Shown: one piece after another, positions 1 to 64,000 of the stretch
Numbering within the stretch: the stretch's first letter is position 1
How the letters are laid out: each line of letters opens with the position of its first letter
Assembly: GCA_903884815.1 (NCBI GenBank)
Contig: CAISGE010000062.1
Location: 17-64,016, forward strand
From: Candidatus Omnitrophota bacterium
Lineage (GTDB): Bacteria > Omnitrophota > Omnitrophia > Omnitrophales > Aquincolibacteriaceae
Direction: 5' to 3'
Length of the DNA stretch: 64,000 nt
Program-made: the position numbers and the translations under genes
The notes under the pieces: generated by a model
What the model saw: the letters and a program-made list of their open reading frames with translations, nothing else
What the model was told of the DNA's origin: nothing
Databases searched by the model: none

Positions 1-8
1 CGGATCTT

Positions 9-3000
9 TTGTCCGCGCTTCCTGGTTTTAAGACCGGGGAACTCACGACCGTGAGTTTTGTGATCGATGAGAACGTGGTTCCTGCCGGGACGAGCGGCAA
101 GGTGACTGTGGACACGATGAACCTGAAGTATATCCCCAGCGTGAATCCCAACCTGGGGTCGACAACGGCGAGTACTTTGCCTCTCTTTTCGGATCTGATC
201 GCGTTTCAAAGTAAAGCACCAGATCCCACCGCAATCGCAAATGTGACGGCTCTTTCAGCCAACCGGTTCAACTTGCTTTTCACTGTCGCAAACGAGGGGA
301 GCTACGGTGGAACTGCCAGCGTTTATACGGAAGCGCACGATTTCACTGCGCTGAGTCATTTGGTGCTTGGCCTGAGATTGTCCGCGGGGAGTGGTGATGT
401 TTTTCTCGAGCTCCAGGATTCTACGGGGGCAAAAGGGAGCGTTCGTTTGACCGGGGTGAATGGGACCCTAGGTTTCTACGACGTGGCTTTAACGGAATTC
501 ACAAATTACTCGAATGTGAATCTTTCCAAAATCTCCAATGTCAATCTCGTGGTCACGTATGATTCTATGTCCGCGTCGGCACGCACGGCTACAACCCTTG
601 AAGTTACTCTTGCAAATCAGCCGTTCGTGACGAACGTTCCGTGGGATCCGACAGCGACGATCAATGACATTTCTCTTCTCCCGCAGTTCAAGAATCTTGT
701 GGCATTCGGGAGCAAGACACCTGCGCCTACCGGGGTGGCAACGGCGACGCCGTTTACGGCAACCCGTTTTAACCTTAATTACAACGTGTTGAATGGCGGC
801 AGCTATGTCGGGAGTATCAGCACCTATGATGATTTTTCGACACCGGCCATAGAATCCATACCCCTTAGTCTGACAAAGCTCGTGCTTGGTCTGCGCCTGC
901 AGTCCGGAGGTGGGGCTGTGAAGATCATTGTGGAAGATGCCTCTACTCCTGGGAACAAAGCGGCTGTTCTCCTCACGGATGTCACGACGACAGAGAAATT
1001 CTATACCATCGATAAGGCCCTTTTTGCGGGCATTGATTGGTCGAAGGTGAGGAATATCATTGTCCAGGTTGAGTCCAAAGATGTTTCGGAAAAGATCGGC
1101 GTGCTGGAAGTGCGTTTCGGGAACAATTACTTTATCCCCGGGGTCATCACGGGGACGACTTATAATCCCGCTGCGTTGACCTCTCTCCCGTTCTTTCCGG
1201 CGCTTCTTGCGGGTTCAGCCAATTCTGCCGCGGGTGAGGCCAAGCCAACGATTACCATGACGCCGAATTCGTCCAGCGAGTTCGAGTATCAGTACGATCT
1301 CTCGCATGGACTTTCCGGATTCACCTTTGTTTCAATCGCAAGGACAGGGTCGCTGGTGTATCGGTTTCCGACCAATCAATATGTCTTTGCGGCCAAAGGC
1401 AGTGCGGGAGAGCGGATTCAGGTGGAGATCAAGGATCCTGACAACTGTGGTACCGCGGCCGGGTGCGATACGGCGGTTTATACGATCGAGTTGACTTCGG
1501 ACTATCAGAATTTCGTGCTGGATCTTCCGGCGAATATCGACCGAACGAGGATCAAGGAAGTTGTTTTTGTCCAGACCGCCAATTTGGGGTCGCCGCTGTT
1601 GAATGATTTTGTGAAGATCCAGACGACGGGATTGAAGACAGTGGTCAATCCTTTGCCGACGGATCTCCAGGCAATTCAAACGACGCTGGCCACGCGAGGT
1701 ATCGGTTATTTTGATCCTAATGCCATAGATTCGGGGATCGATCCTGTCACACATTTCCCGTACGATAATATTACGGATGGTGTGGCCAAAAAACAAACTC
1801 AGCCGACGCTGATCGGATTCTATCTTCAAATCCTCGGGGATGTGGTGCTGAAAGCTCTCAACAACGGCATGGACCAGGCGCATGCGCTTGCCGAGATTCA
1901 GACCGTATTGACCAATCTTCTTTCCGCTCAGGCTCAATATGGTTGGGCTCCTCCCGGGCAAACCGTCAAGGGTCTGATTCCCTGGTTTGATCTTGGAACT
2001 ACCGGCATTACGAAAGCGTCCACGGATAAAGTTGCTCTCGGGGACAACGCGAATTTGGCGCAGAGTTTGGCCGTCATGGTCGGCGCGCTGAAAAATTCGG
2101 GGCTGACCGGGACGAATCTGACAACGGCACAGTCTATCGCCGCCAAGGTCGAACAATTTCTCGATAACCAGAGAGTGGGTTATGAGAAGTTCGTAGATAC
2201 CTCCAAGGGGCAATTCTATGGCGATGTTAGCACCGTGACAGGAGTGTTTTCAAATCACATTGATCGCCTGGCCAATGAATTCCGTGGAGCGATCGCGTTC
2301 CTTATGGTTCGATATCCGACCTTACCGAAAAAGACAAGTGATGGCTCCTCGGTCTGGGACAATCTCGAGGTCGTGACGAATGACAGCTATGTGGATCGTA
2401 ACGGGGATACCATCACGAACCTTGCGGCATGGGATGGCGGCGCTTTTCAGACTTTCTGGCCGTCACTCAGAAATAATGAAATGGATTTTATCGGGTTCCG
2501 GAACGCCCTTTACAATCAGCTCGTCACGCAGTTGGACTATGCGTATCAGAACCGTATCCCCGGCATTTTGTCAGCCAGCGCGCGACCCGACAATAACGCT
2601 TATGAAGGCGATATCGGGATACCGCAGATCGCTGAAGAGAACATGAATCACCCGGCTGGGTCAAATCTGCTTCTGGCCGATGTCGGTTCCACCTATGCTC
2701 TGGCTGCGGCGATGAATGTGGATAACTACGCTGTCTTGGGTTGGTTGGATACGATCGACTTTTTGTACGGGGTTAATGGCTCTTTCAAGTTTCTCGTGTC
2801 GGATTTTATCGGGACCTTTGATGCCAACTCTTTTAAGGGGAACGGGCTGGCGGATGGTTGGGATCAGGGGAAACTTACTCCCACACCTGCTACTCCGGAG
2901 GCTTGGCGCGATGCTCTCAATCAGATCCTGCCGGTAAGAATGCGCACCACGGATTATCAAAGTATTCAATCCAATTCAACGATTCTGGCCAAACTCGACG

Positions 3001-4301
3001 CGGAAGCCAAAGGATTGCTCACCAAGGCGCTCATTTCGCCCGCGGTCGACATGACGGTATCTGAGCTGGAAGTTTTGAACAGACGGATCATCGAGGCCGT
3101 TTATCCTCAACTGGTAGAAAAGGCTCACTCCTACGGTTTCTATGATTCAGCTCGGTCTGCCAGCGAGATTTCCTCGAGCTACGTCGGGATCGATGTGGCG
3201 TCGACAGTTCTTGGCCTGTCGGGCAAGGGAGGCGCGGATTTCTCGGCTTATTTGACGGATAAAGGCTGGACGGCAGCCTACAACAAGCTTTACGACGATA
3301 AGAGCCATCTCCTAATGGGAATTACCCGGACAGACACGACGGTTCCCGTTGCGCCTGAGTTTCCGGACCGTTCTTTCGCGGTGTTCAGTAATCTCTCGTC
3401 CCAGGGAGTGATCAATAATTTTCTGCCGACCACGACGCAGCCCTACGGGATACGTCTTGCCTACACCGATTTGAAAGGCGTCGACAGTGGTTATTTCTGG
3501 AAATTTGATCAAGCCTATAACGCCACGGCGAATCAGCTGATCATCAACTATTCGGCGCCTGTGACGCCGCAGAGTGTAAGGCTCGAGTTCAAGGATGCCG
3601 CGGGGTTGGTGCTTTATCAGACGTCCATAATGCTTCAGGATAAGGCCACGTTCGCGCGTCTCATGATCGATCTGCCGAACTTGGCGATCCTGAGCCAGGT
3701 CAAGGAGCTTGATCTTGTAGTGGATCCCCAGGAAGGCGGTGCCGCTCAAGGGGATTTCACGATCCATGCGATTGACTTCCAGCATGTGCCGTCCGCACCG
3801 GTGGTGCCGCTTAGCGTGGTGCCAAGTCCGGCCGTGGTCACAGTATTGCCTGTGAATGACGCTACCGTTCCGGTTGCTGGCGTTCCGGAAGTTGTGGGGA
3901 CATCTCCCAATGACGTGGTGGCACATACGCCGGGTACGAACATTACGGATCTCCATTTTGATCTGAGGCAGCCCAACGCTATTGCCGCGATCGTTCTGAA
4001 TTTCGATCCAAATCTCAAGGGGAATAGTATCGATCTTTCCGCGATCCCGAATCTGATCTTTGGGATCAGTTCGGCAGTGGCGATGAATATCCAAATCGAA
4101 ATTGAAGATACCAAGGGAAATACCTACAGAACCTCGCATTCGGACATTGTGGCGTCGGGATATTACAAGTTTCTGACGTCCCTGGCGTTTGGGCGGGTGG
4201 ATCTGAGCCACGTGAAGGCTATTAAATTTGGCGTGGATCAGTATTCCGTGACAACTCCCACGGAAGGGGATCTGCAGCTTGAGATCGGCGGCTTGTCCTA
4301 G
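9..4301 (+). CDS. Giant (>1430 aa, 5'-truncated by window edge) secreted/surface multi-domain protein; several ~120-aa beta-rich repeat modules (CBM/Ig-like) at both ends flanking a central (alpha/alpha)-barrel-like glycoside-hydrolase-like (glucoamylase-like) region
   Basis: Single uninterrupted ORF in frame from the window start. Internal repeat modules share the motif L(S/T)(H/K)LVLGLRL..G.G. The central segment (DPVTHFPYDNITDG...WDGGAFQTFWP...) resembles glucoamylase-like GH folds. There is no homology to cytoplasmic enzymes. Confidence 0.55.
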   Translation: MSALPGFKTGELTTVSFVIDENVVPAGTSGKVTVDTMNLKYIPSVNPNLGSTTASTLPLFSDLIAFQSKAPDPTAIANVTALSANRFNLLFTVANEGSYGGTASVYTEAHDFTALSHLVLGLRLSAGSGDVFLELQDSTGAKGSVRLTGVNGTLGFYDVALTEFTNYSNVNLSKISNVNLVVTYDSMSASARTATTLEVTLANQPFVTNVPWDPTATINDISLLPQFKNLVAFGSKTPAPTGVATATPFTATRFNLNYNVLNGGSYVGSISTYDDFSTPAIESIPLSLTKLVLGLRLQSGGGAVKIIVEDASTPGNKAAVLLTDVTTTEKFYTIDKALFAGIDWSKVRNIIVQVESKDVSEKIGVLEVRFGNNYFIPGVITGTTYNPAALTSLPFFPALLAGSANSAAGEAKPTITMTPNSSSEFEYQYDLSHGLSGFTFVSIARTGSLVYRFPTNQYVFAAKGSAGERIQVEIKDPDNCGTAAGCDTAVYTIELTSDYQNFVLDLPANIDRTRIKEVVFVQTANLGSPLLNDFVKIQTTGLKTVVNPLPTDLQAIQTTLATRGIGYFDPNAIDSGIDPVTHFPYDNITDGVAKKQTQPTLIGFYLQILGDVVLKALNNGMDQAHALAEIQTVLTNLLSAQAQYGWAPPGQTVKGLIPWFDLGTTGITKASTDKVALGDNANLAQSLAVMVGALKNSGLTGTNLTTAQSIAAKVEQFLDNQRVGYEKFVDTSKGQFYGDVSTVTGVFSNHIDRLANEFRGAIAFLMVRYPTLPKKTSDGSSVWDNLEVVTNDSYVDRNGDTITNLAAWDGGAFQTFWPSLRNNEMDFIGFRNALYNQLVTQLDYAYQNRIPGILSASARPDNNAYEGDIGIPQIAEENMNHPAGSNLLLADVGSTYALAAAMNVDNYAVLGWLDTIDFLYGVNGSFKFLVSDFIGTFDANSFKGNGLADGWDQGKLTPTPATPEAWRDALNQILPVRMRTTDYQSIQSNSTILAKLDAEAKGLLTKALISPAVDMTVSELEVLNRRIIEAVYPQLVEKAHSYGFYDSARSASEISSSYVGIDVASTVLGLSGKGGADFSAYLTDKGWTAAYNKLYDDKSHLLMGITRTDTTVPVAPEFPDRSFAVFSNLSSQGVINNFLPTTTQPYGIRLAYTDLKGVDSGYFWKFDQAYNATANQLIINYSAPVTPQSVRLEFKDAAGLVLYQTSIMLQDKATFARLMIDLPNLAILSQVKELDLVVDPQEGGAAQGDFTIHAIDFQHVPSAPVVPLSVVPSPAVVTVLPVNDATVPVAGVPEVVGTSPNDVVAHTPGTNITDLHFDLRQPNAIAAIVLNFDPNLKGNSIDLSAIPNLIFGISSAVAMNIQIEIEDTKGNTYRTSHSDIVASGYYKFLTSLAFGRVDLSHVKAIKFGVDQYSVTTPTEGDLQLEIGGLS

Positions 4302-4398
4302 CTTCCTCTCTTCGTTTCAATAAAGGTTGCTAGGGCTAGTCCAATTTTCGATTTAGAAATAAATGCGGTGAATTGGGCTTGTCCTAGCTTCCTCTCTT
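4291..4398. repeat. Two perfect 22-bp direct repeats (gcttgtcctagcttcctctctt) at 4291-4312 and 4377-4398; the first copy spans the stop codon of the giant gene
   Basis: Exact 22/22 match read directly in the sequence, 86 bp apart. Confidence 0.8.
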
Positions 4399-4589
4399 TT
4401 CGTAAGGGAATCGGATTTGCAATAATACCGGGTCAGGGTTACAATCCACTCACGATTTTTTTAAACACGGGGATGGAATGTATGGAAAACGAACCCGGTA
4501 TCCTCGATCTCATTGAGACTCTAAAGAGCAGTCAAACATCCCGCCCGGCGGGCTCCAGAGCGGTTGCAACCCCTATAGGGAGGTCCACC

Positions 4590-5456
4590 ATGAATAATCC
4601 CATCTCGGGACTCATCTTTTTCGCACTTCTCATCCTCGGTTTTCTTGTGGGCGCGCCGATTTTTATGGCGAATCAGGCCCTCGGGGGAATGCTGGGGGTG
4701 GGCTGGTTCTTTCTTTCCATGGTCATCGCCAATGGGGTTCAAATGGCGGCGCAATGGGAGAAGGGAGTGGTTTTTCAGCTTGGAAAATTCAGCAGAATCG
4801 CGGGGCCCGGACTTTTCTTTATTATTCCGGTGGTGGAGGAGGTTCGCAAGATCGATATGCGCGTTCTCACGATGGATATCCCGTCCCAGCAGGTGATCAC
4901 CAAGGACAATGTGCCCGTGAAGATCAATGGCGTGATCTTTTTTAAAGTCGATGATCCCGCGAACGCGATCATTAAAGTGCAGGATTATCGTTACGCGATC
5001 TCGCAGTACTCCCAGACCTCGCTTCGTGACGTCATCGGTCAGATGACGCTCGATCAGCTTCTGACGGAACGGGAAGAGATCGGCAAAAAGATCGAGGCGA
5101 ATGTGGAAAAAGACACCGAAGCCTGGGGACTTGAAGTGACAGGCATCCGGATCCAGGATATTGATATGCCGGAAGAGCTTAAGAAGATGATGTCCCGTCA
5201 AGCCTCGGCGGAACGGGAAAAGCGCGCGACGATCACGAAGGCGGAAGGCGATCGCGATGCCTCGGCGAACCTTGCGCTAGCGGCGAAGATCATGGCGGAA
5301 AGTCCAGGGGCGATGCAACTCAGGACGCTTCAGACGATTGATGGTCTTGGGCCTACGGCTTCGAACACCGTGGTGCTTGCGGTGCCTATCAATATCATGG
5401 ATATCTTGGATCAGACCAGCGCGTTCTTGAAGACCAAGACGAACAAACCGACTTAG
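4590..5456 (+). CDS. SPFH/band-7 (stomatin/prohibitin/QmcA-like) membrane protein
   Basis: N-terminal TM helix followed by a typical SPFH core (VFQLGKF...GPGLFFIIP...IPSQQVITKDNV...) and an Ala/Glu-rich coiled tail. Start chosen at the ATG at 4590, preceded by GGGAGG; the upstream in-frame extension looks non-coding. Confidence 0.8.
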   Translation: MNNPISGLIFFALLILGFLVGAPIFMANQALGGMLGVGWFFLSMVIANGVQMAAQWEKGVVFQLGKFSRIAGPGLFFIIPVVEEVRKIDMRVLTMDIPSQQVITKDNVPVKINGVIFFKVDDPANAIIKVQDYRYAISQYSQTSLRDVIGQMTLDQLLTEREEIGKKIEANVEKDTEAWGLEVTGIRIQDIDMPEELKKMMSRQASAEREKRATITKAEGDRDASANLALAAKIMAESPGAMQLRTLQTIDGLGPTASNTVVLAVPINIMDILDQTSAFLKTKTNKPT

Positions 5457-5820
5457 GCGGCGGGACTTTGGGGCAAAAAAAAGCCCCAACAATGAGTTCG
5501 AGAATCACGCTTTATCTAGCAATTTTATAGTATAAAAAACCGCATTGCTCGTCAGGCGAAATCCTCTAGGCTGTGGCTGTTATGCTCACGTTGAGGCTTT
5601 TAGCTCTTGGGAGGAACGGCTTCGAATCCTGCCTTGCTTCGCCGTTCCTCAATGTCAAAGAATCATGTATAATACCCCTCAATTGAAGGGTAGCTGTCCC
5701 AGGCTCATCTGTCAAGGTTCGTAAGCCTAATCAGTTAAAAGACTTAGGAAAGCAGTTTTTGACAATAAATGGGGTTGTTGTTAGGATAACTCGCAATGGT
5801 GTTCAAAATCTGAAAAGGTT

Positions 5821-7035
5821 GTGACGATGCACAGTACGACAGAAGAGATTATCCAGGATATTCGTGAGGGTCGCATGGTCATCATGACCGATGATGAGAC
5901 CCGTGAGAACGAAGGCGACATTGTTTTTGCCGCTTCCAAGACGACTCCTGAGATGGTCAATTTCATGATGAAATACGCGCGCGGGCTGATTTGTGTTCCT
6001 ATGGCCGCAGATCGCATTCAGGTTTTAGGGCTTGATCAGATGAATCCGAATCCTGAAGACTCCATGAAAACCGCGTTCACGGTATCGGTGGACGCGCGAG
6101 TCGGCATTACCACAGGGATTTCCGCCTATGATCGGAATCGAACCATTGAACTTCTCGCCGACTCCCGGACGCACCGCGAAGACCTGGTGATCCCCGGGCA
6201 TATTTTTCCGCTCAAGGCTAAGCAGGGAGGCGTGCTTCGCCGTGCCGGCCATACCGAAGCCGCGGTAGATCTGGCAGAGGCCGCCGGGTTGCCATCCGCG
6301 GCGGTAATCTGCGAGATCGTTAATGACGATGGGAAAATGGCGAGACTTGCGGATCTCCTGGAATTCGCAAAGGCGCATAAGCTGAAGATCGGAACGATAC
6401 AGGATCTCATCGCTTACCGGACCAAGGCCAACAAGCTTGTGAAGAAAATAAGCGAGGCGCAGCTGCCGACTAAATTCGGCGTTTGGACCATCAAGATCTA
6501 TGAGTCGGTCCTTGACGGCGCGCAGCATGTCGCGTTGATCCAGGGGAAGGTCGGGGATAGTCCGGCGCTCGTGCGTGTCCACTCGGAGTGTTTTACCGGG
6601 GATGTGCTGAGTTCTCTGCGCTGTGATTGTCAGGATCAGCTTGCCGCAGCGATGAAGATGATTCAAAAAGAAGGTGCGGGCGTGATCCTCTATATGCGTC
6701 AGGAAGGTCGTGGAATCGGTCTCGCGAACAAGATCAAGGCGTACGGGCTTCAGGACGATCAAGGGCTCGACACGGTCCAGGCAAATGAGGCGCTCGGTTT
6801 TAAGCCGGATCTTCGCGATTACGGGATCGGGGCCCAGATCCTTCACGACCTTGGGCTTTCCAAGCTTCGTCTGATGACCAATAATCCCCGCAAGATCGTG
6901 GGACTGGAAGGGTATGGTCTTCAGATCGTCGAGCGGCTTCCGATCGTTATCCCCTCGAACCCTACGAACGCGAAATACCTTCAGACGAAAATAGATAAAT
7001 TCGGCCATCTTTTCGGTAAGGAGACGAACCCATGA
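5821..7035 (+). CDS. ribBA: Bifunctional 3,4-dihydroxy-2-butanone-4-phosphate synthase / GTP cyclohydrolase II
   Basis: N-terminal DHBP synthase motifs (MTDDETRENEGD) and C-terminal GTP cyclohydrolase II (HSECFTGDV...CDCQDQL...YMRQEGRGIGL). Confidence 0.92.
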   Translation: MTMHSTTEEIIQDIREGRMVIMTDDETRENEGDIVFAASKTTPEMVNFMMKYARGLICVPMAADRIQVLGLDQMNPNPEDSMKTAFTVSVDARVGITTGISAYDRNRTIELLADSRTHREDLVIPGHIFPLKAKQGGVLRRAGHTEAAVDLAEAAGLPSAAVICEIVNDDGKMARLADLLEFAKAHKLKIGTIQDLIAYRTKANKLVKKISEAQLPTKFGVWTIKIYESVLDGAQHVALIQGKVGDSPALVRVHSECFTGDVLSSLRCDCQDQLAAAMKMIQKEGAGVILYMRQEGRGIGLANKIKAYGLQDDQGLDTVQANEALGFKPDLRDYGIGAQILHDLGLSKLRLMTNNPRKIVGLEGYGLQIVERLPIVIPSNPTNAKYLQTKIDKFGHLFGKETNP

Positions 7036-7535
7036 CGGTTTATCACGGCAAGATCCTCGCTGGAAATAAGAAGTTCGGCATCGTTGTTTCGAGATTTAAT
7101 GATTTTATCACCTCTCGGTTGCTCAACGGGGCGGTGACGACCCTCAAGAAAGCCGGAGCGCCGGACAAGAACATCAAGATCGTCTGGGTCCCGGGCGGCC
7201 TTGAAGTTCCTTTTTTCTGTAAAAAGTTGAAATCTCAAAAACATTGTGATGTGGTGATTGCTCTCAGCTGCGTGATCCGCGGGGGAACCTACCATTTTGA
7301 GTGCGTGTCGAATGAACTTACCCGCGGGATCAGCCAGGTGGCGCTCGAGACCGGGACGCCGATCGCGTCGGGGATCCTGACGGTTGAGAATCTGGAACAG
7401 GCGATTGACCGGGCCGGGTTGAAGCATGGCAATAAGGGCGAGCAAGCCGCTTTGGCGGCGCTTGAGATCGCAAGTTTGAATGACCAGTTATCCGGCAAGG
7501 GAAAGCCTTCGAAGGTTCGTGCTAAGAAGAAGTAG
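7032..7535 (+). CDS. ribH: 6,7-dimethyl-8-ribityllumazine synthase
   Basis: Family signature (GIVVSRFNDFITSRLL...VWVPGGLEVPF); start overlaps the ribBA stop (ATGA). Confidence 0.9.
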   Translation: MTVYHGKILAGNKKFGIVVSRFNDFITSRLLNGAVTTLKKAGAPDKNIKIVWVPGGLEVPFFCKKLKSQKHCDVVIALSCVIRGGTYHFECVSNELTRGISQVALETGTPIASGILTVENLEQAIDRAGLKHGNKGEQAALAALEIASLNDQLSGKGKPSKVRAKKK

Positions 7536-7567
7536 GATCTTTCGACAAAAAAACGGTAAAGGAAAAC

Positions 7568-8017
7568 ATGCAACGTAAACGAACCCAATCCCGTGAGTGC
7601 GCGCTCCAGATCCTTTATCAGCATGAGATGAATCCCGAGCCCATGCCGGAGATCCTGAAATTGTTTTGGTCCCAGCAGGATGAAGTTTTCTCCGATGAAG
7701 TCCGGACTTTTGCGGAAAAACTCGCGCTGGGGGTTATGGAAAATCAGCTTGAGATCGACCAGGTCCTGGGGAAGTACGCGGATAACTGGGAACTTTCGCG
7801 TATGGCCATGATCGACCGGAATGTGATGCGCCTCGCGACTTACGAACTGCTTTATCTGGCCGACGTTCCGCCTAAAGTCACGCTGAATGAGGCTGTGAAT
7901 CTTGCCAAGAAGTTTTCGCAGGAAGAATCCGGCAAGTTCGTCAACGGCATCCTCGATAAGATCAACCACACCGAAAAGCCAAAAAATCCCAAGGACCATG
8001 ACCCTTCCGTCGCATGA
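7568..8017 (+). CDS. nusB: Transcription antitermination factor NusB
   Basis: NusB-like sequence (RECALQILYQ...DRNVMRLATYELLY). The position next to ribH is a widely conserved linkage. Confidence 0.85.
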   Translation: MQRKRTQSRECALQILYQHEMNPEPMPEILKLFWSQQDEVFSDEVRTFAEKLALGVMENQLEIDQVLGKYADNWELSRMAMIDRNVMRLATYELLYLADVPPKVTLNEAVNLAKKFSQEESGKFVNGILDKINHTEKPKNPKDHDPSVA

Positions 8018-9122
8018 ATTTTGGATGAAGCGCGCGATCGCTTTGGCGGAAAAAGGACGTTTTAGCGTCAGTCCTAATCCCATGGTTGGAGCCTGTGTCG
8101 TCCTAAAGGGGAAACTGGTGGGCTCCGGCTTTCATGAGAAATTTGGTGCCCCTCACGCTGAACCCAACGCCCTCGCCCGGGCCGGAAACAAAACTAAGGG
8201 CGCCACGCTTTACGTGACACTGGAACCCTGTGCCACCTGGCAAAAAACCCCGCCCTGCGCTCCTATGATCCTCAAAAAAGGCATACGGGAAGTCGTGATC
8301 GGTTGTCTGGATCCGAATCCTCTCAATCGTGGGAAAGGGGTTCGCTTTCTCCGCCGTAACGGAATTGCCGTGACAACAGGAATCCTAGAGCTGGAGGTTC
8401 GAAAGCAGAACGAAGGCTTCTTCAAGTGCATGACCGATAAGCGGCCCTTTGTGACACTTAAAATGGCGCAAACGCTGGACGGTAAAATCGCGACACACCG
8501 GGGACTTTCTCGATGGATCTCTTCGCCGCCGTCGCGTGAATTTGTTCACGAGCTTCGGGCCCAGCACGATGCTGTCCTGGTGGGCAAGAACACCTTTGAG
8601 AAGGATGATCCGAGGCTTACAGTTCCGAAACGTTCCCGTTCCCTTGAATCGGGGAAGCCCTGGAAAATCATCATGATCTCCGCAACAGGGTGGTCACGAA
8701 AGGCGCGGATTTTTGAGGATGAACGGCTGACGGTCCTTGCGTTCCGGGAGAAGGATCTTGGTGCGATCGCGAAAAAAGCAGAAGCTCAAAAAGGATCTCT
8801 AATGCTTTTACCGGTCAAAGAGAGACACGGAAAGCTGGAAGTGCGCGATCTTCTCAAGAAACTTGCGGCGATCGGTGTGACGCGGTTGCTTGTCGAAGGC
8901 GGCGGAGAGCTGGCATGGTCTTTTCTCGAGGCGGGATGCGTGGATCGGGCTTTTTGGATCATCGCGCCCAAGATCTTCGGGGGACGGAATGCAAAGACCT
9001 CCGTGGAGGGCTCGGGCGTCAAGATACCTGACCAGGCATTTTTGTTTCTACCTGAAAAGGTAACGCGTTCAGGAAAAGATTGGATCTTCTCAGGGAATTT
9101 TAAGAAAAATAAAATAAAGTAA
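7998..9122 (+). CDS. ribD: Riboflavin biosynthesis deaminase/reductase
   Basis: CMP/dCMP-type deaminase zinc motifs (HAEPNAL...TLEPCA...C) and a C-terminal RibD reductase domain. The ATG at 7998 is preferred over the ORF-track ATG at 7902, which would overlap nusB by 116 nt. Confidence 0.85.
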   Translation: MTLPSHEFWMKRAIALAEKGRFSVSPNPMVGACVVLKGKLVGSGFHEKFGAPHAEPNALARAGNKTKGATLYVTLEPCATWQKTPPCAPMILKKGIREVVIGCLDPNPLNRGKGVRFLRRNGIAVTTGILELEVRKQNEGFFKCMTDKRPFVTLKMAQTLDGKIATHRGLSRWISSPPSREFVHELRAQHDAVLVGKNTFEKDDPRLTVPKRSRSLESGKPWKIIMISATGWSRKARIFEDERLTVLAFREKDLGAIAKKAEAQKGSLMLLPVKERHGKLEVRDLLKKLAAIGVTRLLVEGGGELAWSFLEAGCVDRAFWIIAPKIFGGRNAKTSVEGSGVKIPDQAFLFLPEKVTRSGKDWIFSGNFKKNKIK

Positions 9123-9131
9123 GGAGCGACT

Positions 9132-9803
9132 ATGTTCACGGGCATTATTGAGAATCAAGGCATCGTTAAAAAAAGGGAAGATCGCGGCGGGCAGGTCCGC
9201 TTCGGGTTCCGGTTCAGGAAAAAAGAAAAAGGACTCCGTGTGGGAGAAAGCATCATGGTCTCCGGGGTATGTTTGACAGCCGTTCGCGTGAGTCCCGAGG
9301 GTTTTGAAGCAGATGTGGTGCATCAGACGCTTCAAGCGACGACGCTTGGAGCGCTTAAGATGGGCGGTGTCGTCAATCTTGAGAGGTCGCTCAAGGTGGG
9401 AGATGGGATGGGCGGGCATTTTGTGACCGGTCATATCGACGGCCGCGGCACGATTTGTAAGATTGAAAAGAGAAAAAAGAATACGACCTTGTTCATTAAA
9501 GCTTCCAAGGATATAATCGCGCTGCTCGCGGACAAAGGCTCGGTTGCTTGTGACGGAATCAGCCTGACCGTCCAAAAAGTTCGCGGGGGAATTTTCCAAA
9601 TTGCTGTGATCCCTCACACGCTCAAGGTGACGACGTTGGGGATCAAGCGAGTGGGCTATGAAGTCAATCTCGAAGTGGATATTGTGGCGCGCTATCTTCA
9701 AATGTGTTTTGCTAAAGAAAAGTCCCGGAAAACTTTTTCATCGCGCGCGATACTCCGGGAACTTCTCCAGCAGGGGCGTGAGTGGAAAAAAGATTTGAAT
9801 TGA
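9132..9803 (+). CDS. ribE: Riboflavin synthase alpha chain
   Basis: Begins MFTGIIE..G, the classic riboflavin synthase N-terminus, with a duplicated lumazine-binding half (HFVTGHIDG); AGGAG RBS present. Confidence 0.85.
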   Translation: MFTGIIENQGIVKKREDRGGQVRFGFRFRKKEKGLRVGESIMVSGVCLTAVRVSPEGFEADVVHQTLQATTLGALKMGGVVNLERSLKVGDGMGGHFVTGHIDGRGTICKIEKRKKNTTLFIKASKDIIALLADKGSVACDGISLTVQKVRGGIFQIAVIPHTLKVTTLGIKRVGYEVNLEVDIVARYLQMCFAKEKSRKTFSSRAILRELLQQGREWKKDLN

Positions 9804-10186
9804 GTGCGTCGTCGGAAGTCCTTTCTCCGTTCCGTAAGGAGTTCCGCGGAATTCTGGGACAAGAGGGATGGGAGAAAAAGACGACCGAAGAGATCCTTCT
9901 GTGTGTTGATGAAGCCCTGACCAATATCATCCGGCACGCCTACCAGGGAAATCCCGGGAAGATGACGGTCTTGGTGCAGGTGAATCATGACAAGGTTGAG
10001 ATCGTGATGGAGGATCAGGGGAAGAAGTTCGATCCGACGCAAGTGCCTTCGCCGGAACTTCCGCGTGAAAAGCCGGGCGGTCTCGGAGTTCATTTTATCA
10101 GGACAATCATGGATCAGATGATCTATGATGCTCATTACCTTCAGGGAAACCGGCTTCGTTTGATCAAACATAGGCGTAAAATTTGA
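9782..10186 (+). CDS. Anti-sigma regulatory factor, RsbW/SpoIIAB-like serine kinase (HATPase_c)
   Basis: GTG start. The N-box EALTNIIRHAY, the segment DQGKKFDP and the G-box PGGLGVHFIRTIMD are typical of partner-switching kinases. Confidence 0.7.
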   Translation: MEKRFELSASSEVLSPFRKEFRGILGQEGWEKKTTEEILLCVDEALTNIIRHAYQGNPGKMTVLVQVNHDKVEIVMEDQGKKFDPTQVPSPELPREKPGGLGVHFIRTIMDQMIYDAHYLQGNRLRLIKHRRKI

Positions 10187-10202
10187 AAAGGAAGGTGGCG
10201 GC

Positions 10203-10547
10203 ATGAATATCCAGTCGAAGAATCAGGGGGATATACAAATGTTGGAACTTTCCGGCGAACTCGATTATCATTCTTCGCCGGAGCTTCGCGAAAAGTTGAC
10301 CGAGTTGACCGGGAAACAGACGGCAAAGATCCTCGTGGATCTTTCCGGCGTGGATTATATGGACAGCTCCGGCATTGCCACCTTTGTGGAAGCTTTCCAG
10401 AAGACCAAACGTTATCAGGGACGGCTCATTCTTGCGGCGCTTACGGATACGGTGCGGGGGGTTTTTGAGATTGCCAAGCTTGACAGTATTTTTGAGATAG
10501 CCCCTACCGTTGTCGAAGGGGTGGCGAGCTTGGGTTCCAAAGTTTAA
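10203..10547 (+). CDS. STAS-domain protein (anti-sigma-factor antagonist RsbV/SpoIIAA-like; also positioned like MlaB)
   Basis: STAS fold with a conserved phosphorylatable serine (YMDSSGIATFV); good RBS; lies directly upstream of mlaE/mlaF/mlaD. Confidence 0.75.
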   Translation: MNIQSKNQGDIQMLELSGELDYHSSPELREKLTELTGKQTAKILVDLSGVDYMDSSGIATFVEAFQKTKRYQGRLILAALTDTVRGVFEIAKLDSIFEIAPTVVEGVASLGSKV

Positions 10548-10572
10548 ACCGTTAGACGAGGATCCTTTTTCC

Positions 10573-11373
10573 ATGAACGAATTTTTAGGAAGTATCGGTC
10601 AGAGCGTGCTTTTTGTTTTAGCCGGAGTCGCGCGCTTGTGGGCACTGGGAGCCGCGGTCGTCGGCTTCACCCTCCAGTCCTTTTTAAATAAGAAGATTAT
10701 TCCGCGCGAAGTCTTTTTCCGTCAGCTGGTCCTGATTGGCATCGATTCTACGGCGATAGTCTCCCTCGTGGGCGCTTCGGTTGGGACGGTTCTGGCGTTG
10801 CAAGCGGCCTATTCTCTGAAGACCTTTGGGGCGCTCATGTACACAGGAAGCCTTGTGTGCGTGGCCATGGCCCGCGAACTGGGTCCCTTGATCGCCGCGA
10901 TCGTGATCTCTGGCCGCATCGGCGCGCGCATGGCGGCCGAGATCGGTACCATGATGGTCCAGGAAGAAGTGGATGCTCTTACCACCATGGGGATTAATCC
11001 CATCCGGTTTCTCGTCGCGCCGCGTGTTCTCGCGCTGGCCTGCATGCTCCCGTGTCTGACGGTCATCGTGGATATTGTGGGGATGATCGGGGGTTGGGCG
11101 ATCGGCGTGACAGGTCTCGGCATCAATTCTACTCTTTATATCGCGAAGAGTATCGAGGCGCTTTGTCTCAAAGATATCTATACCGGTCTTCTGAAGAGTA
11201 TTATTTTCAGCATTCTTATCGCGCTGGTGAGTTGCCATCAGGGGCTTTCGGTTTCGGGTGGCGCGGACGCGGTGGGGAAAGCCACCACGCAGGCGGTCGT
11301 GATCTCGATCGTGTTGATCATTGTGGTGGACTGTTTGGCGACGGCGGTTATTTATTACGCCTTGCCCACGTAA
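10573..11373 (+). CDS. mlaE: Mla/Ttg2-type ABC transporter permease
   Basis: Multi-TM protein with MlaE family motifs (ARELGPLIAAIVISGRIGARMAAEIGTMMVQEEVDAL); start at the ATG at 10573. Confidence 0.85.
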   Translation: MNEFLGSIGQSVLFVLAGVARLWALGAAVVGFTLQSFLNKKIIPREVFFRQLVLIGIDSTAIVSLVGASVGTVLALQAAYSLKTFGALMYTGSLVCVAMARELGPLIAAIVISGRIGARMAAEIGTMMVQEEVDALTTMGINPIRFLVAPRVLALACMLPCLTVIVDIVGMIGGWAIGVTGLGINSTLYIAKSIEALCLKDIYTGLLKSIIFSILIALVSCHQGLSVSGGADAVGKATTQAVVISIVLIIVVDCLATAVIYYALPT

Positions 11374-11380
11374 GGAATTT

Positions 11381-12187
11381 ATGAGCGAATCAGAACCGCA
11401 CGTTATTGAAATCAGGGATCTCGTTAAACGTTTCGGGGATTTGACCGTTCTGAACGGTATCAATGTCAAGATCCCGCGCGGCAAGATCACGGTCATTATG
11501 GGCGGTTCGGGGTGCGGCAAGACGACTTTTTTAAGGCATCTGATCGCTTTGCACCAGCCCACTTCCGGGGAGATCCTGGTGGATGGCAAGAACACCGTCG
11601 GACTCAATGAAAAGGATATGAACGAAGTGCGGCGCAAGTTTGGCATGCTCTTCCAGGGGTCGGCACTTTTTAATTCTATGACTGTCGGGGAAAATGTCGC
11701 GGTGCCCCTTAAGGAACACACTGATCTTTCCCGGGAGATCATTCGCATAATCGTTCGCGTAAAACTTGAGCTCGTGGGGCTTACGGGATTTGAGGATTTT
11801 ATGCCCCACCAGATCTCGGGCGGTATGAAAAAACGCGTGGCACTTGCCCGGGCGATCGCGCTCGACCCGAAGATCGTTTTCTATGATGAGCCGGGCGCGG
11901 GTTTGGACCCGATCACCGCGAGCATGATCGACCGGTTGATTCTGGACCTTAGCAAAAAACTTAATATCACTTCGGTTGTCGTTTCCCATGAAATGAAAAG
12001 CGCGTTTAGGATCGCGGACCAGATCATTGTTCTTCATAAAGGGAAAGTGCTGCAGGTCGGCTCGGCTGATGAGATCAAGAATTCAAAAGATTCGTATGTG
12101 CAGCAGTTTATTCAGGGAGAATCTGAAGGCGTTATTCCGTTCAAGCAAACCAGCGAAGCCTATTTGAAAGGGCTTCTCTCTACTTAA
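11381..12187 (+). CDS. mlaF: Mla/Ttg2-type ABC transporter ATP-binding protein
   Basis: Walker A (GGSGCGKTT), ABC signature (ISGGMKKRVALARA) and Walker B (VFYDEPGAGLD). Confidence 0.88.
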   Translation: MSESEPHVIEIRDLVKRFGDLTVLNGINVKIPRGKITVIMGGSGCGKTTFLRHLIALHQPTSGEILVDGKNTVGLNEKDMNEVRRKFGMLFQGSALFNSMTVGENVAVPLKEHTDLSREIIRIIVRVKLELVGLTGFEDFMPHQISGGMKKRVALARAIALDPKIVFYDEPGAGLDPITASMIDRLILDLSKKLNITSVVVSHEMKSAFRIADQIIVLHKGKVLQVGSADEIKNSKDSYVQQFIQGESEGVIPFKQTSEAYLKGLLST

Positions 12188-12208
12188 GCGTTTTCCGAGG
12201 AGGAAAAG

Positions 12209-12844
12209 ATGGATTCATCAAAGTCTTATTCGTCATCCGAGATCAAATCCGGATTTTTTGTGTTGGTCGCGCTTGTGATGCTTTTGGTGCTCACCTTCGT
12301 GGTCGGAGGCTATTTTAAGAAAGGGGCCAACGAATGGAAGGTCCAGTTCGGCTACCTGAGCGGTTTGAGCGACAGTGCTCCCGTTTATTATGCGGGGCGT
12401 GAAGTGGGCAAGGTGGACAGTATTCAGATCCTTCGTGGAAGTAATCGGCCTGTGCTCGTGACGATCAAGGTTTCCAACGATGCCTACGTCCGCCAGGACA
12501 GTGTGGCGTATATCGATACGCTCGGGATGATGGGGGAGAAGTTCATCGAGATCTCTGTCGGTTCAAAGGATGCGCCGCCCCTGGAAGCCGGTAAAGTGAT
12601 CGAGGGCGTGGACCCGATCCCGATGCATGTTCTGATCCGAAAAATGAACCTTTTGGCAGACGAAGTCGAAACGATGACAGTGAGCCTCAACCCGCTCTTG
12701 AAGAACGTCAATGACGTGGTAGCTGGGAATAAGGAAGAGATCTCCAAGAGTCTCACGAATCTTCATGAAGTTTCCGCGAACCTACGGGATATGACCGCCG
12801 ATCTCAAGCTCCATCCGTGGCGCCTGGTTCGCAAAGGTTCTTAA
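12209..12844 (+). CDS. mlaD: MCE-domain substrate-binding protein
   Basis: N-terminal TM anchor followed by an MCE domain; operon position after mlaE and mlaF. Confidence 0.75.
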   Translation: MDSSKSYSSSEIKSGFFVLVALVMLLVLTFVVGGYFKKGANEWKVQFGYLSGLSDSAPVYYAGREVGKVDSIQILRGSNRPVLVTIKVSNDAYVRQDSVAYIDTLGMMGEKFIEISVGSKDAPPLEAGKVIEGVDPIPMHVLIRKMNLLADEVETMTVSLNPLLKNVNDVVAGNKEEISKSLTNLHEVSANLRDMTADLKLHPWRLVRKGS

Positions 12845-12853
12845 GGGAGTTCT

Positions 12854-13192
12854 ATGCGCTTAAAGACGGCGATTTTGCTCATTCTTTGTTCTCTTGTCGG
12901 GGCTCCTTTCGTTGTTGCGGAAGGAACGGTCGGGGATTATATGTATGGGATCGGGACAAAATTCGGGCGCGGCCTTGAAAATGTGGTGACCAGCCTCGCG
13001 GAAGTCCCTTGTACGGTTCACACCGAGATGAAAGATCAAGGGGGCTCCGGATTTTTTCCGGGACTCGGCAAAGGAACTCTTTTTATGTTGCGTCGGATGC
13101 TCGTCGGCGTGACCGAAGTCGGTACTTTTTTCATCCCCATGGAGCGGACGATTCCCCGAGTCTGCCAGGAAACCAAGCCTTCGGTGGTCTGA
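12854..13192 (+). CDS. Small secreted hypothetical protein (signal peptide)
   Basis: Signal-peptide-like N-terminus (MRLKTAILLILCSLVGAPFVVA) and an RBS; no recognised domain. Confidence 0.4.
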   Translation: MRLKTAILLILCSLVGAPFVVAEGTVGDYMYGIGTKFGRGLENVVTSLAEVPCTVHTEMKDQGGSGFFPGLGKGTLFMLRRMLVGVTEVGTFFIPMERTIPRVCQETKPSVV

Positions 13193-13304
13193 CGCGATCG
13201 GTCGCGTGCCTCAGGAAATTTTTGCGGGAATTTTATGGATTGCCGCTTGACGCTGGCGCGCAGGTCTTCCTATAATAGCCCGTCACTTAACTGAAGGAGA
13301 AATA

Positions 13305-13646
13305 ATGACTCTAAATGAGAAAGCTGTCGCACCCAAGGACCCCGAGGTCCAGGACGCGCAGTTCTTTGCGGCGATCGGCTATTTGAGTTTTCTTTGTTTT
13401 GTACCGCTTGCGCTCAAGCGTGAGAACAAGTTTGCACTTTTTCACGGGAAACAGGCCTTGGTTCTTTTTATTATGGAACTGGCCGCGGCGATCCTGAAGG
13501 TGGTGCCGGCCTTAGGGGATCTCGTGTTCACTTTGGCGTTCGTGGTGTTTGGGATCCTTTCTCTTATCGGGATCGTGAAGGTGCTGATGGGAGAACGCTG
13601 GGAGATCCCGGTGGTGAGTGAGATCGCCGAGAGGATCACCTTCTAA
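13305..13646 (+). CDS. Small integral membrane protein (DUF4870-like)
   Basis: Strong AGGAG RBS and two to three TM helices; resembles the short conserved membrane-protein family DUF4870. Confidence 0.45.
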   Translation: MTLNEKAVAPKDPEVQDAQFFAAIGYLSFLCFVPLALKRENKFALFHGKQALVLFIMELAAAILKVVPALGDLVFTLAFVVFGILSLIGIVKVLMGERWEIPVVSEIAERITF

Positions 13647-13791
13647 TACTGTTCTCAATTTGATTTTATGGATTAATTGTGCTGTGCCGCATACCCGTAA
13701 TATCAATTGTCATGTGGTTCTAGAAGTGGTGCTATTTATACCGCAGTACGCCGTGTCCTTTTCTTTCAATCAGAGACCCTGAGGGGTTGGC

Positions 13792-15363
13792 ATGCTTACT
13801 GGTACTAAAAAAGTTCAGCCGGGTGGGCAAGACTGGTTTGTGGTCCTGAACCCCCTCAAGAGCGAATTGGAACGCAATAAGATCGCCCGCGAGATCGCCA
13901 AGGCTTTTGGTCTTCCCGTGGATGAAGCGTTCGATCTTGTAGCCAATACCCCCATTATCCTGATCGACAATCTTCTTTACGCGACAGCGCTTCAGATAAA
14001 ACAGTATTTCCGCAACTCTCAGACGGATATCGCGGTCAGTAACGATAGCCTCCTGAAGAGGCGCTGCTACCGGACCGTGTGGCCCACATCCCCGAGCCTT
14101 GCTTTTCTCCATCATATGGAAGCCTCGACTCCTTCGGCAAAAGCAAATGAGTCGGAAAAGCTCGATCACGCCGAGGCAATTCAAGAGATACGTTCCTGGG
14201 TGCAGACCGAGGGCGTTTCTCCAGAGGGTGCCGAGAGGCATTCTTCCCAGAACGGCAGGAGTCATCACGCTCCGCGTCATTTCCGGAGTATCCTCGAAGA
14301 TGATCAGGAAAGACTGCTCAAGGAGAGCGTGGGAATGAAGGAAAGTATGGGGCAACTCCGCAAGGCTCTGGAGAAAGCCCAGGAGGAAGTTGCGGAAAAG
14401 GAGAAGGCCGTGCGGGCCAGTGAGATCGCGAAAACGCAGAAAGAAAAGGAAGTTCAGGAGCTTCACAATCTGGTGGCTCATGCGGAAGAAAAATACGAAC
14501 TTCTTCGGGAAGAATTCCGGGAGACCCGCCAGTACTTCGAGGAGAAGCTTGGTTCCCAGGATCAGAAATCGGAGGAGTTCCTGAAGCAGATCGAAGAACG
14601 TGATCTCGCCCAAAAGGAGATCTTGCAGGAGAAGCAGGCCCTTCTGAAAAGTTTTCACGCTGTGAAAAGCGATCTTCAACGTGCGAAGGATGAGCAAGAG
14701 CAGTCGCGTCGCGAATGGGAGAGCCAGGCGTCCCAGTTTCGAAGAGAACTTGAAAATCATAAGACCGTTGTGGAGAGCCTTCACGCCAAGATCCAGAATC
14801 TGGAGGAAGGCAAGAAGATCGTGCAATCGAGTGAAACTCGTTTGCTCCAGGAATTAGAGCTTCAGACCCAGCAGGCCAAGCAGTGGGAGCAGAAATCCTC
14901 CGAGTTTGAAAAGGAGATCCGGCGGCTCCGCGGCTCATTTGAGGATCAGCAGAAGACCTGGCAAGTGCGTCTCGCGCAGCTTGAGGCCCGGGAGATGGAT
15001 CTTGAGAATGCGCGAAAGCAGATCCGTGAGCTTTATACAGAATTGGACCAGCGTGAGGCTGTGCAGAAAAAGGCACAGCTGCAGGAGCAACTGGCTTCCT
15101 GGGAGTTGCGGCTCAAGCAGGTGGTGAAGCATCAGGAAAGGATCGAGTCCGAGATCCGTGAGCGCGAAGAGGAAATGCGCAAGCTTCTTGAGGAGCAGGA
15201 GAAGATCGAGAGGGAAGTGATCGAAGGCAAACAGGCCCAGCGACACCTTGCTGAAAAAATCAAACATGAAGGTCCTCACGGAGAGCCGCAAAAGCCCGAA
15301 AAAAACGCCGATTCTTCCGCCCTTCATCCTTCTCAGTCGCGGCCCGAGGTTGTGGATGATTGA
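13792..15363 (+). CDS. Long coiled-coil protein with a ~110-aa globular N-terminal domain (possibly ribosomal L7/L12-CTD-like fold)
   Basis: About 400 aa of heptad-rich E/K/Q/R sequence follow an N-terminal domain (FVVLNPLKSELERNKIAREIAKAFGLPVDEAFDLV). The antisense 364-aa ORF is leucine-rich, as expected opposite a coiled coil. Confidence 0.5.
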   Translation: MLTGTKKVQPGGQDWFVVLNPLKSELERNKIAREIAKAFGLPVDEAFDLVANTPIILIDNLLYATALQIKQYFRNSQTDIAVSNDSLLKRRCYRTVWPTSPSLAFLHHMEASTPSAKANESEKLDHAEAIQEIRSWVQTEGVSPEGAERHSSQNGRSHHAPRHFRSILEDDQERLLKESVGMKESMGQLRKALEKAQEEVAEKEKAVRASEIAKTQKEKEVQELHNLVAHAEEKYELLREEFRETRQYFEEKLGSQDQKSEEFLKQIEERDLAQKEILQEKQALLKSFHAVKSDLQRAKDEQEQSRREWESQASQFRRELENHKTVVESLHAKIQNLEEGKKIVQSSETRLLQELELQTQQAKQWEQKSSEFEKEIRRLRGSFEDQQKTWQVRLAQLEAREMDLENARKQIRELYTELDQREAVQKKAQLQEQLASWELRLKQVVKHQERIESEIREREEEMRKLLEEQEKIEREVIEGKQAQRHLAEKIKHEGPHGEPQKPEKNADSSALHPSQSRPEVVDD

Positions 15364-15760
15364 ATTGGTTTTAAGTAAGATCAAGGTGGATGAAAATCGC
15401 CACGAGCAGCTGGTCGTCTTTCGGGAAAAGGAAGGCAACCGGTTTCTCCCCGTGGTGATAGGCCTCCCTGAGATCCATGCCATCAAATTGAAGCTGGGCA
15501 ATGTCAAGCCCCCTCGGCCGATGACCCATGACCTCATGCTGAAGATCGTCCAGGAACTGGGGGGGAAGCTCCAGCGGGTGGTGATCGACAAGCTTGAGAA
15601 TAATACCTTCCATGCCAAGATCCATATCCAGAAAGAGGACGGCCAAGAGGTGATTGTGGATTCTCGTCCTTCGGACAGCGTGGCGATCGCTTTGCGCGCG
15701 CAAGTGCCGGTTTTTGCCGAAGAATCGATCCTAAATGCGGCGAGCGTTTACGAGGTCTAG
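15356..15760 (+). CDS. Bifunctional nuclease (BFN/DUF151) domain protein
   Basis: BFN family motifs (LPVVIGLPEIHAI...PRPMTHDLM...IDSRPSDSVAIALRAQVPVF); start overlaps the upstream stop (ATGATTGA). Confidence 0.65.
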   Translation: MIELVLSKIKVDENRHEQLVVFREKEGNRFLPVVIGLPEIHAIKLKLGNVKPPRPMTHDLMLKIVQELGGKLQRVVIDKLENNTFHAKIHIQKEDGQEVIVDSRPSDSVAIALRAQVPVFAEESILNAASVYEV

Positions 15761-15764
15761 GCGC

Positions 15765-16691
15765 ATGGAAAAAAAGATCCATGACATTATGATTATCGGC
15801 GGGGGCGGGGCAGGCCTCACCGCGGCCTTGTACAGTTCGAGAGCCAATCTTTCCACGATCCTTTTCGAAAAACTTGTGCCTGGTGGGCAGATCGCGTCGA
15901 CGGATCTTGTGGAGAATTATCCCGGTTTTGTCGAGGGGGTTCTGGGGCCTGAGATTGCGCAGAAAATGGAAGATCAGGCGGTTCGCTACGGAACGCAGGT
16001 GATATGCGAGGAAGTCAAAAAATTGCGGCTCAAAGGCGATAACTTTGAGGCGGTGACGGATGCTTCGGTCTACGCGGCGCGAGCCGTTATTCTCGCCATG
16101 GGAGCCTCCTACAGGACGCTCGGCGTTGCGAATGAAAAAGAATTTACCGGAAAAGGCGTCTCTTACTGCGCAACCTGTGACGGGGCTTTTTTTAAAGGTA
16201 AGAAAGTCATCGTCGTCGGTGGTGGGGATTCCGCCTTGCAGGAAGGTCTTTTTTTGACCCGGTTTGCGGAGACAGTGACCGTCGTTCACCGGCGTGATGC
16301 ATTGCGGGCCAGCCCGATCTTGCAAGAGAGAGCGCGGAATAATCCAAAGATGAGCTTTATTTGGGACACGGTTGTTGATAAAATTGAGGGTAACGGGAAG
16401 GTCGAAGCTGTTCTTCTGAAAAATGTGAAGACCAAAGAGGTGAGGCTTGAGGACACCGAAGGTGTTTTTATCTTTGTTGGACATGACCCCAATAGCCAGT
16501 TGGCCAAAGATTTTGTCACGCTTGATGAAAAGGGGTATGTGGTAACCAACGCGGCTTTTGCGGCTTCTTTGCGCGGTGTTTTTGTGGCCGGCGAAGTGCG
16601 GCAAGGGGCGGTGCGGCAGTTGGTGGCGGCCTGCGGGGAAGGCTGCGGGGCGGCTTTGGCGGCTCAGGCTTATTTAGATGATCATCGATAA
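15765..16691 (+). CDS. trxB: Thioredoxin-disulfide reductase
   Basis: FAD motif GGGGAG, redox-active CATCDG and NADPH motif GGGDSA. Confidence 0.88.
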   Translation: MEKKIHDIMIIGGGGAGLTAALYSSRANLSTILFEKLVPGGQIASTDLVENYPGFVEGVLGPEIAQKMEDQAVRYGTQVICEEVKKLRLKGDNFEAVTDASVYAARAVILAMGASYRTLGVANEKEFTGKGVSYCATCDGAFFKGKKVIVVGGGDSALQEGLFLTRFAETVTVVHRRDALRASPILQERARNNPKMSFIWDTVVDKIEGNGKVEAVLLKNVKTKEVRLEDTEGVFIFVGHDPNSQLAKDFVTLDEKGYVVTNAAFAASLRGVFVAGEVRQGAVRQLVAACGEGCGAALAAQAYLDDHR

Positions 16692-16729
16692 CTGAAATTT
16701 TTCATAGAACTTATTTCGGGAGGACCATC

Positions 16730-17047
16730 ATGAGTTTTGAGGGCGAATTTGAGCAGAACATGAAGCAATTGATGAAATTGCTCAAGAAGATCATGACCCA
16801 GTATCCTGCCGAGGGGGGGAAGAGCCCTTCCGAGGCGATGAAGTTCCTTAAGGATATGAAGGATAAGAGCCCGGATGTTAATATTTTCTTTTTGAATATG
16901 TCCCCGCTCTCCCCGGAAGAGTTCTGTGAGATGGAGGAAATGTTCGAGTCCGGGGCGATGAGCGAACATTTTCGGATGGGCGAGTTGAAATGCGAGTTGA
17001 ATGACGAAGACCAGGATTTTTTAAAGCAGCACGGTATCCGCTTCTAA
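16730..17047 (+). CDS. Small acidic hypothetical protein
   Basis: Good RBS (GGGAGG); no recognisable domain. Confidence 0.4.
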   Translation: MSFEGEFEQNMKQLMKLLKKIMTQYPAEGGKSPSEAMKFLKDMKDKSPDVNIFFLNMSPLSPEEFCEMEEMFESGAMSEHFRMGELKCELNDEDQDFLKQHGIRF

Positions 17048-17057
17048 GGATCTCCCT

Positions 17058-17885
17058 ATGAATTTCAGAAAGACATTCTCCGGGTTTCTTTTTTTTACGG
17101 TATTTTCCTTTTTCGCAAGCCTTCCAGCCGCCATGGCCTTTGACCATTCGCCGTGGGATGCTTTTTTGAAAAAGCAAGTGGATGAAAAAGGGAATGTGAA
17201 TTATAAGGAGGTGGCGCGCGATCCGAAGGCTCTTCAGGATTATCTGGCGAGCTTGATGGCGGTGAACGAAGTGGAAATGCGGTCATGGCCCCGGGAGGAA
17301 ACACTGGCTTTCTGGCTCAATGCCTATCACGCGACGTTGATCAAATTGGTGGTCGAGAACTATCCTGTGAACTCGGTCCAGCGGATCCCGAGTTTTTGGG
17401 ATATCTCTCTTATACGGTTTGGTAAAGCTTCGAAGGAACAGAAGCAATACAGCCTGAACGATATCCGGACGAAAAATCTGATGGGCGTTTTTCGTGATGA
17501 AAAGATCCAGTTGGCGCTTTCCCTGGGTGCCCGGGGCGGTCCCAGGCTGATGCCGGAGGCTTTCACCGGTCCCAAGGTGGAGGGCCAGCTCTTTCTTCTT
17601 ACCCGAAAGTTTGTGAATGATCCTTATTTTGTGGATGTGACACCGGGCCGGAAGAAGATCATGATCTCGAAGCTTTTCAAGTGGTACGCAAAGGATTTCA
17701 AGCTGGATTTTGGAACTCCGGAAACTTTCGGAAAATTTTCCGCGGGGGACACTGCCGTTCTTTCCTTTCTGTCCTATTATCTCGAAGATGAAGCGAAGGG
17801 GGAATTTCTCCAGCAAGCGGGTTACAAGATAGAATATCCAGCATTTGATTGGGCTCTTAATGATCAAAAGGGGAGCAACGCCTGA
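17058..17885 (+). CDS. Secreted DUF547-domain protein
   Basis: Signal peptide and DUF547 core (LAFWLNAYHATLIKLVV...SLND.IR). Confidence 0.6.
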   Translation: MNFRKTFSGFLFFTVFSFFASLPAAMAFDHSPWDAFLKKQVDEKGNVNYKEVARDPKALQDYLASLMAVNEVEMRSWPREETLAFWLNAYHATLIKLVVENYPVNSVQRIPSFWDISLIRFGKASKEQKQYSLNDIRTKNLMGVFRDEKIQLALSLGARGGPRLMPEAFTGPKVEGQLFLLTRKFVNDPYFVDVTPGRKKIMISKLFKWYAKDFKLDFGTPETFGKFSAGDTAVLSFLSYYLEDEAKGEFLQQAGYKIEYPAFDWALNDQKGSNA

Positions 17886-17966
17886 CGTCGCTTTTTAAAG
17901 GAGCCGGCCTGGTCGGAAGGGTTATAACTCTTTCTTTTTAAAAGACTTGCGGCCCTTTAAAAAGCA

Positions 17967-17995
17967 TTGACAGCCTGGTCGAATTTCCATATCAT
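17967..17995 (+). promoter_or_regulatory. Sigma70-type promoter (TTGACA-17-TATCAT) upstream of rplU
   Basis: Exact -35 hexamer, 17-nt spacer and a near-consensus -10, about 30 nt before rplU. Confidence 0.55.
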
Positions 17996-18027
17996 ACGCA
18001 CTCTCTTAAAGTCAAAGGAGTCATTTC

Positions 18028-18351
18028 ATGGCAAATTATGCAATCGTTGAGACGGGGTCCAAGCAATATTGGGTGGAGCCCAAGCAAGTGATCGAAGTCG
18101 AACTTTTGGATATTCCGGAAGGCCAAAAAGAGGTCGTTCTGGATCAAGTGATGCTCGTTCAAGCCGGCGGACATTTGACGGTCGGCACGCCGGTCATCGC
18201 TGGTGCCAAGATCATCTGTGAAAATCTCGGGGAGTTCCGCGGTCCCAAGCTGATTCATTACCGGTACCGTCGCCGTAAGTCCTCACGGAAAAAACAGGGG
18301 CATCGGCAGGACATGCTTCGCTTACAAGTCAAAGAGATCAAAGTCGGTTAA
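18028..18351 (+). CDS. rplU: 50S ribosomal protein L21
   Basis: Begins [20 protein letters not shown], the canonical L21 N-terminus. Confidence 0.92.
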
Positions 18352-18371
18352 TCTCACTTTTAGAGGAAAAC

Positions 18372-18614
18372 ATGGCACATACAAAAAGTCAGGGTAGTAC
18401 AACAAACGGAAGAGACTCTAATTCAAAACGCCTGGGTGTGAAGATCTATGGCGGGCAGAAGATCACGCCGGGATGCATTATTGTCCGGCAGCGCGGGACG
18501 CGTTATCACCCCGGGAATTTTGTCGGGATCGGGAAAGATTACACTCTTTTCGCGAAACGCGCAGGGATCGTGGAATTCCGGGCTAACCGATCTGTTCATA
18601 TTATTCCGAGTTAA
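18372..18614 (+). CDS. rpmA: 50S ribosomal protein L27
   Basis: Begins [24 protein letters not shown], the canonical L27 N-terminus. Confidence 0.92.
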
Positions 18615-18690
18615 TTCAGTTTCAACCAAGTTCGAAAAGGCCAAAAAGCGATCCCAAGCTTTTTGGCCTTTTCTCTTTTAAAGGAGCTCT

Positions 18691-19662
18691 ATGCTAGTCG
18701 ACAAAATACATCTGACCGTTCAGGGCGGACGCGGCGGCAAAGGGTGTGAAAGTTTTAACTTTCGCAGTGACCGCAAGAGAGTTCCGAATGGCGCCGACGG
18801 CGGTGACGGCGGGAATGTGATCTTTCGCGCCTCGCATAACGCGCCGGGGCTCGATCGTCTTCGCTTGAAGCAGCATTTGGAGGCGGAGAACGGCGAGCAA
18901 GGCAGCAGTGACAATAAACGTGGCGCCAAGGGCGACGATCTTCTCGTGTTGGTCCCGCTTGGGACGTCGATCTTTCGTCGGGAAAAACATCTCGCGATAC
19001 GCGACCTCTATCTTGAAGGAGAGGAAGTGATCGTCGCGCGCGGCGGCAGGGGAGGTTCCGGAAATATCGGGGACAAGACGGCAACTTCGGGTGAAGAGGG
19101 GGAATCGCTTGAGATCGATGTGGAGTTCCGCATCATGGCGGATGTTTTTCTCTTGGGTCTTCCGAGTGCCGGAAAATCTTCATTATTGCACCATCTGACA
19201 CGTGCGCCGATCGAAGGCAAGGATTATCCTTTTGCGACGCGCAGTCCTGTTCTTGGGATCCATCCCTATGATGACTATAAGCAAATCATTTTTTGCGAGC
19301 TTCCTTCAATTTTTGAAGGCTCCAAAGAAGGGCGCGGGTTGGGGACTGATTTCCTGCGGCATCTGGCACGCGCGAAGCTGATCGTATTCATGATCGATGC
19401 GACCCTTAAATTTTCAGAATCAGCGATCGCTGGATTGAACACGTTGCAAAAACTTGCCTATGAGCATGACGCGGCTTTTCGGCAGATCCCGAGCGTGGTG
19501 GTGGTCAATAAAATCGATCTCGGGCAGGACCTTGGCGTGATCGAGGCTGAAATGAAGAGCTCGGGCCAGATCTATTTTTTGATTTCGGTGAAAACCGGAG
19601 AAGGGGTAGAATCCCTCATGAAGTTCATCCACGAGAAAATTGAGCACGAAGGTCATGTCTGA
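18691..19662 (+). CDS. obg: GTPase Obg/CgtA
   Basis: Gly-rich Obg fold (GGRGGKG...GGDGG) followed by a GTPase G1 motif (GLPSAGKSS); conserved rplU-rpmA-obg linkage. Confidence 0.9.
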   Translation: MLVDKIHLTVQGGRGGKGCESFNFRSDRKRVPNGADGGDGGNVIFRASHNAPGLDRLRLKQHLEAENGEQGSSDNKRGAKGDDLLVLVPLGTSIFRREKHLAIRDLYLEGEEVIVARGGRGGSGNIGDKTATSGEEGESLEIDVEFRIMADVFLLGLPSAGKSSLLHHLTRAPIEGKDYPFATRSPVLGIHPYDDYKQIIFCELPSIFEGSKEGRGLGTDFLRHLARAKLIVFMIDATLKFSESAIAGLNTLQKLAYEHDAAFRQIPSVVVVNKIDLGQDLGVIEAEMKSSGQIYFLISVKTGEGVESLMKFIHEKIEHEGHV

Positions 19663-20770
19663 GCGCGTCCGCCACGCCCAAAAGATCGTTATTAAGATCG
19701 GGACAAGCATCCTTAAGACCCGAGGGGAAAGTTTTTCCCATAAAGAGCATGCGCGTGTCTGCCAGGAGATCCATACTCTTATCAAAAAAGGCCGCCGCCC
19801 GGTCCTTGTAAGCTCCGGCGCTATCGCGCTGGGGATGAAGAGCTGTGGCTTCAAAAAGCGGCCGAAGGAAATGGCGGAGTTGCAGGCTTGTGCCGCGATC
19901 GGTCAGGGCAAGCTGATGCATGCCTACGAGACTTTTTTCGCCAAGAAGAATGTTCATACCGCTCAGCTGCTTCTGACACGCGACGGGCTGGAGGACCGCA
20001 AACGGTTTCTTTGCGCGCGCAACACCCTCGAGACCCTCCTGAAGCTCAACATCCTCCCGATCGTCAATGAAAATGATACGGTGGCGGTCGAAGAGATCGC
20101 GTTCGGCGATAATGATATCCTCTCAGTTCATGTGGCCCACCTGGTCGGCGCGGATCTTTTGGTAAACCTTTCGGACGCGGAAGGTTTTCTCCTGAAAGAT
20201 GGGACCCGCGTGCGGGAAGTGACCTCGGAAGACGAGATCGATAGCAAACTCGTGATGCATCTGGCAGACAAAAAACGTGAAGAGACTGTCGGCGGTATGC
20301 GCGCCAAGCTCAAGGCGGCCCGTGTCGCGATGCAACTCGGGATCCCTTTCATGATCGTGAACGGCCATAAGCCCCATATCCTTCAGGAGATCATCGAGGG
20401 GAAGGATGTCGGAACCTTATTTATTACTTCCGGAGCTCAAAAAGACATGCGTCACAAGTGGATCGCCTTTTCGGCGACACGGAGCGGCAGCGTGACGGTC
20501 GATGACGGGGCTTATCAGGCCCTTCTTGCAAAAAAGAGCCTTTTGCCCGGCGGAATCGTGAAGATCCAGGGGAACTTCGAAGCCGGGCAGGTGGTGGAGC
20601 TTGAAACGCTCGAAGGCAAGGTTTTCGGACGAGGCGTGGTCCACTACAGTAGCCGCGATCTCGGGCGTATTGCCGGGAAGAAGTCCGGAGAGATCCAAAC
20701 GATTCTCGGTAAAAAAGCCTCGGATGAAGTGATCCACAGAAATGACCTTGTGATCTGGAGCGAACGATGA
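19655..20770 (+). CDS. proB: Glutamate 5-kinase (with PUA domain)
   Basis: Amino-acid-kinase family motifs (VIKIGTS...VSSGAIALG) and a C-terminal PUA domain. Confidence 0.88.
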   Translation: MSERVRHAQKIVIKIGTSILKTRGESFSHKEHARVCQEIHTLIKKGRRPVLVSSGAIALGMKSCGFKKRPKEMAELQACAAIGQGKLMHAYETFFAKKNVHTAQLLLTRDGLEDRKRFLCARNTLETLLKLNILPIVNENDTVAVEEIAFGDNDILSVHVAHLVGADLLVNLSDAEGFLLKDGTRVREVTSEDEIDSKLVMHLADKKREETVGGMRAKLKAARVAMQLGIPFMIVNGHKPHILQEIIEGKDVGTLFITSGAQKDMRHKWIAFSATRSGSVTVDDGAYQALLAKKSLLPGGIVKIQGNFEAGQVVELETLEGKVFGRGVVHYSSRDLGRIAGKKSGEIQTILGKKASDEVIHRNDLVIWSER

Positions 20771-22023
20771 ACTGGAAACGGCAGTTGGAGCGAATGCTTG
20801 TGAAGGCCCGTCCCGCCGCCGCTGCGGCAGGACAATGGTCCACGGATTTTAAAAAGAAGCTTCTCCTGGATATTGCTTCGCGAATTGAAAAAAAAGCCGC
20901 GTGGCTTGTTGCTGAAAACAGCAAAGATCTCGTGAAGGCCAAGGCGGGTGGACTCTCCTCCGCGATGATCGATCGTCTGACGCTCAGTGAAAAGCGCGTG
21001 AGGGAGATGGCCGCGGGCGTGCGTGCCGTCGCACGACTGCAGGATCCGATTGGCAGGGTGCAGGCGAAGTGGACGCGACCCAATGGCCTGAAGCTACGGA
21101 AAGTGACTGTGCCGTTGGGTGTCATCCTGATGATTTATGAATCCCGCCCGAATGTAACCGTGGAATGCGCGGCGCTTTGTCTTAAAAGCTCCAATGTGGC
21201 GATCCTTCGCGGCGGTCGGGAAGCCATGGCCTCGAACCGTGCGTTCGTTTCGATCTTCCAGGACTCCCTCATAGCTCACGGACTTTCGCCTTTTTATGTG
21301 AACCTTGTCACGACCACGGACTACGATGCCGTGGATTTTCTTTTGAAACAGGAAGGCAGGATCGATCTTGTGATCCCGCGCGGCGGAGAAAAACTGATTC
21401 GCCGTGTCGTGCAGAAGTCGCGTATTCCGGTGGTGAAACACTACCAGGGGATTTGCCATGTCTATGTGGACAAAAAAGCCGACCTCAAAAAAGCGGTTGC
21501 GATCACGCTGAACGCAAAGCTGCAGCGCCCGGGGGTGTGCAATGCGATGGAGACCCTTCTGGTGCACCGGGAGATTGCCGCAAAGTTTTTGCTGCTGGTG
21601 GGGGATCCCCTTAGGCGCGGCGGGTGCGAGGTCCGGGGGGACGTGTTGTCTTGTCGCTACCTCCCTTGGGCGAAGCGCGCAAAAGCCAATGATTATGGGC
21701 ACGAATTTCTGGAGAAGATCCTTGCGGTACGTGTTGTCAAGGATTTGGAAGAAGCCGTTCACCACATTGAGACCTACGGGTCCCATCATACCGACGCCAT
21801 CGTGACCCAGGATAAGGAAACGGCTGCGGCATTCACGGCGAAGGTGGATTCGTCGTCCGTCATGGTCAATGCCTCCACGCGTTTTTCGGACGGATTTGAG
21901 TACGGATTTGGTGCCGAGATAGGTATCTCGACCGACAAGGTTCACGCGCGTGGGCCCATGGGACTTGAGGGCCTTACTTCGTACAAATATATCGTCGAGG
22001 GGAATGGCCACATACGTAATTAA
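20767..22023 (+). CDS. proA: Gamma-glutamyl phosphate reductase
   Basis: Aldehyde-dehydrogenase-like ProA with catalytic Cys (QRPGVCNAMETLLVH); start overlaps the proB stop. Confidence 0.9.
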   Translation: MNWKRQLERMLVKARPAAAAAGQWSTDFKKKLLLDIASRIEKKAAWLVAENSKDLVKAKAGGLSSAMIDRLTLSEKRVREMAAGVRAVARLQDPIGRVQAKWTRPNGLKLRKVTVPLGVILMIYESRPNVTVECAALCLKSSNVAILRGGREAMASNRAFVSIFQDSLIAHGLSPFYVNLVTTTDYDAVDFLLKQEGRIDLVIPRGGEKLIRRVVQKSRIPVVKHYQGICHVYVDKKADLKKAVAITLNAKLQRPGVCNAMETLLVHREIAAKFLLLVGDPLRRGGCEVRGDVLSCRYLPWAKRAKANDYGHEFLEKILAVRVVKDLEEAVHHIETYGSHHTDAIVTQDKETAAAFTAKVDSSSVMVNASTRFSDGFEYGFGAEIGISTDKVHARGPMGLEGLTSYKYIVEGNGHIRN

Positions 22024-22032
22024 AGGCGGTCT

Positions 22033-22617
22033 TTGAGCATGAGGATCGGTATCTTTGGAGGGACCTTTGACCCGGTTCACCGCGGACATCTGGAGCTTGC
22101 TCAAAATGCCCGGGCCCAGTTCTCGCTTGATAAAGTTGTTTTTGTACCAGCGTATCAGCCTCCGCATAAGCAAAACACTCCTTCTTTGACCCCTGCTCAG
22201 GATCGGTATGAAATGGTGCGCCTTTCCCTGGAGGGAGAGGCGGGCCTTGAAATCTCTGATTGTGAGGTGTCGCGAAAAGGGGTTTCCTATACTGTCGATA
22301 CCATTCTCGAATTTGAAAAAAAATATCCGGGGGCGGAATTATTTTTGATCCTCGGAAAAGACACGCTCACCGGCCTTTCGGGTTGGCATCGTGCCGATGA
22401 GCTGAAGAAAATGGTTCGTTTTCTTGTCGCGAGGAGAGAGACGGATGAAACTCCCGAGGTCCCAGGGGCCCGCGTCGACTGGATAAGAATGCCATTATGT
22501 CCGGTCTCAGCTTCGGGGATCCGTCAGGCCATCAAGCAGGGCAAGCAAGTGGACGATGATCTGCCTCTCAAGGTTCAGCAATACATTCGAGAACACAAGC
22601 TTTACCGGGAAAATTAA
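22033..22617 (+). CDS. nadD: Nicotinate-nucleotide adenylyltransferase
   Basis: GIFGGTFDPVHRGH nucleotidyltransferase motif. Confidence 0.88.
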   Translation: MSMRIGIFGGTFDPVHRGHLELAQNARAQFSLDKVVFVPAYQPPHKQNTPSLTPAQDRYEMVRLSLEGEAGLEISDCEVSRKGVSYTVDTILEFEKKYPGAELFLILGKDTLTGLSGWHRADELKKMVRFLVARRETDETPEVPGARVDWIRMPLCPVSASGIRQAIKQGKQVDDDLPLKVQQYIREHKLYREN

Positions 22618-22620
22618 AAG

Positions 22621-23856
22621 ATGAATATCGCCATGCACTTAGCCATTTTGGGATTGCTCTTCCTCCTCTCCTTCTTTTTTTCCGCTTCCGAGACGGCCCT
22701 TTTCTCCCTTTCGAAGCTCGACAAACGCAAGCTCAAGGAGCAGTCCCCGCATCTTTCGAAATGGATCTTTGAGCATCTTGAAAAACCGCGCAAGACCCTC
22801 GCGACAGTTCTGATCGGTAATTTGTTTGTAAATTCTCTTGCGACGGCGACGGTCACGCTCATTGTTCTCAAAATATTCGGGAGTTCGGGCTTGGGCGTTT
22901 GGATGACGGTTTTCACTGTTTTTCTCATTGTCTTCTGCGAGATGTTCCCGAAGATCCTCGCGGTTCAGGCGCGGATCAAAGTGGCCTTGCTTGTGTCCTT
23001 ACCCTTAAAATTCTTCGCGATACTTTTCGCGCCGTTCAGAATTTTGATGCGCTTTGCCACCGATAGGATCCTTTCTTTTTTAGTGCACGAGAAGATCGAG
23101 CAGTCGGACATGATTTCGGAAAAGGAACTCAAAGTCCTTGTGAAGATCGGGGAGGAAGAGGGGGTTTTAGGCGGCCAGGAGCGCCACATGATCCAGAAGC
23201 TTTTGGATCTTGGCGAGCGACCGGTTAAAGATATCATGACGCCACGAACGGATTTAGTCGGACTTGATATCGACGAGCCTTCCGAGAAGCATGAGGAGTT
23301 GATCCGGAAATATCACTTTAGCCGTCTTCCGATTTTTCAGGGTTCACTCGACCATATTCTTGGGGTCGTGGAGTCGCAGAATTATCTATTGCAGGAACCC
23401 CGGTTGGATGTCAAGCGTGTCATGCGAGAATCGCTCTTTGTTCCGGAAAGTAAACGGATCGACGATCTCCTTGAAACGTTTCGGATCAAGAATGAGCGTT
23501 TTGCGGTGTGTGTGGATGAGTTTGGCGGGACGGCGGGGGTGGTCACCCAGGAAGATATTCTGGAGGAGATCTTTGGAGAGTTCTATGACGAATACTCCAA
23601 GGTCGAAAATCCTATCCGGCGTCTGGGGGAAGATCTTTATCTTGTGGAAGGAAAGGTCAGCCTCCAGGAGTTTAACGAATTCTTTTCCGCGCATCTTGCT
23701 GCGGAAGAAGCCACGACTCTGGGCGGCTATCTCTTCGAAAAAATGGGGGTCGTTCCAGTTAAAGGTGCTGCTTTGAACACGGAGCCTTTCGATTTTGTGA
23801 TCCAGGATATGGTGCGTCAGCGGATCCACCAGGTCACAGTCAGGAGGAAGAAGTGA
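22621..23856 (+). CDS. CNNM/CorC-family transporter (DUF21 + CBS pair + CorC_HlyC)
   Basis: DUF21 TM domain (SASETALFS), a CBS pair and a C-terminal CorC/HlyC transporter-associated domain. Confidence 0.8.
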   Translation: MNIAMHLAILGLLFLLSFFFSASETALFSLSKLDKRKLKEQSPHLSKWIFEHLEKPRKTLATVLIGNLFVNSLATATVTLIVLKIFGSSGLGVWMTVFTVFLIVFCEMFPKILAVQARIKVALLVSLPLKFFAILFAPFRILMRFATDRILSFLVHEKIEQSDMISEKELKVLVKIGEEEGVLGGQERHMIQKLLDLGERPVKDIMTPRTDLVGLDIDEPSEKHEELIRKYHFSRLPIFQGSLDHILGVVESQNYLLQEPRLDVKRVMRESLFVPESKRIDDLLETFRIKNERFAVCVDEFGGTAGVVTQEDILEEIFGEFYDEYSKVENPIRRLGEDLYLVEGKVSLQEFNEFFSAHLAAEEATTLGGYLFEKMGVVPVKGAALNTEPFDFVIQDMVRQRIHQVTVRRKK

Positions 23857-24806
23857 TCGGACTTCTGGTCATTTTCTTTTTGTCGGTGGTCGTTTCAGCG
23901 TTTTTTTCCGCGGCCGAAATGGCGTTTGTTTCCGCGAACAAGCTGAGGCTCCGGGAAATGGCCGATGCGGGTGATAAAAAAGCCCGGTTCATCATGCAAC
24001 TCCAACAGCATCCCAATTATTTCCTGACAGCGCTCCTGATCGGAAACAATGGCGTGAACGTTCTCGCGATCTCCATCGCGACCTGCATTTTTAAGAAATA
24101 TCTCGGGTGGAATAGTGAGTGGCTTGTGATGCTGCTCATCGCCCCGATCCTCATTATCTTCGCGGAGATGGCACCTAAGGATTATGGCCGTTTGAATGCT
24201 ATTTCTTTTCTACGCGGAAAAACATTTTGGATCCGATGGCTCAAGGCCGTCCTCTATGGACCCATCATTTTGTTCTTCAGGATTCTGGGTTTCTTTTGGC
24301 CGTCTTTTCAGCAAGGCCAGGTCCGTGATATTTTCGTCAATGAAGAGGAATTCCGTTCCCTGATCGAGGAAAGCTCTCACCGAGGCATCGTGGGCCCCCA
24401 AGAGCAGAAGTTGATCCACACGATCCTTGATTTCGAGCGTATCCAGGTGCAGTCCGTGATGTTGCCCCTCGGGAAGGTCCCGATGGTGGATATCCACAGT
24501 AAGATCGAAGATGTCAAGCGTATCGCCCGGGAAACCCAGTCCCGCATGATGCTTGTTTATGAGGAGATCCCTTCGATCGTTATGGGGATGGTCTATGTTT
24601 TCGATATTCTGTGGGAGGAAGAGAATGCGCGTGGTCTTCACGACTTTCTCCGTGCGCCGATCTTTATCCCTGAAGAAACGTCCCTGGAAAAAGCCTTCCT
24701 GCTGCTGCAGAAAAAACGCCAATCCTACGCCGTAGTGACGGATCGGGCGGGGGATATCAAAGGGGTTGTTCCCATAGAGCGGCTTCTTATATTTGAAAAG
24801 CACTGA
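23853..24806 (+). CDS. Second CNNM-like protein (DUF21 + CBS pair, lacks CorC C-terminus)
   Basis: GTG start overlapping the upstream TGA, AGGAGG RBS, DUF21 motif (SAAEMAFVS) and a CBS pair; tandem paralogue. Confidence 0.7.
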   Translation: MIGLLVIFFLSVVVSAFFSAAEMAFVSANKLRLREMADAGDKKARFIMQLQQHPNYFLTALLIGNNGVNVLAISIATCIFKKYLGWNSEWLVMLLIAPILIIFAEMAPKDYGRLNAISFLRGKTFWIRWLKAVLYGPIILFFRILGFFWPSFQQGQVRDIFVNEEEFRSLIEESSHRGIVGPQEQKLIHTILDFERIQVQSVMLPLGKVPMVDIHSKIEDVKRIARETQSRMMLVYEEIPSIVMGMVYVFDILWEEENARGLHDFLRAPIFIPEETSLEKAFLLLQKKRQSYAVVTDRAGDIKGVVPIERLLIFEKH

Positions 24807-25020
24807 CCGAAACCTTTCTTTCTCTCGCGATCGTTTTTTAGTCCGATAATATCGGCCTTCCTCGAAGTTCTTACTAAAGAGAGCTTCTTTTTATTCAGAC
24901 TTCCGCAAATGTTGGATTCCATTAGTCCGATTTCTACTATAGCGATTCATTACTATAAAGCTTTACTAAGACAAGCCGTTACATTACAGGCAAATCTTTT
25001 AATTCAAGGAGACGATCTTT

Positions 25021-26121
25021 TTGAGAATTATCGCCATCGCGAATCAAAAAGGCGGATGTGGAAAGACTACGACCAGCATTAATTTCTCGGCTTGTCTGAA
25101 TTTTCTTCAGAAGAAAGTGCTCGTGGTCGATCTGGATCCGCAGGGGCATTCCACTTGTGGGTTGGGTGTCAAAACTCAGAGGGGCATGCTGACCCTTTAT
25201 GACCTTTTGAGTCCTCTTCAGAGCGTGACGCCTTCTCTTTCCCAGGTCATCCAAAACCTTCGGACGGATTTTGATCTCCTTCCTTGTAACGCAAGCCTGA
25301 ACGCGATCGAAGAAGAATTCGGGTTTATGCCCAATTATCACCTTAAGCTTCGGGATCTTCTGGCCAGGATTTCTGAAGACCCTCGCCGATACGATTTTGT
25401 GGTGCTGGATTGTCCTCCGAATCTTGGCATGCTCACCTGGAACGCTCTGAATGCGGCCGATGAGATCATTGTTCCCGTGGAGCCCTCCTTTTTTTCGCTG
25501 CATGGCCTCGCCAAGATCTCGGAGACTCTTCAGATCGTGAATCGAAGCCGGGAGACGCCTTTGGCGGTTCACGCGCTTCTGACGCTTTTTAACTCCGAGG
25601 TGAATTTCTCCCATGAAATCTACGATGAAGTTCGCGCCCACTTCAAAGACAGGCTCTTTACAACGATCATTCACGAACATGTCAGTCTCAAAGAGGCCGC
25701 CGCGGCGGGGCAGAGTATTGTTCAGTATGGGCCACAATCACAAGCCTTTCAGGACTACCTGAATCTGGCGGTGGAATATCTGGAACGGGACTGGAATCGC
25801 AAACTCCCGGAAAAGGAGTTGGGTTGGGAGCAGGTTTATCAAAACCATTTTGGGCCGCGGCAGGTTTCGGACGGGATCCTCTTTCAGTTTTTGAGCAAGA
25901 CAGCGTCGTCTGTGGAGATCGCCGGGGATTTTAATCATTGGGTCGCAGAGCCTCTCTTGCGGCGCAATCAAGACGGGCTTTGGCAGAAGGTTATTCCGGT
26001 GGAGCCTAAAACGTTTCGATATAAGTTTATCGTGGATGGGGAGTGGCAGGTTGATCCTAGTCAACCCATGCAGCGAGAAAATGCTTATGGCGGCGTTGAT
26101 TCTTACGTGGAGTTATCCTGA
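25021..26121 (+). CDS. ParA/Soj-family P-loop ATPase fused to a C-terminal AMPK-beta-type glycogen-binding domain (CBM48)
   Basis: TTG start with an AGGAG RBS. Deviant Walker A (NQKGGCGKTTTSINFSACL) and Walker B (VLDCPPNL). The C-terminal ~85 aa (VEIAGDFNHW...YKFIVDGEWQVDPSQP) align closely to the AMPK beta GBD/CBM48 (SGSFNNW...YKFFVDGQWTHDPSEP). Confidence 0.8.
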   Translation: MRIIAIANQKGGCGKTTTSINFSACLNFLQKKVLVVDLDPQGHSTCGLGVKTQRGMLTLYDLLSPLQSVTPSLSQVIQNLRTDFDLLPCNASLNAIEEEFGFMPNYHLKLRDLLARISEDPRRYDFVVLDCPPNLGMLTWNALNAADEIIVPVEPSFFSLHGLAKISETLQIVNRSRETPLAVHALLTLFNSEVNFSHEIYDEVRAHFKDRLFTTIIHEHVSLKEAAAAGQSIVQYGPQSQAFQDYLNLAVEYLERDWNRKLPEKELGWEQVYQNHFGPRQVSDGILFQFLSKTASSVEIAGDFNHWVAEPLLRRNQDGLWQKVIPVEPKTFRYKFIVDGEWQVDPSQPMQRENAYGGVDSYVELS

Positions 26122-26933
26122 TGAATGAGGATGCGAAAAAATTGGTGCGTGGGCTGAAGGATCTTTCGCCGCTTTTCGGTGTTGTCCCTGAAGAAGTTGT
26201 AGCCCGCAGATCTCCGGAAGTTCAAATTTTAGGGGTCTCAAGCCCGGACTGTGAAGGCGATTCTTTGTTCCTTAACACATTTTTTGCTTCGCAGCTCCTT
26301 CTGTCGGAGAAAGCCTGCTCTCTGGTCAGCGTTTTATCCCGGTGTTCCAAGAATTTGCCAAGGGAGGGAGAAGTTTCTCCTGAATTGTTCGGGGAGCACC
26401 TTCAGCGCTACTCCCTTTATTGGGATGAGCTCCGAGATCTTGTAGGGGGGGCTTCCTCGGGAAAATCGGGGGGGGTGTTGCAGAGTCGGGATATTTTTTT
26501 GGATTTTGAGTACCGGCATTTGCTCCACTTTGAGGGGGCCATTTGTCTTCTGGATAAGTGGGTTCTACTTTTGAAGCCGAACGCTGAATCTCTGACTGAG
26601 GGTTATAAAATGATGAAGGTTGGGCATTCCCTTAATCCGCAGCTTGAGTTTTGTATCGTATTGGAAGGGAGGGCTGAGGAGGCGAAAGGGGAGATGCTCT
26701 TTAAAAGATTCTCGGATTTCACTATGAGGTATCTTGATATTCAGTTGGGTTGGCTTGGTTGGATGGATCTTGCGGACCCCGCCCGTCATTTCTCGTCAGC
26801 GCTCCATGTGGAGCCTCTGCGCTTTCGATCCTGGGACCCGAAGCCCAGCTTGCAAAAGTTTGTCCTCGCCCATTGGGTTGAATCCCTAGAGAAGAAGATG
26901 GCTGTTGGAATTTCCGAGGGGGGCTCGCGATGA
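26121..26933 (+). CDS. Hypothetical protein, possibly a degenerate ParA/MinD-fold pseudo-ATPase
   Basis: Translationally coupled to the upstream gene (ATGA overlap). The N-terminal segment ILGVSSPDCEGDS sits where a Walker A would be but lacks lysines; assignment is tentative. Confidence 0.4.
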   Translation: MNEDAKKLVRGLKDLSPLFGVVPEEVVARRSPEVQILGVSSPDCEGDSLFLNTFFASQLLLSEKACSLVSVLSRCSKNLPREGEVSPELFGEHLQRYSLYWDELRDLVGGASSGKSGGVLQSRDIFLDFEYRHLLHFEGAICLLDKWVLLLKPNAESLTEGYKMMKVGHSLNPQLEFCIVLEGRAEEAKGEMLFKRFSDFTMRYLDIQLGWLGWMDLADPARHFSSALHVEPLRFRSWDPKPSLQKFVLAHWVESLEKKMAVGISEGGSR

Positions 26934-27466
26934 TCGCCGCCCCCGAACGCATTTTTCGCCAGGAGATCTTTCAATCGATCCGCTCCTCCATCCAGGAACT
27001 TCATGCGGATAAAGTGATCCTTGAGGACGTGAATGGAGCCCCCTACCTCTTTAAAAGCAAAGATGCGCAGGTTTGGGCGCGGATTTTTTACAGGTCCATG
27101 CGGGATTATTCCCTTGTGGAACTTCAGCAGGAGATCAGGAAGCTCTGGGTGCTAATGCCGAGTAGTGCGGTACTCTATCTTTTTTATCCAGAATTGGACC
27201 GTCAGCAGATCCTCAAAATGAACGGCTTTAGCGATCGTTTGAGTTTTTTTGAATATGCGGGACTTTCTGGCGTGGCGCATGAACAGAGGGACATCAAAAT
27301 CTGTAAGTGGATGCCCTCCTGGATTCAAGAGGGGATTTCCCCTCGAGAGGGTGTGGTTGCTCCTCTGGTGCCGGTTTCGCCCGCCAGCTTTTTGAGAATT
27401 TCTTGTCTGACACCGCAGGAGATCCAGGGCCTTACGGAGTTGTCTTTGGCTTTATCCCGGGTCTGA
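26930..27466 (+). CDS. Hypothetical protein
   Basis: Translationally coupled (ATGA); no recognised domain. Confidence 0.4.
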   Translation: MIAAPERIFRQEIFQSIRSSIQELHADKVILEDVNGAPYLFKSKDAQVWARIFYRSMRDYSLVELQQEIRKLWVLMPSSAVLYLFYPELDRQQILKMNGFSDRLSFFEYAGLSGVAHEQRDIKICKWMPSWIQEGISPREGVVAPLVPVSPASFLRISCLTPQEIQGLTELSLALSRV

Positions 27467-27538
27467 AGCTACACGTGAAGGGTTTTTATATTTCGTTCTT
27501 GATGGTGCCTCCCAACTCTTCTATAATCACCCCCACTT

Positions 27539-28255
27539 ATGACAAGCTCAATTATCCAGAATCTTGATACCCTCAAAAAAGCCCAGCGCTTGGACAGTGA
27601 GATTCATCAAGCCCAAGGTCTCCTGGAAGAGATTCCTGCAAAGCGAGCCAAGCTCAAAGCTGAAATGGAATTCGAGAAAGGGCGTCTGCATGAGCTTGAA
27701 AAATCCCTCAAGGATATTCAGGTGAAGTTGAAGGACCGGGAATTGGAGCTTTCTCAAAAAGAAAATCAGATCAAGAAACTTGACGGGCAACTCTCGCAGG
27801 TAAAAACGAATAAGGAATACGCCGCGTTGCAGCAGGAAGTCGCTTCTCTCAAAGCCGACAACTCTCTTCTCGAGGAGGGGATCATTCATATTTTGGATGA
27901 AGTCGATGCTGCCAAAGACGAGACTCGGAAGGAGAAAGAGAAGCTTGCTCTTATTACAAAATCCTTTCAGGAAAAAGACGATGCGTTGGCCGGTCAGGAA
28001 AAGACCTTGCAGATTCGCCTTGCTGAGATGAAGAAGCAACGCGACGAAGCAGTCGTCCAGTTACCTCTCGAACTCGGAGAGCTCTATCAAAGGATTGCTT
28101 TCAAAAAACAAGGGCTTGCGCTGGCGGCTGTAAATGGTGAAAATTGCGCGGCCTGTCAGATGAATTTGCGTCCGCAGCTTCTTAACGAAATACGGCTAGG
28201 GGAACAGATCATTGTTTGCGAGAATTGCTCCCGCATTCTCTATTACGAAGCTTAG
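27539..28255 (+). CDS. Coiled-coil protein with C-terminal C4 zinc ribbon (zf-RING_7/DUF164-like)
   Basis: About 190 aa of coiled coil followed by C..C-(17)-C..C (CAACQMNL...CENCSRILY). Confidence 0.6.
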   Translation: MTSSIIQNLDTLKKAQRLDSEIHQAQGLLEEIPAKRAKLKAEMEFEKGRLHELEKSLKDIQVKLKDRELELSQKENQIKKLDGQLSQVKTNKEYAALQQEVASLKADNSLLEEGIIHILDEVDAAKDETRKEKEKLALITKSFQEKDDALAGQEKTLQIRLAEMKKQRDEAVVQLPLELGELYQRIAFKKQGLALAAVNGENCAACQMNLRPQLLNEIRLGEQIIVCENCSRILYYEA

Positions 28256-28416
28256 TTTTCCCTCCCTTCCCGGAGTTGCTCCAAAGATTTCCTCTTAACC
28301 AGTCCGTTCTTTAGGTATTTGCTTTCCCCTATAGACGTTTTCCCGACTTAGCTCAAAACCCCCCTTGGGTCTTTCTGCCCGGCCGTCTTTTTCCGAATTC
28401 CCTGAAAAAAAGAATA

Positions 28417-28445
28417 TTGACAGGGTATTAAGGTAAAGATATACT
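28417..28445 (+). promoter_or_regulatory. Pmra-like sigma70 promoter (TTGACA-17-TATACT) upstream of mraZ
   Basis: Exact -35 hexamer, 17-nt spacer and a TATACT -10, about 60 nt upstream of mraZ. Confidence 0.6.
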
Positions 28446-28460
28446 GCCGCCGATAATAAA

Positions 28461-28485
28461 GTGGGAGGAAGTGGGAGATAGTGGT
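28461..28485 (+). promoter_or_regulatory. MraZ operator: three direct GTGG(G/T) repeats at 10-bp periodicity
   Basis: GTGGGaggaaGTGGGagataGTGGTagata between the promoter and the mraZ start, matching the known MraZ box architecture in E. coli and B. subtilis. Confidence 0.55.
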
Positions 28486-28508
28486 AGATAAGAAAGGAGT
28501 AGGAATCC

Positions 28509-28946
28509 ATGTTTTACGGTGAGTTTGAACATGTGATCGATACGAAAAGCCGCGTGATGATCCCCGCGAAATTCCGCGAGATCTTCAAGGAGCGCTATGC
28601 AGAGCGCTTTTTTATCACCCGCGGTCTCGATCAGTGCTTATTTGTTTTCACCGAGGAACAGTGGAAGACGGAAGAGAAAAAGTTTCGCGACATGCCTTTC
28701 ACCAAAGCCGAATCCAGAACCTTCAATCGTCTTTTCTTTTCAGGAGCTTGTGAAGTGGTGTGTGACAAACAGGGGAGAATTCTCATTCCGGATTATCTGA
28801 AGAGCTATGCGGAGATCAAGGCGGATGTCACGATCGTGGGCGTTTCAAGTCGTATAGAAATTTGGGCGAAAGAAAAGTGGCAGGGATTTTTCGATCATCA
28901 TAAAGGTCATTTTGAAGAACTCGCGGAAAAATTAGTCGCAGAATAG
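28509..28946 (+). CDS. mraZ: Transcriptional regulator MraZ
   Basis: Duplicated MraZ (DUF-UPF0040) halves (IDTKSRVMIPAKFRE and CDKQGRILIPDYLK). Confidence 0.9.
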   Translation: MFYGEFEHVIDTKSRVMIPAKFREIFKERYAERFFITRGLDQCLFVFTEEQWKTEEKKFRDMPFTKAESRTFNRLFFSGACEVVCDKQGRILIPDYLKSYAEIKADVTIVGVSSRIEIWAKEKWQGFFDHHKGHFEELAEKLVAE

Positions 28947-28959
28947 AAAAGGAGTCATT

Positions 28960-29298
28960 ATGGTCTATCACGCCAGAACGAAGAGTGCCGTGGATGTATT
29001 GCGTTTCAATGGGGACCTTGATGCGCTAAGCATGATCAAAATGAAAGATCGGATGAACCGTTTAATGAACAGGAACCACAAGCGTCTTTTGTTGGACCTG
29101 AAAGATACGAAGCACGTGGAATTAGCAGGCGTCGGTATCTTGGTCGATCGTCTGCGTAAAGTGCGCGAACAAAAAGGGGACATCAAACTTTGCAATCTGC
29201 GTCCCGAAGTTGAGAAGACTTTCCAAATGATCGGGGTCAATGGCTTGATGGAAAGTTATTCGACGGAAGAAGAGGCGATCCTTAGTTTTGCGTCATAG
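28960..29298 (+). CDS. STAS-domain protein (anti-sigma-antagonist-like, non-phosphorylatable) inserted between mraZ and rsmH
   Basis: STAS fold with a strong RBS; the usual DSSG phospho-site is replaced by ELAGVGIL. Confidence 0.6.
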   Translation: MVYHARTKSAVDVLRFNGDLDALSMIKMKDRMNRLMNRNHKRLLLDLKDTKHVELAGVGILVDRLRKVREQKGDIKLCNLRPEVEKTFQMIGVNGLMESYSTEEEAILSFAS

Positions 29299-30196
29299 TC
29301 CGGTTCTTTTACAGGAAGTTCTCGATCAGTTGGGCCTCAAGTCCGGGGCTATCGTGATGGATGGAACTCTCGGGAGTGGGGGACACTCGCAGGCGATGCT
29401 TGCTAAGATCGGTCCCAACGGAAAATTGATCGGGTTTGATCAGGATCCCGAGGCGATTGCACGATGCAGGGAATTGTTTCAAGCCGACACGCGGGTCGTG
29501 CTGGTACATGAGAATTTCAGGAATTTAAAAAAAGTTTTTCCGGCTCTTGGTGTAGCGGCTTTCGATGTAGTTCTTTTGGATATCGGGACTTCGTCGGAGC
29601 AGTTGGCGGATGGGAAGCGCGGTTTCAGTTTCCAAGCGGAAGGGGAATTGGATATGCGGATGAATCCGGAAGTCGGTTTGAAAGCTTCAGAGTTGCTCGC
29701 TCAAATGTCCGAGGTCGAGCTGGCAGACCTCTTTTACCATTATGGCGAAGAGCGGCACTCTCGACGTTTTGCTCGCGTGATTGTTGAAAGAAGGCGCCAG
29801 CAGCCCATCCGTACGATCGAAGATCTCAACCAAACTCTCGAGCTCGCGGTTCCCCCGCATTTACGCTTCAAGAAAGGGAATAGGCCTTCATGGGCTCGGC
29901 GTCATCCCGGGACGAAGGTATACCAAGCCCTTCGCATAGGCGTGAATGATGAACTGGAGGCGCTGAAAGAGGGCATGTCGGGGGCTTTTGAGCATCTCTC
30001 GAAGGGCGGCAGGTTGGGAGTCATCAGTTTTCACTCGATCGAAGACAGGATCGTGAAGCAGCAGTTCCGCAAGTGGGATGACGAAGAACAAGGAAAATTG
30101 ATTTTTCGTAAACCTATGGTTGCAAAGCGGGAAGAAATATTGAATAATCCAAGATCAAGAAGCGCAAAACTAAGAGTCATCGAGAAAATATCATGA
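29288..30196 (+). CDS. rsmH: 16S rRNA (cytosine1402-N4)-methyltransferase
   Basis: TTG start overlapping the upstream stop. N-terminus H.PVLL.EV, SAM motif DGTLGSGGHS and FDQDP.A. Confidence 0.85.
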   Translation: MRHSPVLLQEVLDQLGLKSGAIVMDGTLGSGGHSQAMLAKIGPNGKLIGFDQDPEAIARCRELFQADTRVVLVHENFRNLKKVFPALGVAAFDVVLLDIGTSSEQLADGKRGFSFQAEGELDMRMNPEVGLKASELLAQMSEVELADLFYHYGEERHSRRFARVIVERRRQQPIRTIEDLNQTLELAVPPHLRFKKGNRPSWARRHPGTKVYQALRIGVNDELEALKEGMSGAFEHLSKGGRLGVISFHSIEDRIVKQQFRKWDDEEQGKLIFRKPMVAKREEILNNPRSRSAKLRVIEKIS

Positions 30197-30585
30197 AAGG
30201 CAGTGGAAAAATACTAATTCTTATAACATTGTTAGCCTGCTCGATGCTTTTTTATGTGCATCTGCAGGTTGCTTCCGTCTTGGTATCTTTAGATCTGCAT
30301 CGAAGTTCCCGCCAAGTTGCCGAGAAACAAGAGTTGCTCCGCAGATTCCAATACAAGGTTGATCAGTTGAGGGCCCCCCGCCTTCTTGAAGAGAAGATGA
30401 TGCGTCACGATATGGGTTTGGCGCTTCCCAATAAGGTCCAGGTCGTTGAGGTGCCGGCCGCTGCGGATATCGTTATTCCCATGGCACCGGCACAAAAAGT
30501 TGTGCGAACTTTTTCCTCCGAAGTGTCGAGCTTTCTTGGACGTTGGATACAGACGGCCCAGGCCAAGACCGATCTCTCCTCTTAA
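30193..30585 (+). CDS. ftsL: FtsL-like cell-division protein (single TM + short coiled region)
   Basis: Position between rsmH and ftsI; N-terminal TM helix, small size and overlap with the rsmH stop. Confidence 0.5.
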   Translation: MKGSGKILILITLLACSMLFYVHLQVASVLVSLDLHRSSRQVAEKQELLRRFQYKVDQLRAPRLLEEKMMRHDMGLALPNKVQVVEVPAAADIVIPMAPAQKVVRTFSSEVSSFLGRWIQTAQAKTDLSS

Positions 30586-30588
30586 AAA

Positions 30589-32343
30589 ATGCGAGCGTTG
30601 CTTTCGCCGCGTCGGTTCTGGTTTCTCTACATCGTTTTCTTTGTTATTTTCGGTCTCATCATCTATCAGATCACCCAGTTGACTTGTTTTCATCAAGCCT
30701 CCCTTCTTAAGCTGGCGCACCGCCAACATAATCTGACGATTGATACACCCTCTTTGCGCGGACCGATCACGGATCGCAACGGGAATGAGTTCGTTACCAA
30801 TCTCAAGATTCCGTCCATATATGCAGTGCCACGCGCAGTCGCAGAGGAAGACCTTCCGGGGCTCAGCCGTGAGATTGCCAAGATCTTGAAGGTTGATCCA
30901 AAGTGGGTGAAGGACCGCTTAGCGCGCGATAAATCGTTTGTGTGGCTCAAGCGGCGCGTGACTTTTGAGGAATCAGAAAAGATTAAAAAACTCGAGTGCC
31001 CCGCGCTCGGAATCCTGGAAGAATATAAGAGATTTTATCCACAAGGGTCCATGCTGGCCCAGGTGCTCGGATTCTCAACGGTGGATAACCAAGGGGTCGA
31101 AGGGCTTGAGCGTTCCATGGATGCGGATCTTCGAGGGAAACCCGGAAAACGAGTCACCCAGCGGGATGCCAAAGGGCGTGAGATCAAGGCCTTTGAGATC
31201 ACGAGCGTGCCCGTGGTCGATGGGAACCGAGTGGTATTGACGATCGATCAGCATCTTCAGTACCTGACCGAGAAATCGCTGGAACAGGCCTTCAAACAGT
31301 GGAAAGCCAAGGGGGCCTGGGCGATCGTGATGGATCCGAATACGGGGGAGATCTTGGCCATGGCGAATCAACCCGGGTTCGATCCTAACCATTACGCGAA
31401 CGTCGGTCCTGACGCCAAGCGTAATCGTGCTGTTACGGATATGTATGAGCCTGGATCGATTTTTAAGATCGTTGCCGCAAGCGGGGGGCTGAATGATGGC
31501 ACGGTGACTCCTGAAACAGTGATCAACTGCGAGAACGGAAAATGGAATTATGGCTTTAAGACGCTCCATGACGTTCATCCGTATGGCATGTTGCCCATGA
31601 TGGAAGTGATCGTGAAATCCAGCAACATCGGGACCGTGAAGATCGCGCTTAAAATGGGGGCCCAACAATTTCAGAGTTACGTGACGGGCTTCGGCTTCGG
31701 AGCGCTGACCGGGATCGACCTTGCCGGCGAAGCGCCGGGTTTCACGCGGCCGCCTTCTCAATGGTCCAAGACCTCTCCGTATAATATCCCGATGGGCCAG
31801 GAAGTTATGGTGACGGCTCTCCAAATGGTGACGGCGATGTCTGTGATCGCGAATGGGGGGAACCTCGTACGGCCCTATATCGTGTCGCGCGTCGAGGATT
31901 CTGCCGGCGTGATTATTAAGCAGAAAAAGCCCGTGATCAAACGGCGGGTGATCAAGCCAGAAACAGCCGCGACGATGCGGGAGATCCTGACCCAGGTCGT
32001 GGAAAGAGGGACTGGGACGAAAGCGAAGATCCCGGATGTTTTGGTCGCGGGTAAGACGGGTACGGCACAGAAGATTTTGCCCGGGGGCAAGGGCTATTCT
32101 CACACTGCTTTCATGTCTTCTTTCGTTGGTTTCGCGCCTGCGGATAATCCTCGCTATGCCATGGTGGTGGTTCTCGATGAAGCGCGTCCCATGTATTACG
32201 GGGGTGTTGTTGCCGCACCAGTCTTCAAGGAGGTCTTGGGTGCGGCGCTTTTGACGCAGGGAGCTCAACCCTATCATGAGAGTGCGCCGCCCTTGACGAA
32301 GGAGCAGGCTGCGGCGGCGGCCGACCTGGCGGTCGCTGATTGA
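30589..32343 (+). CDS. ftsI: Penicillin-binding protein, class B transpeptidase (FtsI/PBP3-like)
   Basis: PBP dimerisation and transpeptidase domains with SxxK (SIFK), SxN (SSN) and KTGT (KTGTAQ); position in the dcw cluster. Confidence 0.85.
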   Translation: MRALLSPRRFWFLYIVFFVIFGLIIYQITQLTCFHQASLLKLAHRQHNLTIDTPSLRGPITDRNGNEFVTNLKIPSIYAVPRAVAEEDLPGLSREIAKILKVDPKWVKDRLARDKSFVWLKRRVTFEESEKIKKLECPALGILEEYKRFYPQGSMLAQVLGFSTVDNQGVEGLERSMDADLRGKPGKRVTQRDAKGREIKAFEITSVPVVDGNRVVLTIDQHLQYLTEKSLEQAFKQWKAKGAWAIVMDPNTGEILAMANQPGFDPNHYANVGPDAKRNRAVTDMYEPGSIFKIVAASGGLNDGTVTPETVINCENGKWNYGFKTLHDVHPYGMLPMMEVIVKSSNIGTVKIALKMGAQQFQSYVTGFGFGALTGIDLAGEAPGFTRPPSQWSKTSPYNIPMGQEVMVTALQMVTAMSVIANGGNLVRPYIVSRVEDSAGVIIKQKKPVIKRRVIKPETAATMREILTQVVERGTGTKAKIPDVLVAGKTGTAQKILPGGKGYSHTAFMSSFVGFAPADNPRYAMVVVLDEARPMYYGGVVAAPVFKEVLGAALLTQGAQPYHESAPPLTKEQAAAAADLAVAD

Positions 32344-32462
32344 CGCCTTTCATTGTATACTGAACAAGAGAGTGATATAATCCCGGCCGTTTCGGTCCTG
32401 CCCAAGGCGACAAGCTCCATGAAGGGCTGCACCAATTAATAGGAATTTAAGAAGGTGTTATA

Positions 32463-32600
32463 GGGACGTCCCAATTTCATTCTTATAAAATTGAAAATTG
32501 GGACTGTCCCAACGATTCATTAATTTTTTGATTATACGTCGGGGCGTCCTAATTCTCAGTTAACCATGGACGGTGAATGAGGACAGTCCCGATATTCATT
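32463..32600. repeat. Four iterated ~20-bp repeats with a palindromic core GGGAC(N)GTCCC followed by AAYNNTTCATT, spaced about 40 bp apart upstream of tRNA-Pro
   Basis: Copies read directly: GGGACGTCCCAATTTCATT (32463), GGGACTGTCCCAACGATTCATT (32500), GGGGCGTCCTAATTCTCAGTT (32541), GGACAGTCCCGATATTCATT (32581). Confidence 0.7.
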
Positions 32601-32620
32601 GAAAATTTAATTTAAGTTTA

Positions 32621-32698
<78 letters not shown>

Positions 32699-32770
32699 TT
32701 TTTTTTTGCGTTGCAATTGAAAGCCGAAGGCTTTCCATAAAGTGAGACGAAAAAATGGGCAGCACCCGAA

Positions 32771-32800
32771 GTCCCGCCGAAGGCGGGACGGAGTGGTGCG
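32771..32800. repeat. GC-rich palindromic element (gtcccgcc-gaag-ggcgggac-ggagtg), related to the REP-like copies at 44211 and 59387
   Basis: Shares gtcccgcc, ggcggga and ggagtg with the two other copies in this window. Confidence 0.45.
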
Positions 32801-32879
32801 ATTGCTTTAGGCGATTCAACACTTGCACCGATGTGCAAGTGCGATGCCGACGCTCCTCAGAAGAGTCGCGTTCGCATCG

Positions 32880-32894
32880 ATCCTATCGCCCCGA
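32880..32894 (+). repeat. 15-bp perfect direct repeat of the tRNA-Pro 3' end (atcctatcgccccga; first copy 32682-32696)
   Basis: Exact 15/15 duplication 198 bp downstream; both copies are followed by a T-run. Confidence 0.8.
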
Positions 32895-32973
32895 TTCTTT
32901 TTTTAAGTAATATCAATAAAATTCTATCCGGTTTTTTCCGGCCGGTTTCCTTCCGTTAGAGGGCAAGACGCCG

Positions 32974-33168
32974 ATGGATTGCAAGGTCGCGACCAATCGA
33001 AAACGCTGCAATTGCTCTTACGAACCTTGTTCCCGCAAAGGGATCTGCTGCGACTGTGTGGCGTATCACAGGAGCCAGGATGAGTTACCCGCTTGTTATT
33101 TTCCAGACAACGTCGAAAGATCCTACGATCGTTCTATCAAAAAATTTCTATCTCTCCACAAGACGTAA
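32974..33168 (+). CDS. Small cysteine-rich protein (CNC..C..C..CC.C motif; DUF6485-like)
   Basis: 64 aa with an RBS and the conserved pattern [22 protein letters not shown]...LPACYFP...SYDRS, typical of a small conserved family. Confidence 0.5.
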
Positions 33169-33215
33169 ACTCCCATCGCGCGGTCGGTGGCGCGCCTCTG
33201 CTTAAAAAGGATTCG

Positions 33216-33983
33216 ATGGAGCGTAGTAAAAAAAAAGCTATTATTGTCGGAAGTAGTAGCGGGATCGGACGCGCGCTGGCCATCAAATTATCTGCGGAAG
33301 GCTATGTCCTTTGCCTCACCGGCCGGTCGCTGGAGAGACTGGAGGCTCTTCAAAAAGATCTCGCGGGGGAGAGTATCGCGAGACAAGTCGATGTCAGTAA
33401 TCCCCGGGAAGCGATCCATGCGCTCCGGAATGTTATTATGTCTTTGCACGGCCTTGACCTGATGGTGATCAACGCCGGAGTGCTTTTCCAAAATGATAAA
33501 CTTCTGTGGCAACCCGAAGAGGATATGATCAAGGTGAACGTCCTCGGATTCGCGGCTGCGGCGAATGTGGCTGCGGATTATTTTTCACAGAAAGGCGCCG
33601 GCTGTATTATCGGGATCTCTTCGGTGGCTTCTCAAAGTGCCAGCGGACGCTCTCCGGCCTACAACGCCTCCAAGGCTTTTGTCTCGAATTATATGGAAGG
33701 CCTCCGCCAGAAATTTTCGGGTACACCCGTTCGGGTTCTGGACATCCGTCCCGGGTTCGTGGACACGGATATGGTCCGCGGTCGCAAGGGACTTTTCGGG
33801 CTTGTGTCGGCCGAAAGCGCTGCGAGCGATATCTACCGGGCTTTCCAAAAAGGAAAACGCGTCGCGTACGTGCCGTTCTGGTGGGGGATTGTCGCGTGGC
33901 TCTTCAGGCGTTTTCCTGAATCAGTTCGTAACTTGGGATACCGCCGCTATATTGCCTGGGACACAAAACATTCGGTTTCCTGA
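33216..33983 (+). CDS. Short-chain dehydrogenase/reductase (SDR) family oxidoreductase
   Basis: Rossmann motif GSSSGIGRA and catalytic motifs NAG and YNASK; start at the ATG at 33216 with an RBS. Confidence 0.8.
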   Translation: MERSKKKAIIVGSSSGIGRALAIKLSAEGYVLCLTGRSLERLEALQKDLAGESIARQVDVSNPREAIHALRNVIMSLHGLDLMVINAGVLFQNDKLLWQPEEDMIKVNVLGFAAAANVAADYFSQKGAGCIIGISSVASQSASGRSPAYNASKAFVSNYMEGLRQKFSGTPVRVLDIRPGFVDTDMVRGRKGLFGLVSAESAASDIYRAFQKGKRVAYVPFWWGIVAWLFRRFPESVRNLGYRRYIAWDTKHSVS

Positions 33984-33985
33984 CC

Positions 33986-34579
33986 ATGAGGAAATTAAGC
34001 CACCCGGAACTTTTGGCCCGTCAGCAGGTGCGGCAGAAAGAACCGAAGCTGCCATTCTGTGTCGTCCTCAATGATATACGCAGTCTCTACAATGTCGGCT
34101 CGATTTTCAGGACAGCGGATGGCGCCGGCGTTGAAAAATTATGGATCTGCGGCATTACAGGATTCCCACCCGATAACCAGATCTCCAAGACCGCGCTCGG
34201 GGCTGAAAAGGAAGTTCCCTGGGAATACCGTCGGCATGTCTGCGAAATCGTGCGGGAACTGAAAGCCCGGGGCTACCAGATCCTCTTTCTCGAACAACTT
34301 GCCGAAAGTATCCCCTATCAGGATTTCCGCGCCTCCGGCCCCGTGTGTCTGGTTCTCGGCAATGAGATCTCGGGGGTTTCGGAGGAACTGCTCGCGCTTT
34401 GCGACAAAACGATCGAGATCGATATGGCAGGGGCGAAAAACTCCCTGAATGTTTCCGTCGCATTCGGTGTGGTGGCATACCATTTACGCAATCAATTACG
34501 CGGGAAGCGTGATGCGGGGAACGGGGAACGTGGAGACGAAACCGTAACCCGTTCGCCGGTCCCCATTTTCCGGCTTTAG
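33986..34579 (+). CDS. SpoU/TrmH-family RNA 2'-O-methyltransferase
   Basis: SPOUT motifs (NVGSIFRTADGAG, LVLGNEISGVS, NSLNVSVAFGV). Confidence 0.8.
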   Translation: MRKLSHPELLARQQVRQKEPKLPFCVVLNDIRSLYNVGSIFRTADGAGVEKLWICGITGFPPDNQISKTALGAEKEVPWEYRRHVCEIVRELKARGYQILFLEQLAESIPYQDFRASGPVCLVLGNEISGVSEELLALCDKTIEIDMAGAKNSLNVSVAFGVVAYHLRNQLRGKRDAGNGERGDETVTRSPVPIFRL

Positions 34580-34581
34580 CT

Positions 34582-34859
34582 ATGAGTGAAAAACGGATGC
34601 AGCTTTTTTTAGCGGGACGGTGCAAGGCGTAGGATTCCGTTTTACTGCGGAGCGGCTGGCCCGGCGTTTTCCTGTCACCGGATTCGTCCGGAATCTCGAC
34701 GACGGGCGCGTGGAACTGACCGCGGAGGGGGATGAAAAATCGCTCGCCGGATTTCTGGCGGCGATCCGGGAGTCGGCGATGAAGGATTATATCCGGGAGG
34801 TTGAAGCTCATTGGTCTTCCGGCCAAGGATGTTTCAGCCGATTTTCCATTACCTATTAG
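34582..34859 (+). pseudogene. acyP: Acylphosphatase disrupted by a +/-1 frameshift in a T7 homopolymer (34604-34610); the intact downstream part is 34620-34859
   Basis: ATG 34582 encodes [16 protein letters not shown]. Adding one T to the T-run would give [21 protein letters not shown]..., a full acylphosphatase N-terminus. The frame continues with [13 protein letters not shown]. Confidence 0.6.
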
Positions 34860-34902
34860 CATTTTTTCCCACATGCCTGAGGGTGTGAGAGGCGGAGAAA
34901 AT

Positions 34903-37663
<2,761 letters not shown>

Positions 37664-37674
37664 CGGGGGGCAAG

Positions 37675-38253
37675 ATGCGAGAATACGACAAGATGATCGC
37701 GGGGGAGCTTTATAACGGGCTGGATCCCGAATTGACACAGATGAGGCAAGTCGCACGGGAGTTGTGCAACAAGATCAATGCCTCGATCGTGGAAATGAGG
37801 GGCTCTGACGCGAGCTTGAGCCTCTGCGCCGAATTGTTCGGCAAGGTTGGCAAGAACCTCTGGCTCCAACCCCCGTTCTATTGCGATTACGGGAAAAATA
37901 TTTTCTTGGGCGACAACGTGTATGTGAATTTCGGTTGTGTGATTCTGGATGTCGCCCGGGTGACGTTCGGCTCGCATGTCTTTCTGGGCCCGAATGTCCA
38001 GATCTATACCGCGACGCACCCCTTGATCGCGGAAGAGCGGAACCGGGGGCTGGAGTCCGGCAAGCCGATTACGATCCGGAGTAATGTCTGGATCGGCGGC
38101 GCGGCAATCCTTTGTCCGGGAGTGACCATCGGGGAAGGAAGCGTCATCGGCGCCGGTGCCGTTGTGACAAAGGATGTTCCTCCGCGGGTCGTGGTGGCCG
38201 GAAATCCCGCCAAAGTCATCCGGTACCTTCCGGCGGTTCCTTCTCAAACGTGA
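37675..38253 (+). CDS. Sugar O-acetyltransferase (maltose/galactoside acetyltransferase-like, LbH fold)
   Basis: Mac N-terminal domain (MIAGELY) followed by hexapeptide repeats (NVWIGGAAILCPGVTIGEGSVIGAGAVV). Confidence 0.8.
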   Translation: MREYDKMIAGELYNGLDPELTQMRQVARELCNKINASIVEMRGSDASLSLCAELFGKVGKNLWLQPPFYCDYGKNIFLGDNVYVNFGCVILDVARVTFGSHVFLGPNVQIYTATHPLIAEERNRGLESGKPITIRSNVWIGGAAILCPGVTIGEGSVIGAGAVVTKDVPPRVVVAGNPAKVIRYLPAVPSQT

Positions 38254-38263
38254 CAGGAGACCT

Positions 38264-39433
38264 ATGGACATTTTTACGCTGTTTTTGACCGTCGGCGTCT
38301 GTTTTTCTATGATTTTTGCGGTGGTCGCAATGATCGTCTCGTCCCGTAACAGCGAAGCAAAATTCCGGGAATCCCTCGTCGCGGCCTTGGGACCGGGGGT
38401 GGATTGGGACGAGAAAAGGCAGACCTTTCGGCAGGTGGGAATGAATTTTCGCTATCAAAAATATCAGGGCTCAAGGAACAGCCCGCCCAGTTTTTCACTG
38501 TTTCTTGAATGTCCCGTCACCGGAGGGGAATTTGAGATCGCGACCGAGAGCGCGGTGGATCGTTTCTTCAAAAATATCGGGATTACGCTTGAGGTTCAGA
38601 CCGGGGACGAGGTGTTTGACGGTCGTTGTTTTATCGCTTCGAACACGCCCGAGTTCGCGAAGGAGTGTTTTGCTTCCGCTGAAAGAAGAGAGACCGTGAA
38701 ACGTCTCTGGGACATAAAAGTCCGGAAGATCGTTTATCGCGGCCAGAGCCTCGCGTTGATATGGCAGGGGCAGACCTCACACGCGGACGGAGTTTCGAAT
38801 CTGAAGGAATCTCTGGATCTGATGGCGGTTTTGATCCGGGATCTGCCGCAGTATCACGAGATCGTTTCTCTCGCGGGTTCCGGCCCGGCGGGGCCGGCAG
38901 AGCGGAATCTGGTGATGGGCATCGCCGGAGCCTCTTCGGCGTTGGGGGTCCTGAGTTTGATCTGGACCAATCTTCAGTATCCTCTTTTTGATCCCGCGGG
39001 CTTATTCCTTTTTTCTTTAAAGTTTTCCGTGCCGGCCCTGGCTGTATTTATCGTCTTGGCCGTTCGAACCTTGTCTGGGCGCTCTCGCTCGCACCGTGAT
39101 CTTCTCCTTGCCTGTGGCTTGGCCCTTGCGGGTTTTCTTTTTACGGGATACGGGGTGGTGGCTCTCTATAACGGCATGGCGGATCTGTCGGCGCCGGCCA
39201 GTCATATTGCGCTAATTCAGAATAAAGAGATGCACCGTAGCAAGAATTCCAGGAGCTATCATCTTTATGTGCGGTCCTGGAAGTCGGGCCGGGCGTTGGA
39301 GGATCTCAACACCGGCAGCGGGATCTTTAACTGGGTGATCCCGGGGAAACACGAGGCCGTCGTCCGCACGAGGGCCGGAAAGCTTGGCTTCGAGTGGCTT
39401 GTCTCGTATCAGGTCAGGGACAAACAAACGTAG
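38264..39433 (+). CDS. Hypothetical polytopic membrane protein
   Basis: AGGAG RBS, an N-terminal TM helix plus a cluster of C-terminal TM helices; no recognised domain. Confidence 0.45.
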   Translation: MDIFTLFLTVGVCFSMIFAVVAMIVSSRNSEAKFRESLVAALGPGVDWDEKRQTFRQVGMNFRYQKYQGSRNSPPSFSLFLECPVTGGEFEIATESAVDRFFKNIGITLEVQTGDEVFDGRCFIASNTPEFAKECFASAERRETVKRLWDIKVRKIVYRGQSLALIWQGQTSHADGVSNLKESLDLMAVLIRDLPQYHEIVSLAGSGPAGPAERNLVMGIAGASSALGVLSLIWTNLQYPLFDPAGLFLFSLKFSVPALAVFIVLAVRTLSGRSRSHRDLLLACGLALAGFLFTGYGVVALYNGMADLSAPASHIALIQNKEMHRSKNSRSYHLYVRSWKSGRALEDLNTGSGIFNWVIPGKHEAVVRTRAGKLGFEWLVSYQVRDKQT

Positions 39434-39479
39434 GGCGTCTGTCGCAACGTTCTTCCGGATAAAAAATGTGGAGGTTCTT

Positions 39480-40166
39480 ATGAAGCTCGCAAAAAGAAAA
39501 ATCTCTTTGAGGATGGCGTGGATGATCGTTCTGGGTTTTTTGATCCTTGGGAGTTTCGGGGTCTGTATCAACGGGGAAGCGGCCATGAGCACCGGGGGAA
39601 AAGCGGGACTTATGAAACTGGGAGATACGGCGCCGGATTTTAAACTACCCGATGTCGTGACGGGAAAGGAAGTCACGCTTGGAAATTTTAAGGATTCGAA
39701 GGTTTTGTTGGTGGCTGTTATCTGCCGCCATTGCCCGTTCGTTCAGCATGTCAAAAAGGAACTGGTGCGTCTCGGCAGGGATTATCAGGGAAAAGGTCTC
39801 GCAATCGTCGCGATCAGCGCGAACGATCCTGCGGGCTATCCGGAGGATGCGCCCGGGAAGCTAAAGGAAATGGCGCTCGAGGCAGGATTCACTTTCCCGC
39901 TAGTCTTTGATGAGACCCAGGCGACGGCCAAGGCCTACACCGCGGTCTCGACGCCCGATTTCTTTTTGTTCGATCAGGAACGGAAGCTTGTCTACCGCGG
40001 ACAGTTTGATGATTCGCGGCCGAAGAGCGGGATTCCCGTGACGGGAAAAGACGTGCGTGTGGCCATTGACGCGGTGCTTGGGGGACGTCCTGTGTCTCAG
40101 AATCAGCGGCCGTCGGTGGGTTGTTCGATCAAATGGAAACCGGGAAAAAATCCGGATTATCGCTGA
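39480..40166 (+). CDS. Secreted thioredoxin-fold redoxin (AhpC/TSA/TlpA-like thiol-disulfide oxidoreductase, CxxC)
   Basis: Signal/TM N-terminus and a redoxin motif (VLLVAVICRHCPF) with CRHC as the active site. Confidence 0.7.
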   Translation: MKLAKRKISLRMAWMIVLGFLILGSFGVCINGEAAMSTGGKAGLMKLGDTAPDFKLPDVVTGKEVTLGNFKDSKVLLVAVICRHCPFVQHVKKELVRLGRDYQGKGLAIVAISANDPAGYPEDAPGKLKEMALEAGFTFPLVFDETQATAKAYTAVSTPDFFLFDQERKLVYRGQFDDSRPKSGIPVTGKDVRVAIDAVLGGRPVSQNQRPSVGCSIKWKPGKNPDYR

Positions 40167-40304
40167 AGGCCGCCACCTAGCAGATCTTGACATATAGGCG
40201 TTCTATTTCTCGGTTTTTGTAGGACCCTCGTGTTCAAGGCGCCGCTTCATGGGGTCGATACAGTACCTATGATCGAAGCCACGCTTGAAGTTGCCGGAAA
40301 ACCC

Positions 40305-41195
40305 ATGGATAAGAATCAGCTTCTTTACGAGGAGTTCCTGAACTATCTCTCCGTCGAAAAGGGCTTGGCCCAGAATACCCTCGATGCCTACCGCCGCGAT
40401 CTCTCGCACTACGACGCCTTCCTCAAAAAAGAAAAGGTGTCCGACTGGAGCAAAGTTTCGCGGACGCATATTATGAAATATCTCAATGCCGAAAGTACTC
40501 GCGGGTTGGAGTCCTCTTCGATCGCGCGGGGTCTTGTTTCTGTGAAGCTTTTCCACCGGTTCCTGACCAAAGAGCGTTATGTCCCGGGAGACATCACAAG
40601 CGTCCTCGAATCACCCAAGCTCTGGAAGAAACTCCCGCAGTTTCTGACCTCTTCGGAAATGGAATCCCTTCTCAAGATGCCGGATAATAAAAAGCCGGGA
40701 GGGCTCCGTGATCTCGCGCTTCTGGAATGTCTTTACGCGACGGGGATGCGGGTCTCCGAGATCACCGAGATCTCGGTGGAGCACGTCTATCTCGATAATA
40801 AGTTCATCAAGTGTCGCGGGAAAGGGGACAAGGAGCGACTTGTGCCGCTCGGCAGTGTCGCGGTTACCGCTTGTCAGGCGTATCTGAGTCGCGTGCGGGC
40901 CAAGATGAAAGCCAAGACGGATCATTTTTTTCTGGGAAGGAACGGCACAGGACTCACACGTCAATATGTCTGGCAGATGATCAAAAAATATGCGCGGCTG
41001 GCCGGCATTGCCAAGGTCATTACGCCCCATACCTTTCGCCATTCTTTCGCGACCCATCTTTTGGAGCGCGGTGCCGACCTGCGCGTTGTTCAAGAACTTC
41101 TCGGCCACTCCGATATTTCCACCACTCAGATCTATACCCACGTCTCCGGCAATCGCCTCAAGTCCGTTCACGCGAAATTTCACCCCAGAGGGTAA
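40305..41195 (+). CDS. Tyrosine recombinase, XerC/XerD family
   Basis: N-terminal SAM-like domain (FLNYLSVEKGLAQNTLDAYRRDL) and the catalytic R..HxxR..Y region (TPHTFRHSFATHLLERGADLRVVQELLGHSDISTTQIYTHV), ending HPRG like XerD/XerC. Confidence 0.8.
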   Translation: MDKNQLLYEEFLNYLSVEKGLAQNTLDAYRRDLSHYDAFLKKEKVSDWSKVSRTHIMKYLNAESTRGLESSSIARGLVSVKLFHRFLTKERYVPGDITSVLESPKLWKKLPQFLTSSEMESLLKMPDNKKPGGLRDLALLECLYATGMRVSEITEISVEHVYLDNKFIKCRGKGDKERLVPLGSVAVTACQAYLSRVRAKMKAKTDHFFLGRNGTGLTRQYVWQMIKKYARLAGIAKVITPHTFRHSFATHLLERGADLRVVQELLGHSDISTTQIYTHVSGNRLKSVHAKFHPRG

Positions 41196-41337
41196 AAGCT
41201 CTGGGGCTGCGCAGTCTCGAATTGAATGTTATGCGACTGTCCTCGAGAATAAGTTTCGGTTCAATCCAGGCCCCAGATGTAGCGTTTCCCATTTTGCGTT
41301 CTCCGAAGATATGGTATACTCGCGCGCGAGGTGACCT

Positions 41338-41607
41338 ATGAAAAAACTTTTAGCGGTTTTAGCTTTGTTCGTATGCCTCCTGGCCTTTGCACTTCCGGTT
41401 TCTCGGGCGGCGGAGGAGAGCGAGGCGGCAGGGACGGGGATGAGCGGGACGCCCCAGGATTTCTCCGACCTTGAAAAAACGCTCAAAAAAGACAAATACG
41501 ATGAGCTTCAGAAAAGGGTCTCAGATCTGGAGCAGGCGAATCGTTTTCTGACGGAGCGTGTCCGCGATATCGAGCGTTCCCTGTACGATTTTAAAGCCAG
41601 GCAATAG
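41338..41607 (+). CDS. Small secreted coiled-coil protein
   Basis: Signal peptide (MKKLLAVLALFVCLLAFALPVSRA) and an RBS. Confidence 0.4.
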   Translation: MKKLLAVLALFVCLLAFALPVSRAAEESEAAGTGMSGTPQDFSDLEKTLKKDKYDELQKRVSDLEQANRFLTERVRDIERSLYDFKARQ

Positions 41608-41686
41608 AAGATCGGCCGCTTAGCTTTGGCGTTCAGCGCGGATTCCGGATGGTCGGAAAATCGGTTGATTTTCAGAAGTAGTATGA

Positions 41687-41715
41687 TTGACATTCAATAA
41701 GGGCAAAGTTATACT
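41687..41715 (+). promoter_or_regulatory. Sigma70-type promoter (TTGACA-17-TATACT) upstream of tRNA-Glu
   Basis: Exact -35 hexamer, 17-nt spacer and TATACT -10; about 120 nt upstream of the tRNA. Confidence 0.45.
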
Positions 41716-41836
41716 GCGCGCGTTTTTGGCGTTCCTTTTCCCCCCGTAACTTGTTTTTCAATCGCAGGTTAGACTATCGTGGGTCTCGTGTTTCTGACGC
41801 AGGCGCACGTATTTTGAATTTGAATGGATCCATCAG

Positions 41837-41914
41837 GGCGCTATCGTCTAGCCTGATCTAGGACGCTGCCCTCTCAAGGCAGAAACACGGGTTTAAATCC
41901 CGTTAGCGCTACCA
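41837..41914 (+). tRNA. tRNA-Glu (anticodon CTC), CCA encoded
   Basis: Manual fold: acceptor GGCGCTA/TAGCGCT (G-U at 1-72), D-stem GTCT/GGAC, anticodon stem CTGCC/GGCAG with loop CTCTCAA, T-arm ACGGG-TTTAAAT-CCCGT, then A-CCA. The D-loop is rather long, so the boundaries are approximate. Confidence 0.7.
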
Positions 41915-41947
41915 TTTGTTGTAAGCCGTAAGAAAGGTTGATACAAG

Positions 41948-43270
41948 ATGATCTCTCGTTACACGCGGGCAGAAATGGCGAAGGTTTGGACAGAAGAGAA
42001 CAAGCTCCGGAAGTGGCTTGAGGTGGAACTGGCCGCTTTGGAAGGACTTGCCCGTTATGGCTATATCCCCAAAGATGTTCCCTCGAAGGTACGTGCTCGC
42101 GCAAAATTTGATGTTGAGCGCGTCAAAGAAATTGAAAAAGTCTGCAATCACGACGTCATTGCCTTTTTGACCAATGTCGCGGAACACGTGGGCCCCGTCG
42201 GCCGCTACGTTCACTTCGGCCTGACTTCCTCGGATATTCTGGACACCGGACTTTCGCTTCAGGTCATGGAAGCCTCCGACATCCTGATCCGCGAACTGAA
42301 AAAGCTTATCGTCTTGCTCGGTCAAAAAGCCAAAGAACACGCCAACACCCTGATGGTCGGCCGCTCGCATGGAGTTCATGCCGAGCCCATTACGTTCGGG
42401 CTTAAGATGGCCCTTTTTCATGCGGCATGCACTCGCGGTCTCGTGCGCCTCGAAGCCGCCAAAGAGAATCTCCGCTACGGGAAGATCTCGGGTGCGGTCG
42501 GAACTTTTGCTAATGTGGATCCCAAGGTTGAGGAATTTGTCTGTAAAAAATTGGGCCTCCACGCGGCGCCGGTTTCCACGCAGGTTCTCCAGAGGGATCG
42601 TCATGCTGAGTATCTGGGAGCGCTCGCGGTGGTCGGCGGATCGTTGGAGCAGCTTGCCACCGAGATCCGCGGTCTGCAGAAGACCGAAACTTATGAAGTT
42701 CAGGAGTATTTTTCGAAAGGGCAAAAGGGCTCTTCGGCGATGCCGCATAAGCGTAATCCCATCACCTGTGAACGGGTCGCGGGTCTCTCGCGCATTCTTC
42801 GCGGCAATGCCTTGGCTGGCTTTGAGAATATCGCGCTTTGGCACGAACGCGACATCACTCATTCCTCCGTGGAACGCGTCATTTTTCCGGACAGCACCAT
42901 CCTTCTGGATTACATGCTGGGTCTGATGCAAAACGTGATCGAGAACCTGGTGGTCAATAAGGAAAGGATGCTCAAGAATCTGGAATCGAGCCGCGGGATG
43001 GTATTCTCCCAGGGGTTGCTTCTCAAGCTGGTTGAAAAAGGCCTGACGCGTGAGGAAGGTTACAAACTTGTGCAGGATGCGGCGCAGAAGCTTTGGGAAG
43101 ATGAAAGCCTTTATCTTGAGCAAGTGGTTGTGAAAGACGAGAAGATCCTGAAATTTCTCACCGTGAACGAGATCCGCGAGGTTTTTAGCTACGACAGACA
43201 CCTAAAAAATGTGCCGGTCATTCTGAAACGAGCGGGGATTCTTCCAACCTCCCGAAAAGGAAAAAAATGA
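41948..43270 (+). CDS. purB: Adenylosuccinate lyase
   Basis: Fumarate-lyase family with the signature GSSAMPHKRNP. Confidence 0.92.
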   Translation: MISRYTRAEMAKVWTEENKLRKWLEVELAALEGLARYGYIPKDVPSKVRARAKFDVERVKEIEKVCNHDVIAFLTNVAEHVGPVGRYVHFGLTSSDILDTGLSLQVMEASDILIRELKKLIVLLGQKAKEHANTLMVGRSHGVHAEPITFGLKMALFHAACTRGLVRLEAAKENLRYGKISGAVGTFANVDPKVEEFVCKKLGLHAAPVSTQVLQRDRHAEYLGALAVVGGSLEQLATEIRGLQKTETYEVQEYFSKGQKGSSAMPHKRNPITCERVAGLSRILRGNALAGFENIALWHERDITHSSVERVIFPDSTILLDYMLGLMQNVIENLVVNKERMLKNLESSRGMVFSQGLLLKLVEKGLTREEGYKLVQDAAQKLWEDESLYLEQVVVKDEKILKFLTVNEIREVFSYDRHLKNVPVILKRAGILPTSRKGKK

Positions 43271-44199
43271 ATATGGCCAGCGACCTTGGTAAGGGTGAAG
43301 CGATCCTGGAAACCCATTTGCCGCTGCCGCGTGTCGCGGTCGGAAAAGTGCGTGACATCTACGGGGTCGGTACGGACAAGCTTTTGATCGTCACCACGGA
43401 CCGACTGAGCGCTTTTGATGTCGTGATGCCGGACCCTATCCCGATGAAGGGGAAAGTGCTGAATCAGATCACGCTTTTTTGGCTGGAGCAGTTTGAAGGT
43501 ATCTTGCCGCAGCATCTCATTACGGCCGATGTGGACGCGATGGGCCTGCCGGCGGCAGTGGTTAAGAATTTTCGCCATGAACTTGAAGGGCGCTCAGTAC
43601 TCGTCAAAAAAGCCGAGCCGCTTGCGATCGAATGTGTGGTCCGGGGTTACATCACCGGTTCCGGTTGGAAGGACTATCTGGCAACCGGCAAAGTGTGCGG
43701 GCACACGATCCTTCCGGGCATGAAGCAGTGCCAGCAATTCCAGGAGCCGCTCTTTACGCCGTCTACTAAGGCGAAGACGGGGCATGATATTAATATCGAT
43801 TTCAGCGAAGCGATCCGGATCGTGGGCAAGGATATCGCCCAGCAAGTGAAGGACCTTTCTATCCTTCTCTATAAGAAAGGGCAGGAATACGCGGCTTCCA
43901 AGGGGATTATTATCGCCGATACGAAGTTCGAGTTCGGGATCTATGACGGCAAGCTCATGTTGATCGATGAGATTCTGACGCCGGACAGCTCGCGCTTTTG
44001 GCCGGCCGCCCATTATGAAACGGGACATGACCAGCCGAGTTTCGACAAACAGATCGTTCGGAATTATCTGGAGACGCTCAGTTGGGAAAAACGACCGCCC
44101 GGACCGGAACTTCCCGAAGACATCATTGCAAAGACCACGGCAGCTTACTGCGAAATTTTTACGCGTTTATCCGGAAAAGACATTCGGAACTCTAAGTAG
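43267..44199 (+). CDS. purC: Phosphoribosylaminoimidazole-succinocarboxamide synthase
   Basis: SAICAR synthetase motifs (GKVRDIY, DRLSAFD, IIADTKFEFG). Confidence 0.9.
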   Translation: MNMASDLGKGEAILETHLPLPRVAVGKVRDIYGVGTDKLLIVTTDRLSAFDVVMPDPIPMKGKVLNQITLFWLEQFEGILPQHLITADVDAMGLPAAVVKNFRHELEGRSVLVKKAEPLAIECVVRGYITGSGWKDYLATGKVCGHTILPGMKQCQQFQEPLFTPSTKAKTGHDINIDFSEAIRIVGKDIAQQVKDLSILLYKKGQEYAASKGIIIADTKFEFGIYDGKLMLIDEILTPDSSRFWPAAHYETGHDQPSFDKQIVRNYLETLSWEKRPPGPELPEDIIAKTTAAYCEIFTRLSGKDIRNSK

Positions 44200-44210
44200 G
44201 AGAGACTATG

Positions 44211-44253
44211 CCACCGCCTGCGAAGCGGCGGGGTCCCGCCAACGGCGGGAAAG
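44211..44253. repeat. REP-like palindromic element (ccaccgcctgcgaagcggcggggtcccgcc...ggcgggaaag), copy 1
   Basis: 30-nt core identical to the copy at 59387-59416; forms two GC hairpins followed by a T-rich tract, so it is a likely terminator downstream of purC. Confidence 0.6.
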
Positions 44254-44284
44254 TTTATTTTAAACAGGAAAGGATTAAAACACT

Positions 44285-44542
44285 ATGCAGTTCAAGGCCC
44301 GTATTCACACGAGTTTAAAGAAATCGGTACTGGATCCCCAGGGGCAGACCACGCTGCACGCCCTTGCCTCGATGGGATTCAAAGAAGCCCAGAGCCTCAG
44401 GATCGGGAAGTATTTTGAACTGGCGCTTGAGGCGGAGAGCCGCGCGAAGGCGGAGGAATGCATTCACGCGATGTGCGACAAGTTGCTTCATAATCCGGTC
44501 ATTGAAGAATATTCGTTCGAGTTGCAAGAACTGCCATCCTAA
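44285..44542 (+). CDS. purS: Phosphoribosylformylglycinamidine synthase subunit PurS
   Basis: About 85 aa with the PurS fold; lies between purC and purQ. Confidence 0.85.
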   Translation: MQFKARIHTSLKKSVLDPQGQTTLHALASMGFKEAQSLRIGKYFELALEAESRAKAEECIHAMCDKLLHNPVIEEYSFELQELPS

Positions 44543-44629
44543 TTAAAATATCGGGGAACGGGGAACGGGGGACGCAACAGCTTTAATGTCCCGGATTTTC
44601 CGGTCATCGCATCCCTAAAAGGATTTTTC

Positions 44630-45319
44630 ATGAAAGCCGCGGTCATTGTTTTTCCGGGTTCCAATTGTGATACGGATTGTTTCCATGCGCTCCGGGATGT
44701 CGTCAAGGTGCCGGTTGAGTATGTCTGGCATAAGGACCGCCATCTTCCCAAAGTAGACCTGGTGGTCATTCCAGGAGGATTCAGCTACGGGGATTATCTC
44801 AGAACCGGGGCGATCGCGCGTTTTTCGCCGGTGATGGAATCCGTGATCCAGCACGCGAACGACGGCCGTGCGGTTCTCGGGATCTGCAACGGTTTTCAGA
44901 TCCTTCTCGAAGCCGGGCTTCTCCCGGGGGCAATGCTCCGGAACAAGACGCTGGAATTCATTTGCAAACACGCCTGGATCCGAACGGAAGAGAATTTGAC
45001 GATCTTTACGGGGCAGATGGAACCGGGTGAGACGCTTTGTGTTCCCATTGCTCACGGCGAGGGGAATTACTATTGCGACGATGACACTTTGAAATCCCTT
45101 CATGATCATTCGCAGGTCGTTTTCCGTTACTGTTCCGAAGATGGAAAAACCGGGGATGCATTTAATCCCAACGGTTCTAAGGATCACATTGCCGGGATCG
45201 TGAACAAAAAGAAGAACGTGCTCGGGATGATGCCGCATCCGGAACGCTCGAGTGAAGCCATCCTCGGATCTTCCGACGGGCTCAAGATCTTCGAAAGCAT
45301 TCTAAACGCACTGGAATAA
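44630..45319 (+). CDS. purQ: Phosphoribosylformylglycinamidine synthase glutaminase subunit
   Basis: Class I GATase with catalytic GICNGFQ and HPER. Confidence 0.9.
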
Positions 45320-45322
45320 AAT

Positions 45323-47590
45323 ATGCCATCTCTTGATTCGACTACACCGATTACAGCGGAACTGATCGCGGCTCACGGGATCACCACCGAAGAGTATCAG
45401 CACATTCGCGATATTCTCGGCCGGGACCCCAACATCACCGAACTCGGGATGTTCAGCGTGATGTGGAGCGAGCACTGTTCCTATAAGAATTCCAAGCCGA
45501 TCCTGAAGCTTTTCTCCAAGATGAACGCGGAATTGCCGCGCCAGGAGAATCTGCTTGTGAAGCCGGGGCAGGAGAACGCCGGGATCGTGGATATCGGCGA
45601 TGGTCTCGCGGTGTGTTTTAAGATCGAAAGCCACAATCACCCCTCCGCGATCGAACCTTTCCAGGGCGCGGCAACAGGCGTGGGCGGGATCTTGCGTGAT
45701 ATTTTTACGATGGGCGCGCGGCCGATCCTTCTTATGAATTCTCTTCGTTTCGGAGATCTCGCGCAGCCGGTGAGTCAGCGTCTTTTCCGTGGCGTAGTCG
45801 CCGGGATCGCGCATTACGGTAATTGTATGGGGATCCCGACTGTGGGCGGCGATGTTTATTTTGACGCGTCCTATGAGGGCAATCCCTTGGTGAACGCGAT
45901 GGCGCTCGGTATTATCAAAAAGGACGAGATCGTGCGCGGCGCGGCGCACGGCATCGGCAATCCGGTCTATTACGTCGGAGCCACGACCGGACGGGACGGA
46001 CTCGGCGGTGCGGCGTTCGCCTCCAAGGAACTCTCGGAGCAAAGCCATGAGGACCGTCCGGCGGTACAGGTCGGCGATCCCTTTATGGAAAAACTTTTGA
46101 TGGAAGCGTGTCTGGAGCTTCTCAAGACCGATGCGTTGGTCGGGATGCAGGATATGGGCGCCGCGGGCCTGACCTGCGCAGGTTGCGAGACGGCGTCACG
46201 CGCGAGCACCGGGGTTGAGATCGATCTGGCCTTTGTTCCTCGCCGCGAGACCGGGATGATCCCCTATGAGATCCTTCTTTCCGAGTCGCAGGAGCGTATG
46301 CTGGTGATCGTCAAAAAAGGAAAAGAAAAAGAGGTTGAGGATATTTTCGAGAAGTGGGATCTCCATGCCGTAAAGATCGGCGAGGTTACGAAGGGCGATA
46401 AATATCGCGTAATGGACTCGGGGAAAATGGCCGCCGAGATCCCGGCCAAGGCGCTGGCCGATGATGGGCCCGTTTATACGCGTGAGGAAGAAAAACCTGC
46501 GTACCTTGAAGATGCGCAAAAACTGGACCTCACGGCAATCCATGAACCGAAAGATTTTAATGCGGTGCTCAAGCGGCTCCTGTCGCATCCTTCGATCGCG
46601 TCGAAAGCCTGGGTCTGGCAGCAGTACGATCATATGGTCCGCACGGATACGGTGTTCTACCCTGGACATGATGCCGCGCTGATCCGCGTCAAAGGCACGC
46701 ATAAGGGCATCGCTGTCTCCACCGATTGCAATAGCCTTTATGTTTATCTCGATCCGTTGGAGGGCGGCAAGATCGCCGTCGCAGAAGCGGCGCGGAATGT
46801 TGTTTGCTCCGGTGCCCGGCCGATCGGCCTGACGAATTGTCTGAACTTCGGGAATCCTATGAAGCCCGAGATCTTCTGGCAATTCCACAATGCCGTATCG
46901 GGGATCATCGAATCCTGCAAAACCCTTGAAATTCCCGTGACGGGCGGGAATGTGAGCTTCTACAATGAAAGCCCTCAGGGAGCGATCTATCCGACGCCGA
47001 CGATCGGCGTGGTGGGTCTGATCGATAATATCGAAAAGCGTGTTCCTTCCGCTTTTCAGAACGAAGGCGACGTGATCTTTCTTGCCGGCGAGACTTTTAA
47101 CGAGATCGGCGGAAGCCATTATTTGATGATCGAGCACGGCCTAAAGCAGGGATTGCCTCCGAGACTAAATCTCGCCCGGGAAAAAGCCCTTCATCAATTC
47201 ATTCTCGCGGCTGCGGACGGAAAAAAACTCGTCTCCTGCCACGACCTCGCCGAGGGTGGACTCACGGTGGCGCTCGCGGAATGCTGTTTGAAGAGCGAGG
47301 CGGGCCTGGGAGCCAGGATCCAGGGACTTAACGGACTCCGGAAGCACGGGACCGCCCTTCGTGACGACGCGCTTTATTTCGGAGAAACCCAGTCGCGTGT
47401 CGTCATTTCGGTCAAACCCGAGCACCAAAAAGAAGTGAAGACTCTTGCGCAAAAACAGGGTGTTGCACTCTGTGAGATCGGGAAGGTTGACGGGGATGCG
47501 CTTGTTTTAGAAGAGCGGATCCATGTGTCGGTTCGGGAAATGACGAATCTGTTCGAAAATTGGATCCCCAACATTATGGAGCGACAATAA
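45323..47590 (+). CDS. purL: Phosphoribosylformylglycinamidine synthase subunit PurL
   Basis: Duplicated AIRS-like domains and small-PurL motifs. Confidence 0.92.
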
Positions 47591-49011
47591 TGGGCGGCGA
47601 AAACATAAAACATCATTGCGGGATCTTCGGGATCTTCAACCATCCTCAGGCGGCGCGCATCACGCAGCTCGGGCTTTTCGCGCTCCAGCATCGCGGCGAA
47701 GAAGCCGCCGGGATCTGTACGAGCGACAGCTCCGATCTCTATCTTGTCAAAAAAATGGGGCTGGTCGGCGAGGTGTTCGATGAGGATTCTTTCGCGCAGC
47801 TTCCCGGAAAAAATGCCATCGGCCATGTCCGCTATTCCACGACCGGGTCTTCGACGCTGCTTAACGCGCAGCCCTGCAAAGTCGATTATTCCCGGGGGCA
47901 GATCGCGATCGCCCACAACGGCAATCTTGTGAATTCCCAGATTTTGCGCGCCGAACTGGAAGCATACGGCTCGATCTTCGGGAGCACGATCGATTCCGAG
48001 GTCTTTGTTCATATGATCGCGAAGCCTTCCTACCGCACGCATGAAGAAGGCGTGATCGGGGCGACGAAACGGGCGAAGGGCGCGTTCAGTCTGGTGCTTC
48101 TGACCGAGGATCATCTCTTCGGGGTTCGCGATCCTCAGGGGTTTCGCCCTCTCTGTTTGGGGAAGCTGGGGAACAGTTATGTGCTTGCCTCCGAGACTTG
48201 CGCATTTGATCTGATCGAAGCGGAGTTTATCCGCGAGATCGAACCAGGTGAAGTGGTGGTGATCGATAGTACGGGAATCCGCAGCCATTTTCCTTTCAAA
48301 GACGAAAACATTCCCCTGGCCCATTGCATTTTTGAGCATGTCTATTTTGCCCGACCGGACTCGTATATTTTTGGTGATAGTGTGGGACTTGTTCGCGAAA
48401 AACTAGGCGCCCAGCTTGCCAAAGAACATCCTGTGGAAGCGGACATCGTGATCCCGGTGCCGGATTCGGGGAGCTTTGCGGCTCTGGGCTATTCCCGGGA
48501 ATCGGGGATCCCTTATTCCCACGGGTTTATTCGTAACCACTACATCGGCCGCACGTTCATCAGTCCTTCGGAAGCGGGGCGTATCTTGAAGGTGAAGATC
48601 AAACTTAATCCTATCCGGCAGGTCGTGGATGGCAAGCGTGTGATCGTGGTCGATGATTCGATCGTGCGTGGCAATACGGCCAAGAATCGCGTTAAGCTTT
48701 TACGCGCCGCGGGTGCCAAGGAAGTGCATATGAGGATCAGCTGTCCGCCGCACATTTCGCCCTGCTTTTACGGGATCGATTTTCCTTCTAAAAAGGAGCT
48801 GCTCGCCGCGAATAAGAGCATCGAAGAGATCACGAAGTTCCTGAATGTGGATAGCCTCGGCTATCTCAGCCTTCAGGGGATGCTTGGCGCCACGACGCAG
48901 GATCCCCGGGATTTCTGCTCGGCCTGCTTTTCCGGGAAATATCCGACGAAGATCTACGACGCGGACGACAAGTACAAGCTGGAGAGCAAAAGGAATACCT
49001 GCAAAATATGA
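47590..49011 (+). CDS. purF: Amidophosphoribosyltransferase
   Basis: Ntn-hydrolase catalytic Cys after a short propeptide (MGGENIKHH|CGIFGI) and a PRTase motif (VIVVDDSIVRGNT). Confidence 0.9.
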   Translation: MGGENIKHHCGIFGIFNHPQAARITQLGLFALQHRGEEAAGICTSDSSDLYLVKKMGLVGEVFDEDSFAQLPGKNAIGHVRYSTTGSSTLLNAQPCKVDYSRGQIAIAHNGNLVNSQILRAELEAYGSIFGSTIDSEVFVHMIAKPSYRTHEEGVIGATKRAKGAFSLVLLTEDHLFGVRDPQGFRPLCLGKLGNSYVLASETCAFDLIEAEFIREIEPGEVVVIDSTGIRSHFPFKDENIPLAHCIFEHVYFARPDSYIFGDSVGLVREKLGAQLAKEHPVEADIVIPVPDSGSFAALGYSRESGIPYSHGFIRNHYIGRTFISPSEAGRILKVKIKLNPIRQVVDGKRVIVVDDSIVRGNTAKNRVKLLRAAGAKEVHMRISCPPHISPCFYGIDFPSKKELLAANKSIEEITKFLNVDSLGYLSLQGMLGATTQDPRDFCSACFSGKYPTKIYDADDKYKLESKRNTCKI

Positions 49012-50027
49012 GCGCCTGGACCTATGAAAAAGCAGGCGTGCCTCATCTCAAGGGCGATGCCGCTTACAATCGAAAGATCTCCGGACTGATCCGTTCCACC
49101 CACGTCCCGGGCGTTTGCGGCGACACGCTTGGATTCGCCTCACTTTTTGATCTGAAGAAAACCGGCATCAAAGACCCGTTGCTCGTGGCCTCGACCGACG
49201 GGGTGGGGACTAAGCTGGAACTTGCCAGGCTTCTTGGCAAGCACGATACGATCGGGATCGATCTCGTGGCCATGTGCGTCAACGACCTCATCACCTCCGG
49301 CGCACGCCCGCTTTTTTTTCTTGATTATTACGCCTCCGGAAAATTCCAGACGAATGTGATTGGCGAAGTCTTGAAAGGGGTTACGGAAGGCTGTCGGCAG
49401 TCCGGCTGCTCTCTGGTGGGCGGTGAGACGGCCATCATGCCCGGCTTTTATTCGGACAACAAGAAAACCCTTGCGGCTCAGTACGACGTTGCGGGCTTTT
49501 CGGTGGGCGCCGTCGAGCGCAAGAAGGTTGTGACCGGAAAAAAGATCAAGGCGGGGGACGTGATCCTCGGGATCCAGTCTTCTGGTTTTCATTCGAACGG
49601 TTACTCCCTCGTGCGGAAAATCTTTTCCGAAAAGACACTGCGCGGTCCCGTGGGCAAGAGACTTTTGACGCCGACCATTATCTACGTCAAGCCGGTACTC
49701 GCACTTTTGAAGAAAGTCGCGGTGAAGGGGATCGTCAATATCACCGGCGGCGGCTTCTATGACAATCTGCCTCGCGTTATTCCTCACGGCCTCGGCGCTG
49801 CGATCGATAAGTCCTCATGGAAAGTTCCCGAGATATTCCGGATCGCGCAAAAGTCGGGCGGTATTTCGGACCATGAAATGTACAAGACCTTCAATATGGG
49901 CGTCGGCATGGTGGTGATCCTTGGGAAGAGCCATGCTGCGGCCGCTCAAAAAGTCCTGAAGTCCTTCAAACTGAATTCCTGGGTGGTGGGCACGATTACA
50001 AAACACGCAGGGGTCACCGTCGCATGA
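49008..50027 (+). CDS. purM: Phosphoribosylformylglycinamidine cyclo-ligase
   Basis: AIR synthetase motifs (ASTDGVGTKL, DLVAMCVNDL). Confidence 0.9.
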   Translation: MSAWTYEKAGVPHLKGDAAYNRKISGLIRSTHVPGVCGDTLGFASLFDLKKTGIKDPLLVASTDGVGTKLELARLLGKHDTIGIDLVAMCVNDLITSGARPLFFLDYYASGKFQTNVIGEVLKGVTEGCRQSGCSLVGGETAIMPGFYSDNKKTLAAQYDVAGFSVGAVERKKVVTGKKIKAGDVILGIQSSGFHSNGYSLVRKIFSEKTLRGPVGKRLLTPTIIYVKPVLALLKKVAVKGIVNITGGGFYDNLPRVIPHGLGAAIDKSSWKVPEIFRIAQKSGGISDHEMYKTFNMGVGMVVILGKSHAAAAQKVLKSFKLNSWVVGTITKHAGVTVA

Positions 50028-51313
50028 AAGTTCTCATTGTCGGATCCGGTGGCAGGGAGCACGCGTTGGCGTGGAAGATCGCCCAGAGCCCGCTTCTGAC
50101 CAAGCTTTACGCCGCTCCGGGGAATGCCGGGATCGCAACCCTCGCGGAATGCGTTGCCATTGCTTCTGATAATATCGACGGCCTCCTGGAATTCGCTCTT
50201 CGCGAAAAGATCGACCTGACCATTGTGGGGCCTGAGATGCCGCTTGTGGCGGGGATCACGGACAGGTTCCAGGAGAAGGGCCTTAAAGTTTTCGGTCCCT
50301 CTCAAGAGACCGCGCTCCTCGAAGGCAGCAAAGCTTTCTCCAAAGATATCATGACTAAATTCGGCGTGCCGACCGCGGATTACGAGATCTTCACCAGCAC
50401 CAAAGAGGCCAAGCATTACGCCATCGAGTCCGAGATGCCGGTTGTGATCAAGGCGGATGGTCTCGCGGCCGGAAAAGGTGTCGTGATCTGCGAAAGCTCC
50501 GAGCAGGCGGTCGCAACCCTCACTCAAATGATGGAAGAGAAGATCTTCGGGGAAGCGGGCGCCAAGGTCATTATTGAGAAAAAATTAGAAGGTGAAGAAC
50601 TTTCGATCCTTGTGCTGACCGACGGGAAGAGGATCATTCCTCTGGCGAGCGCCCGGGATCACAAACGTGTCTACGATCATGACCGCGGGCCGAATACGGG
50701 CGGCATGGGGGCTTTTTCTCCCAGCATGAAGATCCCGGAATCCGAGATCGGGGGGATCATTGATATCGCGGTGCGTCCGATCATAGAGGGCCTGGCTCTG
50801 GACGGGATGCCGTATCGCGGCGTTCTTTACGCGGGGATCATGATGACCAAGGACGGTCCTTTCGTGCTCGAATACAATTGTCGGTTCGGGGATCCGGAGA
50901 CCGAGGTGATTCTGCCGCGCCTGAAGTCGGATCTTTTGCCGGTGATGATGCAGATCGCGAACGGGCGTCTTGAGACGGAAACTTTGGAGTGGCATTCGAA
51001 GGCGTGTATCACGGTCGTGATGGCTTCCGGAGGCTATCCTGGCGCCTATGAGAAAAATGTGCCGATTTACGGGCTTGAATCCGCTCAGGGACAGCCGGAC
51101 GTCGCGGTCTTTCATGCCGGGACGGCGCTTAACGCCGCAAAGCAGATCGTAACGGCGGGCGGGCGCGTGTTGGCGGTCACGGCCTGGGGGGATACCCTGA
51201 AAGCCGCGCATGACCGCGCGTATCAATTTGTTTCCAAAATTAATTTCGCCGGCGGTTTTTGCCGTCGCGACATCGGCCATAAAGCCATGGCACCGCATTT
51301 TATTAATGATTAA
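50024..51313 (+). CDS. purD: Phosphoribosylamine-glycine ligase
   Basis: ATP-grasp GARS with an N-terminus beginning MKVLIVGSGGREHALAWK. Confidence 0.92.
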   Translation: MKVLIVGSGGREHALAWKIAQSPLLTKLYAAPGNAGIATLAECVAIASDNIDGLLEFALREKIDLTIVGPEMPLVAGITDRFQEKGLKVFGPSQETALLEGSKAFSKDIMTKFGVPTADYEIFTSTKEAKHYAIESEMPVVIKADGLAAGKGVVICESSEQAVATLTQMMEEKIFGEAGAKVIIEKKLEGEELSILVLTDGKRIIPLASARDHKRVYDHDRGPNTGGMGAFSPSMKIPESEIGGIIDIAVRPIIEGLALDGMPYRGVLYAGIMMTKDGPFVLEYNCRFGDPETEVILPRLKSDLLPVMMQIANGRLETETLEWHSKACITVVMASGGYPGAYEKNVPIYGLESAQGQPDVAVFHAGTALNAAKQIVTAGGRVLAVTAWGDTLKAAHDRAYQFVSKINFAGGFCRRDIGHKAMAPHFIND

Positions 51314-51377
51314 GGGTATGCGGTGCCATACTGTTAACCTTTAATTTTTTGATAGAGAACAGTATGGAGGTGATGCA

Positions 51378-51881
51378 ATGAAAGAACTCGTTTCGATCGT
51401 GATGGGAAGTGATTCCGACCTTGAGACGATGCAGGAATGCGCGAACGTGCTCCGCGATTTCGGCGTTCGCTTTGACATGCAGGTCCTCTCGGCTCACCGG
51501 ACACCGATGCTTGTCTCGGACTTTGCGACACGGGCCCAGAAGAAGGGCCGCAGGGTCATTATTGCCGGTGCGGGCGGTGCCGCGCATTTGGCCGGAGCTG
51601 TGGCCGCGAACACCATTCTGCCCGTGATCGGCGTGCCTCTTGCCGCGACGCAATTAAGCGGTTTCGACGCGCTTCTCGCCACCGTTCAGATGCCTGCGGG
51701 CGTTCCGGTGGCGACCGTGGCCGTGGGGATCCCGGGAGCGCGCAATGCCGGTCTTCTGGCCGTGCAGATCCTGGCGCTTTCTGATTCAAAGTTGACTGCG
51801 AAACTTAAGAAATACAAAGATGCCATGGCGCAAAATTGTCAGGACAAGAACAAAAAGTTGCAGGCGAAGATCCGAAAGTAG
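51378..51881 (+). CDS. purE: N5-carboxyaminoimidazole ribonucleotide mutase / AIR carboxylase catalytic subunit
   Basis: PurE motifs (VSIVMGSDSD, SAHRTP, AGGAAHL); no purK is adjacent. Confidence 0.85.
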   Translation: MKELVSIVMGSDSDLETMQECANVLRDFGVRFDMQVLSAHRTPMLVSDFATRAQKKGRRVIIAGAGGAAHLAGAVAANTILPVIGVPLAATQLSGFDALLATVQMPAGVPVATVAVGIPGARNAGLLAVQILALSDSKLTAKLKKYKDAMAQNCQDKNKKLQAKIRK

Positions 51882-51961
51882 TAGACCCGGCGGGACACGG
51901 AGGTGCGTATATTGTGAAGGCGGCTCCTGGAGTCATCAAGATCGACAGTCATGATCCGGAT

Positions 51962-52981
51962 ATGTCCCGCATCCGCGAGGTGGCGCACGCCTGTAAAAAG
52001 GGTAAGGTGGTGGTGTTTCCGACCGAAACGGTTTACGGGATCGGCGGATCAATGAGCGCGCCCCATATAGAGCAGCGGCTCCGGCAGATCAAGGGGCGTC
52101 CGGACGGCAAGCCTTTCGCGTATCATATCGGCGACTGGTCGATGATCGAGAAACTCCGGGTCAAAAAGACGCCGCTTGTCCGCGCGATGGCACGTCAATT
52201 TTGGCCGGGTCCTGTTACGCTTGTTGTGCCCGATCTTGACGGAAAAACGATAGGCATCCGGTTCCCGAAGAACAGGGTTGCGGTCGCGCTGATCCAGGAA
52301 GTTGGGGAGCCTTTTATCGCGACTAGCGCCAATCTAAGCGACAAGCCGTCGTCTCATACAGCGCATCAAGTGCTTGAGCAGTTGCAAGGTTCTTTTGAGC
52401 TTCTTCTGGACAGCGGCAAGACTGAGTTCATGCTCGACTCGACCGTAGTGAATGTGACAGGGGAAATGCCCGAAGTTCTCCGCAAAGGGGCGCAGGGTGT
52501 GGATGTGGAAAAAGCGGTTGCAAAGATCCGTGCCGGGAAATGCGCGAGAAAGCGCATCTTAATCGTCTGTACGGGGAATTCCTGCCGATCGCCGATGGCG
52601 GAAGGTTGGCTTCGACACGAGATCGAGAAAAAAGGATTATCCTCGGAGATCGAGGTTTCCTCCTGTGGTACCAGCGCGCGGGATGGTATCCCTTGCACGC
52701 CGGAAGCGGAGCTCGTGCTACGGAATCGCGAGATCGATCTGAGCCAGTTCCGGAGCCGGGTTTGCCGTAAGGGGGATCTTTGGGCCTCGGATCTGGTGAT
52801 CGCGATGGCGTCTCAGCACGCGGAAGCCGTCGCGAAGTTGTGGCCTTCTGTGAAGGATAAGACAATCACGCTTGACGTGGAAGATCCGATCGGAATGGGA
52901 ATGCAGGTTTATGAGAAGACTTTACTTGATATCGAGACCAAAATGAAACAGTCTATGCACCGGATCCTTCAACTGGACTAA
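51962..52981 (+). CDS. tsaC: Fusion: L-threonylcarbamoyladenylate synthase (TsaC/YrdC domain) + low-molecular-weight protein phosphatase (LMW-PTP/arsenate-reductase fold)
   Basis: YrdC domain (VVFPTETVYGIG...FIATSANLS) followed by the LMW-PTP P-loop (LIVCTGNSCRSPMAEG) and a C-terminal DP motif (DVEDPIG). The start is uncertain: an in-frame GTG at 51914 has GGAGG upstream, and there is an ATG at 51836. Confidence 0.7.
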   Translation: MSRIREVAHACKKGKVVVFPTETVYGIGGSMSAPHIEQRLRQIKGRPDGKPFAYHIGDWSMIEKLRVKKTPLVRAMARQFWPGPVTLVVPDLDGKTIGIRFPKNRVAVALIQEVGEPFIATSANLSDKPSSHTAHQVLEQLQGSFELLLDSGKTEFMLDSTVVNVTGEMPEVLRKGAQGVDVEKAVAKIRAGKCARKRILIVCTGNSCRSPMAEGWLRHEIEKKGLSSEIEVSSCGTSARDGIPCTPEAELVLRNREIDLSQFRSRVCRKGDLWASDLVIAMASQHAEAVAKLWPSVKDKTITLDVEDPIGMGMQVYEKTLLDIETKMKQSMHRILQLD

Positions 52982-52998
52982 ATCCAAAGGCGGGTATT

Positions 52999-53454
52999 AT
53001 GATGAAACCCAAGATCGCCGTAGCGACCGATCATCGCGGCGTGCAGCTTAAGAGCGCTTTGATCGAATTTCTCAAGAACAAGAATTTTGACGTGGTCGAC
53101 TGCGGCGCTTTCACGGATGAGTCCTGCGATTATCCGGACTTCATCTTCGCGGCGGCGGAGAAAGTGGCGAACAAAGAGTGCCACAGGGCGATCGGGATCT
53201 GCTATACCGGGATCGGCAGCACGATCGCTGCGAACAAGGTCAAGGGGATCCGGGCGGCCCTTTGCTCCAATATCGAACAGGCCCGTCTTTCCCGCTGTCA
53301 CAATGATTCCAATATGCTGATCCTCGGCTCCGGTTTCCTGCCGCAGGATATTATTTTTCCGCTCGTCGATACCTGGCTCAATACACCATTTGAAAGGGGA
53401 CGTCATGAGGTCCGTGTTAACAAGATTAGGGCTTATGAAGAAAAGCATCATTGA
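52999..53454 (+). CDS. rpiB: Ribose-5-phosphate isomerase B
   Basis: RpiB/LacAB family motifs ([25 protein letters not shown]). Confidence 0.85.
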
Positions 53455-54700
53455 TCAGACGAATCTGAAAAAGAGCGATCCGGAGATCTACGAAGCGATC
53501 CAAAAAGAGGTTCGCCGCCAGAATGAGAATATCGAGCTGATCGCGAGCGAGAACTTCACGTCGCTCGCCGTCCTCGAGGCGATGGGCTCGGTCCTGACGA
53601 ATAAGTATGCCGAGGGCTATCCTGGGAAGCGCTGGTACGGCGGCTGCGAGAATGTGGATGTGGTGGAGCAGCTCGCGATTGATCGCGCAAAACAGCTTTT
53701 TGGCGCGGAACACGCGAATGTCCAGCCGCACAGCGGGACTTCTGCTAACATCGCGGTATTCATGGCGGTGCTGGAACCGGGCGACAAGATCCTCGGTATG
53801 AATCTCACGCATGGCGGGCATCTTTCTCACGGACATCCAATGAACTATTCCGGGAAGCTGTACACGATCATCCCGTACGGCGTGAGTCCGAAGGATGAAC
53901 AGATCGATTACGATGCCTTAGAGGCGCTCGCCAAGGAACACAAACCCAAGATGATCCTTCTTGGGGCCTCGGCTTATCCCCGGATTATCGATTTTGCTCG
54001 CGGCCGGAAGATTGCCGACATGGTGGGGGCGATCCTGATGGTGGATATGGCCCATTTTGCGGGCCTTGTGGCAACGGGACATCACCCGAGTCCGATGCCT
54101 TATGCTGATATTGTGACGACGACGACGCACAAAACACTTCGCGGTCCTCGCGCCGGTCTGATCCTTTGCAAAGAGAAATACGCGAAAGCCATCGATTCCG
54201 CCGTGTTTCCGGGAATCCAGGGCGGTCCGCTCATGCACGTCATTGCGGCCAAGGCCGTCGCGTTCAAGGAAGCTCTGAGTCCGGAATTCAAGGAATACAG
54301 CGAACAGGTCGTGAAGAATTCGAAGGCTCTCGCGAAAGCGATGGCGTCGCGTGGCTTCCGGATCATCTCGGGGGGTACGGACAATCATCTGATGCTCGTG
54401 GATGTGACCGTGAAAGGATTTAACGGGAAGCAAGTCCAAGAGCTCCTCGACAAAGTCAAGATCACGGTCAATAAGAACATGATCCCGTTCGATAAGGAAT
54501 CGCCCTTTAAAGGTTCCGGGGTCCGGTTGGGTACACCGGCCGTGACGACGCGGGGGATGAAGGAAGCTGAAATGGAACTGATCGCGGAGCTAATCGAAAC
54601 AACGCTCAAGGCTCCCGACGACGAAGCGAATCTCGCGGCCGTTCGTTCACGGGTTGAAGCCCTGACCCAGAAGTTCCCGCTCTATCCGGAGCTCCAATAA
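53435..54700 (+). CDS. glyA: Serine hydroxymethyltransferase
   Basis: SHMT motifs ([23 protein letters not shown]); start at the ATG at 53435 overlapping the rpiB end. Confidence 0.9.
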
Positions 54701-54715
54701 AAGAAAAGAGACTGA

Positions 54716-55174
54716 ATGCGTTGTCCCTTCTGTAAACAGGATTCTGATAAGGTGATCGATTCGCGCGCGGCGAATGAAGGGGAAGTGGTTCGCCGGCGGC
54801 GCGAGTGCACCGCCTGCACGAAGCGCTTCACGACTTACGAGCGGGTCGAAGAGATTCCGATGTTCGTGGTCAAGAAGGACCAGCGCCGCGAAGCGTATGA
54901 ACGCGGGAAGGTTCTCGCCGGGGTTTACAAGGCCTGCGAGAAGCGCCCCGTGCCGCTTGCGGCTCAGGATAAGATCGCCGATGATCTCGAGACCACGATC
55001 CGCGAAAAATATGACCGGGAAGTTCCGTCGCGGATCATCGGGGAGTTTATCATGCAGAAGCTCGCGAAGATCGATCAGGTGGCGTACGTTCGATTCGCGA
55101 GCGTCTACCGCGATTTTCAAGATGTAAGTCACTTTATGAAAGAACTGAAGTTTCTTCTCGCGAAGCCGAAATAG
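54716..55174 (+). CDS. nrdR: Transcriptional repressor NrdR
   Basis: Begins MRCPFC with a zinc ribbon, followed by an ATP-cone domain. Confidence 0.9.
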   Translation: MRCPFCKQDSDKVIDSRAANEGEVVRRRRECTACTKRFTTYERVEEIPMFVVKKDQRREAYERGKVLAGVYKACEKRPVPLAAQDKIADDLETTIREKYDREVPSRIIGEFIMQKLAKIDQVAYVRFASVYRDFQDVSHFMKELKFLLAKPK

Positions 55175-55308
55175 TCCTCTAAATATCATCGCAAAAGCTT
55201 TATTGTCGTCTTCGGAATTGTATTGTAGGATACAACCAGTAAAGCCGTGGCAGCGAGTTCGGGTGACCGGACACGAGATCCCGGTTTAAACCAAAAGGAG
55301 AAAGCATT

Positions 55309-55563
55309 ATGGCGAAAGCAAATTCAGCGTTCATGAAACCGATGAATATTAGCGCCGAGCTCGAAGTCGTGGTCGGTAAAGGTCCCATTCCGCGCAGTGA
55401 AGTCGTCAAGAAGCTTTGGGTCTACATCAAAAAGAATAATCTCCAAGATGATAAGAATAAGCGTAACATCAACGCGGATGACGCGCTCAAAGTTGTGTTT
55501 GGTGGCAAGTCTGTCGTCAACATGTTCGAGATGACCAAGCTCGTCAGCAAGCATCTCTCTTAG
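55309..55563 (+). CDS. SWIB/MDM2-domain protein
   Basis: SWIB core (VVKKLWVYIKKNNLQDDKNKRNINADDALKVVFGGKSVVNMFEMTKLVSKHL) with a strong RBS. Confidence 0.75.
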   Translation: MAKANSAFMKPMNISAELEVVVGKGPIPRSEVVKKLWVYIKKNNLQDDKNKRNINADDALKVVFGGKSVVNMFEMTKLVSKHLS

Positions 55564-55723
55564 TTCTCGTTCGTTTTTAATTGCTCTGGCCGGCGCCTAA
55601 AGGGCAACGGTGGGTGTTAGAAAGTGTTGGGTGACTGGGGAGGATCCGGATAACCGGGTCCTTCCCAGCTTCAAGTCAGAATTTTCTAATAATCAAAAAA
55701 ATGAAATAGGAAGAGAGTCCTTT

Positions 55724-56662
55724 ATGGGTTCCAAATTGGGTATTATTTTTGCTTTTTTGCTTTCTCTTGCCGCAGCGGGCGGTTCTTATTATTTATATCA
55801 GGGATGGGTCGAAGAGCGCACCGTTCGCGGAAGTACCGAGGCCAAGTTGGACCAGGTGCAGGAAAAAATGAGCACCGTGCTGTCCGAAAAAGAACAGCTT
55901 GAAGCCAAGAGTGAGGAATATCGGAACAAGGCCGAAGCTATGCAGTCTCAGCTACAAAAACTCCAGGCTGAGCAGAGCCGCATGGATAACGAGAAAGCCG
56001 CTCTCAAAAAGCAGATGGAAGGGCATCAGGGGATGATCGCGGAGCTCCAGAAGAAGGTGAGCGAGCTTGAGAAAAAGGCCAAAGACGCTCAGGCCGCTTG
56101 CGGTGTAACTCCCGCGGATCTCAAAACGGACCCCTTTGCTGCCGCGGCGCCTCAGCCCTTCGAAACTTCGTCTACCGCGCCTGTCGCGACCTCGGTCCCG
56201 GCCGGATCCGAGACGGTATCGTCAGCGCTCGTCTTTAAGCCGACAACTGCATCGGGAGCTGCGGCGGCAAAGACTTCCACAAAGACACCTACGCCTTCGC
56301 TTCTTCCTGCTGTGATACCAACAGCTCCGGCCGCGTCGTCGGTCGTTACTGCCGTCAAAGAAACTCCTACGGCCGCGGTGCCTGCCCCGGTAAGCACGCA
56401 ACCGGTCCAGGTCGTTTCTCCTTCTGCGGGCGCTGCCGTTTCCAAAGTGCTTACCGTGAACCGCAAGTTCAATTTTGTGGTGATCAATCAGGGCTTGCAG
56501 GACGGACTTAAGATGGGAGACAAGCTGAGAGTCCTGAAACAGGGACAGGAAGTTGCCACCCTCCAGGTTGAGAAGCTTTACGACAAGTTTTCCGCAGCCA
56601 CGCTGCTGGAAGAAAATCCAAAACAGCAAGTGGTTGAAGGCGATGAAATCCGCAAGATCTAA
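55724..56662 (+). CDS. Membrane-anchored coiled-coil protein with an Ala/Pro/Thr/Ser-rich linker and a small C-terminal domain
   Basis: N-terminal TM helix, about 100 aa of coiled coil, a low-complexity linker, then a conserved-looking C-terminal ~70 aa. Confidence 0.5.
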   Translation: MGSKLGIIFAFLLSLAAAGGSYYLYQGWVEERTVRGSTEAKLDQVQEKMSTVLSEKEQLEAKSEEYRNKAEAMQSQLQKLQAEQSRMDNEKAALKKQMEGHQGMIAELQKKVSELEKKAKDAQAACGVTPADLKTDPFAAAAPQPFETSSTAPVATSVPAGSETVSSALVFKPTTASGAAAAKTSTKTPTPSLLPAVIPTAPAASSVVTAVKETPTAAVPAPVSTQPVQVVSPSAGAAVSKVLTVNRKFNFVVINQGLQDGLKMGDKLRVLKQGQEVATLQVEKLYDKFSAATLLEENPKQQVVEGDEIRKI

Positions 56663-56879
56663 GCTGTTTTTATTTTCTTTCCTTTTGTTGGGGACCCTTG
56701 TTGCTTCTCAGGTTTGCCAAGCCGAGGAAGGGGCTTCAACGGCGCCGTGTTCCCGCGAGCTCGAAGGGATCAAGAGCCAGCTCGCAGCGCTTGACCAGCA
56801 GGAGAAACAAATCCTCGCCAACCAGCAGGAAACTTTTCAAAGATTGGATCAGCTGCGTATTTGGGTCCACCGGAAATAA
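56643..56879 (+). CDS. Small secreted protein (signal peptide + short coiled coil)
   Basis: Signal peptide (MKSARSKLFLFSFLLLGTLVASQVCQA); overlaps the upstream stop. Confidence 0.4.
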   Translation: MKSARSKLFLFSFLLLGTLVASQVCQAEEGASTAPCSRELEGIKSQLAALDQQEKQILANQQETFQRLDQLRIWVHRK

Positions 56880-56889
56880 CTTTTTTCAA

Positions 56890-58182
56890 ATGAACCCTCT
56901 TTCCTTTACCGGGCCTGCTCAATTTCACGGGACTTACGCACCTCCCGGCGACAAATCCATATCCCATCGTGCCATCCTTTTCGGCGCTTTGTCTGAGGGA
57001 GAGAGTGTCTATGAGAATTTTCTGGAGGCCGAGGACTGTCTCCATACCCTCGAAGCGATGCGGCAGATGGGGGTGGGGATCGTTCATGAAAAGGGAACCG
57101 GCAAGGTCGTGATCTCGGGCAAGGGGCTTCATGGTCTTGGCGCGCCCGGCAAGTCACTTTACTTAGGAAACTCCGGAACTTCCATGAGGCTTCTCATGGG
57201 GATCCTCGCGGGCCAGCGTTTTGAGACGGTGCTGACTGGAGATCCTTCGCTCTCGGGACGCCCCATGCGTCGCGTGACCGACCCTCTGAAGCAGATGGGA
57301 GCTCAGATCAAGGGTAAGGAGAACGGAAATTTCGCACCCCTCACGATCCGGGGAGGGAAACTCCGCGGGATCGATTTTGACAATAAACTTTCAAGCGCCC
57401 AGGTCAAATCCGCGCTTCTTTTTGCGGGCATGTACGCGGAAGGTCGGACGCTCGTGCGTGAAACTATTCCTTCGCGTGATCACACGGAACGTTTTCTTGA
57501 AGCGTCGGGGGCCCATTTTCAAAAAGTGGGAGGTCACCTGATCGTTGAAAAAACGGAAATGCTTTTGCCGCTGCACGCGCGCGTCCCGGGCGACATTTCT
57601 TCCGCGGCCTTTTTTATCGTGGGCGCCGCGATGATCCCCGGATCAGAAATCACCATTCAAGATGTCGGACTCAATACCACGCGCACGGGACTTCTTGAAG
57701 TTTTGAAGCGCATGGGAGCGACGATCGAAATCGAGATCACGCAGACGATCCCGGAGCCGATGGGAAATATTCATGTCCGGGGCGCAAGACTCCAGGGCAC
57801 AGGGATCACGCACGAGGAAATCCCATCCCTCATTGATGAATTGCCGGTTCTGATGGTCGCGATGGCGCTTGCGGAAGGCGAAAGTCTAATCTCCGGAGCG
57901 GCGGAGTTGCGCGTTAAAGAGACCGATCGCATTCAATCGATGGTCCGGAATCTTAAAGCTATCGGTGCTTCGATCGAGGAGTTGCCGGATGGTTCCCTCA
58001 TTCGCGGTGTGGAAGCTTTCCACAGCGCGACAGTGGAAAGCTTCGGGGATCACCGGACTGCGATGAGCATGGCCGTGGCGAGCCTTGCCACGAAGGGAAC
58101 GATCACGGTCACGGATACGGCCTGTATAGCGACATCCTACCCGACTTTCACGGAGCATTTTCTGCGTTTAATCCTGAATTAA
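56890..58182 (+). CDS. aroA: 3-phosphoshikimate 1-carboxyvinyltransferase (EPSP synthase)
   Basis: EPSPS motifs (PGDKSISHRA, LGNSGTSMRLL, RPM.RV). Confidence 0.9.
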   Translation: MNPLSFTGPAQFHGTYAPPGDKSISHRAILFGALSEGESVYENFLEAEDCLHTLEAMRQMGVGIVHEKGTGKVVISGKGLHGLGAPGKSLYLGNSGTSMRLLMGILAGQRFETVLTGDPSLSGRPMRRVTDPLKQMGAQIKGKENGNFAPLTIRGGKLRGIDFDNKLSSAQVKSALLFAGMYAEGRTLVRETIPSRDHTERFLEASGAHFQKVGGHLIVEKTEMLLPLHARVPGDISSAAFFIVGAAMIPGSEITIQDVGLNTTRTGLLEVLKRMGATIEIEITQTIPEPMGNIHVRGARLQGTGITHEEIPSLIDELPVLMVAMALAEGESLISGAAELRVKETDRIQSMVRNLKAIGASIEELPDGSLIRGVEAFHSATVESFGDHRTAMSMAVASLATKGTITVTDTACIATSYPTFTEHFLRLILN

Positions 58183-58201
58183 AATGCGGGGTTGTTTTGG
58201 T

Positions 58202-58230
58202 TTGACACTGAAAAAGGCTTTCGCTATACT
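58202..58230 (+). promoter_or_regulatory. Sigma70-type promoter (TTGACA-17-TATACT) upstream of mreB
   Basis: Exact -35 hexamer, 17-nt spacer and TATACT, about 50 nt before mreB. Confidence 0.55.
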
Positions 58231-58280
58231 ACGGCCTCTTAAACATAACCCCACGCAACAGATACGAAAAGGTAAAGCCC

Positions 58281-59333
58281 ATGTTCTTGATCGATAAATT
58301 GTTAGGTTTTTTCTCAAGTGATATTGGTATCGATTTGGGCACCGCCAACACTCTCGTTTATGTCAAAGGCCAGGGCGTCGTTCTGTGTGAACCTTCTGTG
58401 GTTGCGATAGATCGCACGACCCATCAAGTTCTCGCCGTCGGCGAAGAAGCCAAGCGCATGCTCGGCCGCACGCCGGGAAACATCACCGCCATTCGTCCTA
58501 TGAAAGACGGCGTTATTGCCGATTTTGATATCACCGAAGCCATGCTCCGCTATTTCATCCGCAAGGTCCACCGTCGGAAAACCGGTATCAGCCCGCGCGT
58601 CGTGATCGCGGTACCGAGCGGGATTACGGAAGTTGAGAAGCGTGCCGTGAAAGATTCCGCCGAACGGGCCGGAGCGCGTACCCCGGTCTATCTTGTGGAA
58701 GAGCCCATTGCCGCGGCGATCGGTGTTGGCCTTCCGATCCATGAACCCGCCGGCAATATGATCATTGATATCGGCGGCGGAACGACCGAGATCGCCGTGA
58801 TCTCCCTTTCCGGTATTGTTTTCGCGAAGAGCATCCGCATCGGCGGCGACGAGTTCGATGAGTCGATCATGTCGCATCTGAAAAAAGCCTACAATTTGAT
58901 GATCGGGGAGCGCACCGCCGAAGAGATCAAGATCCGCATCGGTTCCGCGTATCCGCTCGAGGAAGAGACGACACTCGACGTGAAGGGGCGCGATGTCCTC
59001 GCCGGCTTGCCGAAGACCATCAGCGTGACCAGTGAAGAGATCCGTGAAGCTCTTTCCGAACCGCTCTCTGCGATCCTTGAAGCCGTCCGTATCGCGCTGG
59101 AAAGAACACCGCCGGAATTATCTGCCGATCTGATCGATCGCGGTTTGATCTTAGCAGGAGGGGGATCGCTTCTACGGGGATTTGACAAGCTGGTCAGCGA
59201 AGAGACCGGGCTTCCTGTTCATATCGCGGATGATCCTCTCACCGCCGTGGCGCTTGGTACGGGACGTTATTTGAGCGATTTCCACCTTCTGAAGCGTTTG
59301 TCGGTGAACAGCAATACCGCCCGGGAATATTAG
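58281..59333 (+). CDS. mreB: Rod shape-determining protein MreB
   Basis: Actin-like ATPase motifs ([22 protein letters not shown]). Confidence 0.92.
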
Positions 59334-59386
59334 CGCACCTATAGTTTGATTTTTTTTATCTCCTCTCCGGTTCTGTTATTCCCGCG

Positions 59387-59435
59387 CCACCGCCTGCGAA
59401 GCGGCGGGGTCCCGCCGGAGTGCAGGCGGGAAAAG
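59387..59435. repeat. REP-like palindromic element, copy 2 (ccaccgcctgcgaagcggcggggtcccgccggagtgcaggcgggaaaag)
   Basis: Shares a 30-nt identical core with 44211-44240; hairpins plus a T-tract downstream of mreB. Confidence 0.6.
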
Positions 59436-59508
59436 CGGCCTCCTGGCGTTTGAAGCAGTTTTCTTTTCAGGGTCTTTTTATTTATCGCTTATCGGAGATC
59501 GTGCCCCC

Positions 59509-60309
59509 ATGCGGCGCTGGCGTTCGTATTATTTTCTTGTGGTCCCTGTCGGCCTGCTCATCTTGTTCTTCCAATACCCCCGATTGAATCAAACCGTCCA
59601 TTCTATTTGTTCGACGATCGCCAAACCCGCGCAGGCGGCCGGAAGCGGCGTGCGTGAAGGCTTTTACGCGCTTCGCTATCAGTCCGGCAATTTCCTCGAC
59701 GCGGTCAGAAAGCAAAAAGAATATCTCGATCGCATTCAGGACCTCGAGACCCAGTTGCTCCATTTTCATGAAATGGAGCGCGAGAATCAGCGGCTGAGGA
59801 GGCTTCTTAGCTTCAGTACACCCGCTGCGGAGCGTACCATCGGGGCTCGTGTGATCGGGCAGGATGGAACGCCCTGGAAAAAAGTCCTTGAACTGGACAA
59901 GGGGAGCCGCCAAGGCATCAAGAAGGACATGGTCGTTCTTGCCCCCGAAGGTTTGGCGGGAAGGATCCTGGAAGTGGATCCGTCGACTTCGAGCGCGATC
60001 CTTCTGGTGGATGCCGATTGCCGGGTGAGCGCCCTGACCGCCACAAGTCGCGCGCAAGGCGTGATCACAGGGATCGGGACCGATAAACTGCAGATGAAAT
60101 ATCTCGCTCTCGACGCGGAGATCGCGATCGGAGAGGATGTCACCACCTCGGGTATCGGAAGTATTTTCCCCAAGGGTATCCAGATCGGGAAGATCGAATC
60201 CATTGAGCGCGACACGGACGGCCTGCATCTTCTCGCCCTCGTCAATCCCGCGGTGCCGTTTTCCAAGCTTGAGGAAGTGCTATGCCTCGTCTCCTCTCCG
60301 CAAAAGTAA
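59509..60309 (+). CDS. mreC: Rod shape-determining protein MreC
   Basis: N-terminal TM helix, coiled coil and MreC beta domain; position after mreB. Confidence 0.8.
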   Translation: MRRWRSYYFLVVPVGLLILFFQYPRLNQTVHSICSTIAKPAQAAGSGVREGFYALRYQSGNFLDAVRKQKEYLDRIQDLETQLLHFHEMERENQRLRRLLSFSTPAAERTIGARVIGQDGTPWKKVLELDKGSRQGIKKDMVVLAPEGLAGRILEVDPSTSSAILLVDADCRVSALTATSRAQGVITGIGTDKLQMKYLALDAEIAIGEDVTTSGIGSIFPKGIQIGKIESIERDTDGLHLLALVNPAVPFSKLEEVLCLVSSPQK

Positions 60310-60797
60310 TCTTTTTTTTCCTTCTTCTTGCGGTCCTGGACGGGACTGTCATGCCGGTCTTTCAGATCTGGGGTGTGTATCCAAGCTTCCTCTGTCTTTT
60401 TATCTGCTACGCCGCTTTTGAGTGGGGCGGGCACAAGACCGTCTATGTCGCTTTTTGGGCCGGACTTTTACGCGATTTTCAGGGGCATGGATTGATCGGG
60501 CTTGAGGCGGGTCTTCTCGCCGCCTTGGCGCTCGCGCTTGATTTTCTGGTGCGGAAAATGGAGCGTGGATCAAGATGGATCTATTTTGTCATTACCTTCC
60601 TTTTTGTTTTTTTCGCGGGGGCTCTGAGACTCTTGGCGGGGTATACGGGGGAGCTTCCCGTGTCTATGGCATGGGAATATCTGGGACTCGTTACGATGAC
60701 GGCCCTTTATACGACAGCTTTTCTTCCACTCTTATATTTCGTGAGCAATCGATGGTTTGGTCACTCTTCCGCAAAACAATATGAGCTTTTTCCGTAA
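60282..60797 (+). CDS. mreD: Rod shape-determining protein MreD
   Basis: Polytopic small membrane protein between mreC and mrdA. Confidence 0.7.
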   Translation: MPRLLSAKVIFFFLLLAVLDGTVMPVFQIWGVYPSFLCLFICYAAFEWGGHKTVYVAFWAGLLRDFQGHGLIGLEAGLLAALALALDFLVRKMERGSRWIYFVITFLFVFFAGALRLLAGYTGELPVSMAWEYLGLVTMTALYTTAFLPLLYFVSNRWFGHSSAKQYELFP

Positions 60798-62521
60798 TGT
60801 TCACTCGTTTCCATTTTTTTCAGGTTTTTGTTTTTGTTCTCTTAACCCTTTTGGGTCTGGGGCTTTTTCAAACCCAGGTGGTACGCGGACACTATTATTA
60901 TGAGTTGAGCAAGCGTAACCGCGTTCGCCTCATCCCGCTGGAAGCCCCGCGCGGACGCGTGTTCGACCGCAAGGACCGTCTGCTTGCCACGAATCGTGCT
61001 TCCTACAATGTGATCGCGATCCCGGAGGACGTATTTCCCGAGGTCTATCCGAGGCTCGCGAAATTGCTCGAGATGCCTGTCAGCGAGATCCGCCGTCGCA
61101 TGAGCGCCGGCCGGGAGTACCCCTTCGCGCCGGCGGTGATCAAAGAAGATGTGGATCAGGAGGTCGCGTTCCGGATCGAAGAGCGTAAGCCCGAGCTTCC
61201 CGGTGTGAGCATCCGGGTGGACGGCATTCGCTATTATCCTTACGGAGAAACCGCGTCGCATGTGATCGGTTACATCGGAGCGGTCGGGCAGGACGAATAT
61301 GCCGGGCTCGACCACGACCGTTTCGGGATGGATTCGAAGATCGGACGCGCCGGGATCGAAAAGGTCTTTGACGAATCTCTTCGCGGATGGCGCGGCGGTG
61401 AACAGATCGAGGTGGACGCGCGCGGCCAAAAAGTGCAGGTGCTTTCTGACCGCAAACCCGAGCCCGGCGCGGATATCAAGTTGACGCTTGATCTTGAATT
61501 CCAAAAAAGGATCATGGAGATGATCAAGGGGCTTCACGCCAGCGTCGCGGTGCTGGACCTTGAGACCGACGGGTTGCTCGCTTTAGCGAGCGCGCCGGCC
61601 TATGATCCGAACATCTTTGTTTCACCGTCCGCCAGCGGTCAGCGTCTCCAGGTTCTCAAGGATGAGAATGCCCCGATGCTTGACCGCGGGATCAATGCGG
61701 CTTATCCTCCCGGTTCAATCTTCAAGCTCGTGACCGCTCTTGCGGGACTCGATCTCGGAAGGATCACGCCTCAGACAAGGTTCAATTGTACCGGTTCTTT
61801 TCAGTTAGGTCCGAAGTCAAAGCCCGCGCATTGCTGGAATCATGAAGGCCATGGAAGTTTGAATCTTTATGAGGCCCTCGAGCGCTCCTGTAATATCTAT
61901 TTTTTTAACGTGGCAAAACGGCTATCCCCGGATGAGATCGCCCATTATGCGCACGAGCTCGGTCTCGGGGAACCCCTGAAGCTCGAGATCTCCCGGATCG
62001 CGCCCGGCCTGATCCCGGACTCGGCATGGAAGCGGGAACGTTTCAACCAGCCCTGGTATCAGGGGGAGACCCTCAATATGGCGATCGGGCAGGGCTATAT
62101 GCTTGTGACGCCGTTTGAGATTCTGCGTCTCACCTCGATCATCGCGAAGAACGGAAGAGTCGTGGAGCCGCATCTTATCGTTCAGGATCGTTCCTTGATG
62201 ATGGAACCTCCTCGCGTGGCGATCCGGGAGGAAAATCTTGAGGTGATCAGGCGGGCGATGCTGCAGGTCGTGGAATCGGACTACGGCACGGGACAGTTGG
62301 CGCGCGTGGATTTTGAAAAGCTTGCGGGCAAGACAGGGACCGCCCAGGCACCGCCCCTTCAGGCGCACAGTTGGATGACCGGATTTTTTCCCTATAAGGA
62401 TCCCAAACTCGCATTTGTCGTGTTCGTGGAGCACGGGGGTTCCGGGGGGATCACAAGCGCTCGTCTTGTGAAACAGATTCTCGAAACGTGGAGGGATCTC
62501 AATGCTGCGCCGGTTGCTTAA
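60797..62521 (+). CDS. mrdA: Penicillin-binding protein 2 (elongasome transpeptidase)
   Basis: PBP dimerisation and transpeptidase domains with SxxK (SIFK), SxN and KTGTA; lies between mreD and rodA. Confidence 0.88.
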   Translation: MFTRFHFFQVFVFVLLTLLGLGLFQTQVVRGHYYYELSKRNRVRLIPLEAPRGRVFDRKDRLLATNRASYNVIAIPEDVFPEVYPRLAKLLEMPVSEIRRRMSAGREYPFAPAVIKEDVDQEVAFRIEERKPELPGVSIRVDGIRYYPYGETASHVIGYIGAVGQDEYAGLDHDRFGMDSKIGRAGIEKVFDESLRGWRGGEQIEVDARGQKVQVLSDRKPEPGADIKLTLDLEFQKRIMEMIKGLHASVAVLDLETDGLLALASAPAYDPNIFVSPSASGQRLQVLKDENAPMLDRGINAAYPPGSIFKLVTALAGLDLGRITPQTRFNCTGSFQLGPKSKPAHCWNHEGHGSLNLYEALERSCNIYFFNVAKRLSPDEIAHYAHELGLGEPLKLEISRIAPGLIPDSAWKRERFNQPWYQGETLNMAIGQGYMLVTPFEILRLTSIIAKNGRVVEPHLIVQDRSLMMEPPRVAIREENLEVIRRAMLQVVESDYGTGQLARVDFEKLAGKTGTAQAPPLQAHSWMTGFFPYKDPKLAFVVFVEHGGSGGITSARLVKQILETWRDLNAAPVA

Positions 62522-63584
62522 CGGGATCCATTTTCCGCTCATCATCTCTGTCGTGGCCCTGGCGGCGATCGGCATCCTTTTTATCTACAGCGCTTCCTAC
62601 CGTGATATGGGGGGCTATGAAGCCAAACAGATATTCTGGATCGTGGTGGGCCTCGGGGTTTTGATCGGCGTTCCGTTCGTTGGCTATCGTCCGATCCTCA
62701 GTATCTCCTATCCTTTCTATATTCTGACCCTGATCCTGCTGGTCTTGGTCGATTTCTTCGGCAGCAAACACCTCGGCGCTCAGCGATGGCTGACACTGGG
62801 ACCCATTGCGATCCAGCCCTCGGAATTCGCGAAGCTCGGCGCTCTTTTGGCGGTTGTGAATTTTCTCGGGTCGTATCATCCCTGGGAGGGGCAGGTCAAG
62901 ACCGTCTCGATCGCTCTTTTGCTTTTAGTGATTCCACTTTTTCTGATCGTCAAGCAGCCGGATCTTGGGACGGCTCTTCTCTTTATCCCCATGTCGGTCG
63001 TGATGCTCTTTCTATGGGGGGTGCGGAAGCGTTTTCTGATCGCCACTTTCAGCGCGGTGGCACTGGCTTGTCCGCTCGCCTGGGAATTCCTTAAAGGATA
63101 TCAGAAGAAGCGGCTGATGGTATTCTTGAATCCCAACCTGGATCCTCTGGGCTCCGGGTATACGGCGCTTCAGGCCAAGATCGCGGTCGGCTCCGGAGGC
63201 CTTTGGGGAAAGGGCTACTTGGGCGGGACGCAGTCGCAACTTCACTTTGTGCCGGAGCATCATACGGATTTTATTTTCTGTGTGATCGGGGAGGAAATGG
63301 GATTTCTCGGAAGTCTTCTGGTGCTTTGTCTCTACGGTTTTCTTTTCCATTCGATCTTTCTTGTTATGCAGCACACGACCGACGTCAAGGCGAAGATGTT
63401 GTGCGGGGGAGTGCTTGCGCTTCTTTTTTCTCACGTCATGATCAATATCGGAATGACCTTTGGCCTCATGCCGATCGCCGGGGTGCCGCTGCCGCTCATC
63501 AGCTACGGAGGCTCCTCCTTCATCATGACCTGCATGTGCCTGGGACTTGTCCTGAGCGTCTACAAGGAACGGTCGATCTTTTAA
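62502..63584 (+). CDS. rodA: SEDS-family peptidoglycan polymerase RodA
   Basis: FtsW/RodA family with ten TM helices and a conserved C-terminus (PLPLISYGGSS). Confidence 0.88.
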   Translation: MLRRLLNGIHFPLIISVVALAAIGILFIYSASYRDMGGYEAKQIFWIVVGLGVLIGVPFVGYRPILSISYPFYILTLILLVLVDFFGSKHLGAQRWLTLGPIAIQPSEFAKLGALLAVVNFLGSYHPWEGQVKTVSIALLLLVIPLFLIVKQPDLGTALLFIPMSVVMLFLWGVRKRFLIATFSAVALACPLAWEFLKGYQKKRLMVFLNPNLDPLGSGYTALQAKIAVGSGGLWGKGYLGGTQSQLHFVPEHHTDFIFCVIGEEMGFLGSLLVLCLYGFLFHSIFLVMQHTTDVKAKMLCGGVLALLFSHVMINIGMTFGLMPIAGVPLPLISYGGSSFIMTCMCLGLVLSVYKERSIF

Positions 63585-63698
63585 TCGATGGAGTCCTTTC
63601 GTCGGATGTGCGCTAATACTAAAAAATAGCGAGGCGGGGGGGGAAGGGCGGGATGGGGATGGAGGGTTGTAATGAGCGCTTACTGTCCCGCAGGTAGC

Positions 63699-63956
63699 TT
63701 ATTTCGCAGAAGACCTTTTGCGGAGCCTTCGGCGTTCATTCATGCAAAGCAGAAGGGCTATGAGCGTTGGCGCTGGCAAGATCCATTCCAAGGTCAACTG
63801 CCCCTTCATTTTCAACACGCAGACGCTTATGAGCAGTAACGGGACAAAACAAACGAGTTTCTTCGGAATCGATAGAAAAAATCCGTCACAAAAGCAGAAT
63901 CCGAGAAAAAACGTATAAATGGCAATCGTCAGAAATTGAAACAGTAATGGTTCCAT
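63699..63956 (-). CDS. Small hypothetical membrane protein (the only plausible minus-strand gene in the window)
   Basis: ATG preceded by GGGAGG at 4-nt spacing on the minus strand and two predicted TM helices; sits in an intergenic gap after rodA. Confidence 0.35.
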   Translation of the reverse strand: MEPLLFQFLTIAIYTFFLGFCFCDGFFLSIPKKLVCFVPLLLISVCVLKMKGQLTLEWILPAPTLIALLLCMNERRRLRKRSSAK

Positions 63957-64000
63957 TTTTCCTCCCTTAAGATGTCTTTGGCGGAATAAAGTTCGTGGCT

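Follow-up and report, generated by a model that had tools for sequence, protein, structure and literature searches.

In this work, we have analysed a gene of an uncultured Omnitrophota bacterium that lies at the 5' edge of the window (the whole 64,000-nucleotide stretch of DNA under study) and whose product resembles the β-1,2-glucanases of the SGL clan (GH-S). With moderate confidence, we propose that the gene encodes a secreted modular glycoside hydrolase, an inverting endo-β-1,2-glucanase with multivalent glycan binding, whose catalysis and substrate are predicted. Our results establish the gene, the fold and clan membership of its barrel, the retention of the catalytic residues, the repeat structure and the conserved chromosomal position. 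Pfam and NCBIfam gave zero matches to any part of the protein, which is a real enzyme without earlier annotation, yet of a broadly familiar kind. The features are collected in Table 1.

Table 1. Features of the gene and its 3' flank (window positions; residue n of the full-length protein P0001 lies at nt 3+3(n-697))
Feature	Position	Strand	Evidence or remark
Multi-domain protein CDS, last 1,432 codons and stop	3..4301	+	P0001 residues 697-2128
CBM-like module 2, C-terminal tail (P0001 567-747; remainder upstream of window)	3..155	+	HMM
CBM-like module 3 (P0001 742-911), includes LVLGLRLSAGSG	138..647	+	HMM
CBM-like module 4 (P0001 906-1085)	630..1169	+	HMM, structure model, fold search
CBM-like module 5 (P0001 1080-1253)	1152..1673	+	HMM
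(α/α)6 catalytic barrel region, nested domain included	1659..3314	+	phmmer, AF2 model, fold search, profile
Catalytic Asp1377 (GAC, in LGDNANLA)	2043..2045	+	Aligns with EeSGL1 D149, candidate general base
Catalytic Glu1455 (GAA, in DRLANEFRG)	2277..2279	+	Aligns with EeSGL1 E221, general acid, clan-defining Glu
Nested mostly helical domain, ~114 aa (P0001 1625-1738; +/-2 aa)	2787..3128	+	Homologue comparison, model
CBM-like module 6 (P0001 1798-1968)	3306..3818	+	HMM
CBM-like module 7 (P0001 1962-2128)	3798..4298	+	HMM
23-bp direct repeat copy 1 (GGCTTGTCCTAGCTTCCTCTCTT)	4290..4312	+	5' arm of hairpin A
Inverted arm (GCTAGGGCTAGTCCAATT...)	4329..4347	+	Can pair with either 23-bp repeat copy
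23-bp direct repeat copy 2	4376..4398	+	3' arm of hairpin B
Promoter-like site TTGCAA-17-TACAAT	4417..4445	+	Ahead of Band_7 gene, ATG at 4482

Gene integrity and modular architecture

Frame 3 is free of stop codons from nt 3 up to the TAG at 4299-4301 (the ORF listing starts at the first TTG, nt 9), in agreement with the original prediction of one ORF of more than 1430 aa that fills the first 4.3 kb and has its N-terminus beyond the 5' edge. The upstream residues were recovered from a contig of another assembly (L001), on which the 2,128-aa full-length protein, P0001, is intact; the window holds its C-terminal two thirds. Since the ORF corresponds to residues 697-2128 of P0001, from which it differs at a single residue, the gene runs off the 5' edge. 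Over 14,301 nt, the window and the L001 contig show seven differences, all of them inside the glucanase-like gene (six synonymous, one non-synonymous); identity to a third assembly, L008, is 99.88% across window positions 1-5997. The possibility that the ORF is broken by frameshifts had been raised; because the three assemblies are concordant at about 99.9%, the reading frame is intact and the ORF bears no frameshifts or assembly artefacts.

Retrieval of the upstream contig, which had been advised for finding the start and signal peptide, gave an N-terminus in which RRR is followed by a hydrophobic stretch and then by GFA|D. Judged by eye, it resembles a Sec signal peptide, and the protein is probably secreted. 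Next come a Ser/Thr-rich linker and a JAMM-motif domain, which belongs to the N-terminal part of P0001 outside the window, and then five CBM-like modules, the barrel and two further CBM-like modules, the last strand of module 7 forming the C-terminus. A recognisable anchor motif was not found at the C-terminus, and the recovered sequence contains no transmembrane or SecA-like parts. The signal-peptide-like start, the seven modules and the SGL-clan barrel are in line with the large secreted or surface glycan-processing architecture that had been envisaged. The related family comprises 221 representative clusters, chiefly of large proteins, and its named members are Omnitrophota. The earlier reading did not include the JAMM-motif domain beyond the window, the domain nested in the barrel or the hairpins involving the duplication.

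An iterated HMM search of the full protein (four rounds) retrieved seven repeat copies, whose individual E-values had reached 1e-21 to 1e-36 by round four, and five whole copies plus the tail of a sixth lie in the window. At least five repeats on both sides of the central domain had been predicted, and indeed five precede the barrel and two follow it; the repeat unit, first given as ~120 aa, measures ~175 aa, and just two copies contain LVLGLR literally. The model of module 4 is a β-sandwich (pLDDT 93.7) whose top fold matches are CBM11, CBM30, CBM4, CBM16 and CBM28, with Foldseek E-values of 2e-6 to 6e-5 and TM-scores of 0.5-0.58 against CBM11 and CBM30. Of the CBM/Ig-like character first assigned to the modules, only the CBM-like half was upheld. 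No sequence-family match to the modules was obtained in Pfam, CBM_11 appearing at E=0.13 in one relative; the modules are thus considered CBM-like by modelled fold alone (TM ~0.55), and they may bind glycans.

The predicted catalytic barrel and its nested domain

The AF2 model of the barrel (pLDDT 85.9, pTM 0.83) and the PDB fold matches agree on the (α/α)6 fold predicted for the central domain. The proposed Foldseek-type check found a GH-like fold of the SGL clan: all 20 PDB matches with E<=1e-3 are SGL-clan (β-1,2-glucanase) enzymes, the best being the GH192 enzyme EeSGL1 (8XUJ; E 3.5e-17, TM 0.82 on target), followed by GH162, GH189, GH144 and GH194. The barrel also matched EeSGL1 by phmmer (2.5e-17) and by BLASTP (28% identity, 354 aa), and a 26-sequence family profile matched the whole EeSGL1 domain at 1e-53, GH189 at 1.6e-15 and GH144 at about 0.1. 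In sequence, GH192 is therefore closest and GH189 second, while GH144 was matched through fold alone. The original prediction of GH15, GH144 or DUF3131 pointed to the right fold class and to the right clan, which contains GH144, although the nearest family is GH192; the 50 best fold matches do not include GH15, and no Pfam model, DUF3131 and 'glycoamylase' included, matched at E<=1.

Asp1377 and Glu1455 are invariant among the 26 homologues, as are the F and Q of WDGGAFQ and one Tyr. From the alignment, the three clan-defining positions (Glu, Phe of WDGxxFQ and Tyr) appear conserved. In EeSGL1, the D149 and E221 mutants lost >99.9% of activity (PMC12102758).

The plain central unit of ~450 aa that had been described is about right in size for the barrel (~435 aa), which is however interrupted by an insertion of ~114 aa. 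This nested domain lies between ...FLYGVNGS and YGFYDSARS, in a barrel loop six residues ahead of the conserved YGFYD motif; it contains the motifs GNGLADGWDQGKL and LNRRIIEAVYP, and its N-terminal half was modelled with pLDDT below 50. Its GNGLxDGWDQ motif presumably resembles the bacterial thrombospondin-type-3/dockerin calcium-loop motif, a likeness without statistical support. Among 83 homologues spanning the site, 80 are without the nested domain, and so are the other three, in which another loop harbours a nested module of a different kind. As far as these homologues indicate, its occurrence within the barrel is restricted to this species and is new here, and relatives of the domain occur in unrelated large Omnitrophota proteins. 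It would probably add a binding or regulatory function and leave the enzyme working, yet, given its closeness in sequence to a conserved active-site-proximal motif, it could impair catalysis.

The 3' end of the gene

The exact duplication first described as 22 bp, with copies 86 bp apart, is real and measures 23 bases; 0.00 matches are expected in shuffled sequence. Copy 1 provides the gene's final two codons and its TAG stop, the 63-bp spacer holds an inverted copy, and the two direct copies with the inverted arm give rise to two mutually exclusive hairpins past the rewritten stop. A U-rich tract comes after hairpin B (-31.1 kcal/mol, z -6.0), and together they look like a terminator. The protein ends with ...EIGGLQYP-stop in relatives and with ...EIGGLS-stop here, and divergence from the relatives begins exactly at the repeat start, as fits the slippage or recombination suggested earlier. 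A local rearrangement would have made the direct-inverted-direct arrangement, swapping the ancestral ...QYP-stop for ...S-stop, and the rearranged sequence would now form a terminator-like hairpin between the glucanase-like gene and the Band_7 gene.

It is very improbable that the duplication is a target-site duplication or an attachment-site remnant of a mobile element tied to the upstream integrase and tRNA-Leu. Directly upstream, L001 does carry genes for an integrase and two excisionase-like HTH proteins, besides tRNA-Leu and a partial tRNA copy of 78% identity, and this flank varies among relatives. However, the copies are merely 86 bp apart with an inverted copy between them, and the repeat bears no relation to the tRNA sequence. 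Neither the 64-kb window nor the 26-kb locus, which takes in the upstream region, contains a third copy of the 23-mer at up to 3 mismatches, and in two related species the gene likewise precedes Band_7 and the rib operon.

Proposed function and comparison with known systems

We propose that the barrel would cut β-1,2-glucan chains endolytically and with inversion of configuration, the 3-OH of the substrate itself at subsite +2 relaying the proton from the Glu to the scissile oxygen, which is the mechanism reported for the clan, while the seven β-sandwich modules would keep the enzyme attached to a polymeric glycan surface. The barrel is probably catalytically active, and β-1,2-glucan is its likely substrate. 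The same fold and catalytic machinery might also serve another substrate, such as another β-glucan or a cell-envelope polysaccharide of a host or prey cell, a possible though rather unlikely reading. Identity to the closest characterised enzyme is just 28%, substrate-contacting residues vary among SGL-clan families and PgSGL4, from Group 4 of the clan, is inactive on β-1,2-glucan (PMC12102758); partner genes for β-1,2-glucan use (GH94, GH3, sugar transporters) are absent from the neighbourhood, which is housekeeping, and large Omnitrophota proteins are thought to act on cell-surface polymers generally. Against this, all clan members of demonstrated activity act on β-1,2-glucan, the clan-defining positions appear conserved and the GH192 profile match covers the whole domain.

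In GH189, a retaining transglycosylase, the position of the conserved Asp is that of the nucleophile (PMC12102758), so that conserved residues alone leave the mechanism unfixed. GH189 is moreover second in sequence and strong in fold, as would suit a retaining β-1,2-glucanotransferase like that of cyclic glucan synthase, remodelling or cyclising glucan with no hydrolysis; we regard this as most improbable, for the GH192 match exceeds that to GH189 by about 38 orders of magnitude and spans the full domain, whereas the latter is limited to profile positions 155-373. GH189 domains function within cytoplasmic synthases, but here the barrel is accompanied by CBM-like modules and what by eye is a signal peptide. 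Quite unlikely, too, is a non-catalytic adhesin whose barrel and modules solely bind glycans, the enzyme having been inactivated by the nested domain: the multivalent architecture, the insertion adjoining a conserved motif near the active site and the adhesion roles suggested for large Omnitrophota proteins would agree with it, but this species retains the catalytic Asp and Glu and nearby motifs intact, the family shows no variation in them, the barrel is modelled confidently around the insertion, and between-assembly variation is mainly synonymous.

The endo-β-1,2-glucanase that we favour has its closest counterparts in GH192 (EeSGL1, PgSGL1 and PgSGL2; Nakajima et al. 2025, PMC12102758), judged by modelled fold, profile match and aligned catalytic residues: our barrel shares with them the fold, the catalytic Asp/Glu pair and the motifs WDGxxFQ and YGxYD. 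Those GH192 enzymes that have been characterised consist of a single domain, are ~440 aa long and come from marine gammaproteobacteria, whereas this barrel, which itself carries the nested 114-aa domain, is one part of a protein of 2,128 aa, alongside seven CBM-like modules and a JAMM-motif domain. The same fold, with the general-acid Glu conserved, is also seen in GH162 (TfSGL, 6IMU), GH189 (TiCGS transglycosylation domain, 8WY1), GH194 (PgSGL3, 8XUK) and GH144 (CpSGL, 5GZH; XcSGL, 8XUL; the Bacteroides 'putative glucoamylases' 3EU8 and 4QT9), but sequence similarity to these other families is far weaker (GH189) or non-significant (GH144). Similarly, the modules share a β-sandwich/jelly-roll of ~170 aa with the type B carbohydrate-binding modules CBM11 (1V0A, 6R3M) and CBM30 (1WMX, 2C24) and, like them, flank a glycoside hydrolase domain; unlike them, they occur as seven diverged tandem copies that make up a separate family.

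For large Omnitrophota proteins that combine GH domains with CBM-like repeats of ~200 aa, a role in the binding and degradation of cell-surface polymers has been put forward (bioRxiv 10.1101/2023.11.21.568195). The text of that report, in which the word 'glucanase' has 0 occurrences and no SGL-clan barrel is named, concerns a search for proteins of at least 30,000 aa, and ours is at least 10 times smaller. Its 'Dockerin-type' and 'Archaeovorin' proteins (West-Roberts et al. 2023) belong to the same phylum and resemble the protein described here in being long and extracellular, with unannotated ~200-aa CBM-like repeats and with glycoside hydrolase and peptidase domains.

The predicted catalytic barrel of the large protein

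Our results make it very likely that the central domain of the large protein has an (alpha/alpha)6 barrel fold and belongs to the SGL clan, clan GH-S of beta-1,2-glucanases. NCBIfam had no match for the large protein, and no Pfam family was found at E<=1 either for the part encoded in the window or for P0001, the complete protein of 2,128 aa. The one real sequence match in the PDB was chain A of 8XUJ (phmmer, E 2.5e-17), which is EeSGL1, an endo-beta-1,2-glucanase of 'Group 1', now GH192 (PMC12102758). HMMER, run exhaustively over 1.84 billion cluster representatives, gave 221 barrel relatives at E<=1e-3, most of them in proteins of 1,000-8,000 aa, and an alignment of 26 of these relatives was used for the profile, the invariance counts and the model. 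The AF2 model is a confident (alpha/alpha)6 barrel (pLDDT 85.9, pTM 0.83), and all 20 Foldseek matches in the PDB at E<=1e-3 come from the beta-1,2-glucanase clan, with the enzyme EeSGL1 the best (E 3.5e-17, TM 0.82 on the target), followed by structures of GH162, GH189, GH144 and GH194. The model and these matches bear out the guess, made in the original prediction, of a glycosidase-like barrel and its clan.

The same prediction had named GH144, DUF3131 and GH15, and here only the fold class and clan of GH144 stood: the similarity to GH144 by fold is real (Foldseek, E about 1e-8), but the nearest family is GH192, and GH15 structures are missing from the 50 best fold matches. The 26-sequence profile found EeSGL1 at 1e-53, over chain residues 45-442 of 447, and GH189 at 1.6e-15; for the GH144 structures 4QT9 and 3EU8 it gave E-values of 0.08-0.13. 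Membership of GH144 (Pfam 'glycoamylase'), DUF3131 or GH15 was rejected, as their sequence models were not matched. The order of the fold matches, GH192 and then GH162, would be consistent with a place in the branch that holds GH192 Group 1.

The barrel is 28% identical to EeSGL1 over 354 aa (BLASTP). After correction for the chain index of 8XUJ, which is the native EeSGL1 numbering plus one, D149 of EeSGL1 (the candidate general base) aligns with Asp1377 in LGDNANLA, and E221 (the general acid, in ANESR, chain index 222) with Glu1455 in DRLANEFRG. Mutants of EeSGL1 in D149 or E221 retain <0.1% of the activity (PMC12102758). In the 26-sequence alignment Asp1377, Glu1455, the Phe and Gln of WDGGAFQ and one Tyr are invariant. 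The SGL clan is defined by a Glu (E239 in XcSGL, E262 in TfSGL, E221 in EeSGL1), a Phe and a Tyr (F286 and Y367 in XcSGL) (PMC12102758). Glu1455 is the clan Glu in our protein; the invariant Phe aligns with WDGAYFQ of EeSGL1 and is a candidate counterpart of XcSGL F286, and the invariant Tyr, in NNAYEG, aligns with NDEYRP of EeSGL1 and is a candidate counterpart of Y367. Full-length sequence similarity to EeSGL1, which founded GH192 together with PgSGL1 and PgSGL2, and the catalytic pair D149/E221 are both found, as GH192 demands.

Modules, ends and setting of the large gene

The frame of the large gene is open from the third nucleotide of the window, and the ORF listing begins at nt 9 because this is the first TTG of a frame itself open earlier. 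A search of 5.8 billion proteins showed the window translation to be fully covered by P0001, with one Gly/Ala difference. The contig of P0001, L001, adds the missing 5′ part of the gene and 10 kb upstream, so the upstream part and the start of an ORF correctly said to run off the 5′ edge have been recovered. Seven differences separate the window from L001 in 14,301 aligned bases, all in the large gene and six of them synonymous, and a third assembly, L008 (JGI metagenome assembly), is 99.88% identical to window 1-5997. Since the three assemblies agree and six of the seven differences are synonymous, this is a real gene, under purifying selection and free of frameshifts. The seven differences cluster at window 1592-2663 (~1.1 kb, the barrel region), with none in the ~10 kb downstream, which may reflect strain-level recombination or a locally raised diversity in the large gene.

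Coordinates of the features described (window positions unless P0001, L001 or L013 is stated)
Feature	Location	Remark	Basis
Large gene	3-4301 (+)	P0001 697-2128; TAG at 4299-4301	
N-terminal domain, putative JAMM motif	P0001 ~215-390; L001 ~10643-11170	outside window	
Module 1	P0001 390-572	outside window	iterated HMM
Module 2	P0001 567-747	tail alone in window	iterated HMM
Module 3	P0001 742-911	complete in window	iterated HMM
Module 4	P0001 906-1085	complete in window	iterated HMM
Module 5	P0001 1080-1253	complete in window	iterated HMM
Barrel	1659-3314		
Asp1377	2043-2045		alignment with EeSGL1
Glu1455	2277-2279		alignment with EeSGL1
Nested domain	P0001 1625-1738; ~2787-3128	found in all three assemblies	
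Module 6	P0001 1798-1968	complete in window	iterated HMM
Module 7	P0001 1962-2128	complete in window	iterated HMM
23-bp repeat, copies 1 and 2	4290-4312 and 4376-4398		
Inverted arm	4329-4347	unique in window	
Direct-inverted-direct arms	4286-4404		
Promoter-like site	4417-4445	ahead of Band_7 gene	
ORFs of 523, 270 and 178 aa	13792-15360 (+), 26121-26930 (+), 26930-27463 (+)	no Pfam match at 1e-5	
ParA/MinD-CBM48 fusion	25021-26118 (+)		
Two HTH_17 genes and tyrosine integrase	L001 7753-9673	gene of P0001 starts at L001 10001	
tRNA-Leu(taa)	L001 9389-9477	inside called integrase ORF	ARAGORN
Partial tRNA-Leu copy	L001 9547-9620	74 nt of 3′ part	
Region of separate 651-codon frame upstream of P0004 gene	L013 ~5200-8000	holds JAMM-motif domain	

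At least five modules of ~120 aa had been predicted around the barrel. The count held, with seven copies in P0001 and five complete in the window, but the repeat unit is about 175 aa long. Self-BLASTP gave no off-diagonal matches, even with sensitive settings; the copies were found with an HMM seeded on one module and iterated to convergence over the proteins of the barrel family, and their E-values reach 1e-21 to 1e-36. Module 4, modelled from an alignment of 36 sequences, is a beta-sandwich (pLDDT 93.7) whose best PDB match by Foldseek is CBM11 (1V0A, E 2.2e-6, TM 0.54/0.58), followed by CBM30 (E about 1e-5) and then CBM4, CBM16, CBM28, CBM29 and CBM61. Pfam at E<=10 gave nothing for the five window modules except one unrelated, chance-level match. 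Module 4 thus has the beta-sandwich fold of CBM11 and CBM30 but not their sequence signature, and the modules, which are CBM-like in their predicted fold alone, form an unannotated family of their own.

P0001 begins with MTRENNYFYQRRRTIPQRFLASFVILAFFFSQTMPTGFA followed by DIS, in which a basic n-region, a hydrophobic core and an A-x-A-like cleavage site can be recognized by eye, and a Ser/Thr-rich stretch follows this putative signal peptide. The domain after it recurs near the N-terminus in at least 17 other family members. In 13 aligned members E62, H102 and D116 are invariant and H104, P112 and S113 nearly so (HTHP...PSxxD), and the domain carries the pattern E ... H-x-H-x(7-10)-S-x-x-D. 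In sequence, E...HxH...PSxxD is the JAMM/MPN+ metallopeptidase motif. Prok-JAB matches 3 of the 13 members weakly (best E 0.0015) and Toxin-JAB1 gives 0.094, all below the curated cut-offs; a profile search of the PDB with the domain found no JAMM structure, residues 1-407 of P0001 gave chance matches only against the PDB by sequence, and Pfam gave nothing usable for the N-terminal region. Since the domain and its motif recur, the architecture appears to be conserved, in the order signal peptide, JAMM-motif domain, CBM-like modules, SGL-clan barrel and two CBM-like modules. A similar stretch, HTHH...PSDLD, is seen in a giant ORF of another locus (L007). In the related genome of locus L013, the JAMM-motif domain lies in a frame of its own, upstream of a gene called as 1,101 aa (P0004), which begins in the middle of a module, as does P0002; either a frameshift or an error of assembly has split this orthologue, or the gene call is truncated.

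The exact duplication noted at the 3′ end of the gene extends to 23 bp, with 0.00 expected in shuffles. Orthologues in two related species end in GAGATCGGCGGCTTGCAATATCCC-stop (EIGGLQYP and stop), and the window gene in GAGATCGGCGGCTTGTCCTAG (EIGGLS and stop). The window diverges from them exactly past GGCTTG, at the start of the repeat, which supports the local slippage or recombination originally suggested; downstream of the second copy the orthologous intergenic region can be aligned again. The inverted arm between the copies has two possible partners: with copy 1 it forms hairpin A (-21.4 kcal/mol, z -3.9), and with copy 2 it forms hairpin B (-31.1 kcal/mol, z -6.0), after which comes CUUCCUCUCUUUUCG. 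Rfam had no match in the intergenic region and a simple terminator scan gave nothing, as the loop and stem of the hairpin are beyond its limits. In the simplest reading, the last codons were rewritten by a local duplication or template switch, which also left behind a strong hairpin resembling a terminator. Hairpins A and B are mutually exclusive and A covers the stop codon; we speculate, from folding energies alone, that their competition would permit a translation-coupled control of read-through, in an attenuator-like geometry.

Could the 23-mer instead be an integration site? Directly upstream of the gene, L001 carries two excisionase-like HTH_17 genes and a tyrosine integrase, together with a tRNA-Leu and, 138 nt later, a degenerate partial copy of it (78% identical), which suggests an old scar of integration into a tRNA gene. 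We rejected this origin for the 23-mer, which has no third copy in the window or in the 26-kb locus with the upstream region and is unlike the tRNA repeat; relatives, moreover, keep the gene in the same position. Related species share the downstream flank but not the upstream one. The upstream junction is variable, and it is unconnected to the 23-mer. The genes downstream are housekeeping genes: Band_7, ribBA, ribH, nusB, ribD, ribE, an anti-sigma pair and Mla, and further on obg, proB/proA, nadD, CorC-type transporters, mraW, ftsI and ligA. In two related species the large gene also lies directly upstream of Band_7 and the rib operon, so that it is a stable chromosomal gene and not island cargo.

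Within this otherwise well-annotated housekeeping stretch lie three ORFs lacking a Pfam match (see table). Another gene of the window codes for a ParA/MinD-type ATPase (AAA_31, CbiA, BcsQ-like) fused to a C-terminal AMPK1_CBM/CBM48 glycogen-binding module. The combination is unusual and might serve to anchor an ATPase of the partition type on a polysaccharide granule.

The nested domain in the barrel

A domain of ~114 aa is inserted in the barrel. We compared 83 homologues, each aligning on both sides of position 387/502 in the domain as modelled. Between the aligned stretches, 80 homologues are shorter than the query by 98-124 residues, so that they have no nested segment; in the remaining three another loop holds an insert that is CBM-like and different from this one, and the segment itself is present in none of the 83. 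At this place close relatives have ...YLYGMNGTYGFYDSARS, and the window has ...FLYGVNGS, then 114 aa, then YGFYDSARS. In the relatives P0103, P0107, P0110 and P0007 a different nested insert, a CBM-like beta module of ~135 aa, lies between the barrel motifs PGxLSAS and GIxEIA; the barrel has therefore taken up nested domains at least twice, in different loops.

The nested segment matches stretches of ~115-125 aa, about 50% identical, in unrelated proteins: a 2,958-aa membrane protein, a 7,010-aa protein, a MORN-repeat protein, a protein with the domain directly after a VFNEP motif, a 589-aa protein with two copies, and P0143 (800 aa), with a ~120-aa domain between SPASM (190-251) and the radical-SAM core (427-561). 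In P0143, SPASM comes before radical-SAM, opposite to the order usually seen, which looks as though the domain bridged two once-separate proteins. Scans of species-representative genomes gave six loci, all in ORFs of >2,000 aa, and five of these loci come from MAGs that bear the name Omnitrophota or Omnitrophica. In JGI metagenomes there were five loci, among them the large gene studied here; viral contigs gave no copy, and the window and L001 contain no second one. About 14 copies of the domain are known in all. The taxa that carry it, together with the named homologues, are the basis for assigning this DNA to Omnitrophota. A PDB profile search gave chance-level matches only, and Pfam nothing usable. 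In the AF2 model the domain shows helices, with pLDDT 70-83 in the C-terminal half and <50 in the N-terminal half, where there is no alignment depth. Its GNGLxDGWDQG motif recalls the calcium loops of bacterial thrombospondin type 3 and dockerin, with no model match.

How did this domain reach the barrel? We regard it as a helical domain, uncharacterised and restricted to the phylum, whose insertion into a loop of the barrel was a recent event of this lineage. An intein would begin with Cys or Ser, end in His-Asn and be followed by Cys, Ser or Thr; the insert runs (S)FKFLV...VEKAH(S) and then Tyr, with no His-Asn, and Pfam found no intein or Hint family, so this origin was rejected. A recently active mobile element was rejected too, as the copies elsewhere are few and old, being only 29-56% identical, and the DNA shows no terminal inverted repeats, target-site duplication or GC shift. 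The spread over unrelated hosts could also be read as the work of a phylum-restricted 'hopping' cassette that enters unrelated coding sequences with the frame kept, which we consider very improbable; its hosts would be the glycosidase barrel here and, elsewhere, giant coiled-coil and membrane proteins and a MORN-repeat protein, with further sites right after the NEP motif of a GH-like protein and between SPASM and radical-SAM. If true, it would be a new kind of mobile coding element and not ordinary domain shuffling. With the reading as a domain recently inserted into the barrel, its place beside the active site provides a natural 'with/without' experiment.

Function and relation to known systems

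What does the large protein do? The barrel is probably catalytically competent, judging from the invariance of its residues and the purifying selection on the gene. All clan members with demonstrated activity act on beta-1,2-glucan, which may therefore be the substrate and is our best single guess, a tentative one; against it, the subfamily shares only 28% identity with the closest enzyme that has been characterised, one group of the clan shows no activity on that glucan, and partner utilisation genes are absent from the neighbourhood. If the guess is right, periplasmic or cyclic glucans of Gram-negative neighbours may be the targets, which would be a concrete hypothesis on feeding or attachment in Omnitrophota, an uncultured, ultra-small and probably host-dependent phylum. 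That the protein attacks or grips the envelope glycans of another cell would fit published ideas on large Omnitrophota proteins, but is a rather doubtful proposal.

The enzyme clan is known, and so is this style of protein for the phylum. Current understanding is not overturned; what is gained is a well-supported annotation, plus one odd feature. The subfamily, its multi-modular context, the CBM-like repeat family, the putative JAMM-motif domain fused to a glycosidase and the nested domain are new and all unannotated. The newest families of the beta-1,2-glucanase clan, described in 2025, were till now known only as single-domain enzymes of ~440 aa; the clan is here widened to multi-modular secreted proteins, in about 200 sequence clusters of large proteins that are invisible to Pfam and NCBIfam and concentrated in Omnitrophota.

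What the first reader, a model, noticed from the sequence alone, without database searches (positions are those of the whole stretch)
9782..12844. Partner-switching kinase (RsbW-like) and phosphorylatable STAS protein encoded immediately upstream of, and co-oriented with, the MlaE/MlaF/MlaD lipid ABC transporter
MlaB, the STAS-domain accessory of the MlaFEDB complex, is normally a non-phosphorylated structural partner of the MlaF ATPase. Here the STAS protein that sits in the MlaB-equivalent position keeps the canonical phospho-acceptor serine (MDSSGIA). It is also preceded by a complete HATPase_c anti-sigma-type serine kinase. The five genes are tightly spaced, with mlaE only 26 nt behind the STAS stop and the kinase overlapping ribE. 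This arrangement suggests that outer-membrane phospholipid transport could be regulated by reversible serine phosphorylation of an MlaB-like subunit, a linkage I do not recognise as described. Alternatively the kinase/STAS pair is a free-standing Rsb module with no cognate sigma factor nearby.
Basis: partly seen in the sequence, partly recalled or inferred. Interest (0 to 1): 0.65.

Follow-up and report, generated by a model that had tools for sequence, protein, structure and literature searches.

The report
Phospho-switch module wired to Mla lipid transporter
A serine kinase and its phosphorylatable STAS-domain target sit in one operon with an Mla-type lipid ABC transporter; this linkage recurs in several bacterial phyla, often with a sensor phosphatase, so lipid transport is probably switched by phosphorylating a MlaB-like subunit, an idea proposed for E. 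coli for which no kinase was known.

Summary
On the + strand the window encodes a 134-aa RsbW-type kinase (9782-10186), a 114-aa STAS protein with the Y-M-D-S55-S-G motif (10203-10547), then mlaE, mlaF and mlaD. Gaps are 7-25 nt and the kinase overlaps ribE.

The organism is a Candidatus Omnitrophota bacterium. Among 80 genomes found through the STAS protein, a kinase lies directly upstream in 74/78 and mlaE directly downstream in 72/76. GC ranges from 36 to 73%, and records are titled Omnitrophota, Nitrospinota, Tectomicrobia, KSB1 and others. The rib genes upstream are lineage-specific.

Half of the well-flanked loci also carry a PP2C phosphatase in the cluster (CHASE2-PP2C after mlaD, or GAF-PP2C before the kinase). 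No sigma factor was found in any locus.

In a separate sample collected through MlaE, 56/58 loci have a STAS gene directly upstream and 12 have STAS fused to MlaE. The acceptor Ser is kept in 31/31 STAS proteins that have a kinase, but only 22/31 without one keep Ser or Thr.

MlaF keeps the MlaB-docking tail residues Y261/L265/L266. I found no paper describing this linkage. Binding, phosphorylation and the direction of the switch are inferred. The window itself has no phosphatase.

The parts
9782..10186 (+). RsbW/SpoIIAB-type GHKL serine kinase, 134 aa. GTG start overlaps the ribE stop by 22 nt. Motifs: N-box E44/N48, G1 D78/G80, G2 G100-L-G102.
   Evidence: Pfam HATPase_c_2 2e-26. RsbW 6m36_A 6e-11. 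Catalytic motifs are invariant in 75-77 of 77 orthologues. Homologues are 134 aa.
10203..10547 (+). Single-domain STAS protein, 114 aa, the proposed phospho-switchable MlaB-like subunit. The acceptor Ser55 is codon 10365-10367, within Y-M-D-S-S-G-I-A. A Shine-Dalgarno sequence AAGGAAGGTGG precedes the ATG.
   Evidence: Pfam STAS 1e-25 and TIGR00377 96 bits. AF2 model pLDDT 91.9, with S55 at the N-cap of helix 55-70. Foldseek: RsbV TM 0.82, SpoIIAA 0.89, P. aeruginosa MlaB 0.68. phmmer against P. aeruginosa MlaB 7ch8_K gives 1e-9.
10573..11373 (+). MlaE-family ABC permease, 266 aa from ATG 10573, which lies 25 nt after the STAS stop. The open frame extends back to TTG 10510.
   Evidence: Pfam MlaE 1e-72; TIGR00056 224.7 bits, above its cut-off of 212.2. 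Gene callers give 265-266 aa in relatives.
11381..12187 (+). MlaF-type ABC ATPase, 268 aa, with the Mla-specific signature SGGM (146-149). Its C-terminal extension carries Y261, L265 and L266, which in E. coli MlaF dock in the groove between MlaF and MlaB.
   Evidence: P. aeruginosa MlaF 7ch8_I 2e-72 over residues 2-266. SGGM in 64/64; Y261 in 57/65, L265 in 53/65, L266 in 47/65 relatives. The role of these residues is taken from PMC7367683.
12209..12844 (+). MlaD / single-MCE-domain subunit, 211 aa, with an N-terminal membrane anchor.
   Evidence: Pfam MlaD 1e-14; TIGR00996 and TIGR04430 hits fall below their cut-offs.
12854..13192 (+). Small secreted protein of the TIGR04073 family, 9 nt after mlaD. 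It is a possible accessory or last gene of the unit. In sister Omnitrophota a CHASE2-PP2C phosphatase lies between mlaD and this gene.
   Evidence: NCBIfam TIGR04073 52.4 bits, above its cut-off of 50. Synteny.
9132..9803 (+). ribE (riboflavin synthase), the last gene of the rib-nusB block, translationally overlapped by the kinase gene. This adjacency is lineage-specific and not part of the conserved module.
   Evidence: NCBIfam riboflavin synthase 5e-63. It is directly upstream only in the closer Omnitrophota and is displaced or absent elsewhere.
5759..5787 (+). Best promoter-like site ahead of ribBA (TTGACA-17-TAGGAT with a TG). It is the probable start of one long transcription unit running through rib, kinase, STAS and mlaEFD.
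   Evidence: Consensus scan only. The next strong + strand site is at 13247-13276, after the TIGR04073 gene.

Best explanation
The kinase, the STAS protein and MlaE/F/D form one functional module: a partner-switching phospho-switch whose output is an MCE/Mla-type lipid ABC transporter rather than a sigma factor.

Proposed mechanism. The STAS protein is the MlaB-equivalent cytoplasmic subunit that binds the helical subdomain and C-terminal tail of MlaF. The RsbW-type kinase phosphorylates its Ser55, which lies at the centre of the surface that MlaB uses to contact MlaF. A sensor PP2C phosphatase removes the phosphate. That phosphatase is encoded in the same cluster in many relatives (periplasm-sensing CHASE2-PP2C or cytoplasmic GAF-PP2C), but it is not in this window. 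The phosphorylation state therefore decides whether STAS engages MlaF, and so whether the ATPase is assembled and active.

By analogy with E. coli MlaB T52E, phosphorylation most likely switches the transporter off, but this polarity is the least certain step.

Shown here: gene content, intact motifs, cross-phylum synteny, in-cluster phosphatases, STAS-MlaE fusions, and the link between kinase presence and the acceptor serine.

Inferred: the STAS-MlaF contact, the phosphotransfer, the polarity and the lipid substrate.
For: 1. Synteny from STAS-based sampling of species-representative genomes. A kinase is directly upstream of STAS in 74/78 loci, mlaE directly downstream in 72/76, and mlaF follows in 61/64. 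STAS-mlaE spacers are often -4 to +7 nt. The flanks differ between clades (rib genes, histidine kinases, others), GC runs from 0.355 to 0.73, and titles include Omnitrophota, Nitrospinota, Tectomicrobia, KSB1, Thermoanaerobaculia and Phycisphaerae.

2. Phosphatases inside the cluster. PP2C is present in 26/51 well-flanked loci. CHASE2-SpoIIE lies directly after mlaD, so the transporter genes are sandwiched between kinase/STAS and phosphatase. GAF-SpoIIE lies directly before the kinase, and some loci have GAF-SpoIIE-kinase fusions.

3. Independent sampling through MlaE in metagenomes. STAS is directly upstream of mlaE in 56/58 loci, and 12 loci have STAS and MlaE in one reading frame. The acceptor is Ser in 31/31 STAS proteins with a kinase upstream, and all 31 have the exact D-S-S-G. 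Without a kinase, 22/31 have Ser or Thr (Fisher p=0.002) and 8/31 have D-S-S-G (p=3e-10).

4. Kinase catalytic motifs are invariant in 75-77 of 77 orthologues.

5. MlaF is a full-length MlaF orthologue. [quoted passage not shown]

6. The STAS protein matches a bona fide MlaB from a solved MlaFEDB complex: P. aeruginosa 7ch8, 1e-9, 29% identity, TM 0.68-0.79.

7. No sigma factor was found in the window or in 86 loci.

8. Precedent in the literature: MlaB Thr52 is at the centre of the MlaF interface, T52E weakens binding and T52A abolishes ATPase activity. Phosphoregulation was proposed but no kinase was known (PMC5016091, PMC7367683).
Against: - By sequence and fold the STAS protein is RsbV/SpoIIAA-type. 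NCBIfam mlaB_1 scores 30.6 against a cut-off of 90, E. coli MlaB matches only at E=0.18, and the protein has an extra C-terminal helix. Its equivalence to MlaB therefore rests on context and fusions.
- No PP2C lies in the 64-kb window or within 8 kb in 19/19 loci of the window's own clade.
- Three of the 12 natural STAS-MlaE fusions have Asp at the acceptor position. A negative charge is therefore tolerated in a tethered STAS, which leaves the polarity open.
- Loci are phylogenetically related, so counts and Fisher tests overstate independence. The invariance of DSSG in the first sample is partly circular, because one scan pattern was YMDSSGIA.
- A few loci have kinase and STAS without mla genes (L059, L076, L083).
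- No complex prediction or experiment was possible.
Confidence: 0.6

Rival explanations
1. Transporter as sensor. STAS does bind the MlaFED complex, but the information flows the other way. The transport state of the complex sequesters or releases STAS, which then titrates the kinase, and the kinase's second partner (an unlinked sigma factor or enzyme) is the real output.
For: The same synteny and fusion evidence links STAS to the transporter. In classical partner switching it is the kinase that has the second partner. The kinase is RsbW-like.
Against: No candidate second partner is encoded in any of 86 loci. Dedicated sensor domains (CHASE2, GAF) already sit on the in-cluster phosphatases, which suggests that the input enters there. 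Kinase-less and fused STAS-MlaE forms show that STAS has a role in the transporter itself.
Confidence: 0.15
2. Kinase as inhibitor. The RsbW-like kinase itself binds and inhibits MlaF or MlaE, as an anti-sigma factor binds sigma. Unphosphorylated STAS relieves this by capturing the kinase, and STAS never touches the transporter.
For: This is the canonical logic of RsbW/SpoIIAB systems. The kinase co-occurs with mlaEFD in 74/78 loci.
Against: About half of the related MlaE loci have STAS but no kinase, and 12 have STAS fused to MlaE. The STAS-transporter link therefore exists without the kinase. MlaB, a STAS protein, is the known MlaF partner in solved complexes.
Confidence: 0.12
3. Free-standing Rsb-like module. 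The kinase/STAS pair controls an unlinked sigma factor or other target, and its position next to mlaEFD is only operon packing, like the rib genes upstream.
For: The STAS and kinase are most similar to RsbV/RsbW and SpoIIAA/AB. Rare loci have kinase and STAS without mla genes (L059, L076). The window genome packs unrelated genes tightly on one strand.
Against: The adjacency survives across lineages in which every other neighbour changes. Phosphatase genes lie on the far side of the mla genes. STAS-mlaE start/stop overlaps are frequent. STAS-MlaE fusions exist. No sigma factor lies nearby in any locus.
Confidence: 0.08
4. STAS is only a structural MlaB-like subunit. The kinase is a relic or acts on another substrate, so there is no phospho-switch on the transporter.
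For: E. coli MlaB works without any known kinase. Many related loci lack a kinase.
Against: The kinase ATP-binding and catalytic motifs are invariant. The acceptor Ser and the full D-S-S-G are kept in 31/31 STAS proteins with a kinase but are relaxed without one. The only other STAS protein in the window has no acceptor residue (VELAGVG).
Confidence: 0.05

Closest known systems
MlaFEDB phospholipid ABC transporter of E. coli and P. aeruginosa (PDB 6XBD, 6XGY, 7CH8)
   Same: It has an MlaE permease, an MlaF ATPase with the SGGM signature and the C-terminal 'handshake' tail (Y261/L265/L266), a single-MCE MlaD, and a small STAS protein encoded in the same operon. The acceptor position aligns with MlaB Thr52.
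   Different: - Gene order here is kinase-STAS-E-F-D rather than F-E-D-C-B.
- The STAS protein is RsbV/SpoIIAA-like, with a canonical D-S-S-G and an extra C-terminal helix.
- A dedicated serine kinase is encoded alongside, and a PP2C phosphatase in relatives.
- No MlaC or MlaA was found among the roughly 50 window ORFs scanned.
RsbU-RsbV-RsbW-SigB and SpoIIE-SpoIIAA-SpoIIAB-SigF partner-switching systems of Bacillus
   Same: It has a STAS antagonist with the acceptor serine at the N-terminus of helix 2, and a GHKL serine kinase with N, G1 and G2 boxes. In relatives there is a SpoIIE-type PP2C phosphatase with a sensor domain.
   Different: - There is no sigma factor in the operon or nearby.
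- Gene order is kinase then STAS, the reverse of rsbV-rsbW.
- The genes that follow encode an ABC transporter.
- The kinase is shorter (134 aa).
- No phosphatase is in this window.
Partner-switching-like modules with non-sigma outputs in which the STAS protein itself is the effector. Examples: Vibrio fischeri SypE-SypA (PMC10120452, PMC4517449); the Anabaena Hep-layer module (bioRxiv 10.64898/2026.04.08.717354); Pseudomonas HsbR-HsbA (from my own knowledge).
   Same: The phosphorylation state of a STAS-only protein controls a non-transcriptional envelope process.
   Different: The inferred target here is the ATPase of an MCE lipid transporter. The target genes are fixed in the same operon across several phyla.
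STAS-MlaE (DUF140) fusion proteins noted in Pfam (Casali and Riley 2007, PMC1810536; Thong et al. 2016, PMC5016091)
   Same: The same transporter family carries a covalently attached STAS domain. 12 such fusions were recovered here among MlaE relatives.
   Different: The fused forms have no kinase nearby, and their acceptor position is relaxed (S7, T1, D3, A1). The window has a free STAS protein with a strict D-S-S-G and a kinase.

Membership tests
Partner-switching system (RsbU/V/W, SpoIIE/AA/AB type) | Single-domain STAS protein with the conserved phospho-acceptor Ser/Thr after the Asp at the start of helix 2 | tested here: met
   Y-M-D-S55-S-G. S55 aligns with the D-S of SpoIIAA and RsbV in the HMMER alignments. 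The AF2 model puts S55 at the N-cap of helix 55-70. TIGR00377 scores 96 bits, above its cut-off.
Partner-switching system (RsbU/V/W, SpoIIE/AA/AB type) | GHKL-type serine kinase (HATPase_c_2) with intact N, G1 and G2 boxes, encoded next to the STAS gene | tested here: met
   Pfam 2e-26; RsbW 6m36_A 6e-11; motifs invariant in 75-77 of 77 orthologues; 16-nt spacer to the STAS gene. The NCBIfam RsbW equivalog is not reached (65 bits against 145), so this is not an RsbW orthologue.
Partner-switching system (RsbU/V/W, SpoIIE/AA/AB type) | PP2C (SpoIIE-family) phosphatase that resets the STAS protein | tested here: not met
   None was found in the 64-kb window by HMM, tblastn or Pfam, and none lies within 8 kb in 19/19 loci of the window clade. 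The feature is met in related loci, where 26/51 carry CHASE2- or GAF-SpoIIE in the cluster. The rest of this genome could not be searched.
Partner-switching system (RsbU/V/W, SpoIIE/AA/AB type) | A sigma factor bound by the kinase, usually encoded directly downstream | tested here: not met
   No Sigma70 domains were found in about 50 window ORFs.
Partner-switching system (RsbU/V/W, SpoIIE/AA/AB type) | Phosphotransfer from the kinase to the STAS serine, and phosphorylation-dependent exchange of partners | not testable with these tools
   This needs biochemistry. The indirect support is that the acceptor Ser is kept in 31/31 STAS proteins with a kinase, against 22/31 Ser or Thr without one.
MlaFEDB inner-membrane complex / Mla pathway | MlaE permease, MlaF ATPase (LSGGM-type signature and C-terminal handshake tail) and MlaD MCE subunit in one operon | tested here: met
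   Pfam MlaE 1e-72 and MlaD 1e-14. MlaF matches P. aeruginosa MlaF at 2e-72 over the full length. SGGM and Y261/L265/L266 are present. The NCBIfam equivalog cut-offs for E. coli-type MlaE, MlaF and MlaD are not reached, although the MlaE-family subfamily model TIGR00056 is passed. These are therefore members of the family but not close orthologues.
MlaFEDB inner-membrane complex / Mla pathway | MlaB: a STAS subunit that binds MlaF | tested here: inconclusive
   A STAS gene is in the operon, and a STAS gene lies directly upstream of mlaE in 56/58 related loci, with 12 fusions. It matches P. aeruginosa MlaB at 1e-9. However, NCBIfam mlaB_1 scores 30.6 against a cut-off of 90, E. coli MlaB matches only at E=0.18, and the fold is closer to RsbV/SpoIIAA. 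Physical binding could not be tested.
MlaFEDB inner-membrane complex / Mla pathway | Periplasmic MlaC shuttle and outer-membrane MlaA (VacJ) lipoprotein | tested here: not met
   No MlaC or VacJ domain was found in any of the roughly 50 window ORFs scanned. Non-Omnitrophota relatives instead carry an ABC_trans_aux (PF03886) lipoprotein after mlaD. These proteins may be encoded elsewhere in the genome.

The most novel reading that the evidence does not exclude
A widespread and so far undescribed class of partner-switching systems has an MCE/Mla lipid ABC transporter as its output. A sensor phosphatase (periplasm-facing CHASE2 or cytoplasmic GAF) and an RsbW-like kinase set the phosphorylation state of a MlaB-like STAS subunit. 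This gives direct post-translational on/off control of lipid trafficking between the membranes. If true, it would supply the 'missing kinase' for the MlaB phosphoregulation hypothesis and a natural system in which to test it.
Probability: 0.55. Interest if true: 0.8.

Novelty: new variant of a known kind. Interest (0 to 1): 0.72.

Why it matters
How bacteria regulate lipid traffic between their two membranes after the transporters have been made is largely unknown. Two eLife papers on E. coli MlaFEDB (2016, 2020) proposed that the STAS subunit MlaB might be phosphoregulated at Thr52, but no kinase or phosphatase has been found.

These loci provide a complete, genetically linked candidate set in several phyla: kinase, substrate serine, sensor phosphatase and transporter. 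That makes the hypothesis directly testable with recombinant proteins.

The finding would also extend partner switching from control of transcription to direct control of an ABC transporter. The CHASE2-PP2C variants suggest that a signal from the cell envelope could feed straight into lipid transport.

Tried and rejected
- The third homologue search, with a cross-phylum STAS profile, returned mostly unnamed Omnitrophota proteins and added no taxonomic breadth.
- A search for an FMN riboswitch or other RNA element to define the operon start found nothing.
- The fold search of the STAS model confirmed the STAS fold but cannot distinguish kinase binding from MlaF binding, because both use the same helical face.
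- A weak tblastn hit of the PP2C probe at 44749-45006 turned out to be a PurQ-type amidotransferase.
- The second STAS protein in the window (28960-29298) was considered as an alternative kinase substrate and rejected, because it has no Ser/Thr at the acceptor position.
- Complex prediction (STAS with MlaF, or STAS with the kinase) was not attempted.
- Mirror-tree or co-variation analysis was considered and dropped, because co-located genes share their phylogeny and about 70 sequences are too few.
- The rib-mla linkage was considered as functional and rejected. It holds only in the nearer Omnitrophota.

Full report
**What is in the window**

Almost every gene in the window is on the + strand. 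Around the finding the order is:
- ribBA (5821-7035), ribH, nusB, ribD, ribE (9132-9803)
- a 134-aa HATPase_c_2 kinase (9782-10186)
- a 114-aa STAS protein (10203-10547)
- mlaE (ATG 10573 to 11373), mlaF (ATG 11381 to 12187), mlaD (12209-12844)
- a small secreted TIGR04073-family protein (12854-13192)

The junctions are tight. The kinase GTG overlaps ribE by 22 nt. There are 16 nt between kinase and STAS, with a strong Shine-Dalgarno sequence. There are 25 nt between STAS and mlaE, 7 nt between mlaE and mlaF, 21 nt between mlaF and mlaD, and 9 nt between mlaD and the next gene.

A consensus scan finds the best + strand promoter-like sites before ribBA (5759-5787) and after the TIGR04073 gene (13247-13276). 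It finds no convincing terminator in between. No Rfam element, including the FMN riboswitch, is present. STAS and kinase homologues with source names come from Candidatus Omnitrophota.

**The two regulatory proteins**

The kinase has the N-box (E44, N48), G1 (D78, G80) and G2 (G100-L-G102) motifs. Its best solved relative is B. subtilis RsbW in the RsbV-RsbW complex (6m36_A, 6e-11). It does not reach the NCBIfam RsbW equivalog cut-off.

The STAS protein carries Y-M-D-S55-S-G. It passes the anti-sigma-antagonist superfamily model but not the MlaB model (30.6 bits against a cut-off of 90).

Its AlphaFold model is confident (pLDDT 91.9) and places S55 at the start of helix 55-70. Foldseek ranks RsbV (TM 0.82, rmsd 1.2) and SpoIIAA (0.89) first. 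P. aeruginosa MlaB scores 0.68/0.79 at 29% identity and E. coli MlaB 0.61. By sequence, P. aeruginosa MlaB from the solved MlaFEDB complex still matches at 1e-9, while E. coli MlaB matches only at 0.18.

So this is an RsbV/SpoIIAA-type STAS protein. Its equivalence to MlaB has to be argued from other evidence.

**The transporter**

MlaF aligns end to end with P. aeruginosa MlaF (2e-72) and E. coli MlaF (1e-63). It has the Mla-specific SGGM signature. At the same residue numbers as in E. coli, it has Y261, L265 and L266. Kolich et al. showed that these three hydrophobic residues of the C-terminal 'handshake' insert into a groove between MlaF and MlaB. No MlaC or MlaA gene was seen among the roughly 50 window ORFs scanned.

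**Synteny, first sample (through STAS)**

A scan of one genome per GTDB species with the STAS alignment found 294 relatives, and the best 80 were kept. In loci with enough flank:
- a kinase domain lies directly upstream of STAS in 74/78;
- mlaE lies directly downstream in 72/76, and in one further locus it is 870 nt away;
- mlaF follows in 61/64;
- an MCE gene follows that.

STAS-mlaE spacers are frequently -4 to +7 nt.

The rib genes are directly upstream only in the nearer Omnitrophota. Elsewhere they are displaced by several kb or absent, and the other neighbours differ.

The loci span GC 0.355-0.73. Their titles include Omnitrophota, Nitrospinota/Nitrospinaceae, Tectomicrobia, KSB1, Thermoanaerobaculia, Verrucomicrobiia and Phycisphaerae. 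Some 'uncultured X' titles may be unreliable.

The kinase catalytic residues are invariant in 75-77 of 77 orthologues. The D-S-S-G motif is 81/81 in this sample, but that is partly circular because one scan pattern was YMDSSGIA.

**Phosphatases in the cluster**

Pfam and tblastn show four architecture classes.
1. Window clade: rib, kinase, STAS, mlaEFD, TIGR04073. No PP2C lies within 8 kb (0/19).
2. Other Omnitrophota: kinase, STAS, mlaEFD, then a roughly 620-aa CHASE2-SpoIIE protein starting about 20 nt after mlaD. It has membrane segments flanking the CHASE2 domain and a C-terminal PP2C domain.
3. A few Omnitrophota: an HD_5 domain gene before the kinase, or fused to it.
4. Nitrospinota, Tectomicrobia, KSB1 and unnamed lineages: GAF-SpoIIE, kinase, STAS, mlaE, mlaF, mlaD, then an ABC_trans_aux lipoprotein. 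In some of these the GAF, SpoIIE and kinase domains are fused.

Overall 26/51 well-flanked loci carry a PP2C in the cluster. The transporter genes are therefore often bracketed by the three components of a partner switch. In the window itself an HMM search finds no PP2C, one kinase and two STAS genes.

**No sigma factor**

Pfam scans of about 50 window ORFs found no sigma domains. They gave no hit in the window or in 86 loci totalling about 1 Mb.

**Synteny, second sample (through MlaE)**

To avoid circularity I scanned metagenome contigs with a cross-phylum MlaE alignment headed by a Nitrospinota sequence. HMM annotation gave the following.
- STAS is directly upstream of mlaE in 56/58 loci with at least 1.1 kb of upstream sequence.
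- A kinase lies upstream of that STAS in 28/58.
- In 12 loci STAS and MlaE share one reading frame, and none of these has a kinase nearby.

The fusions are of the kind already noted in Pfam by Casali and Riley (2007) and Thong et al. (2016). They tie this STAS lineage physically to the transporter.

The acceptor position then separates the groups:

| Group | n | Residue at the acceptor position |
|---|---|---|
| STAS with a kinase upstream | 31 | Ser 31 (exact D-S-S-G in all 31) |
| Separate STAS, no kinase | 19 | S 10, T 4, A 3, V 1, C 1 |
| STAS fused to MlaE | 12 | S 7, T 1, D 3, A 1 |

Fisher tests give p=0.002 for Ser/Thr and p=3e-10 for D-S-S-G. These are not corrected for phylogeny. The pattern is what is expected if the kinase acts on this serine and the STAS protein works with the transporter whether or not a kinase is present.

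**Literature**

Thong et al. (2016) and Kolich et al. (2020) both proposed that MlaB Thr52 might be phosphorylated. They showed that T52A abolishes ATPase activity and T52E weakens MlaF binding, and they stated that no evidence or kinase existed. Full-text searches combining MlaB, MlaE, MlaF or MCE with partner switching, RsbW/RsbU/SpoIIE, PP2C or serine kinase found no description of this linkage. A review of STAS-only proteins does not mention Mla. The library does not cover all journals.

**Interpretation**

The evidence strongly supports a functional unit of kinase, STAS and MlaFED, with a PP2C in many lineages. The most economical mechanism is a phospho-switchable MlaB-like subunit. The steps that remain inferred are STAS-MlaF binding, phosphotransfer, and polarity.

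Polarity is uncertain for two reasons. The E. coli T52E result argues that phosphorylation switches the transporter off. Against that, Asp occurs at the acceptor position in 3 of 12 fused forms.

The rivals that remain are:
- the transporter acts as the sensor, and the output lies elsewhere;
- the kinase, rather than STAS, contacts the transporter;
- the adjacency is coincidental;
- the kinase is a relic.

The last two are poorly compatible with the data.

I rate this as a new variant of known kinds, a partner switch joined to an Mla/MCE transporter. Interest is 0.72, because it turns an explicit open question into a testable system.

Noticed in passing
window 28960-29298 (+): A second STAS-only protein (112 aa, Pfam STAS 1.7e-16) is wedged between mraZ (28509-28946) and rsmH/mraW (29288-30196) at the head of the cell-division/PBP cluster. 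It has V-E-L-A-G-V-G where the acceptor motif would be, so it is not phosphorylatable. No kinase is next to it.
   Followed up: partly
L053:10639-12507 and the equivalent positions in L031-L055 (for example L034:5802-7574): In sister Omnitrophota a roughly 620-aa CHASE2-SpoIIE (PP2C) membrane phosphatase sits about 20 nt after mlaD, between mlaD and the TIGR04073 gene. The window clade has lost it from that position.
   Followed up: yes
L059:1228-2325; L056:6639-7361; L061:6911-7573: An HD_5 (HD-GYP-like) domain is fused to the RsbW-like kinase (L059) or encoded just upstream of it (L056, L061). In L059 the HD-kinase and STAS pair has no mla genes within 8 kb.
   Followed up: partly
L094, L118, L119, L120, L127, L129, L139, L146, L152, L156, L159, L165 (for example L139:2752-3915): These loci carry natural STAS-MlaE fusions in a single reading frame, with no kinase in the locus. 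Three of them have Asp at the phospho-acceptor position (Y-L/V-D-D-F-G), a possible built-in phosphomimic.
   Followed up: partly
L060:5057-7855; L081:5102-7978: In loci titled Thermoanaerobaculia and Phycisphaerae, the kinase is the C-terminal domain of a 930-960-aa protein. Its N-terminal 480 aa or so match no Pfam family.
   Followed up: partly
L134 (STAS at about 8, kinase at about 286, STAS at about 666, then mlaE): One metagenome locus has two STAS genes flanking the kinase, ahead of mlaE.
   Followed up: no
window 12854-13192 (+) and 13305-13646 (+): A small secreted TIGR04073 ('exosortase system-associated') protein and a DUF4870/MamF-like membrane protein follow mlaD. Both stay near the mla genes across Omnitrophota loci. 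Whether either is a periplasmic or outer-membrane partner of the transporter is unknown.
   Followed up: partly
window 9-4301 (+): A 1430-aa ORF with no Pfam match is followed by a Band_7/SPFH protein (4368-5456). The same pair precedes the rib genes in related Omnitrophota contigs.
   Followed up: no
window 51836-52981 (+): A Sua5/YciO/YrdC domain is fused to a low-molecular-weight phosphotyrosine phosphatase domain (LMWPc) in one 381-aa protein.
   Followed up: no
window 25021-26121 (+): A ParA/MinD-like ATPase (AAA_31/CbiA) carries a C-terminal glycogen-binding module (AMPK1_CBM/CBM_48).
   Followed up: no
window 1-64000: Nearly all ORFs are on the + strand, and GC skew is positive throughout (cumulative skew rises monotonically). 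This is consistent with one replichore with strong co-orientation of genes. No FMN riboswitch precedes the rib genes.
   Followed up: partly

Follow-up and report, generated by a model that had tools for sequence, protein, structure and literature searches.

The 64-kb stretch of Omnitrophota DNA analysed here (the window) carries four genes in a row, g1 to g4, which lie upstream of the division genes mraZ-STAS-rsmH-ftsL-ftsI. The features considered below, all on the forward (+) strand, are:

24956..24981, +, conserved single-copy leader element TAAAGCTTTAC..AAGCCGTTA, containing the perfect 10-bp palindrome TAAAGCTTTA
25021-26121, +, g1 (ParA-CBM48), ORF with a TTG start and AAGGAG 10 nt upstream
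25021..25794, +, g1 N-terminal domain, Soj-type ParA ATPase, aa 1-258 (Pfam and PDB matches)
25042-25074, +, g1 deviant Walker A NQKGGCGKTTT, aa 8-18 (motif with signature lysine)
25795..25848, +, g1 inter-domain linker, aa 259-276 (domain boundaries mapped on 138 fusion representatives)
25849..26121, +, g1 C-terminal CBM48/AMPK-beta-type module, aa 277-364 (Pfam and PDB matches)
26121-26933, +, g2 (270-aa partner), ORF with a 1-nt overlap between its start and the g1 stop
26930-27466, +, g3 (178 aa), ORF with a 4-nt overlap with g2
27539-28255, +, g4 (CT398/HP0958-type), ORF with Pfam match
28365-28382, +, terminator-like hairpin (consensus scan only)
28417-28445, +, sigma-70-like promoter TTGACA-17-TATACT ahead of mraZ (consensus scan only)
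28509-28946, +, mraZ, ORF; MraZ Pfam annotation taken from the syntenic gene in a relative locus (L001)

A first-pass annotation of this DNA had described the genes following g1 as translationally coupled and g1-g4 as a four-gene cluster. The overlaps confine translational coupling to g1/g2 and g2/g3 and leave out g4, which is set off from g3 by a 72-nt gap with a sigma-70-like site inside it (27499-27527), and the predicted hairpin and promoter (28365..28445) are the putative border at which the cluster gives way to the division-cluster genes. The four-gene unit did not hold up across phyla, where the recurring unit is g1-g2, usually with a third small gene, and where adjacency to g4 and mraZ is confined to one Omnitrophota lineage. 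As had been proposed, g4 is a coiled-coil protein (hairpin aa 16-187) with a C4 zinc ribbon (aa 203-234), matching Zn_ribbon_9 (PF02591; 45.1 bits, cut-off 29.1) and CT398_CC (PF24481; 38.2 bits, cut-off 27). Both domains are common to CT398 (CdsZ) and HP0958 (FlgZ), but type III secretion, flagellar and rpoN genes are all missing from the surroundings of g4, and it scored below the CdsZ equivalog level (NCBIfam NF047363, 76.7 bits; cut-off 275). The gene is present in 22 of the 24 Omnitrophota loci of the window's clade and absent beside the fusion in locus L003 and in all other phyla; it is a lineage-specific neighbour that stands outside the module conserved across phyla.

Short iterated motifs in the leader of g1 had been suggested to form a centromere-like site. 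This was not sustained: while the repeat TTAGTCCGAT is present twice, neither the longest repeat (P = 0.08 for a length of at least 10) nor the repeated 8-mers (P = 0.13) exceeded chance in 2000 dinucleotide shuffles, and 'agtccgat' showed no conservation in relatives. The element at 24956..24981 can be aligned with the relative loci L003, L004 and L006, each of which has one copy of the pattern AAGCTTTANNAAGNNAAGCCGTTA between 40 and 60 nt ahead of the ParA start, with one copy in the window as well, and is probably the operon promoter or an operator.

The N-terminal domain of g1 is a ParA/Soj deviant-Walker-A ATPase, as first annotated. Pfam matches over aa 1-232 were to AAA_31 (4.5e-48) and CbiA (3.3e-16), and the closest solved structures were ParA 8ray (5.6e-50) and Thermus thermophilus Soj 1wcv (2.9e-42). 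In addition to the Walker A (KGGCGKT), a Walker A' (DLDPQ, aa 37-41) and a Walker B (VVLDCPP, aa 127-133) were recognised, and K10, G11, G12, G14, K15, T16, D37, D39 and D130 were invariant among 48 diverse members of the ParA-CBM48 family, the Walker aspartates included. Alignment to Bacillus subtilis Soj placed E193 and S222 at the positions of R189 and R218, so that g1 of the window lacks both of the basic residues through which Soj binds DNA non-specifically and which are needed for DNA binding (PMC3778016). Elsewhere in the family Arg holds the first position in 75 of 77 members and Lys or Arg the second, whereas within the window's own subclade the first is divided among R (39), E (37) and Q (23). 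Because of these replacements the nucleoid-ratchet model is not simply transferable to this ParA. The loss of both arginines had not been anticipated in the first-pass annotation.

The fusion of this ATPase to a carbohydrate-binding module is genuine. Both domains exceeded Pfam cut-offs and were found together in 138 of the best 150 representatives of 50%-identity clusters and in 79 of the best 80 GTDB species genomes, spanning about 15 phyla; CBM48-type Pfam matches occurred in all of the 120 closest protein clusters, a few of which are N-terminally truncated. Recurrence on this scale (138/150 and 79/80) rules out an assembly chimera. Linker lengths in the 138 fusion representatives ran between 9 and 358 aa, a spread to be expected if the module is tethered and independent. 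The pairing of ParA-CBM48 with a dedicated partner is itself kept from Omnitrophota to Myxococcota and Planctomycetota.

Profile searches bore out the assignment of the C-terminus to the AMPK-beta/CBM48 type, with both models above their curated cut-offs: AMPK1_CBM over aa 293-364 (46.3 bits, cut-off 26.8; 5e-12) and CBM_48 over aa 277-342 (33.8 bits, cut-off 22.4; 4.4e-8). Its top matches among solved structures were the glycogen-binding domains of AMPK beta1 and beta2, at about 1e-7 (beta1, 8.7e-8). The carbohydrate contacts of AMPK beta1, which we take from its cyclodextrin structure to be W100, K126, W133, L146 and N150, correspond to the putative glucan-contact residues W307, K335, W342, Y356 and D360 of g1, three being identical and two conservative (Leu to Tyr, Asn to Asp). 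Among the 138 fusion representatives these positions were W in 138, R/K in 134, W in 133, F/Y/L in 107 and N/D in 129. On this basis we infer that the module of g1 may bind glycogen.

The product of g2 is composed of three parts: a basic peptide conserved at the N-terminus, KKLVRGLKDLSPLF (aa 6-19, nt 26136-26177), a disordered linker of low confidence (aa 20-33), and a domain whose predicted structure adopts a MinD/FlhG (SIMIBI) fold, nearest to FlhG/FleN and MinD, as would be expected from the MinD/ParA fold suspected at first annotation. Profile-profile comparison (hhalign) detected no significant similarity between g2 and ParA. Conservation within g2 is highest in the 19 N-terminal residues, where R10 is invariant and K7 and K13 near-invariant, and the motif (K/R)LGRGLx(D/E)(V/I)SH(I/L)FLS also begins the gene downstream of the fusion in other phyla. 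We take its (L)GRGL-like core to resemble the N-terminus of ParB/Spo0J that activates Soj. This ParB-like peptide was a feature that the first-pass annotation had not foreseen. The proposal that g2 is a lysine-less pseudo-ATPase partner stands for the window's lineage, in which the P-loop lysines are replaced: SSPDCEGDS (aa 40-48, nt 26238-26264) occupies the position of a functional Walker A (GKGGVGK[ST]), and D47 and S48 are near-invariant. It does not extend to some other phyla, where g2 homologues retain GK[TS]. Seen from the ParA side, g2 is the gene immediately after the fusion in 38 of 83 loci, which account for nearly the whole of the window's clade; seen from the g2 side, the fusion is the gene immediately before g2 in all of 30 metagenome loci. 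Activation of the ParA-CBM48 ATPase by g2 would be consistent with these features of its sequence; a partner N-terminal peptide that activates ParA is a general principle of such systems (PMC7993993).

The third gene, g3, belongs to no Pfam family and gave a weak match to a restriction-endonuclease-like fold (PD-(D/E)xK, NucS-like). No canonical D...(D/E)xK catalytic motif could be placed among its invariant residues, and hhalign comparison with the third genes of other phyla was not significant. A role of g3 in the module is probable at most, and its putative nuclease-like fold is possibly DNA-binding.

The genomic context of the fusion was surveyed for links to glycogen. In 13 loci, members of a sister clade of the fusion have as neighbour the gene for a GH57 alpha-glucan enzyme. 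The 64-kb window contains no glycogen genes, and a scan of half of the window's clade found no family in more than 3 of the 131 neighbours lying up to about 4-5 kb from the fusion, and no glycogen enzyme among the 25 most frequent neighbour families. Omnitrophota MAGs have been reported with glycogen synthesis genes (PMC8542988).

Our preferred reading is that g1-g2-g3 form a spatial-organisation module of ParA/MinD type, with an ATPase that binds a cytoplasmic alpha-glucan (glycogen) directly, to which we assign a probability of roughly 0.5. Glycogen is a plausible cargo because the predicted sugar-contact residues are conserved and because the GH57 gene lies beside the sister clade. ATP bound at the deviant Walker A would yield a ParA-CBM48 dimer with two CBM48 modules on flexible linkers, which would grip glycogen particles via the W307/K335/W342/Y356/D360 site. 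As a protein of FlhG/MinD fold, g2 would offer its short basic peptide on a disordered tether, and the peptide would stimulate ATP hydrolysis by ParA in the manner of the ParB, MinE, McdB and PomX tails or of the FlhG tail acting on FlhF. Repeated rounds of ATP-dependent binding and of release triggered by g2 would then distribute, tether or partition glycogen granules. The matrix would probably be the nucleoid in most of the family, where the R189/R218 equivalents are kept; since E193 and S222 replace them in the window's lineage, matrix contact there would have to be weaker or come from g2/g3. Points against this reading are the lack of glycogen genes in the window and of recurrent glycogen enzymes around the scanned half of its clade, the missing Soj arginines, the absence of significant profile-profile similarity between g2 and ParA, and a design unlike that of canonical ParA systems: there the ATPase binds the matrix and leaves the cargo to its partner, whereas ParA-CBM48 would be permanently tied to its cargo. 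The fuller proposal, that ParA-CBM48, an FlhG-like activator and a nuclease-fold protein make up a widespread machine for positioning or partitioning glycogen granules in about 15 bacterial phyla, with an inverted logic in which the ATPase rides the cargo and the partner triggers release, and with the first polysaccharide cargo for ParA/MinD, is held more tentatively, at a little short of even odds.

Glycogen could instead be a signal, the AMPK-like CBM48 sensing the carbohydrate store and switching the ATPase and, via g2/g3, a downstream process that couples the reserve to the cell cycle or division. Such a role would suit the AMPK-beta type of the module (the top match in both Pfam and PDB), the location of the cluster just ahead of mraZ in 16 of 18 loci of the window's Omnitrophota lineage, and the absence of linked glycogen enzymes in the scanned half of the window's clade. 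We consider it unlikely, given that mraZ adjacency was absent outside that one lineage, that a 40-fold variation in linker length speaks against CBM and ATPase being in fixed allosteric contact, and that no output domain was identified.

The same neighbourhood, in which g1-g4 directly precede mraZ-STAS-rsmH-ftsL-ftsI in an order kept within the lineage, could point to positioning of the division site or divisome (MinD/MipZ/PomZ-like) with CBM48 merely as an anchor, as could the resemblance of the g2 fold to FlhG/FleN and MinD. This is improbable: the g1-g2 pair sits in unrelated contexts in L003 and every other phylum, no MinC/MinE or FtsZ-interacting domain was found, g1 has no C-terminal membrane-targeting helix, and terminator-like and separate promoter-like sites intervene between g4 and mraZ. 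Equally improbable is a CBM48-like beta-sandwich that no longer binds sugar and serves protein-protein contact, such as the docking of g2 or g3, or oligomerisation. Some enzymes do carry non-binding CBM48 modules, and the missing glycogen genes around the scanned half of the clade would fit, but conservation across the family falls exactly on the AMPK beta ligand-contact Trp/Lys/Trp/Asn, beyond the fold core.

That g1 is simply the organism's chromosome-partitioning ParA (Soj) with a decorative extra domain appears very unlikely. Chromosomal ParA/Soj proteins are its closest solved relatives and source databases name it 'chromosome partitioning protein', yet a ParB motif search found no parB adjacent to g1, in the window or in 83 loci, the score against NCBIfam ParA_partition (112 bits) is under the cut-off of 180, the dedicated downstream partner is g2 rather than ParB, and the window protein is without the arginine equivalents that Soj needs to bind DNA (PMC3778016). 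A defence or mobile-element module is disfavoured to the point of near dismissal, for against the weak nuclease-like match of g3 and the mobile-type genes (Fic, Gp49/HTH) that follow the trio in L003 stand the lack of any meaningful PADLOC match for g1-g3, the lack of a recognised catalytic nuclease motif, and the housekeeping synteny obg-proB-proA-nadD-CNNM ... mraZ kept across divergent relatives.

ParA/MinD ATPases are the main known means by which bacteria place large objects without cytoskeletal motors, their known cargos being chromosomes, plasmids, carboxysomes, chemoreceptor arrays, flagella and the divisome. We know of no mechanism for the distribution of glycogen granules at division, and our literature search found no published description of a ParA-type system acting on glycogen or of a polysaccharide cargo for ParA/MinD. 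If the glycogen-cargo reading is true, active positioning or partitioning of glycogen stores may take place in bacteria, and ParA-CBM48 offers a concrete, testable candidate in granule organisation. Its compact 'motor plus cargo tag' design would be of interest for synthetic spatial organisation, and the family provides a natural series for change of matrix and activator, as some lineages retain, and others have lost, the ATPase arginines and the partner P-loop.

Among known systems, ParABS (Soj-Spo0J) shares with g1-g2 a small Soj-type ParA and a partner with a basic N-terminal peptide bearing a (L)GRGL-like core, but here there is no ParB, parS or HTH partner, the ATPase carries a carbohydrate-binding module and in the window lacks the R189/R218 equivalents, and the partner is of predicted MinD/FlhG fold. 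FlhF-FlhG, FleN-FleQ and MinD-MinE differ in that g1-g2 have no flagellar or FlhF context and that g2 of the window's lineage has replaced its P-loop lysines (SSPDCEGDS). The CBM48 modules of AMPK beta, SEX4 and pullulanase, to which g1 has significant Pfam and PDB matches, are borne on a kinase scaffold, a phosphatase or a glycoside hydrolase, whereas that of g1 is a predicted-binding module on a P-loop positioning ATPase. PhaM, which ties a storage-polymer granule to the nucleoid and thereby lets both daughter cells inherit granules, is a functional analogy only, being neither a ParA ATPase nor related in sequence. McdAB of carboxysomes, PpfA/TlpT and PomXYZ resemble the module in using a ParA-type ATPase for a large cytoplasmic non-DNA cargo and a small, lineage-variable adjacent partner acting via an N-terminal charged peptide; there, cargo binding falls to the partner and nucleoid binding to the ATPase, whereas here the putative cargo-binding module is fused to the ATPase itself.

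The first gene of the cluster (g1) was confirmed by profile searches as a fusion of a ParA ATPase to a CBM48 module, as the first-pass annotation had proposed. Its N-terminus matched Pfam AAA_31 (4.5e-48) as well as CbiA, and its C-terminus scored over the cut-offs for both AMPK1_CBM (46.3 bits; cut-off 26.8) and CBM_48 (33.8 bits; cut-off 22.4). The nearest structures of the ATPase were chromosomal ParA/Soj proteins (8ray, 5.6e-50; T. thermophilus Soj, 2.9e-42), and those of the C-terminus were the glycogen-binding domains of AMPK beta1/beta2 (∼1e-7), followed by pullulanase CBM48 and SEX4. All four ORFs were recovered on the same strand, with boundaries identical to those first annotated:

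25021-26121, + strand: g1, the ParA-CBM48 fusion (366 aa; TTG start, AAGGAG 10 nt upstream)
26121-26933, + strand: g2, the partner (270 aa; 1-nt overlap with g1)
26930-27466, + strand: g3, the third gene (178 aa; 4-nt overlap with g2)
27539-28255, + strand: g4, the zinc-ribbon gene (238 aa; 72-nt gap after g3)
28509-28946: mraZ, then a STAS-domain gene, rsmH, ftsL and ftsI

An assembly chimera was excluded, since both domains were present in 138 of the 150 best matches when 1.84 billion representatives were searched exhaustively, and in 79 of the 80 best loci from a GTDB scan using one genome per species (at least 600 matched stretches; a relative was encoded in 596 of 600 listed). CBM48-type Pfam matches were obtained in 120/120 of the closest protein clusters, a few of them N-terminally truncated. 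The fusion representatives have the Walker A motif NQKGGCGKTT in common and linkers of 9-358 aa. The best 80 loci were drawn from Omnitrophota, Planctomycetota, Myxococcota, Desulfobacterota, Bdellovibrionota, Gemmatimonadota, Acidobacteriota, Rokubacteria, Zixibacteria, Eisenbacteria, Krumholzibacteriota, Margulisbacteria, Auribacterota and Spirochaetota, with one bin labelled Thiohalobacter, and cluster look-ups of diverse representatives added Nitrospirota. A cultured model carrier was not found, the clusters of ten diverse fusion representatives consisting of metagenome-derived entries only. Also among the best g1 matches were four giant proteins (P0236, 1812 aa; P0300; P0351; P0369) with 6-17 tandem AMPK-beta-type CBM48 copies; P0300 and P0369 have a hydrophobic, signal-peptide-like N-terminus.

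In a HMMER alignment to human AMPK beta1, residues W307, K335, W342, Y356 and D360 of g1 fell opposite W100, K126, W133, L146 and N150, the carbohydrate contacts of the AMPK beta1-cyclodextrin structure. Among 138 fusion representatives, these columns were occupied as follows:

W307: W in 138/138
K335: R in 77, K in 57
W342: W in 133/138
Y356: F in 54, Y in 43, L in 10
D360: N in 99, D in 30

This conservation argues for selection on the putative ligand site itself, beyond that on the fold. In ParA-CBM48, no variation was seen in the signature lysine, the catalytic lysine, Walker A' or Walker B, from which an active enzyme would be expected. Non-specific DNA binding by B. subtilis Soj involves R189 and R218 (PMC3778016); both basic residues are missing from g1 of the window, where the equivalents are E193 (25597-25599) and S222 (25684-25686). 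Outside the window's subclade, the R189 position was Arg in 75 of 77 loci; the R218 position was Lys/Arg in most of the family. Among 116 close Omnitrophota homologues, R 39, E 37 and Q 23 were counted at the first position, and the second was mainly L, S or A. Judged from these residues, nucleoid binding looks to be a property of most of the fusion family that was relaxed or lost in the window's lineage.

The partner, g2, matched no Pfam or NCBIfam family, and its homologues in a word-indexed search were from Omnitrophota only. Its AlphaFold2 model (45 sequences; pLDDT 81, pTM 0.79) joins an N-terminal helix to an alpha/beta core through a disordered stretch (aa 21-28, pLDDT < 50). The suggestion that g2 is a lysine-less pseudo-ATPase was upheld by SSPDCEGDS at the P-loop position and, for the fold, by the predicted structure. 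Compared profile to profile, the g2 and ParA-CBM48 families showed no significant likeness (hhalign probability ∼0.1%), and the assignment of g2 to a MinD/FlhG fold is therefore structural; one earlier iterative HMM run had drawn ParA into the g2 profile, an effect that was gone once ParA-overlapping ORFs were removed. When an HMM from g2 was iterated over the ORFs of all 83 fetched loci, homologues were located in 38 of the 83, with few exceptions starting ∼100 nt or less from the ParA-CBM48 stop. From the g2 side, the CBM48 end of the fusion lay directly upstream in all 30 JGI metagenome loci with sufficient upstream sequence, a scan for which the Omnitrophota-only g2 alignment was used, the broad alignment being too divergent. 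Some homologues in other phyla carry near-canonical MinD-type P-loops such as SGKGVRGKT and SGEKIQGKT (relatives' loci L032, 11089-11946, with SGKGVRGKT; L010, 3770-4690; L013, 3339-4274), which points to descent of the g2 family from a real MinD/FlhG-type ATPase. The partner may thus be an active ATPase where such a P-loop is kept, with the pseudo-ATPase form limited to the Omnitrophota lineage.

Conservation within g2 was highest in its N-terminal peptide, with L8, R10, G11, L12, S16 and F19 invariant and K7, K13 and D14 almost so. In other phyla, the motif reads (K/R)LGRGLx(D/E)(V/I)SH(I/L)FLS, with the variants PRDLxDVLHYFLP (Myxococcota) and LSxIxHLFLS (Planctomycetota). When PDB sequences were searched for a peptide of the g2 N-terminal type, spurious zinc-finger repeats were the only matches. 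The LGRGL core resembles the ParB/Spo0J N-terminus. In FlhG, an N-terminal tail activates FlhF. By analogy with both, we infer that g2 is probably the ATPase-activating partner of ParA-CBM48.

For g3, no family was found and homologues were from Omnitrophota only; its model was of moderate quality (pLDDT 72), and no catalytic motif could be placed in it. Other phyla often have a gene of 190-270 aa 3' of g2, with a NucS-like 'xIDLLAVDxxGxxV' pattern and no Pfam match. Alignment of g3 to these genes with hhalign was not significant, only the NucS-like pattern being common, by eye, and third-gene homology across phyla is therefore unproven; for g3 itself, we would guess at a DNA-binding or scaffolding accessory. 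The g4 gene encodes a coiled-coil protein with a zinc ribbon, of the CT398/HP0958 type, over Pfam cut-offs and under the NCBIfam CdsZ cut-off.

The four genes had been described as one translationally coupled cluster. Coupling stands for g1/g2 and g2/g3, which overlap, but not for g4, which lies beyond a gap; a sigma-70-like site is present in that gap (consensus scan only). The order g1-g2-g3-g4-mraZ is well kept in the window's Omnitrophota lineage (g4 in 22 of 24 loci, mraZ in 16 of 18), but neither g4 nor mraZ was found near the fusion in the loci examined from any other phylum; the unit kept between phyla thus comes down to the g1-g2 pair and one more small gene. At L003, a relative's locus, Fic and phage-type genes follow g1-g2-g3 in place of g4-mraZ (10927-14800: Fic, an AAA_14/DUF4143 ATPase and a Gp49/HTH toxin-antitoxin-like pair), which suggests an insertion or rearrangement hotspot directly after g3. 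Consensus scans alone placed a terminator-like hairpin between g4 and mraZ, along with a strong promoter-like site (TTGACA-17-TATACT). The STAS-domain gene (anti-sigma-factor-antagonist type, 28960-29298) sits between mraZ and rsmH, as it does in L001, L006, L084 and L085, and is an unusual gene for the head of a division cluster; the cluster ends after ftsI, with a short-chain dehydrogenase and a SpoU methylase next (30589-34579) and not murE/murF/mraY. The rest of the window is chromosomal housekeeping (riboflavin, Mla, proBA, nadD, ligA, an xerC/D-type recombinase, purine synthesis, murA, mreB-PBP2). From the names that its close homologues bear, the source is an uncultured Candidatus Omnitrophota bacterium. 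Two large ORFs, 9-4301 (1430 aa) and 13792-15363 (523 aa), had no Pfam family at E <= 1e-5.

The iterated motifs of the leader, put forward as a centromere-like site, are present in the sequence, but they are no commoner there than after dinucleotide shuffling (P 0.08-0.2), and relatives do not conserve 'agtccgat'; a centromere made of these repeats is rejected on both counts, shuffling and cross-species alignment. One leader element, AAGCTTTAnnAAGnnAAGCCGTTA, including a perfect 10-bp palindrome (TAAAGCTTTA, 24956-24965), is kept at the same position, 40-60 nt before the start of the fusion gene, in three relatives (59-88% protein identity):

window: 24956-24981
L003: 7917-7940
L004: 1833-1856
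L006: 9914-9937

Being single-copy, this element is probably an operon promoter or operator rather than an iterated centromere. No Rfam family was found in 24600-28700.

Two fusion clades were resolved by a neighbour-joining tree and neighbour clustering. The window belongs to the g2-linked clade, whose members come from many phyla; the second clade, without g2, consists of Omnitrophota and MAGs labelled Planctomycetales (loci L011, L022, L025, L031, L034, L037, L039-L041, L044-L046, L051, L052, L056, L057, L063, L067, L072, L076 and L083). Recurrent neighbours in the second clade are a GH57 glycoside hydrolase (13 loci; Pfam 7.8e-63), a DUF4870-like membrane protein and a ∼190-aa single-pass membrane protein, and an alginate-export-like porin is also found. 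The single-pass protein has a highly conserved cytoplasmic N-terminal peptide, M(T/D)(R/K)xEIYEHLAK(I/V)YL ahead of a poly-Lys run, which may be this clade's ParA-interacting peptide. A lysine-rich protein of ∼140 aa also recurs downstream (e.g. L040 11514-11936, L031 11458-11856); it matched no Pfam family, its N-terminal half is basic and histone-H1-like, and its C-terminal motif GxITHYFPHVxAAVIKLKxPL is conserved. Genomically, the fusion is tied to alpha-glucan metabolism by the GH57 link alone. A Pfam scan of 131 neighbouring ORFs of the g2-linked clade (half of the neighbours) gave no glycogen enzyme in the 25 most frequent families listed and no family recurring in more than three loci. 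A GH57 is present near L018. None of the 30 large ORFs scanned in the window was a glycogen enzyme; glycogen synthesis is reported to be encoded in Omnitrophota MAGs (PMC8542988).

Of the readings considered, the evidence most favours, at a probability of about 0.5, g1-g2 being a ParA/MinD-type organiser of glycogen granules, in which the g1 ATPase would hold the polysaccharide via its own CBM48 and the N-terminal peptide of g2 would trigger ATP hydrolysis. Among the alternatives, an AMPK-like glycogen-sensing switch, which would draw on the same AMPK-beta-type module, is doubtful yet the best placed. A division-site regulator is less likely still; the place of the genes beside the division cluster reflects synteny within the lineage and carries no functional weight. 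Equally improbable is a sugar-blind CBM serving protein contacts, set beside the conserved contact columns. An ordinary chromosomal Soj, the class of the nearest ATPase structures, is slightly less credible again. A defence or mobile module, for which PADLOC was negative, has a negligible chance.

The proteins are already known as database entries, under the generic names 'AAA family ATPase' or 'chromosome partitioning protein'. No paper was found on a ParA-CBM48 fusion or ParA-dependent glycogen organisation in a literature that covered few subscription journals. What we infer to be new in this ParA/MinD system is the putative cargo module fused directly to its ATPase, together with the kind of partner that it has. 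In canonical ParA systems, the partner holds the cargo, whereas in the glycogen organiser proposed here the ATPase itself would do so; furthermore, unlike canonical ParA, the window's lineage would be missing the usual nucleoid contact.
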